Positions 1-41,250 of a stretch of DNA of 41,250 nucleotides are shown here, piece after piece. The notes below the pieces were generated by a model. It made no database searches, was not told the origin of the DNA, and was given only the letters and a program-made list of their open reading frames with translations. Each line of letters opens with the position of its first letter. Within the stretch, counting starts at the first letter, position 1. The position numbers and the translations under genes are program-made. The stretch covers positions 62,001-103,250 of the forward strand of contig UYFQ01000621.1 in the NCBI GenBank assembly GCA_900617105.1, read 5' to 3'. Source of the stretch: Hydrurus foetidus (Eukaryota).

Positions 1-54
1 TCTAACAAAAGAGAAACATATGGGTTATGCACATATCGAAACAAGAGGAGCATA

Positions 55-2073
55 TTGCATGGTCAATCTTCTTCGAAGAGCAACGTCTCTAGTGTCCATA
101 CAATGTCGACATGTAACGATACTCAGATGGAAATCGAGGGAGTCGCGACCCAAGATCACTGTGGTGTTGTAGGTTGTGAGCGACTGAATAGTGTCACTAC
201 TATTCTCGCAAAATGTACGGGTGATACACTGCACCTAGGTGGCGACCGGATTCCCACCCCTACAAACGCTTCTGAGGAAACTGATACCCTAGACTATGTC
301 ACTGAGCCTTTATGGCCCAGTGGTGTCGCACTCTCAGTTGACGAGATTGACGATGGCAAGATAGACACGTTTACCCCCTTCTTGGCAGAAAAACCTAGTC
401 AAGATGACTTGCTCAAAGGACCAGAGGGTTTCCTCAAAGAGATTACTTTTGAAGGAGATGAAAGCTTTCAGATGAAGCTCCGAGAGCTCTGTTCTGAATA
501 TTCAGACATCTTTAGTGATCAATTAGCTGAGAAACCAGCGTCACTAAAACCCTTTGAGATTAACATCCCAGTTGAGTTGTGGGTCCGCCGATACGTCCCC
601 AGTCATCAACGAAAGAAGTTGCACTTATAGAAAATCTCGACGAGATGCTTGCATCAGGGGTTATTGAACGATCAGATGCTGCTTATTACAGTCATCCTGT
701 AATAGTAACTAAGTCACCCGGTAAATTTCGAACCTGCATCGATTACCGGCCACTTAATAGGTGTCTTGAGCCGGCCTCATTCCCGTTGCCTAATATCAAA
801 CACCTCTTTGAGAGGATCGGTAATATAAACCTGGATATTTTTGGTGTGATGAATTTAACCGCAAGTTACCATCAGGCACCGTTACACCCTTCACATCGCG
901 TTCTCACGGCATTCAAATGCTTTGCGGGGGTATTTCAGTTTACGAGACTGCCCTTTGGTCTGTGTCGTGCCCCCTCTTACTTTCAAGAGTAGATGGTAAC
1001 GGCGGTCCTCTATGGCCTTATCTATCATTGTTGCAAGATGTATCTCGACGATTGTATTGTATATGGCAAGGGTGAAGCAGAGTTTCTTACTAACTTGACA
1101 AAAGTGTTTGAGAGATTTAGGCTAAAAGGATTTAGGCTAGAGACTCAAAGCCAAAAAGTGCCGTTTCGGCCTCCAACGTATTGAATACGTTAGCAGAGTG
1201 GTCGAAAAAGATGGTTTATCCATGTCAAAAGAGAAAATAGAAACAGTATTGAACTTTTCTAATCCTAAGAATTTAACCTTATCAAGGTCATTTTCAGGAT
1301 TGGCAAGCTAATTTAGACAGTTTGTAACTATGCATTCCACGTTGATTGAACCAATCCAGGATATGATAGGGCCGTAGTTTGGACTCAGAAGAGCACCAAC
1401 GCGTTTTTAGACACAAAGATTGCTATATCTCGATGTCCATTGATGTATTTCATCGATGACAACAAGTTAGACATCCGTTTGTATACAGACGCGTCCGATT
1501 CTGGTATCGGCGGTGTATTATTCCAATAACTTTCATAAGCAAATCGTTGACACCCACACAGATAAGGTGATCGACAATACAAAAAGAAGCTTACGCTATC
1601 TTCTATTGTTGTACACAACTCGATTGTCTCATCAGAGATCGTACGTTCACTATCCATACGGATACTTGAACATAACGTATATGAAACAAAATCTTACCTC
1701 AATGGTAGCAAGATGGTTCATTGCTATGCAAGAACTCCATTTCACCGTGGTATTCGTACCCGGTACGTCAAACGTCATGGCTGATGCATTGTCTAGGCCA
1801 TGTCCTAATTTGACAGATATTGCTTTACCATTACGGACTGATGAATTGGAATTAATTCCAACTTCGTCATCATCGTTCACTGTGTCAGCGCTGACGGTCA
1901 TAGATTCTGCAACAGACGACCAGTTGGAACACATTCATATGTGCCACAATGCAAGTGCCGGTCACAACGGTGTCGACCGTACCCTTACTCAGTTGTTCAG
2001 TCTACAAGAAGTTTGGAAGAATATGAAACAACATGTACGTACGTTCATACAGAATTGTCCGTGTTGCCAGTAA
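55..2073 (+). pseudogene. Gypsy pol fragments: PR-RT spacer, reverse transcriptase, RNase H, integrase Zn-binding domain
   Basis: ORFs 55-630, 579-992, 993-1184 and 1513-2073 match copy B pol but are broken by deletions (near 582, 1368, 1526), a TAG at 990-992 and frameshifts. RT motif A is GVMN here versus GVMD in copy B. Confidence 0.93.
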
Positions 2074-5000
2074 TTGAGTGCAAAAGTTCCTAAGATCAAT
2101 GCCTCTCATTTCGCAACGTCAAATTATGCTATTTTTTATACGCTAAATGTTGACTATGTTGGTCCATCCCCTGACAAAGGATATATCCTTGTCATTATCG
2201 ATACATTTACACGCTGGACAGAATTGTTCTGGTGTGCAGATGCAGATGCAGATGCAGATGCAAAATCAGCAGCTGACTGTTTGCTTGCACATTTTGGTCG
2301 ATTTGGATCACCAAATATGATAAGATCGAATCGAGGATCCCATTTTGCAAACGATATGATCAAAGAATTCTTAGATCTTTGTGGAACACCACATAATCTC
2401 ACCCTTGCGTACTCGAAACAAGAGAATGCAATTGTTGAAAGAGTCAACAAGGACGTGAATAGACACCAAAGAGGTTTAGTTTTTGATAAACAAACCCTTG
2501 AGGGATGTCCTACGTCAATCCCATTTGTACAACGTATCAGTAAAAGTTCAGTTAATAGACGCACACGTGTTAGTCCCGCGTATTTATTGTTCGCGAACAA
2601 AATCGATTTGAATCGTGGTATTCTTACACGACAATTAAATGTAGGTACACATTCAAGATCAACGTACATATCAGATTTGATAAGTGTACAGGACACTGCC
2701 CTTGATACTGCAGTTCTTGCCAGTAATTGAGTGCAAAAGTTCCTAAGATCAATGCCTCTCATTTCGCAACGTCAAATTATGCTATTTTTTATACGCTAAA
2801 TGTTGACTATGTTGGTCCATCCCCTGACAAAGGATATATCCTTGTCATTATCGATACATTTACACGCTGGACAGAATTGTTCTGTTGTAGATGCAGATGC
2901 AGATGCAGATGCAAAATCAGCAGCTGACTGTTTGCTTGCACATTTTGGTCGATTTGGATCACCAAATATGATAAGATCGAATCGAGGATCCCATTTTGCA
3001 AACGATATGATCAAAGAATTCTTAGATCTTTGTGGAACACCACATAATCTCACCCTTGCGTACTCGAAACAAGAGAATGCAATTGTTGAAAGAGTCAACA
3101 AGGACGTGAATAGACACCAAAGAGGTTTAGTTTTTGATAAACAAACCCTTGAGGGATGTCCTACGTCAATCCCATTTGTACAACGTATCAGTAAAAGTTC
3201 AGTTAATAGACGCACACGTGTTAGTCCCGCGTATTTATTGTTCGGGAACAAAATCGATTTGAATCGTGGTATTCTTACACGACACTTAAATGTAGGTACA
3301 CATTCAAGATCAACGTACATATCAGATTTGATAAGTGTACAGGACACTGCCCTTGATACTGCAGTTCTTGCCAGTAATTGAGTGCAAAAGTTCCTAAGAT
3401 CAATGCCTCTCATTTCGCAACGTCAAATTATGCTATTTTTTATACGCTAAATGTTGACTATGTTGGTCCATCCCCTGACAAAGGATATATCCTTGTCATT
3501 ATCGATACATTTACACGCTGGACAGAATTGTTCTGTTGTGCAGATGCAGATGCAGATGCAGATGCAGATGCAAAATCAGCAGCTGACTGTTTGCTTGCAC
3601 ATTTTGGTCGATTTGGATCACCAAATATGATAAGATCGAATCGAGGATCCCATTTTGCAAACGATATGATCAAAGAATTCTTAGATCTTTGTGGAACACC
3701 ACATAATCTCACCCTTGCGTACTCGAAACAAGAGAATGCAATTGTTGAAAGAGTCAACAAGGACGTGAATAGACACCAAAGAGGTTTAGTTTTTGATAAA
3801 CAAACCCTTGAGGGATGTCCTACGTCAATCCCATTAGTACAACGTATCAGTAAAAGTTCAGTTAATAGACGCACACGTGTTAGTCCCGCGTATTTATTGT
3901 TCGGGAACAAAATCGATTTGAATCGTGGTATTCTTACACGACACTTAAATGTAGGTACACATTCAAGATCAACGTACATATCAGATTTGATAAGTGTACA
4001 GGACACTGCCCTTGATACTGCAGTTCTTGCCAGTAATTGAGTGCAAAAGTTCCTAAGATCAATGCCTCTCATTTCGCAACGTCAAATTATGCTATTTTTT
4101 ATACGCTAAATGTTGACTATGTTGGTCCATCCCCTGACAAAGGATATATCCTTGTCATTATCGATACATTTACACGCTGGACAGAATTGTTCTGTTGTGC
4201 AGATGCAGCATGCAGATGCAGATGCAAAATCAGCAGCTGACTGTTTGCTTGCGCATTTTGGTCGATTTGGATCACCAAATATGATAAGATCGAATCGAGG
4301 ATCCCATTTTGCAAACGATATGATCAAAGAATTCTTAGATCTTTGTGGAACACCACATAATCTCACCCTTGCTTACTCGAAACAAGAGAATGCAATTGTT
4401 GAAAGAGTCAACAAGGACGTGAATAGACACCAAAGAGGTTTAGTTTTTGATAAACAAACCCTTGAGGGATGTCCTACGTCAATCCCATTTGTACAACGTA
4501 TCAGTAAAAGTTCAGTTAATAGACGCACACGTGTTAGTCCCGCGTATTTATTGTTCGGGAACAAAATCGATTTGAATCGTGGTATTCTTACACGACACTT
4601 AAATGTAGGTACACATTCAAGATCAACGTACATATCAGATTTGATAAGTGTACAGGACACTGCCCTTGATACTGCAGTTCTTGCCAGTAATTGAGTGCAA
4701 AAGTTCCTAAGATCAATGCCTCTCATTTCGCAACGTCAAATTATGCTATTTTTTATACGCTAAATGTTGACTATGTTGGTCCATCCCCTGACAAAGGATA
4801 TATCCTTGTCATTATCGATACATTTACACGCTGGACAGAATTGTTCTGTTGTGCAGATGCAGATGCAGATGCAGATGCAAAATCAGCAGCTGACTGTTTG
4901 CTTGCACATTTTGGTCGATTTGGATCACCAAATATGATAAGATCGAATCGAGGATCCCATTTTGCAAACGATATGATCAAAGAATTCTTAGATCTTTGTG

Positions 5001-7292
5001 GAACACCACATAATCTCACCCTTGCGTACTCGAAACAAGAGAATGCAATTGTTGAAAGAGTCAACAAGGACGTGAATAGACACCAAAGAGGTTTAGTTTT
5101 TGATAAACAAACCCTTGAGGGATGTCCTACGTCAATCCCATTAGTACAACGTATCAGTAAAAGTTCAGTTAATAGACGCACACGTGTTAGTCCCGCGTAT
5201 TTATTGTTCGGGAACAAAATCGATTTGAATCGTGGTATTCTTACACGACACTTAAATGTAGGTACACATTCAAGATCAACGTACATATCAGATTTGATAA
5301 GTGTACAGGACACTGCCCTTGATACTGCAGTTCTTGCCAGTAATTGAGTGCAAAAGTTCCTAAGATCAATGCCTCTCATTTCGCAACGTCAAATTATGCT
5401 ATTTTTTATACGCTAAATGTTGACTATGTTGGTCCATCCCAGAGGGATATATCCTTGTCATTATCGATACATTTACACGCTGGACAGAATTGTTCTGGTG
5501 TGCAGATGCAGATGCAGATGCAGATGCAGATGCAAAATCAGCAGCTGACTGTTTGCTTGCACATTTTGGTCGATTTGGATCACCAAATATGATAAGATCG
5601 AATCGAGGATCCCATTTTGCAAACGATATGATCAAAGAATTCTTAGATCTTTGTGGAACACCACATAATCTCACCCTTGCGTACTCGAAACAAGAGAATG
5701 CAATTGTTGAAAGAGTCAACAAGGACGTGAATAGACACCAAAGAGGTTTAGTTTTTGATAAACAAACCCTTGAGGGATGTCCTACGTCAATCCCATTAGT
5801 ACAACGTATCAGTAAAAGTTCAGTTAATAGACGCACACGTGTTAGTCCCGCGTATTTATTGTTCGGGAACAAAATCGATTTGAATCGTGGTATTCTTACA
5901 CGACACTTAAATGTAGGTACACATTCAAGATCAACGTACATATCAGATTTGATAAGTGTACAGGACACTGCCCTTGATACTGCAGTTCTTGCCAGTAATT
6001 GAGTGCAAAAGTTCCTAAGATCAATGCCTCTCATTTCGCAACGTCAAATTATGCTATTTTTTATACGCTAAATGTTGACTATGTTGGTCCATCCCCTGAC
6101 AAAGGATATATCCTTGTCATTATCGATACATTTACACGCTGGACAGAATTGTTCTGGTGTGCAGATGCAGATGCAGATGCAGATGCAAAATCAGCAGCTG
6201 ACTGTTTGCTTGCACATTTTGGTCGATTTGGATCACCAAATATGATAAGATCGAATCGAGGATCCCATTTTGCAAACGATATGATCAAAGAATTCTTAGA
6301 TCTTTGTGGAACACCACATAATCTCACCCTTGCGTACTCGAAACAAGAGAATGCAATTGTTGAAAGAGTCAACAAGGACGTGAATAGACACCAAAGAGGT
6401 TTAGTTTTTGATAAACAAACCCTTGAGGGATGTCCTACGTCAATCCCATTTGTACAACGTATCAGTAAAAGTTCAGTTAATAGACGCACACGTGTTAGTC
6501 CCGCGTATTTATTGTTCGGGAACAAAATCGATTTGAATCGTGGTATTCTTACACGACACTTAAATGTAGGTACACATTCAAGATCAACGTACATATCAGA
6601 TTTGATAAGTGTACAGGACACTGCCCTTGATACTGCAGTTCTTGCCAGTAATTGAGTGCAAAAGTTCCTAAGATCAATGCCTCTCATTTCGCAACGTCAA
6701 ATTATGCTATTTTTTATACGCTAAATGTTGACTATGTTGGTCCATCCCCTGACAAAGGATATATCCTTGTCATTATCGATACATTTACACGCTGGACAGA
6801 ATTGTTCTGGTGTGCAGATGCAGATGCAGATGCAGATGCAATCAGCAGCTGACTGTTTGCTTGCGCATTTTGGTCGATTTGGATCACCAAATATGATAAG
6901 ATCGAATCGAGGATCCCATTTTGCAAACGATATGATCAAAGAATTCTTAGATCTTTGTGGAACACCACATAATCTCACCCTTGCGTACTCGAAACAAGAG
7001 AATGCAATTGTTGAAAGAGTCAACAAGGACGTGAATAGACACCAAAGAGGTTTAGTTTTTGATAAACAAACCCTTGAGGGATGTCCTACGTCAATCCCAT
7101 TTGTACAACGTATCAGTAAAAGTTCAGTTAATAGACGCACACGTGTTAGTCCCGCGTATTTATTGTTCGGGAACAAAATCGATTTGAATCGTGGTATTCT
7201 TACACGACACTTAAATGTAGGTACACATTCAAGATCAACGTACATATCAGATTTGATAAGTGTACAGGACAATGCCCTTGATACTGCAGTTC
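2064..7292 (+). repeat. Head-to-tail tandem array of 8 x ~653 bp integrase-core units
   Basis: Junction GCAGTTC|TTGCCAGTAATTGAG recurs. ORF starts at 2074, 2727, 3378, 4037, 4691, 5344, 5999 and 6652 (periods 651-659). Units are near-identical and differ mainly in (GCAGAT)n length. Confidence 0.98.
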
Positions 7293-7821
7293 AAACTTTG
7301 TTGAAAGCAGATGCTAAAAACGCCGCGTCAGCCGGAATAGCTACCGTGTTTTCCGTGGGGTCATATGTCTTATGCCGATACACTGATCGACCTCCAACTT
7401 GTTTACACACTCAGTGGCATGGCCCTTACTGTGTTGTCTCCTTTAAAGGGTCCGAGTACGTTCTCGCGAACCTTGTGAATCACAAGGTTCGCGAAGTGTT
7501 CACGTCAAAAATTTGAAAATATTCAATTATGACCCAGAGGTAGATGTACCTGCTGACACTGCTTGTCATGATTATATGGAGTTTGTGGTTGAGAAAGTTC
7601 TGGGTCAAGCTGGTGATACCAAGAAACCGACAACAATGTCTTTCCATGTTAAATGGCACGATGACTCTCATAATACATGGGAGCGGTGCAAATCACTATG
7701 GCTCTGTGAAGCACTCCATGATTATTTACGGGATAACAAAATGAAACATTTCCTTCCCAAAAAACTTGAGACATTAAAATGGCTGATCCCGAATGTATTA
7801 TCTTTTGAAGATTTTTCCTAA
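7293..7821 (+). pseudogene. Integrase C-terminus (GPY-like) and chromodomain of Gypsy copy A
   Basis: WHGPYCVV followed by EFVVEKVLGQ...FHVKW..DSHNTWE. There is a frameshift near 7500 and a small deletion relative to copy C (WLNYDDSHNTWE). Confidence 0.88.
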
Positions 7822-7906
7822 TTTTCTCTCGATGGAGGTTTTATGATTTTAGTCAGTAAAAATCTGACATAATTTCGTATCGAGGCCTCGTGCACAAGTA
7901 TATCGT

Positions 7907-8366
7907 ATTAGGCACCCATCTTATCGCCGATGACCGACCTACCACTATGTCTATTTGTATGGATTTTAATTTTTGTATCTTATTTTTTGAGGTTTACCTT
8001 TTTGTATTCCCATTTTTTATTCTAGATTTATTTCTTTTCATTTCTGTAGTTGTTATTAGCATTAAATGTAGATTTTTGTGCAAAACGTGGTGATCGCGTC
8101 ATAGGTCCTTATTCTTTGAAAAAGAGGAGATAAGTGGGGGAAATGTGGTCGTACCGGGTATACCGGGTCTACGGCGCGATCACCACGTTTTGCACAAAAA
8201 TCTACATTTAATGCTAATAATAACTACAGAAATGAAAAGAAATAAATCTAGAATAAAAAATGAGAATACAAAAAGGTAAACCTCAAAAAATAAGATGTAA
8301 AATTTAAAATCCATACAAATAGACATAGTGGTGGGTCGGTCATCGGCGATAAGATGGGTGCCTAAT
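7907..8366. repeat. ~190 bp imperfect inverted repeat of the Gypsy 3' UTR (arms 7907-8098 and 8175-8366)
   Basis: ATTAGGCACCCATC...GTGATCGCG reappears as CGCGATCAC...GATGGGTGCCTAAT with several mismatches. The 76-bp spacer holds the PPT and the LTR start. Confidence 0.95.
8118..8174 (+). other. Polypurine tract plus first 31 bp of the 3' LTR of Gypsy copy A
   Basis: GAAAAAGAGGAGATAAGTGGGGGAAA is followed at 8144 by TGTGGTCGTACCGGGTATACCGGG, which matches the LTR start at 27326. Confidence 0.9.
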
Positions 8367-8584
8367 GAAATATAAAATATGAAATATGAAATATGAAATA
8401 TGAAATATGAAATATGAAATATGAAATATGAAATATGAAATATGAAATATGAAATATGAAATATGAAATATGAAATATGAAATATGAAATATGAAATATG
8501 AAATATGAAATATGAAATATGAAATATGAAATATGAAATATGAAATATGAAATATGAAATATGAAATATGAAATATGAAATATG
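8367..8584. repeat. (GAAATAT)n 7-bp simple repeat, about 31 copies
   Basis: Near-perfect heptamer array seen directly. Confidence 0.98.
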
Positions 8585-9059
8585 CAGTATGCAGTGTATT
8601 CTACAGCTCAACTCATCACAATTATTTATCACAAAATCAAACATGATTATTTTGTTGATTGATAATATTTAGAACTATGTAAAATAATTAAAACTACCAA
8701 CAACTCTGATTTTTGAAACTTGTAAATCTACTATTGAATTATTTCTGATATGCTTATCAATTTTTTGACGCTTTTATATAACAAAACATATTTCAAAAAA
8801 TGAAGCCGATCCCCCCAAAAGAAAGTCGCGCTTTTTTTCTATGACAAAGAATCTTCTACACATGCCGCTTCAATGGAAGCATCGAAGCGTGTCGCGATCG
8901 ATCACAAGGGCCAGGCTATCGTCGTGGCAATCTCAAATAAATCAGCGGAGTTTACAGATTATGATGATTTTGCAATCGACCAAATTCTTTGATGGATTTA
9001 GACAACGGTAAAAACATACGCATTAATACGTTCATACATGCATAATTACGTATAATGTG

Positions 9060-9185
9060 TACAAACATGCATACACGCATACACAAACACACACACGCAT
9101 ATGCGCACGCACTAAGACACACACACATACACACTAACACACACACACACGTACACACACACACACACAGACACACAAACTCACT
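9060..9185. repeat. Imperfect (CA)n microsatellite in PDI intron
   Basis: Seen directly. Confidence 0.9.
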
Positions 9186-9431
9186 CAATCAAATTTAGGT
9201 CGGAAGAAATATCCGTATAGAGGTCCAATGGAAGCAAAGGCCATGAGCGCATTCGTGCAGGACTTCCTTGACGGCAAAGCGAAACGAATTCTCGTGTCGC
9301 AACCGGTCAGTTGGTCAATTACTGTCGAAAGGTTTTTTGAAGACTTTCTCCTCCTCCCCGCGTCTACATTGTCTAGTCCCCCCTCTCCTTATCTTGTAAT
9401 CTTACTACCTCTCCCACTCCAATTCATGTTG

Positions 9432-11353
9432 AAATTCAAATTCAAATTCAAATTCAAATTCAAATTCTAATTCTAATTCTAATTCAAATTCAAATTCAAA
9501 TTCAAATTCAAATTCAAATTCAAATTCAAATTCAAATTCAAATTCAAATTCAAATTCAAATTCAAATTCAAATTCAAATTCAAATTCAAATTCAAATTCA
9601 AATTCAAATTCAAATTCAAATTCAAATTCAAATTCAAATTCAAATTCAAATTCAAATTCAGGTCCAATTCAGATTCAGTTCAGATTCAGATTCAAGTTGA
9701 TTCAAATTCAGATTCAGGATTCAGATTCAGATTCAGATTCAGATTCAGATTCAAATTCAGAGTTCAGATTCAAATTCAGATTCAGATTCAGATTCAAATT
9801 CGATTCAATTCAAATTCAGATTCAGATTCAATTCAAATTCAATTCAAATTCAGATTCAGATTCAAATTCAAATTCTTATTCAAATTCAAATTCAAATCCA
9901 GATTCCGATTCAGATTCAATTCGAATTCAAATTCAGATTCAGAATTCAGATTCAGGTTCAATTCGAATTCGATTCAAATTCAAATTCAAATTCAGATTCA
10001 AATTCAAATTCAAATCCAAATTCAAATTCAAATTCAAATTCAGATTCTAATTCAAATTCAATTCAAATTCAATTCAAATTCAAATTCAAATTCAGATTCA
10101 AATTCAAATTCAGATTCAAATTCAGATTCAAATTCAAATTCCAGATTCGAGTTCGGATTCAAATTCAAATTCAAATTCGAATTCAAATTCAAATTCAAAT
10201 TCCAGATTCAGATTCAGGATTCAGGGATTCCAGATTCGGGATTCGATTCAGATTCAGATTCAGGAATTCAAATTCTGATTCAGATTTAATTCAAGTTTAG
10301 GAGTTCAGGGTTGGGTTTCAAATTAAAGTTCAATTCAGTTTCGAGTTCAGGTTTCCAGGATTTAGGATTCAGTTCGGGTTTCGTTTGGATTCAGAACAGT
10401 TGCAGTTGAGATTCGATTCAAATTCAGATTCAAATCAAATTCAGATTCAATTCAGATTCAATTCAATTCCATTCAAATTCAAATTCAATTCCAATTCAAA
10501 TTCAAATTCAATTCAAATTCAGATTCAAATTCAAATTCAGATTCAATTCAATTCAAGTTGTTCAAATTCGAATTCAAATTCAAATTCAATTCAAATTCAA
10601 GTTCAATTCAAATTCAGATTCAAATTCAATTCAATTCAATTCAAATTCAAATTCAATTCAAATTTAAATTCAAATTCAAATTCAAGTTCAAATTCAAATT
10701 CAATTCAGATTCAAATTCAAATTCAATTCCGGATTCAGATTCTGATTCTGAATTCAATTCAAATTCATGATTCAAATTCAGATTTCAATTCATTCAGATT
10801 CGATTCAATTCAATTAATTCAAATTCAGATTCAAGGATTCAAATTCAATTCAAATTCAAATTCCAATTCAGATTCAAATTCAGATTGATTCAGATTCGAA
10901 TTCAGATTCTGATTCTGATTCAGGATTCAGATTCAGATTCGAATTCAGGATTCAGGATTCAGGATTCGATTCAAATTCAATTCAAATTCAAGATTCAAAT
11001 TCGAATTCAAATCAAATTCTAATTCAATTCAAATTCAAATTCATTCAAATTCAAATTCAAATTCAAATTCAAATTCAAATTCAAATTCAAATTCAAATTC
11101 AAATTCAAATTCAAATTCAAATTCAAATTCAAATTCAAATTCAAATTCAAATTCAAATTCAAATTCAAATTCAAATTCAAATTCAAATTCAAATTCAAAT
11201 TCAAATTCAAATTCAAATTCAAATTCAAATTCAAATTCAAATTCTAATTTAAATTCAAATTCAAATTCAAATTCAAATTCAAATTCAAATTCAAATTCAA
11301 ATTCAAATTCAAATTCAAATTCAAATTCAAATTCAAATTCAAATTCAAATTCA
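9432..11353. repeat. (TTCAAA)n/(TTCAGA)n hexamer satellite, ~1.9 kb
   Basis: Pure TTCAAA at about 9432-9660 and 11043-11353, with a degenerate TTCAGA/G-rich core in between. Confidence 0.98.
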
Positions 11354-13089
11354 CACAATCTTGCTTACACGAATATATTCTTTCATACTATGTATACGAC
11401 TACATGCATATCATTCACGAATTCAAGCATTATCTCACAACAATCATATTTGTACTGTTGCTATTCTGCGATTGTGGGATAGTTTGCTTACCTATTACTA
11501 TGCTAGTAACCGTAGAATATTTGTATTAGTTGATATTTATCTTGTTAGTTCAATTGCATGCATAGTTTTATTTATTCTTCTTAAGCTCTTTGTCTTCTCT
11601 TTCACTACTCTAACCCCTATAAAAACTCAAAACCTACCCCCTAATTCTTACCCCCTAAATCCCGTCCCCTTCAACACTGTTAAATCGGCCCCTTTTTTTC
11701 TTTTTTTATCAGGAGCCTGTACTGCAAAGCTCTCGCACCAATTTGGAATGATCTAGGCGAGAAGTTCAAGGGTAACAAGAACGCCACTATTGTGAAGATG
11801 AACAGCACTGTCAATGAATGTGATTTACCAGGCGGGGATGTGGTATCATATCCAACTATCTTTCTCTTTCAAGGGGACAACAAGGTCGTAAATATTTATG
11901 TAATGCGGAACTATCTACAATGCCTCTTCTGTCATATATCACACAGCGTGGTTCTGTTAAGATTTTCCTTGCAATTTGAATTCTATTCTTTTTTCTGTAA
12001 TACAGAGGTACACATCTGTACATATGTCAATATAGCAACCTTTTTAAGCATTCATCCATGTATAACACTACGATATCGATTTTGAATAACTATGGATATC
12101 TTTTTTACATTGCACTATTTTATCTTAAACCTTTTTTATTTCACTCCATTTCTGTACTATCGTGCTGATATTTCGTTATTTTTATAATACCATGTACTTT
12201 TATAAAATCGCTTTCATGATGCATATTTCGCCAGCAAAAATGAAATCCATCTAAGTTTTCTAATCTGTTTCTCTTATTTCACATTGGACTTGAGTAATAT
12301 TTAAGAATCACGAAATACTGTTTGTTTTTTGCTTTTCTATTCACGCATATTTCCGCATTTTCCAGGCCAAACCAATCGATTACAATATGGCTGGAGGTGA
12401 AAGAGAAGTTCAATCGCTCGTTGACTTTTTACGCCGTGAAGCCCACAACTCTTTTGAGGAGCTGTAACAGAAAAGAGAAGAGAAGAGAATATGTGAAGTC
12501 TTGAAATTTTGTTTACTAGTGTAGAATAATCCGTGACGAAAATCGAAACCGCCGGAAGAATGAAATCGCATCCAACTTCCCAAGGTGACGATTTTATAAT
12601 TGTGCCACTTGGGGTGATTTACACGTTTATTTGAGTTATACTGCCGACGACCTTTCCTTGATGATTTATGCGGTAACTTCAAGCCACATTTTACTTAAAG
12701 CGACACAGCCAATTCGGCCTGGCCCATGCACAGGAGACACTATTATTGTTTTTTCCGTACAGTACGAGATATTGCGCGCGTACGTGTTCGGAACTCGGAC
12801 TTCGCATCAGAACTTCGAACTGCTTCTCTCGCCTTTCTTCCTTCCTCAACTCAAGGGTCACGGAACGCGTATGCTGAATCTGTAACGCAGAGGGTAATAG
12901 GATGTCAAACCAGGAGGAGTATTCATAAACTCTGAAAGTTTTCAGGACGATCGTCGGCAGTTGCATACCGAGCGTTGCCGGTTGCAGCAGCTTTCTGGTC
13001 ACCGCCTTTCCACCGGTAGATATTACTGACGTCGCAGCTATCTGTTCTTTGACGGCATCTTCTTCTACACATCTCTTGTATTCTGAAAT

Positions 13090-16000
13090 ATGTTCACATC
13101 TGAGAAGTCAACGATTTCTGCAAAAAGATCAGTCAGTACCGATCAGAGTAGTTTGCCTCTTCTTGGTGGAGACAAGAAGAATGACGGACATCAATCCGAA
13201 AGACTATACGTTAAAATCAAATCAGGCGACACCAGTGAGATTGAGATCGACATTTCAGAGTCGGAGACAGTCGACGAACTGAAAGCAAAATTAGTTGCTA
13301 AATTGAATATAATTGGGAAAAGAGTTCGACTCATCGCTAGCGGCCGCATGCTGGAGCCAGGAAGCAAATATCTTATAGCAGATTTTAAAGTAAACCCCGG
13401 AGCTTTTATTCACGTTGTTATCACAGAGAACATTCCAAATTATGCTGTTGGCTCTAATGGTCCAGCTTTGAATGAGTCCACTCCTAGCGCTCCCAGCAAT
13501 ACGACATTCCGAGGACTCGACCAATTAAGCGAAGGTGTGTTCCCTCAGAAGAATCTATTCAGCGCGATTTCCCAACCACTCGCACCTGCATATGTAGACC
13601 TACTGAACATCTTACTCGAAACAATCGCCACTTCTCCCACTGAACCCAATTACTTTGACAAAATTCCCTTTCTTTCACATTTATTTGACCTTGCAGCTGA
13701 TATGACCGCTGATGAGGTAGCAGCCGTCAGATCATCTTTCTTACGGTCTATTGATCGCTTTGGCGTGCAGAATGGACTCCAAAGGGCACCTGATGAAACG
13801 CCAACGACTTTCAGGTTTAGACTGGAAGAAATATGGATGGATGCTCAAGGTGAGACTGAGATAGGAAATAGCGAAATAGATTTAAAGGTCCCGCAAGGAA
13901 TTGGGACTAGGATCGAGATAGAATTGAGATATAGCAGTCGATGATAGACGGATGATATCATGACAGATATGCCAAGTCGTGGTAGAGATGGAGCGAGATT
14001 GTACTGTCGTGGGAGAGAATAGGGAAGAAAGTGCTAGGCCGGAGCAGACACGCCGTAAAAAGAGAATTAAACATTTATCAGCAATAACAGATATGGAGAA
14101 GAGGCTACCTTCTGCATGCGCGAGAATTATTATTTATGAGAATATTTGAACTATTCCAAGACAGATAGAGAAGAAGCTGATGATAATATGGAGAGAAAGT
14201 GACCGAAATTTACGATGACTCTCTTAAAAAAAAGTGCGTGAACAATACCGTGAGCGAGATATTCAGAAGAACATGATAGAGGATTGTGGGATATTTTATT
14301 GTAGGAGAAGAAGAGTACATTGCAGAAGAGAAGTTGCGATTACCATCAGATTAAAAAAAGTGTAAATCCTGTGGGTTACAAAAAAGAGGATAAAGATGGA
14401 TTTTTAAAATTGTTATGACCTGAAGAGTTCTTCAATTTCCACCAAATTTGCTGTTTGTAGACAGTATCTCATGGAATCTATCAGACATCTTTCAAATATC
14501 ATAATATTGATTATAGCGAGATATTGTCCTGCATTTAAGGCCATGAAAAAGAAGTACATCTAAATTACACTTTCAATCCACTCGTTTACACTTAGCCTCT
14601 TTCATTGCTTTCACACAATTCTTCCTGTTCCCTCCCAGATTCAATCTCCTCCACTACTCGTCACTATTTTGATCTATACCCCGCACTTATTTTTGTTTTT
14701 TTCCACCATTTTATTTATTTATTTATTCTTCAGAAACGAATAGCGAGTTTTACATGAATCTCCCCCCGGAAGCTCTGCGGCTGCGATCCTCTAGAATTGC
14801 CACTAGAGGAGGATTTAGTGGAGTGTCATCTACTGGTGAGTAAATCGAAGGGAGACGGAGGAGAAAGGGTGATATGGAGGGAATAAATGAGAGGGAGGGT
14901 GACAGTGGTAGAGTAAGGGCGGAAGGGAGGGTGATAGTGGTGGAACAAAGGATGAAATAGAGATTGGCGAATGGAGAGTTTAAGAATAGTTGAGAAGGAC
15001 GGGTGGATAGAAAGTGGGAATAAAAAAGGAGGGGTAGAGGAAGAGGGAGAGTGATAGAGAGAGATGTAGGGAGGGTAAAAAGGAATGAACGAGGAAGAAA
15101 TTGAGTGAGTGAGATGGTGTAGGGCAACTGCATAGGTGTCAATTATCTTATTGATGCGCAGATATGCAATAAAAGACCTTCAGAGTGAGTCAATGGGGAG
15201 TAGGTCGATAAACAGCTTAATGGTTTATTCAGAAGAATGAAGATCGTAAGATGGTATAATTTTGAAAGTAGTAGGTGAATAAGAAGGTAAATAGGCAAAT
15301 GCGTGGGTTGATAGAGATGAGTTAGCGATAGACTATGACGTACGAGATAAAGAGTTAGATAGATCTCTGTGAGGGACAAGAAGTGAGATGATCGATGAAC
15401 ACTTCTTACACCAAGATATCAATCTAATTTATCTGGCTGAAGAGCGCAACGTTATCTTTGCCCTTCGTGCTTTTCCCCTTCATTCACAGAGCAGACTCTA
15501 TTCCTTGCACAAGTATCCAGTTTTTACCTAGTGTACCTTGTAGTAGTTGACGACAGTTCATGTTATCTTTAACGTAAATTTTCTTCTGATATTTAGGCGC
15601 AGAGGGGAACAATATGTTTTCTATGACGTCACTACAAATCAGTAGAAATGATTATAGCCTCAGCGATGATGAGTCGTCTGTAGGAACGTTGAGAGACTTC
15701 ATGTTGGGGATTGTTGTTGGATATTTTTTAGGTGAGAATTGAACTTTTTGTGATCTATTGAACACCAGTTCTTAAATTTATTTCTTTTGAGCTGTATATC
15801 GAAATCTTAATTGATTAGTATATTTATCCATTGATTCGTTCATGTAGATGGTAAGGTGTATAAAGTCTAATATATTTAATCTATATTTTAATCTGATTAT
15901 TCTTGAAAAGCGAATGCTTTTGACATCAAATATTTCTCCGTCCTTTTCCATCGATTTCCACACTAATTAACCGGTCGACTTTACACTTAGCTATTGTTGG

Positions 16001-17521
16001 AATATCTCGCCATATCTACAATTTGATAGTGTTTATGTACAACACCTAAATTCCTCCGTAAATTAAAGGAATTTATTTCACCATCTAACGAGATAAATAA
16101 TGATGTTAGCATACAACAGATAAAATGACACCATTTTACGAGCGTAGTTTATGTCTTCTACTCACTATCTAAACAAACATAAACTAATCATATTTATAAT
16201 TATCAGGTGGCATAATGTTGTTCTGTCTGTGGGACAGAGGATTTACCCATAAATTCAAAGTTGGTATTTTAATCGGAGTTACACTTCAAATATTCAGTGG
16301 GGTCGCTCAGGTCAGCTTTTTCTAGTTTTTTTTGAATTGGTTGACGCATCATAGACAGTATAATAGATGCATCGATTGCCGACACTCTATGACTACATTC
16401 GAAATCATTTAGATTACTGCTTTAAGTTTTACTGGGAGTCAAATATCTCCATAATCTCATATCTTACTGGAATTAAAAATTTTCTATTCTTCTCAACATA
16501 CTCACCTAAATCAAAATCCGCAGTAAATTAAATCAAACTTACTCATCTTAACTGCATGAATGTAGAGTACGGGGCAATCTGGCACGAACCCGGCCGGGTC
16601 TACCGTGGCCGTAACACAGCATCCCGGCTTGGCAAGCAATAGGTGGATATTGGATATGCTGTTATTTCTACGAAATCTTTTTGTCATACGACTGTATTCA
16701 TGTGCTTCTTCAACGCCACCGTGTTTGTTGTGCTGTACAACTTTCTCTTTCGTCTATCTCACGCCATTTGGGTTCCATTTGTTTACCTGATGCACCAGTT
16801 CAACATCTAATCATATCAATTTGTTTTTCAAGACATTTAACAAAAATGTTTATTTTCGATACGACCGTACTGTAACTTTCACAAATCATATTTGTCTTTC
16901 ATTCATTGATCATTGCATCTTTTGCTACTTCCTATCGTCACTACTTTATCGTTACGTCATGACATCCCACTTCTCATTTTACTGTTCTCACAAAGGATAG
17001 TTAACATTTTTCTTTTGTACAGTGGCGATGGAGTGGCGCACAGCGGGAACAGCACTTTATCTCTCATTCTTCCGGCCCTTTCTTCCTCCTCTACTCCTTC
17101 TGCTTCCTCTCTGATATTGCCCGCTATGGTCTCTTCGTTTGATCTAGCTTTACTCAGCGCTGCCATTCCAACCATCTACACAGCTCTTACCACCCCTATC
17201 CTATCGTCCTCTTCATCCTCTTCTTCTTCTTCTTCCGAGCACGTAGAGTCCTCAATACTCTTACACGGCGCTTCATCTCCATCCTCTTCCCTTTCCACAC
17301 ATACATCCTCTCCACCTCTTTCTCTACCTCCTTATTTATCTCTTTGTGAGGCGGAATCTTCACAGGCTTTATCGCATCCATGTCTCCTTCATCCTACTTC
17401 ACCTTCTCCCTTAGGTAGACTATGGTATGATCCATCAGTGTTGAATTTGTTCGGGAGGAGCAATGGACAAAAAGATGCACAATCAAATACTCATTTTCTC
17501 CGCGGATCTATAAGTCAATAA
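13090..17521 (+). CDS. Dsc3-like (DSC E3 ligase complex subunit 3 / DUF2407) protein, join(13090..13534,13697..13849,14734..14835,15597..15731,16207..16310,16566..16642,17023..17521)
   Basis: N-terminal ubiquitin-like domain (ETVDELKAKL...VRLIASGRML...FIHVVI), then RGLDQL..MTADEVAAVRSSF...RLEEIWMD, then DFMLGIVVGYFLGGIMLFCLWD...KVGILIG hydrophobic segments, resembling Dsc3 C-terminal motifs from memory. All six introns are GT-AG with compatible phases. Ser-rich tail. The start codon and last two exons are less certain. Confidence 0.8.
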
Positions 17522-18779
17522 TATTTACAAATAAAAAACAAGTTATATTGAAAAAAAGCAACAATAAAATCCAAATGTTTTTGAATGAGAAATATTGAAT
17601 CACACAAAATAACATAATTTAATACATTGAAACTTTTATAATGCTATTTATGTTTGCCTGAGGAACTTACTGTAAAATATGAAGGAAATTTGTTGACAAG
17701 AAGATCCAATCGACAAAAACACATAGAGTCTATCTTTATATTTTTCAATGGCAAAAAGTCAAGAAAATACTTACTTACCTAGTTTCCTCTTTTCTCCTCC
17801 TCTTCATCCTCCAATTTCCCATCTCCTCCAATTCTATTTGTGTCCGTTCTCTTATATATATTTTGCCTCAATTCCTTCAATTTGTCGTTTGCCTCCTTAA
17901 TCTATCTATCTATTTTTCTTTTTTTCACACTTTTGCTGTGCTGCGACCCAATCTCACTCGATTATCTGTTTTCACTTTCATTTATTTTTACTTTTTTGTT
18001 TATTGCAACCTTGACGCAATCTAACATTATTGAAAAAACTTGAAATTAGAATTTAGTTTTCCTTCTTCCTATCTTCTCCTTTCCCCTTTTTTCATTTTCA
18101 CTACTCTGAAGTTTTCGAAACTATTTTTTTAATTTTTTCTACATACGTACTTCACTTGCTTATAAATAAATGAAGAGACAATATGCCCCCTGGAACATCA
18201 CATTAGTTCCCTTCATGATCAAAATTCATTTGAAAGAGGAAACGACAAATTAAAGCTTTTCCAAAAGATTTCTTCTTGTCGCGAGTTAAAAAGGAATGAC
18301 TGATTGATTTCCTGAGAGGAACCACTATTTAGTGCTTTGATGCTCCAAGAAGTTGTAACTGCCCTCATCAGTAGTGAAATATTTCTATCAAATAGAGATG
18401 CATGGATGACCATGCGAATCATGAAATTACAAGCAATGTCTCGTTATGCAAAATTAAGTGCCGTCTCCGTCTGACTTCTTGATGACAGCGATTTGAAAAC
18501 GGGACTTAATCTTGAGATAAATAACAAATAAATCAAATGGAAATGAAATAGCCAGTAGTTGTGTTAATCTTCAAGAATGACTCCCTGCGTGCGTTTTGCT
18601 GAAGTAGGGATGAGAAAAAAGAGATCGTTACATTAGAAAAAATGGAGAGATCATTGAAGATCAAAAATCGAAAATCGAGATTGATCACAAACTTTTTTGG
18701 GAAAAAAAAGAAGACTGTGGGACTCAAGCACCATCTAATTGAATGACCTCTCTTTGAATTTTTTAAAATACGTTGTTGG

Positions 18780-19127
18780 TGTTGGGGTTTTCGGCTAATC
18801 CGGTGGATATAGCAACTCCGCGTAACTCGTGACTTGGACCCAAGACTCGTGAAATAAGACTGTATGTTTAATCACTTGATAATTAAACTTGTATCGCTGT
18901 CTCCACACGACGGCAACACAGTCCTTTACAATCATCAAGATCGAATCACACATCAGTCAATGCACAGTATCTTGAACGGACAAAGTCTGTGAAGACTATA
19001 CAGCCAACGGGGTCCCGGCCACTACCCCAAGGGTACACGCCGCTGTCCGTCGGGATCCACGCACACACACACACACACACACACACAACTACTACAGTGT
19101 CTTTTCTCTTTTCCCGATACTCCAACA
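18780..19127 (-). repeat. 3' LTR of Copia 1 (348 bp)
   Basis: TGTTGG...CCAACA termini. Direct repeat of 24110-24459. Contains (CA)n. Confidence 0.95.
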
Positions 19128-19272
19128 CATCCAACAGGCACACAGTAGTTCAGCATGATTTTATGTAAGAGACTCAATAGCAGAAACATAATGAATTGAT
19201 TTGCACAGCAGACACACTCATGTGAATTGATTTGCATAACAGTTAAAATTAATAGCATCATAAAGTTTCGTT

Positions 19273-22200
19273 TTAGATCTTCTCCGCGCGACTCGTCCAT
19301 CCGTTGAGCGCGTCCCTCTCTCTGATGAATTGGGCTCCCTGGAGCGGCTTGGTGAGCACGTTCGCGTACATGTCCTCCGTGCGCAGGTACTCGATTCTCG
19401 CCTCGCCCGTGTCCACTCTCTCCTTCACCCAGAAGTAGCGGATCTGGATGTGTCTTGTACGCTCCACCACCGAGCGTCCACGTCCAATGAGTGCGATGCA
19501 CGACTGGTTGTCCTGCAGGATGGTGACCGGCGGCATTCCATATCCCTGTGACATGAGAAAGTTAGGAATGAAAATCCCCTGGTTCGCAGAGTCTGATAGG
19601 CCCACGAGCTCCGCCTCCGTGCTCGACTTCGTCACTATGAGCTGTTTGCTCGACCTGCAGTGAACCGCTCCTACATCTCCGATGACGATGCAGCTTCCAG
19701 TGTGATACTTCGCATCATGGTGGACACCGTAAGATGCGTCCACGAATATCTTTACAGTGATACCAGCCAGACCCGGCATAAGTACCACGCCGCTGTCCCG
19801 TGTCCCGGCGATGTATCGTATGAGGCGCTGGAGCTTGTCGACGTCGTCGGTGGTGCATTTGGTCACACGAGTGGACAGGTAAGATACCGCAGTGAGGCAC
19901 TCCGGCTTAGTGCGTTTTGCCAGATAGAGCACCATTGCGACGATCTTGTGGAACCATACTCAGGTGGGCTCCGCTACTAACTCTGCATCCTCTCTGTACT
20001 CGAACAGTCCGTCGGTTGCGGGTGATCTGGCTGTACCGCGCACCCCGGATGTGGACACGACCTCATCAGTGTATCCTCGCATGGTGATCTCCGCGCGACC
20101 TGGTGAGGATAGATTCACGGACATACCAAGGTAGTTCGCAACAGGTCCGAGTGCAAGTGTTATCGCACCGTACTTACTCCGCAGCCCATCGACTATGTGA
20201 GTCAACGCCGCCTTGTTCTTGCACATGACGAGGAGGTCGTCTACATGCACTACTGCAGTGCACTGTGATCCGTCTGACCAGACTCGGTTGAACACGCACT
20301 GATCGCATCCGTTCCTCACATACCCCAGATAGCTCATAGTCGTCTTCAAATCATCATACCATAGGCCCGCACTCTCCACACACCCATATAGAGCCTTCTT
20401 GAGGCGCACGCACTCTCCACACACCCATATAGAGCCTTCTTGAACCTCCCTCATCAACGTACTTCTTGTACCTGCCGTCGATGTCTCTGATGAAGTCGGA
20501 CATCGTACGGTCAAGTCGCACGTGCACCGGCACACCCTTCCTCATGTCAGCATTCAAAAATGCCCCCGTGATACCCACCACAGCTACATGACGATGTTCA
20601 TGTGCTGCCACTGCTAGCAAAGTGAACACTGCGCTGGTTGACACCGTCGGTGAGGATAAGTCGTCATACAGTCCCTTGTCTTGCTGGTCCCCCCCAGCTA
20701 CCAGTCGTGCCTTGAGCTTATGGAAGCTCCCGTCTCGATGATTCTTCCTCTTGAGAAACATGGATGATCGCATGATCGCTGATCGCTGTGATGCTGTGAG
20801 CACTGCTCCTGACACCGGTACCCATACCTTCTTGTCTAGCATTTGCTTCAACTCATGAATGATCACCTTACTCGCTGCATCACCCCTAGTTCGCAGCGCC
20901 TCCTTCACGCTGATGTTGGCTGTGTCGCTGTTAGCGAGCTCTGCTCGGTGCCGTTTGAGCACCTCCTCGATGCTGTGCAGTATGGCTGTCGGCCCGGTCG
21001 CGGTTGTACGTACACTCCGGTTGGCAGTAACGAAGGCCCACTCTCCAGTCCGGAAGAACTCGATGACTCGCGGTGGTGGTGATGGTGGTGGTGTGTGCAC
21101 TGCCAGTGCGATCTCCTGCTCAATCGCTGAGTACTCAGCCGGTGGTGGTGATGGTTGCGCTACGTCAGTTGGTATCGCGATCACACCCGGTTCCCCTTGG
21201 GGGATGTGCGGTGATGCGAGTATCGATGGAGGGTAGTCGGTGTCATCCGGTTGAGGCAGTTGAGACTCCATAATACCAAGTCCTAGTCCCACAGGTACCC
21301 CCCCCCCACTTCGTATTGTGAGAGCTCGATGACGCTGTCTGCTCTAGGAAGATCTGCTATGACCGGTTGAGATTGAGGTCCAGTATGTTGGTTTCCCATC
21401 TGACTATTGACAACACCATCCTGAGTGGGGGGGTTGGTAATGAAGAGTGGCATGTTAGATTTGTCGACACTATTTGCAAATAACAGTTCATCAAACACAT
21501 TTGTTTTAGTTTTGGTTATTTTCTTCCCCTCTCGTATGGCCCAGGAGTTCAACATCTGAATGACGGACTGGGGCATGGGTAGGATCTTGAACTGGTCTCG
21601 TGTCACGATTTTGCCAGATGTTAGCGATAGCATTTTGAATGATCCAGTCCGGTTGTGAGTGGGAAGCATCACAATGCAGTCTTCGGTGCGAGATTCCATC
21701 GTGTTATTGGTGTTGGGAACGGTGCATACGGCATAGTCTCCGAATGCCGCACGAAAGTCCAGGGTCCCGTCAACCCGCCGTCCGGGAAAAACTTATCGCC
21801 GCGAAAGACCCCCGGGCCGTGATCCTGATTGCTGACAGTTGATACGAGAGACACAGTATAAGGCAAGCATAGTATTACCCAAGTCAGTCAGCGTAAATGG
21901 AAGTCGTCCGAAAATGTGTGCTCAATACCGTTCTTTAACCATTTGGATTCTACGCTCGATTCTGGCAACATGCCCCCCAGCTGCGCTGATATCAACCTCG
22001 ATCCCAGCAGCCATGAGATTAGGCACGATTTTTCCTATAGCACCTTCCCCGTCGCTCATGATAACTCGGACTGAAAAGTTCCTAGAAGCTAGGGTACGTA
22101 TCATATCATCTAGCGCACCCTTCACCACTGGCGTTGATCGTGAGGGTTTCGAGAAATCTAGTCGTATGAGGCTGCTGGCGAGGATCAAGTCCCGAGGGGT

Positions 22201-24084
22201 AGATACGCCAATCAGTACCGCTGTGTTATCGATGAAGGCAATGTCTACACTTAAGACTTGCTCCACTTGTGCTAGCGCAGGTGTTAGCGAGACGTTCGAC
22301 ACCGCCGTCTTCATTTTAAGCGTTTTGCCTTTCAGGGTGGCAAGACATTTCCCCCATATAGAATGAGCCACTCTGAAATCGTTCTCTGAGACGTTGAAAT
22401 TGTTCCCTCCATGAACCATGGCGATGACCATCTCTACTGGAGGGTATCCCATCCTTCCAAGCAACTCTCGAGCTCTTGCTGCCGATGCTATCTCGCGTTT
22501 TGTGTACCTCATCATGTTGTCGCTAACTGTGTTGACTAGCACCATTTCTTCTCGATGTTTCGTCGGGACTCGCTTGACCATGGTGTCTACGTCGCACACG
22601 TAGAACAGGCCGTCTGATCCTGTGACAGGTTATCTACAGAAGCTGTAGATGTTGCTGCTTCTCCTGGGCTGCAAAGTGAACCGTCCAGCTTGTTGCTCGT
22701 ACTGAATCTTGGCACCCCTATCGACCATGGCGGCAAAGGACAGGATGTTCGCTGTCGCTCCGCGACTGAAATAGACAGGGCTGACTTCCTTAAAGTCTCC
22801 CTCCAGGTCGACTCGAACTGACTTGACGCCGGCCTGGACTCCGTTGAGAAGTATCCCCTGCTTCGACCTCCGGATGTCGGTGAGAAGCCCCCCATTGCAG
22901 AAGACATTTACTGATGCCTGGTTGTCCAAAAGGACGTGACTCCTTGCGAACAGAACGACCTCATGGGTCGCCACGAAAGCCGTCTCTACGGTCCTGTCGT
23001 CGTCGTCTGGTTCTTCTTGAACCTCTGCGACAAGGGCTTGCTCGTCGCTCTTTCGATTCTCACAATCGCGAGCGTAGTGTCCCGCCAAGCCGCAGACAAA
23101 GCAAATCACTGACGATGATTTTTTCTTCGTCGTTGCAGTCTTGCCGTTGTCTTTTTTTCCGTGACCTTTTCCTTTCGTAGGCATTGCCAAATCGGTCTGT
23201 TGCCAAAAACGCGGAATGTTGCTCAGCGCCAAGGGGGACTGCTCCGTTCGCGTTCGTCCATGACGATGCAATCCTGAATGCTCCGGCTAAGGTGGAAGGG
23301 TAGCTATGCGGGAGGTTTTGTACAGCATTGTTACACATCACAGTGAGCATACATGTATACCTTTTCGGGTCAAGTTTGCTCAGGAAATCGATTGCCCTAA
23401 TCGACTCTTCCACGGGTTCCATACCAACACCCTTATTGGCTGACACTTGATTGTCAAATCTGGTCTTGAATTCGCCTATTAGCTCTCGGTCACCCTGACG
23501 AAGGTAGTTGTACCTGAGCGTCTGCTCGTGAACGTTCACCGCACGCATCGAGTCGTCTTCTCCGTACACGTGCGTGAGGTGACTGCGTTTGATGAACTGC
23601 TATAGCCTCACACTATCGAGTTGCATCCTTGCGGCCTCGAACCCAGGTTCCTCGCGCACCTTAGATTGTGACCCAGCTGACATCCTATCCCATATCATTG
23701 GAAACAGCTTTTGCTCATCGACCTTTTGAGCTTCGACAAGCTTTCTCCGTCCTTCGAACGCAGTTTCGCGAGGAATGCGGGTGGATACACCACAGGTACG
23801 ACTGCGGGTACAGGGTCCACCTCTTCATCTTCACCTTCCGCCTCATCGTCAGTATCGACATCATCTGCTGCAGGTGGTGGAGCACTCGGGTTGTAGTCCA
23901 CCTCGCGTGGATACGGTATGAAGTGGCTCACGTCGGTGCTGAAGAACATGCCTGTCATGCGATACAGCGCGCATGCATCGTTTTGCATTTCTTCCATCCA
24001 TTGCACCACGTTGTTGCCTCGTCCTATCTTCAGGATGCAAGGCTCTCTTGCAGACTTGACGACTTCTTGTTTCTTCGGCGGCAT
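19273..24084 (-). pseudogene. Copia 1 gag-pol, split into at least 8 ORF pieces
   Basis: ORFs 23695-24084, 23060-23569, 22630-23271, 21922-22599, 21283-21699, 20354-21292, 19960-20535 and 19273-19935 carry successive domains in different frames. Confidence 0.93.
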
Positions 24085-24099
24085 CTCGATGCGATGATC

Positions 24100-24110
24100 A
24101 GTTTAATTAT
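24100..24110 (-). promoter_or_regulatory. Non-tRNA primer-binding position of Copia 1 (sense ATAATTAAACT), complementary to LTR 24209-24219
   Basis: No TGG-type PBS. An 11-bp perfect inverted repeat with the LTR-internal site is seen directly. The function is inferred. Confidence 0.7.
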
Positions 24111-24459
24111 GTTGGAGTTTTCGGCTAATCCGGTGGATATAGCAACTCCGCGTAACTCGTGACTTGGACCCAAGACTCGTGAAATAAGACTGTATGTTTA
24201 ATCACTTGATAATTAAACTTGTATCGCTGTCTCCACACGACGGCAACACAGTCCTTTACAATCATCAAGATCGAATCACACATCAGTCAATGCACAGTAT
24301 CTTGAACGGACAAAGTCTGTGAAGACTATACAGCCAACGGGGTCCCGGCCACTACCCCAAGGGTACACGCCGCTGTCCGTCGGGATCCACGCACACACAC
24401 ACACACACACACACACAACTACTACTACAGTGTCTTTTCTCTTTTCCCGATACCCAGCA
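24110..24459 (-). repeat. 5' LTR of Copia 1 (350 bp)
   Basis: Identical to 18780-19127 except at terminal positions and one ACT unit. The gag ATG follows after a 25-nt spacer. Confidence 0.95.
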
Positions 24460-24571
24460 GCCAGTCCCAAAACCTCGTGTGGAATCCCAAATCCCCCCCA
24501 CAAAAGTGGAATCGCAATCTCGACCCCAACAGTTGGAATGACTTTTGAAAAGAGTCGCCGGCCGTAGGTGT

Positions 24572-24909
24572 TGTTGACGGATCTTCGGTTTCACATCACG
24601 TACTGCCTCTCGCGGTACAGCTGTTGAAGATCTCTCGGTCAGGGCTCGTGAAATAAGCTTGGTGTAATCAGTAATCACTTGTTAATTGACTGTGCTTCAT
24701 CCCTGCTGAAGTCCCCGAGTCCTTTTCAACGCAACAACAACATTCTCTCATACAATACAGTTGAAGTATTCAGTGACGATGCACGGATCCATTCATCGTC
24801 TTCACGCATGTACGCACACACACACACACACACATAATAATCCGTACGTCCGTACGAATGCATAAGTACACTGATTGTGTTCGTGCCATAAACTCAGATA
24901 TCTCCAACA
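24572..24909 (-). repeat. 3' LTR of Copia 2 (338 bp), preceded in sense orientation by PPT-like ATAGGGGTG
   Basis: TGTTGA...CCAACA termini. Direct repeat of 33608-33959 with a few substitutions and indels. Confidence 0.95.
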
Positions 24910-24976
24910 CACCCCTATGCCGCATCACAATCAACTCTATTCACGCATCACGCATAAGTCTTGAATTAAACATTGT

Positions 24977-27325
24977 CTAAACTACTATCTCTTTGTCCCA
25001 TCCGGTAAGCGCCTGTCTCACCGACTTGAACTGTGCTCCCTGCAACGGCTTGGTCAGTAGGTTCGCATACATGTGTTTAGTCCCCAGGTGCCGCACTCTC
25101 GCTTCTCCTTCGTCCACCCGTACTTGATCGCTATGTGCCGCGTGCGCTCCGCCGCTGACCGCCCTCTCTCGATCAGAGCTATGCAAGACATGTTGTCTTG
25201 GTACACCGTCACTGGCCCGCACGCATGCCCTTGCCCTATGATAAATTGTCTCATGTGTAATGCTTGGTTAGTTGAATCAGAAAGGGCAACTAGCTCCGCC
25301 TCCGTGCTCGACTTGGTCACAATTTGTTGCTTCGCCGACTTCGAGTGCACCGCGCTCAGCTCTCCTACCACTACACAGCTTCCGGTATGGGACTTGCCGT
25401 CGGGATGTACTCCGTACGCTGCATCTATCAGCACGCTGACGCTGATCCCCTGCTTCCCCGGTGCGAAAACCACCCCTCGGTCCTTCGTCGCATTGATGTA
25501 CCTGAGCAGTCGCTCCAGCTTCATCAGATCGTCCGCTGTGCATCTCGTCACTCGGGTCGCGAGAAATGCCAAAGCGGTCATACAGTCGGGCCTCGCACGC
25601 TTCCCGAGGTACAGACCCTTGGCCACCAGGCGGTGGAACCTGACTCGGTCCTCTTCGCTTGTTGGTTCAGCATCATCCCTCGTGTCGAATAGCCCCTCGG
25701 TAGCCGGTGTCCTCGCACCTCCTATCGTCCCGCTCTCCTTCAGCATGTCCTCGACATACCCGGTCATCGACACTCTGGCAACACCTGCGATTGAAAGGTC
25801 GAATACCATACCTAGATAGTTCACTACAGGGCCATCCTTCCTGGTGATATCGCCATACCTCTTTATCAATCCGTTCGCCACCTCTTCAATCATCGCCCCA
25901 TTGACACTGGTGATCATGAGGTCATCGACATGCACGGCAATGGTGCACTGCACCCCATACTCGTCGCTCTTGTTGAAGACACACATGTCGTGCGCGTTCG
26001 GTACATATCCCATGTCCGACAGTCCTCCTCTCAGGTTTTCGTACCACAGGGCTGCCGACTCGACACACCCATACAGGGCTTTGTCAAGCCTCACCACGAC
26101 ACACTCTTTATGGTCCACGAACTGCGAGTAACGCGGAGACAGCTTCGTCATAATGCTCGTCATATTCCTATCCAATCGCATGTGCACCGCGAGCCCGGTT
26201 GTCATGTCCGCGTTCAGGAACGCTCCACTGATATCGATCACCGTGATCCTCCGCGCCTCATGTCCCGCTATGCTCAGTAGCGCGAACACCGAGCTGGTGG
26301 CCACTGTGGGTGCAGATAAGTCATCATACAGGTCACGATCTTGTTGGTTACCTCCTGCGACAAGTCGCGCTTTTAGTTTCTCAAAATCTCCGCTCGCTAG
26401 GAACTTCTCTTTCAGGAACATACTCGACCTGATGATCCTATGTTTCTCTTCCATTGACAGTCCCTTCACGCACACTGGTTCCCACACCTTCTTGTCTATC
26501 ATTTGCTGGAGCTCTTTCTGTATAACGCTCACCGCCGCGTCACCCCTTGTGCGCAGCGCCTCTTTGACTGATATGTTGAACACGTAGTCACCCCACTCTG
26601 CACCGTCCCCTTCGTAGCTGCGAGTTAGCAGTGCTGTCCCGCTCTTCACTCTGAAGAAGTCCATCAGCTCGTGTCTATCTACTCCCCTTCAAGCGCAATT
26701 CTCGGTGCTGCTAGCAATCTCTCCGCACGGTCTAGTGCATTCTTGGGACCTCTGTGGTCATGGTCTATGCCGTCGCCCGCTGTGTAGTCAGCGGGTACTC
26801 CGCTCGAGTCGATATTCTCAATCCCCTTTTCGTCATAGTCTCTCGGTCCAGCACGCATGCGATTCATGTCGTCGACTAAACTATCCATCTCGTAGTCGTG
26901 GCCATGTGGCTGCTCCTGTGGTTCTGGCTCTGGGTACTCAACGATATCTCCATGCAGTTCTACATCGTCCACCGCTGCATCATCACGTTGCCGTCCCGGT
27001 CCGTACTCACCCCCATTGTCGTGCTGTACCTCATCTGTTGTGTCAATGAGGTCGGTGTCTTCATGGATGTCGAGAGGAAGTATCGCTGGGTCGACCCCGT
27101 CATTCACGGTGCTGTTGATCGTGTCGGGGAGATCCGACTTTGGACCGCCGTCTTGCTCGCATGACGTTGGTTTAGCGTATATCTCTCCCTTGCCTTTCGC
27201 TCTCCCGTCAGCGAGCGCAAGCTTGTTAAGGCGCTTAATCACTGACTCTGGCATCGGCAGTATGCGAAACTGATCTCGGTTGACTAGTCTGCCTGTTTTG
27301 AGAGATAACATTCGCACCGACCCGG
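24977..27325 (-). pseudogene. Copia 2 post-integrase spacer, reverse transcriptase and RNase H
   Basis: KARLVAGG, DISGAFL, KALYG, HVDD, IDAAY, TEAE, QDN and MYANLLTKPL motifs. Stop near 26679 and a frameshift near 25110. Confidence 0.93.
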
Positions 27326-27536
27326 TGTGGTCGTACCGGGTATACCGGGCCTACGGGCCGTACCGGACCTCGTCACGATCCACCTGATCCTGCCGCCTAC
27401 AGTACACATACAGCCCTACCACGACTAGCTAGCTAGCTAGCTGCAGCCTACTTTCAGAAGTTACCTAGCTTCTAGCATAGTTGTAACCTAAGCACCACCT
27501 ACTCGTCTACCCGTCTTCTTTCCCATCAGGACTACA
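27326..27536 (+). repeat. 5' LTR of Gypsy copy B (211 bp)
   Basis: TGTGGTC...GACTACA imperfect inverted termini. Homologous to 39448-39653 (reverse strand) and 8144-8174. Confidence 0.9.
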
Positions 27537-28083
27537 ATAGCGCTATTCGTCCAACCTTTCTTCTACTACTTCTCAGTCCATCTACTCGTCCTGAACTTTT
27601 AGATAAGACTTCCTGAGCTATCACTTGTCCGCCACGGCCGACTTCTCTTGCAGCTTCGAGCTCAGAGAACTGTAGTTTAAGTTAGAGAAAGTCAGCATAC
27701 CTGCTTTCTTGGAATCCCTAAGCTTGGGCTCTTCCATTCTTTAAGTTTCCGGTCGAAGTCGAAAGATCCTTCCCGAGATTCATTAAAGATCTGCTCTGAC
27801 GGTCGATTGAATCACGGATTCATCACCGCCGACATAAGATTAGTCAAGAGACGTCTTCTTGTCGCTGAAAAGCAGCAGCATATACCTTAAAAGGTATCCA
27901 CTTTTTCTACCACTCAGAATTTGGCTCTTACGCCATTGGACTTTTCAGTTCAAGAGTTGGTTAGAATTCTCTACTGACGAAACAGTACCCGTTAGCGAAC
28001 AAGGCAAACCCCTTGCAAATTTTTTTTGACAACGGGGGATTGATCTCTGCTGTGTTTAAGCGAGATACATATCTAGTAGCGAT

Positions 28084-29610
28084 ATGTCCGCCGCACCTCC
28101 ATCTCCACCACCTCTTGATGAGGAGGAGATTGCTCGTCTCGCAGCGTTGGCTGCCCTCAATGAGACTATTCCAACCAACAGCTCATTGTTTGGTAACAGC
28201 TCGCTGACGATGCAACTCCAGAGTGAGGTATTCGTGCTCAGACACAACTTCATTGATGAAGCTGATGCCATTGAGTTCTACGAACAGGCTCAACGCAATC
28301 CCAACATGAAGTTGACGGACTGTATGCAGAAGCAGGCTATCGAACTACTGAACTTCAAAATCTTAGTCGACCCTGAATTCAACATCATCGATCGTCGACA
28401 ACGTCATGATTGGTTCACCATATTATCGGTGACTCAGGTAGCCACTCTAGTAGTGAAGTACTTCTGCCCAAACGGTTTGGGGGAGTGTACTTTGGCAGAG
28501 AGTTTTAGTCAAATTCCCTTCCACTACCAGATCGCTAACCACGATCATGAGAATGCCACTTTCATTCGTTACAATGAACTTGTGAACAACTATGAGAGGT
28601 CCAAGGGCCCTCTGACTATGACTCAGCATGCTGAGCTTATTCAGATTTTGGAGAAGCGCCTAGCTAAGGGTAGTCAAATTCAACAAGACTACCTGAGAGC
28701 GAAAGCTGCTGACACCTCACCACCTAACACGTGGACATGGTTAAAGACTATGCTACGCATTGGTCAGGTTCTGGCCGAGGCTAGGTCGATGACGAACCTC
28801 ATCAAGAGCTACGGCAACCCGGAGGTAGTGTACTCGTTCCCTTCATCGGCTATTCCGCCTGAGGTTGGTAAAAAAGAGACAAGCAGAGCAAGTGTTAAGG
28901 CACCCTCACCTACTCCATCCGGGACGTCTAAGTCACTTACAGCGACTGTGCGTACAACAGGCTCGTACATTCCGACTCAGCACGGACTCGCTGTCCGTGC
29001 GTCGACGGAAGTGCCGTTCGTACCGAACTTACTAGCGTGCCGTTCGTGCGGGTCTAAGTCGCACATGTTGTCTGACTGTCCCATCCTGTATTACTCCGAC
29101 TCCAATACAGACCATTCGGCTGATTGGGAGGATTCTACATTGGGTATGGCTTGGGCAGCGGTAGGGTTCGCAGAATGGCAACAGCATCTCGTACTCCCAG
29201 GATACGAAGATCGCGTTCTGCTACTCCCTAAGGGTTCTAAACCCTACTTGATGTCTAACGACAACAAGCGCCCCAAAAACAGCCATGGTGGCGGTAACAA
29301 CCCCAATGCCTCTGGTGGTTCAGATCGTTCCAACCAGGGACAAGGGGGGTATAACCAAAACCAGGGGAACCAAGGTAACCAGGGAGGTGGTTACCATGGC
29401 AACCATGGAGGGGGTAGAGGTAAGCAAAGGGGAGGATACAACCCCAATGCAAACCAAAACCAGGGTCGTGGATCCGGTGGCAGGGGAAACAAATACAACC
29501 CCCACAGGGAAACAACCCTCCCTCCTCCTCCAGTTCAGGTCAGGATCAAGGTAAGAACCTTTATTCTGATGACGTGGCTGCTGTCTTTGACAATGATTCC
29601 CATAATCTGA
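28084..29610 (+). CDS. gag: Gypsy Gag (508 aa) with CCHC knuckle and G/N/Q-rich tail
   Basis: Long open ORF after the LTR and a 547-nt leader. CRSCGSKSHMLSDC zinc knuckle. Homologous to the ORF at 37909-38373 (minus). Confidence 0.88.
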   Translation: MSAAPPSPPPLDEEEIARLAALAALNETIPTNSSLFGNSSLTMQLQSEVFVLRHNFIDEADAIEFYEQAQRNPNMKLTDCMQKQAIELLNFKILVDPEFNIIDRRQRHDWFTILSVTQVATLVVKYFCPNGLGECTLAESFSQIPFHYQIANHDHENATFIRYNELVNNYERSKGPLTMTQHAELIQILEKRLAKGSQIQQDYLRAKAADTSPPNTWTWLKTMLRIGQVLAEARSMTNLIKSYGNPEVVYSFPSSAIPPEVGKKETSRASVKAPSPTPSGTSKSLTATVRTTGSYIPTQHGLAVRASTEVPFVPNLLACRSCGSKSHMLSDCPILYYSDSNTDHSADWEDSTLGMAWAAVGFAEWQQHLVLPGYEDRVLLLPKGSKPYLMSNDNKRPKNSHGGGNNPNASGGSDRSNQGQGGYNQNQGNQGNQGGGYHGNHGGGRGKQRGGYNPNANQNQGRGSGGRGNKYNPHRETTLPPPPVQVRIKVRTFILMTWLLSLTMIPII

Positions 29611-32445
29611 TGGATAGTCATGTTGAAGAACAGCCACATGTAACTATTCGTGAAGAATTTTTGCATAATCCATCTGTCCTTCCTTCTCATCACCTCAACG
29701 TAACTGTTATCGTGCAGGATAAGGATAGGACTGGCCCAGCAAGCGAGCTGCGTGCCGTTGGAAGAGCCGTGCTGGACACCGCGAACTACTCGGAGGATTT
29801 TATTTCTTTTACTATGTTAGAAAAATTAAATGCCACTCACCTTTGTTACCCCGCTCCTACAGCTATCACTGTTTGTAGCGGCCTCGATGGTCAATGTTAT
29901 TTAAATAACGAAATTTGCGATTTAAAAATCCTTTTTCATTCTTACGATGGCGAATGCCAGAGCATCAGCTTACCCATGAGGGTTAATAGGAAAACCGAAA
30001 TTGAAATTTTGTTTAGCCGTAAGACGGTAAATAAATATGATTTTTGGTCTTTGACTCCGTTTGCTTTCGGCATATCGCCAGAACTTAGCGCGGAGAACAA
30101 AAAGAAAAGCGATGCGCGCAAACGCGACTTCGATAAGAAGGAAGCTTTGTTGAAACTTGATCCCATGTATCAACATAAGTATACGCGTCAAATGATAGCG
30201 TTGGGTGCCGAACCAGATACAGCTGAAGTCGAGTCTATCACGCCTCATTATGACAAGCTGAAATATCCAGGCGGTAAACCTGCCTCTAAAAAGAGGGTTA
30301 CATATGGAGTACAAGAGTACCCATATAAGAAGAGCGTTTTGCTTGGTCAATCTTCTTCGAAGAGCAACGTCTCCTGTGTCCATTCAATGTCGACATGTAA
30401 CGATACCCAAAAGGATATTGAGGGAGTAGCTACCCAAAATTCCTGTGGTGATGTAAGTTGTGAGCGACTGAATAGTGTCACTCCTATTCTCGCAAAACGT
30501 ACGGGTGATACACCGCACCTAGGTGGCGACCAGATTCCCACCCTTACACATACCTTTGGGGATTCTGATACCCCCGACTATGTCACTGAGCCTTTATGGC
30601 CCAGTGGTGTCGCACTCTCAGTTGACGAGATTGACGATGGCAAGATAGACACGTTCGCACCCTTCTTAGCTGAGAAACCTAGTCAAGATGACTTGCCCAA
30701 GGGGCCAGAGGATTTCCTCAACGAGATTACCTTTGAGGGAGATGAAAGCTTTCAGAGGAAGCTCCGAGAGCTCTGTTCTGAATATTCAGACATTTTTAGT
30801 GATCAGTTAGCTGAGAAACCAGCGTCACTCAAACCTTTTGAGATTAACATCCCACTTGAGTTGTGGGAAAAAGACGAAAACCGTACGCCGGTACGTCCCC
30901 AGTCATCGACTAAGGAGGTTGCTCTTAAGGAGAATCTCGATGAGATGCTTGCATCAGGGGTTATAGAGCGATCAGATGCCGCTTATTACAGTCATCCTGT
31001 AATCGTAACTAAGTCACCCGGTAAATTTCGAACCTGCATCGATTACCGGCCACTTAATAAGTGCCTGACTCCCGCCTCATTCCCGTTGCCGAATATCAAA
31101 CATCTTTTTGAGAGGATCGGTAATAAAAAACCGGATATTTTTGGTGTGATGGATTTAACCGCGGGTTACCATCAAGCACCGTTACACCCCGCACACCGCA
31201 TATTCACAGCGTTTATATGCTTTGCGGGGGTTTTTCAGTTCACGAGACTGCCCTTTGGTCCGTGTCGTGCCCCCTCTTACTTTCAAGAGCAGATGGTAAC
31301 GGCGGTCCTCTATGGCCTTATCTATCATTGTTGTGAGATGTATCTCGACGATTGTATAGTATATGGCAAGGGTGAAGCAGAGTTTCTTAAGAACTTGAAC
31401 AAAGTCTTTGAAAGATTCAGACTTAAGGGTCTTAGACTCAAAGCAAAAAATGCCGCTTTGGTTTACCTCGTATTGAATACGTTGGCAGAGTGGTTGACAA
31501 AGATGGTTTATCCATGTCAAAAGAAAAAATAGAAACAGTGTTAAACTTTTCTATACCTAAGAACTTAACTTTGTTAAGATCATTCTTAGGATTGGCGAAC
31601 TATTTTCGACAGTTTGTACCGATGCATTCGACTTTGGTTAAACCAATGCAAGATATGATAGATCATTCTGCACCGAAACGTTCGGCCGTTGTATGGACTC
31701 AAGCGAGTACCAACAGCTTTCACGATACACAGATCGCAATATCTCGTTGTCCATTAATGTACTTCATTGATGGCAATAAATTGGATATCAGATTACATAC
31801 AGACGCGTCTGATTTTGGAATCGGTGGTGTCCTTTTCCAAGTGGTTGATACCATTTGGCAACCGATTGCTTTTATAAGCAAATCATTGACACCAACACAA
31901 ATACGGTGGTCAACTATACAGAAAGAAGCGTACGCTATATTCTACTGTTGTACACAACTCGATTATTTAATCAGAGACCGTACATTCACAATCTATACGG
32001 ATCATCTGAACATCACGTATATGAAATAAAACCCTACCTCAATGGTAGCAAGATGGTTCATTGCAATGCAAGAACTTCATTTTACGGTTGTCTTCGTACC
32101 TGGCACGTCAAATGCCTTAGCCGACACATTGTCGCGATTATGCCCAAACTTGACAGAAATTGCATTACCGTTACGAATAACGGAATTGGAATTACTTCCA
32201 ACTTCGTCGTCGTCGGTCACTGTGTCAGCTTTGACAGCTATCGACCCAGCGTCAGACGATCATTTAGAATACATTCAAATGTGCCACAATGCGTTTGTGG
32301 GTCACAATGGTGTAGATCGTACCCTTACTCGGTTGTTTAGTTTACAACAAGTTTGGAAGAACATGAAACAACATGTACGTACGTTCATTCAAAACTGTCC
32401 GTGTTGTCAAAAGTTGAGCGCAAAAGATCCTAAGATCAATGCGTC
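29574..32445 (+). pseudogene. pol: Gypsy Pol (protease LDTA, RT YLDD, RNase H TDASDFGIG, integrase H2C2), -1 frame relative to gag
   Basis: ORFs 29574-31532, 31490-32029 and 32042-32445. A one-base A-run frameshift lies near 31450, and TAA at 32027-32029 corresponds to CAA in copy A. Confidence 0.93.
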
Positions 32446-33582
32446 ATTCGCTAGTCTCTCCTTCGTATTCGCTATCCGATTCCGTCACCGTGACGTGGAC
32501 TTTTTTCACTGACGGTTTTCTCAGAGGGCAGTTCCTCGCGTAGTGACCTTTCTTCTCGCATTTGAAGCATTCGACATCCTCCAAAGATTTCTTGCTTCCC
32601 CCTCCGGCTTTCCCTGCTTTCTTCTCGTTATCCTTGGCCATGGTGACGTGTACTTCTTCGGTAACGTACGCTGCGTTCACCCCTGCCGGTGCTGGCGCGG
32701 GTGTGTGTTTCCCTCGTTCCATTGGTTGGATATGTGGAATGCATCCGGTTTGCGCCTGAGTGCATCATGCTTCATATCATCCATCATGACTTTGAACCTC
32801 CGGGGATCTAGCTTGCCGAGGAAGTCGAGTGCACGTTTGGAGTCGGACACCGCTGCGATCCCCACGGACATGTTCGCCTCCACCTGTTCATCAAATCGAT
32901 TCTTGAATGTGACTAGGTGTTCTCTCTCACCTTGTCTCATAGACGAATACTTATTCTCCTGTTCGTGCTGATTGTATTCTTGTAGTGCCTCGTCTGCACC
33001 AAACATATGAGTCAGGTGGGTCCTCCGAATGAGTGTCCACAGAAGAACGCAGTCCAATGTGAGGTATGCTGTCTTGTACTCCTCTTCCTCCCTAACCCTA
33101 CTCTGTGACATAAGCGACATGCGCTTCCACATCATGGGGAAGACCGTACGTTCGTTCTCGCGTTGGGTCTTGAGGTCTCGCTTCCTCTGGATGAATGCAT
33201 CCTCTTTGAATTTCGCACGCGATTTCTCCAACGCTTTGCGTTTCCTTTCTTTACTCGCCAGCCGCACCGCGGCTCTCACAGCTTTAGCTGCGACTTCGGT
33301 TGCACTCCTCGCAGGCATCTCAGCGCCTGTCGCGTCCGATTCCTCTTCTTCGGTATCGTATTCCGAACTTTCCGATGACGAATCTGAAGGGTAATCCCTG
33401 TGAGATGCTTTCGGGAGTTCGTATCTCTCATTAGTGGTGAAGAACATCCCCACGATTCCGTATAGTTCGGTGACTGTCGTCTGCATGTGTTCTCTCCACT
33501 TGATTATATTGCTGTGTTCGCCGTATTGAAGCGTACACTCTTCTGTACTCTTGAGAGCTTCTACAGCGCGTTTAGGAGGCAT
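32444..33582 (-). pseudogene. gag: Copia 2 gag (MPPKR..., CFKCEKKGHYARNC), frameshifted near 32720-32750
   Basis: Aligns by eye with Copia 1 gag (RQGERE..FKNRFDEQV..ALDFLGKLDPRR). The ATG follows the LTR after a 25-nt spacer. Confidence 0.9.
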
Positions 33583-33597
33583 TGGAAATGCCTATGC

Positions 33598-33607
33598 CAG
33601 TCAATTA
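33598..33607 (-). promoter_or_regulatory. Non-tRNA primer-binding position of Copia 2 (sense TAATTGACTG), complementary to LTR 33720-33729
   Basis: A 10-bp perfect inverted repeat is seen directly. The function is inferred. Confidence 0.7.
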
Positions 33608-33848
33608 TGTTGACGGATCTTCGGTTTCACAGTCACGTGCTGCCTCTCGCGGTACAGCTGTTGAAGATCTCTCGGTCAGGGCTCGTGAAATAAGCTTGGT
33701 GTAATCAGTAATCACTTGTTAATTGACTGTGCTTCATCCCTGCTGAAGTCCCCGAGTCCTTTTCAACGCAACAACAACATTCTCTCATACAATACAGTTG
33801 AAGTATTCAGTGACGATGCACGGATCCATTCATCGTCTTCACGCATGT

Positions 33849-33883
<35 letters not shown>

Positions 33884-33959
33884 ATAATCCGTACGTCCGT
33901 ACGAGTGCATAAGTACACTGATTGTGTTCGTGCAATAAACTCAGATAATATCTCCAACA
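33608..33959 (-). repeat. 5' LTR of Copia 2 (352 bp)
   Basis: Direct repeat of 24572-24909, followed by TSD GGTGT. Confidence 0.95.
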
Positions 33960-34129
33960 GGTGTGCTCTTTTTTGTCGTGCAGAAAAAAAAACTATTTTT
34001 AAAATCGAATCGTAAAAGCTTTCGGCTCACTTCGATCACTCTCGGATTCATTTCGCTTTCCAAGATAACGGCGACAGTGAGGATACGTCTGATTACCACC
34101 GCCTTGCCTACGTGAGGGTGTTCAGCACC

Positions 34130-35182
34130 ATGAGCTTCTTGGGTATCATCGTATCTTTTATCTTGGCAGCTAGCGACAGCAGCTTGCATGCTGCGGCGAC
34201 AGAGGAATCTTACCGCGTTTTGGGATGTCATCAAAGTAGTGTTCTTCAACACTGTCAATCGAAGTTCCCTCAATTATGCAACCACAACTCAGACTGCGTT
34301 CTTCACAAATCGGGAGTTTTTCTGCCTGGCAAAAATCCTTTTGATTACAGTATTACCAACCAAACATGTCCAGTGTTTACTCATGCTGAACCTTCCTGCG
34401 ATACATACGCAAAAGGAGAATTCATTCACGGTTTGTGGAAAACCAAGGGATGCAAAACTTATCAGCCGGACTCCCGATCGTTCCGAAATCATCTTACTGG
34501 AAGGAGAATATTGATGTCTGGTAATAGCATAGTCCGTCAAATTTTCCTACGATTAATTTGGCATGCACGGCACATCCCTGAAATCATTGAGCACTATTTT
34601 CATCATGATGCCTATTACGTATTCAATGGCACTCACGACTACCTCGGAGTGAATGAAAATTATAACAAGAAAACTTGCGTGATACAGAACCCACTTTTCG
34701 TCGCGGAATACCAGTGGAGTGACCAGACGGAATTTTATCAGAACATCGACCTATCAAGTAAATTCGACTTGGTTGTTGTCGGCTACACTTACTACGCCTT
34801 TAATGATACTATGCTGGTGAAGAATATGGAGAATGCTGCCGCAAAACTTGGCAACTCGATAATGTTTCTAACGATGCCTATGGTAGCGTGGAAGGTCACA
34901 CCAAAACCAAACGAAGGAGACGTTAGAGTGGTGAATAAGTGGATAGAACAGAACAGTAAATATCATCTACCACTGAATGAAATGGCGGAAACAAAAGTAT
35001 TCGGGAAAAATCCCGCTGATAATGTACATTTTCAATGCGGTTTTCTAATTCAATTTAAGGATCCTGTCACTGCAAAAGTCAAGATGCCGGCAAATGGTGA
35101 TTGCAGTGATAGAGTCAATCTCAATTTGGCGTTTCTTATGGCAAGACATTTAAGAACATTGCCTTGCAGAAATCATGGGTGA
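34130..35182 (+). CDS. Secreted or membrane-anchored SGNH-fold protein, PC-esterase/TBL-like (putative O-acetyltransferase/esterase), 350 aa, intronless
   Basis: CACC-ATG start, hydrophobic N-terminus (MSFLGIIVSFILAA), Cys-rich stem with G.W...C, GRRILMSGNSIVRQ (GDS-type block) and C-terminal DNVH (DxxH). Confidence 0.78.
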   Translation: MSFLGIIVSFILAASDSSLHAAATEESYRVLGCHQSSVLQHCQSKFPQLCNHNSDCVLHKSGVFLPGKNPFDYSITNQTCPVFTHAEPSCDTYAKGEFIHGLWKTKGCKTYQPDSRSFRNHLTGRRILMSGNSIVRQIFLRLIWHARHIPEIIEHYFHHDAYYVFNGTHDYLGVNENYNKKTCVIQNPLFVAEYQWSDQTEFYQNIDLSSKFDLVVVGYTYYAFNDTMLVKNMENAAAKLGNSIMFLTMPMVAWKVTPKPNEGDVRVVNKWIEQNSKYHLPLNEMAETKVFGKNPADNVHFQCGFLIQFKDPVTAKVKMPANGDCSDRVNLNLAFLMARHLRTLPCRNHG

Positions 35183-36019
35183 TGAGAGAGGAGTGATGAG
35201 AGAGGAGAGATGAGAAATGTTCTGTACCACGATATGCATACTTTACCTGGTGTACCCAATCATTTTTACGACAACGCATTATAGACTTACACTGCACATG
35301 TTTCCTCTCGTTTTTTCTTGGTGAAAAAAATGTCAAACGCAATAATGTTAGCTCGTAAAAGCACCGCATAGTTTTACACCAAAAAAATTAAAATTAAATG
35401 ACTAATGTTGTGCAAACGTTTGATAATAGATAAGATTGTTAGATAGTCGTAGTTTATTATCAAATATACATTTGTCGTTTCTCATTAGGATCGGAGGCGG
35501 CTTTGATTGTTTCAGCAAAACCGAACTGCCTTTCCAAACACTTTTTTTCGTACCACGTAATTTTTAAGAAATGACTTCAACACAAATGTCTTCAAGCATA
35601 AATCATATTACAATTAAAATTGAAGCTGATACAGACAAATATGGTGCAAAACTAAAATTATATTGAATATCCTACCTAGCAAAACAAACATATATAAGTT
35701 GAGGACATTATTTACGTAATTGTAGAAACGCTATCTTTGTTAGCTGCATGCATTTCTAAAATTTGATGACATTTGGAAATCAGAGCATGGAGATTTAGAG
35801 CTGAAATTCTCTCTAACAAAAAATCGCCTAATATACCGTACTCCGTACGCAGAACACAGAACTACTTGAGTAGTATGTACTTCAGTCTTCAGTACACCAA
35901 ATTTCTGTAATATGCGCAGGAACAACGGCAAAATTAATGTTGATAAATGATCTTCAGAACTTTTTCTATCTGTTCTTCTGTGAAACCAAAAAATCTACTA
36001 CTGCTATGTTGTAAATCAT

Positions 36020-36793
36020 CGCTGGAATCTGGGACTGAGTCCGTCTAATTCTGGTACAGGGCTCGCAAAATGACTCTGATTGTCAATCAATTGCTTGTTA
36101 TTTAAACTTGTGACCAATGTCTCCAATCATTTGCCACGACATCTGTTCGAACTGCAACATGGATATCCTGTATTTCTCTAACTAATCTACATACGTCACG
36201 CATTGAAGGTGCCGCGTCGGTTCCGTCAAGGGGACCGCACGCATGTACTTACACCTCGCACTCTATACGGTAGCCATATAACCGGAATATCCAACACACC
36301 CCTATGGCTACTAGAGTTCATAAATCATGTCATTCGGCATATTGCACGTATATTATTGTATTCAAATCAATGCAATTCAAGCAGGTCTTCTCATTCGCAT
36401 CCCGTGAGACACATCCTCTCATACATGAGCTGCGATCCTTGCAGCAACTTGGTTAAGATGTTGGCGTACATCTCCTTTGTATTCTTGTGCACCACCACAG
36501 CTTCCCAGACTGCACTCGTTTACGAATCCAGAAGTTGCGGATCCCGATATGTAGAGTACGTTCCGCTCCGGATCTGCCTCGTTCGACCAAAGCCAAGCAT
36601 GATGTGTTGTCTTGATAGATAGTGGCGGGTTTCATATCGTATCCTTTGGATATCAGGAAGTTTCGTAGGTAGGGTCCCTGATTTGCCGAATCGGATAAGG
36701 TCACCAGCTCCGCTTCAGTACTTGACTTGGTCACGATGCTCTGCTTGATGGACTTGCATTGCACTGCTCCTACATCCCCTATTACCACACGGC
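36020..36793 (-). mobile_element. Copia 3: degenerate 3' LTR (~36020-36296) and RNase H fragment, interrupted by Gypsy D
   Basis: VIGDVGAV..KQSIVTKSSTEAELV..SDSANQ..YQDN..MYANIL. The junction CCAACA|CACCCCTAT is the same as in Copia 2, and LTR motifs are shared with Copia 1 and 2. Confidence 0.85.
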
Positions 36794-39447
36794 TGTGGCC
36801 TCACTAGGATCTGGGCACGGGGGACAGGACAGCTGGGAGCGGGGGCAAGGGAAAGTGGGTTGCAGGAGCTAGTGCTATGGATAGCAATGTGGTTAGCTTA
36901 CAGATAAACACAGCAGGTATCAAGCAATGAATCGTGTGGATCGATCCGATCCGAACATACGCCTGTACCCGTACAGCCCGTACGGGTGTGCGGGTCACAG
37001 TGCCCCTCTCACTCGAAAGGGGTGAACTAACTAACAAAATTCATCATCAAAATACTAACTATGAATAACTAACTAAGTCGTTGAATAACTATTTCAGACT
37101 AAGAACTGAAAGTTCCTTACTGAATAAACCTCCCGAAAATCCCTGAGGATCCAATGTAGGAGGAATCTTTATGATGTAGTTAATCAATTTTGCTTTACCG
37201 GTTAACGGTAGTTTGCGATGAATTCTCGTGGTATCAAGTGTTTGAGGTTCTTTTTGATCAAGAACTCGTCTACTTTTTGCGATTTACGCATGTGTATTCA
37301 CGATTCCCATATGTTGTGTTCTTGAGTGTAGTTAAGCCACTTCACATAAAATGTGAGCGATTTGTATGCCCTTATGTTTCCTTTCATGTCTAGGATTTCC
37401 TCAATTAAGAATTCTAGATAATCTCTACGAGCGATGTCAGTTGGATCGACATGTGTAGGATCAAAGTGAAACGGTTTTAGTTGTGTCATGTGATACAACT
37501 TTTCTTTGTGTGTTACCAGATCGAGTAATGTATACTCTGCGAAGTTGTGACTGACGACTCGCATTGAGCCACGCAACAGTGTGTGCATGCGTGTTTCTGG
37601 TGTTGTTCTTTGTTGCACGAGCACAAATGTGTCGACTCCGAACTGTGTGACGTTGGGAGATTATTGTGCATTGTGCAGCGTTTTCTTTTGAACAGGTCCC
37701 CGAAAGCCGCTACATGTGACTGTAGCTGTCGCACCACGTTGACCTGGGAGAAGAAGCGACGCATCGCAAACTCTTAATCGTCCACGTCTTGTGGATTAAC
37801 GCGCTTATGTTCCTTATACTTGGCGGTGATGGCACCGTTAAGTGGCATCTTTTTCTCCCAGATAAGAGTAAGTGCCGCATGGTCTGAGGTGCTGAGTATG
37901 CCATGTACTTATACATGGTTCTCGACGACCTCACGAAATTGAGTCATGCAGCGCATCTCGACCTCCCTTTTGTTATAACAGAAGGCGAGATGCACTTCTG
38001 AGAAATGCTCTGCCAATGACTGTCCTAGCTGTGTATCAGCGCGGAAGTAGCGGAGGACTAGTGCCGCTACTTGAGGAACAGTCAAGGTTTGGAGCCACAC
38101 CTTACGTGTTTCCTCTGGGTATGGATAATCTTGATCCGTATGGATCTGGTCATCGATGCACCTGACTGCTTTGGTCGAGATGACTTGACCAACATCATAG
38201 TTGTTGGTCCATCTCTGGGAGTATTCATAAAACTCCCGAGCTGCCTCCTGTCCGATAATGCCTGATGCATTCATGTTGAGAACGTGAAGAACCGTCTGTA
38301 GGGCAATAGCGGAGATAGGTCGTGAACCGTCATCCACAGCACAGCCACCCACCACAAGTGCTGTAGAGGCCACACTAGGTGTGGCAAACTGTACAATGGG
38401 TACATTGATCGGTGACGTACGATCGTGTATGTACTGTGGTATCGGCGGTCGTACCGGGCGAGCTGACCGCCCCCTGCAGCTTGCACTCGGAACGCTGCCG
38501 TTTGGAGCTCGTAATCGATAAAATGATCAGTTGCGGGCAGCACCACGATCTCTGGAGGGGGTTAGGAACCCGGGTATCCCTTGGGATCTCCTGGATTTCC
38601 CGCTGGGGCTGCGGATTATAATCCGTGTCACCGGTGAACGTACGTGCGTACGTTGGGCGTTCCGGTGACCCTAGTGGAGAAGCTTATCGCTTGTGTGACG
38701 TGAGACCCTCTTTGGGAGGTGACGCGCGTCTGCGAGAAGCGTCCGATGTGCGGGTTAGTGTCCCAACGTTGTCGGGAATGTGCGTGTCGCGACTCTCGAG
38801 CAACCTAGAGTTGTCGGTACCGCGTACGGTCGTACGTGGCGTCATGCGACTCTCATTCGCACGTTCCCCCTCGTACCGGTTGTCGTTGTACTGACGCCCG
38901 TCGGTATTACGATTGCCCCTGTTGCAGGTATCTTGATGACGACGATCGTCATTTTGATGATATTCCCTTGGGGGGCTGTCATCGTAACCCTGTGGGGGTT
39001 CCTTACGACCTCACCTGTTGGAGTTACCATCTTCCTGACGGAAGTTGTCGTTGGCGTCGTCTCGAGAGTTATCGAAATTACGATTATTCGTCGAATAATT
39101 TCCTCTGTTCGAGTTGTCATTACGACGAGAATCCTCGTAGTTACAATTATCCCTCTGGGGTTATCACTGTGACGATGGAATGTGTCTCTGTGGTTATCCC
39201 TGTTAGGGTCGTTGTCTTGTTGACGATGGTCGTTTTCGCGACGCCCGTGTTGTCGTCGTTGCGACGATTGTTGTTGTTTCGTCGATCGTCGTATTGACGT
39301 CTGTTATCGTCGTTGAACTGGTTGTCGTTACCTCGACGTCCATCGTTGTCGTAGGCATGACTATCGTCATTCTGACGGTAATTGTCGTCATAACGACGAT
39401 TGTCGCTCTGACGTTGATTGTCGTCATTGCGGCGATCATCATTATAC
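36794..39447 (-). mobile_element. Gypsy chromovirus copy D (second family), internally deleted: gag remnant joined to integrase C-terminus/chromodomain, PPT and 3' LTR
   Basis: LTR 36794-36999 (TGTGGCC...GGTCACA), PPT GAGTGAGAGGGG at about 37003-37014, chromodomain EFLIEEILD..FYVKWLNY..HNIWE (37298-37624) and a gag homolog (37909-38373). No PR, RT or RNase H lies between them. Confidence 0.85.
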
Positions 39448-41250
39448 TGTAGTCCGGATAGGAAAGTAGGTCAATAGAGAGGAGGTCTTAGTTAGTTACA
39501 GTCTCAACTAGAAGCTAGGATAACTTCTACGAGTAGGCTAGAGCTAGCTAGCAGCTGCGCTAGAGATGTATGTGCACAGTAGGCGGTAGGATCGGATGGA
39601 TCGGGACTAGGTCCGGTACGGCCCGTAGGCCTGGTATAGCCGATCCGACCACATTACCCCCACTTATCTTTTTTCGAAGAGAAAGAATCTATAATGCGAC
39701 CACCACATTTTGTACAAAAATCTAATAAAAGCTAAAACTAACTAAAGGAAGAATAAAGAAAAAGATTACAAAAATGTAAATCTCGAAAATTTAAATATAT
39801 AAAAAATAAAAATCTATACAAATAGACTGGGTGGTGGGTCGGTCTAAGGCAATAAGGTGGGTGCCTAGTACCATGTACTTGCGTACGAGACCTCGATACG
39901 TAATTATGTCAGATTTTTACTGACTAAAACCATAAAATCTCCATAGAGGGAAAATTAGGAAAAATCTTCGAAAGATAATACCTTCGAGATCAGCAACTTA
40001 GGCTGATGTCTCAATGTTTTTGGGAATGAAATGTTTTATTTTATTGTCCCGTAAATAATCATGGAGTGCTTCACAGAGCCGTAGTGATTTCCACGACTCC
40101 CATGTATTATGAGAGTCATCGTAGTTGAGCCATTTAACATGGAACGACATTGTAGTCGGTTTCTTGGTGTCACCTGCGTGACCCAGAACTTTCTCAACCA
40201 CGAACTCCATGTAATGAGTGTCAGCAGGTATATCTACCTCTAGGTCATAATTGAATATTTTCAAATTTTTGACCTAAACACTTCATTTCTTGTGATTTAC
40301 AAGATTTGCGAGAATGTACTCGGACCCCTTAAACGAAACGATACAGTAAGGGCCATGCCACTTAGTATGTAATCGAGTTGGTGGTCGATCAGTGTATCGG
40401 CATAAGACATATGACCCCACGGGGAACACAGTCGCTGATTCTGCTGACGCGGCGTTTTTAGCATCCGCTTTTAACAAAGTTTGAACCGCAGTTTCAAGTA
40501 CTTTGTCTTGTGCACTTATCAAATCTGATATGTACGTTGATCTTGAATGTGTTCCGACACTTAAGTGTGGAGTGAGAATACCACGATTCAAATCAAGTTT
40601 GTTCCCAAACGATAAATGAGCGGGGCAAACACCTGTGCGTCTATTAATTGAACTGTTAATGATACGTTGCACGAATGGGATTGATTTAGCATATCCCTCA
40701 AGAGTTTGTTTATCAAAAACTAAACCTCTTAGGTGTCTATTCACCTCTTTGTTGACTCTTTCAACAATTGCATTCTCTTATTTCGAGTAAGCAAGGGTGA
40801 GATTACGTGGTGTTCTACAAAGATCTAAGAATTCTTTGATCAATTCATTTGCGAATCAGATCTAATCATATTTGGGGATCCAAATCCACCAAAATGCGCA
40901 AGCAAACAGTCAGCTGCTGATTTAGCATCTGCGTCTGCACACCAAAACAGTTTCGTCCATCGTGTAAATGTATTGATGATGACTAGGATATAACCTTTGT
41001 CAGGAAATGGACCAATATAGTCAACATTTAGCGTATCGAAGATAGCATAATTTGAAGTTGCGAAATGAGACGCATTGATCTTAGGATCTTTTGCACTCCA
41101 TTTCTGACAACACGGACAGTTCTGTATGAACGTACGTACATGTTGTTTCATGTTCTTCCAAACTTGTTGTAAACTAAACAACCGAGTCAGGGTGCGGTCT
41201 ACGCCGTTGTGACCTACAATTGCTTTGTGGCACATTTGAATGTATTCTAA
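39448..41250 (-). mobile_element. Gypsy chromovirus copy C (same family as A and B): integrase, chromodomain, PPT and 3' LTR (39448-39653); continues beyond window
   Basis: ORFs 40840-41235, 40283-40744 and 39998-40264 match copy A integrase and chromodomain. PPT AAGATAAGTGGGGG precedes TGTGGTCGG. Inserted in the gag region of copy D. Confidence 0.94.

Follow-up and report, generated by a model that had tools for sequence, protein, structure and literature searches.

The two Ty1/copia retrotransposons analyzed here, together with the lineage to which they belong, very probably use the leading end of their own RNA rather than a host tRNA to prime reverse transcription. Both elements (Copia 1 and Copia 2) lie in a 41,250-nt stretch of DNA from Hydrurus foetidus, which was analyzed as a whole and is called the window below. 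[quoted passage not shown] An earlier, sequence-only reading of the window had already proposed self-priming and had implied that it would be new for Copia elements. The proposal itself is strengthened by these observations, all of them indirect, but its implied novelty did not survive, because self-priming has been predicted before for the plant TAR lineage (PMC6317226).

Copia 1 and Copia 2 are arranged head to tail on the minus strand, and each has a TG...CA LTR pair and a 5-bp target-site duplication. Copia 1 spans 24531-18780 and is flanked by CCAAC (24536-24532 and 18779-18775, read from the sequence); Copia 2 spans 33959-24572 and is flanked by ACACC (33964-33960 and 24571-24567). The 5' LTR of Copia 1 (24110-24531) was delimited by an LTR-LTR match that runs to 24110/18780 and by the target-site duplication. 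Over the part common to both LTRs, which in the 5' LTR is 24453-24110, it agrees with the 3' LTR (18780-19127) at 340 of 341 aligned bases. The 5' LTR of Copia 2 (33608-33959), delimited in the same way, agrees with its 3' LTR (24572-24909) at 335 of 338 aligned bases. Because the LTR pairs are so nearly identical, both insertions appear to be young, although the coding regions of both are broken.

The gag-PR-IN-RT-RH coding region of Copia 1 (19273-24084, minus strand) is interrupted by several stops and frameshifts. Copia 2 has a first open frame for gag (32677-33582) and an RT-RNase H frame (25054-26664; Pfam RVT_2, 86 bits), both on the minus strand. It lacks roughly residues 350-795 of an intact relative (P0187; 1,514 amino acids in one frame), and the gap is occupied by a plus-strand Gypsy fragment (27326-32445) that stands in place of the protease and most of the integrase. 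A piece of Copia 1 likewise matches RVT_2 (37 bits), and a tblastn search with P0187 places gag, PR-IN and RT-RH along Copia 1 in the Ty1/copia order. By domain order, RVT_2 and LTR/target-site duplication structure, Copia 1 and Copia 2 are Ty1/copia LTR retrotransposons, and their RT-RH regions share 57% identity. A third copy of the lineage, truncated at its 5' side, retains the RNase H end and a 3' LTR (36296-36007) at 36007-36800 on the minus strand.

The window holds several further features. The two LTRs of Copia 1 are unequal in that the first ~78 nt of the 5' LTR (24531-24454) are absent from the 3' LTR (compare 19127-19120), and the 3' LTR is without the GGGGTG-type purine tract that Copia 2 has, yet Copia 1 as a whole is still flanked by its target duplication. 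A recombination or an assembly join may lie behind this mismatch. Sequencing-run contigs cover the Gypsy fragment about a hundred times as deeply as the Copia coding regions, which suggests a member of a very abundant family; no inverted repeat longer than 8 nt was found in the first 775 nt of this nested element. Eight tandem copies of a Gypsy integrase piece of ~653 nt, 95-100% alike, lie at 2064-7486, a 206-nt inverted repeat lies at 7899-8374, and long simple-repeat arrays with 14-nt and 6-nt units lie at 8169-11350. An intronless host gene of 350 amino acids (34130-35182) has no Pfam matches, and its Atlas look-alikes include PC-esterase-like clusters. There are no tRNA genes in the window and no Rfam match in 18500-37000, and a search for PDB relatives returned none.

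Each Copia copy was claimed to carry, at its PBS position, a perfect complement of its own LTR, and this was borne out. In Copia 1, ATAATTAAACT (24110-24100), which takes in the last A of the LTR, is the exact 11-base complement of AGTTTAATTAT (24219-24209). In Copia 2, TAATTGACTG (33607-33598), which is flush with the LTR end at 33608, is the exact 10-base complement of CAGTCAATTA (33729-33720). All four sites are given on the minus strand. The site within the LTR (arm 1) is the predicted self-primer; it is preceded by CA and lies about 110-120 nt upstream of the PBS position (arm 2) in both copies. We assessed chance by dinucleotide shuffles of the LTR, accepting a complement to any part of a 23-nt boundary region, and an equally long complement arose in 7 of 5,000 shuffles for Copia 1 and 10 of 5,000 for Copia 2. 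The arm 1 sites occupy homologous positions in their LTRs, and the sequence behind each is shared. Between the two copies the arms differ by one substitution and one single-base indel, and the PBS mirrors both. TGG is absent after the LTR in Copia 1 and Copia 2, as had also been stated. The spacing of 25 nt between LTR end and gag ATG was correct for both window copies but fails as a feature of the lineage; from helix start to first ATG the distance varies from 9 to 205 nt in the 38 elements defined below.

When folds were begun at the arm, the long helix had a probability of 0.99 in Copia 2 and 0.64-0.81 in Copia 1. In Copia 1 this helix is weak (duplex -7.6 kcal/mol), and in the minimum-energy fold a local hairpin wins over it, although the ensemble still favors the long helix. 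In both copies a partial PBS copy just downstream (24218-24198 and 33729-33706) offers arm 1 a second pairing partner, which gives this local hairpin. In Copia 1, where hairpin and long helix compete, the hairpin could act as a switch. Among the sequencing-run contigs there is a one-base insertion variant at 24099, unphased with its LTR.

The covariation between PBS and LTR extends to related Copia families. An RT-alignment scan of metagenome contigs, covering 12 of the 64 parts of the collection, provided 77 loci from the best 80 of 484 confirmed matches. The testable set comprised the 46 loci with a gag match and at least 150 nt upstream; the 31 without these were left out. At each locus we searched blindly for the longest perfect complement from near any possible LTR end, ran the same search on 100 shuffles of that locus, and scored a pass when no more than 5 of the 100 shuffles matched the result. 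With an NACA end rule 30 of the 46 loci passed, and a looser CA rule, introduced later, let 32 pass; the union is 33 of 46, with PBS letters that differ among families. Many of these relatives are collapsed metagenome contigs, and their LTR ends were set by motif rather than by two flanked LTRs. A gag scan of the metagenome contigs gave no matches; viral contigs, examined with one LTR motif scan and four protein scans, gave none either.

Inspection of the 13 non-passing loci, carried out after the fact, yielded six more helices, three weak cases, three loci without a junction and one negative. Three of the additional helices (L026, L028 and L051, with 14, 11 and 18 perfect pairs) lie at ends that the end rules had missed, two (L004 and L073, with 14 and 15 pairs) form against the element's own 3' LTR, and one (L052) has 15 pairs of which two are G-U. 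The weak cases (L007, L014 and L017) reach only 9-10 pairs with bulges, the junction is absent in L015, L055 and L077, and no complement was seen in L023. Helix-positive loci are spread over the whole of a midpoint-rooted RT tree, in which pairwise identity is 32-93% (median, 41%); the 77 rows of this tree either have 330 or more aligned residues or entered it as proteins, and it was built without outside references. Three loci of one RT clade (L025, L026 and L028; support of 0.99 with L062, L076 and L037) have LTRs that appear to carry CG at the start and ACG at the end in place of TG...CA, and their inverted termini match. On three other contigs (L003, L036 and L039), whole elements stand in tandem, head to tail, with LTRs in common.

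Thirty-six loci with a perfect helix in cis and the two window copies make up a set of 38 elements. Their helices are 10-19 bp long and enclose loops of 46-200 nt, and TGG was found in none of them. Of the 38 folds begun at the arm, 37 give the helix a probability above 0.5; in the remaining fold, that of L001, it is absent (0.0). Past the helix ends, pairing is at background (75 of 266 outward and 66 of 266 inward). That no G-U pairs occur directly beyond the helix was considered as evidence and dropped, since the C and A found there cannot wobble. A U5 stem next to the PBS appears in some folds (mean z of -0.85, with 17 of 38 below -1; -0.91 in Copia 1 and +1.24 in Copia 2), but clear conservation across the lineage of a U5 stem of the Tf1 type was not seen. 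In L001, L002 and L007, splice-donor-like and acceptor-like motifs flank the PBS, and a spliced RNA would lose the PBS; this arrangement is not general. An intron across the PBS, an idea suggested by L001 and L002, was rejected on a count of donor motifs in 5 of 38 R-U5 loops versus 2 of 38 upstream stretches.

Another function can be imagined for such a helix. It might be an RNA structural element that serves packaging, dimer formation or translation control, with a host tRNA or tRNA fragment priming elsewhere or in pieces. There is a precedent in the fungal GalEa Copia elements, which carry a conserved hairpin at the PBS position for which no model is reported to be known (PMC5445492). However, the helix in the present lineage sits exactly where a primer must end: relative to the LTR end, its starting offset is -1 or 0 in 35 of the 38 elements. 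Furthermore, the 38 PBS sequences are all distinct and the helices are 85% A-U (79 of 520 pairs are G-C), and they have no fixed tRNA-like word in common. A G-U tolerant search lengthened none of the recovered helices and rescued only L052, and the outer end of the helix stops at an initiator-like motif. Given this evidence, we consider a purely structural role improbable, though it fares better than the other alternatives to self-priming discussed below.

The initiator-like motif came out of a search that did not use any promoter motif. TCA, whose A is either the first base of the pairing or its immediate predecessor, is found in 26 of the 33 blind positives versus 1.2 expected, and it stands at the helix outer end in 28 of the 38 elements. 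Among clusters below 60% RT identity, 22 of 30 have TCA at the outer end, compared with a mean of 1.1 and a maximum of 4 in 72 shifted controls. Around diatom start sites, the initiator-like motifs TCAH(+1)W and CAY(+1)A have been described (PMC4686930). The enrichment of TCA lends indirect support to a transcription start at the helix outer end, which is predicted to be at 24221-24219 in Copia 1 and 33729-33728 in Copia 2. The motif is degenerate in both window copies, which read ACA|A and GCA|C rather than TCA and keep only the CA before the arm. In the third, truncated copy, TCA at 36113 is followed by an arm 1 homolog, and its PBS lies outside the window. Contigs from one RNA run with a small share and from three runs of a single study were aligned to 18600-34100 and showed no start sites, which contigs are unable to reveal. 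One RNA contig covers 33646-33838, across the predicted Copia 2 start, and its source may be the 3' LTR or DNA.

We also tried each PBS on the LTR of every other element. The longest match averaged 5.9 nt over the 1,406 foreign pairs, compared with 10-19 nt on the element's own LTR. The own LTR was the strict best partner for 33 of 38 elements, a figure that measures specificity only, as the 38 were chosen for their own match. This specificity is relevant to a scenario in which a host small RNA primes at the PBS and the site in the LTR is a mere copy that an aberrant strand transfer left behind. Copia 1, Copia 2, L001 and L002 have the first five bases of the PBS in common, which would suit a shared host primer. 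Across the lineage, however, the letters and the length of the PBS (10-19 nt) vary completely and yet track the element's own LTR, and a strand-transfer copy would be expected as a direct repeat that is not tied to an initiator. A host small RNA is thus a very unlikely primer. Chance matching of short, A+T-rich arms, for which one could cite the 16 of 1,406 foreign pairs that reach at least 10 nt (several of them between close families), has next to no probability in view of the shuffles of the window LTRs, the TCA enrichment and the preference for the own LTR, and for the lineage it is refuted by the 33 blind positives.

If self-priming is correct, the steps might be as follows. RNA polymerase II would start at the initiator-like motif, and the first 10-11 nt of the transcript would fold onto the PBS, with ~100-110 nt of R-U5 looped out. 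The element's RNase H would then cut right behind the paired stretch, in the fashion of Tf1, leaving a 3'-OH primer from which minus-strand strong-stop DNA would be synthesized. During plus-strand synthesis the primer would itself be copied, and the PBS would thus be re-templated from the LTR in every cycle. This re-templating would explain how the letters can drift freely while the match stays exact. We infer this sequence of transcription, fold-back, cleavage and extension by analogy with Tf1.

Tf1 and Tf2 of Schizosaccharomyces pombe, Tj1 of S. japonicus and the Tf1/sushi elements resemble Copia 1 and Copia 2 in having a PBS complementary to their own sequence, which is the 5' RNA end in the Tf1 group and a predicted 5' end here. 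The Tf1 self-primer is reportedly not removed. In Tf1, pairing with the PBS involves the first 11 bases, and the RNase H cut falls between bases 11 and 12 (PMC7175516; PMC4600332). The pairing of ~11 bases in Tf1 compares with 10-19 nt predicted from the sequences of the present lineage. Tf1 is a Ty3/gypsy element, whereas Copia 1 and Copia 2 have IN before RT and match RVT_2; the Ty3/gypsy order and RT by which Tf1/sushi elements are recognized were not found in them.

A nearer counterpart is the plant Ty1/copia lineage TAR, in which self-priming has been predicted for 89% of 203 elements by requiring at least 10 bp of pairing that starts 0-5 bp from the LTR end (PMC6317226). Self-priming of Houba and Osr-1 had been proposed earlier (Capy 2005, as cited in PMC6317226). 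TAR and the present lineage are alike in being Copia, in a prediction of self-priming by nearly the same criterion, in a single gag-pol frame and in a 5-bp target duplication. Their LTRs differ in length, with ~965 bp in Houba/Osr1 (PMC1940013) versus 290-420 in the present lineage. Among plant Copia integrases, 5,343 of 5,410 match pfam00665 below 1e-10 by CD-search (PMC6317226), while in hmmscan, a different program, none of five intact relatives matched PF00665, PF14223 or PF13976 at E 0.1. By Pfam profile and shorter LTRs, the present lineage looks distinct from plant Copia and TAR. Its RT motifs may resemble those of the diatom CoDi elements. CoDiI, CoDiII and CoDi6, compared here by description only, are likewise divergent, non-plant Copia, and CoDiI and CoDiII have been placed far from the main Copia lineage (PMC2806351). 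The main text of that report makes no mention of tRNA or self-priming. Fungal GalEa elements are also Copia without a tRNA PBS (PMC5445492), as the present elements are without TGG; in GalEa, however, the site is conserved in sequence and the authors reportedly found no complement in the LTR (PMC5445492), whereas here the site varies and its complement lies in the LTR.

Self-priming Copia elements are not new as a prediction, and this non-plant lineage was not found in print. No report of self-priming in Copia of diatoms or other protists was found in the literature searched, which comprised few subscription papers and neither Repbase nor GyDB. On balance, we favor a broader view in which aquatic microbial eukaryotes carry a large, deep-branching Copia lineage whose members all self-prime, the primer length of 10-19 nt being set by how far the RNase H cut lies from the initiator. 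In this same view, the lineage either gained self-priming independently of Tf1/sushi and plant TAR or retained it from a common ancestor of LTR elements as a whole.

If self-priming is true, these elements would represent a further and probably separate occurrence of tRNA-free priming, in Copia far from the plant elements. It has been suggested that the precursors of LTR elements were self-primed and that tRNA priming came late (PMC3601003), and the present lineage would bear on this idea if it roots deep in Copia. The helix also predicts the transcription start of every element to within two bases. LTR finders that require a tRNA PBS would presumably miss such elements. Finally, freedom from host tRNA could make passage from one host to another easier for such retrotransposons, and tRNA fragments would no longer restrain them.
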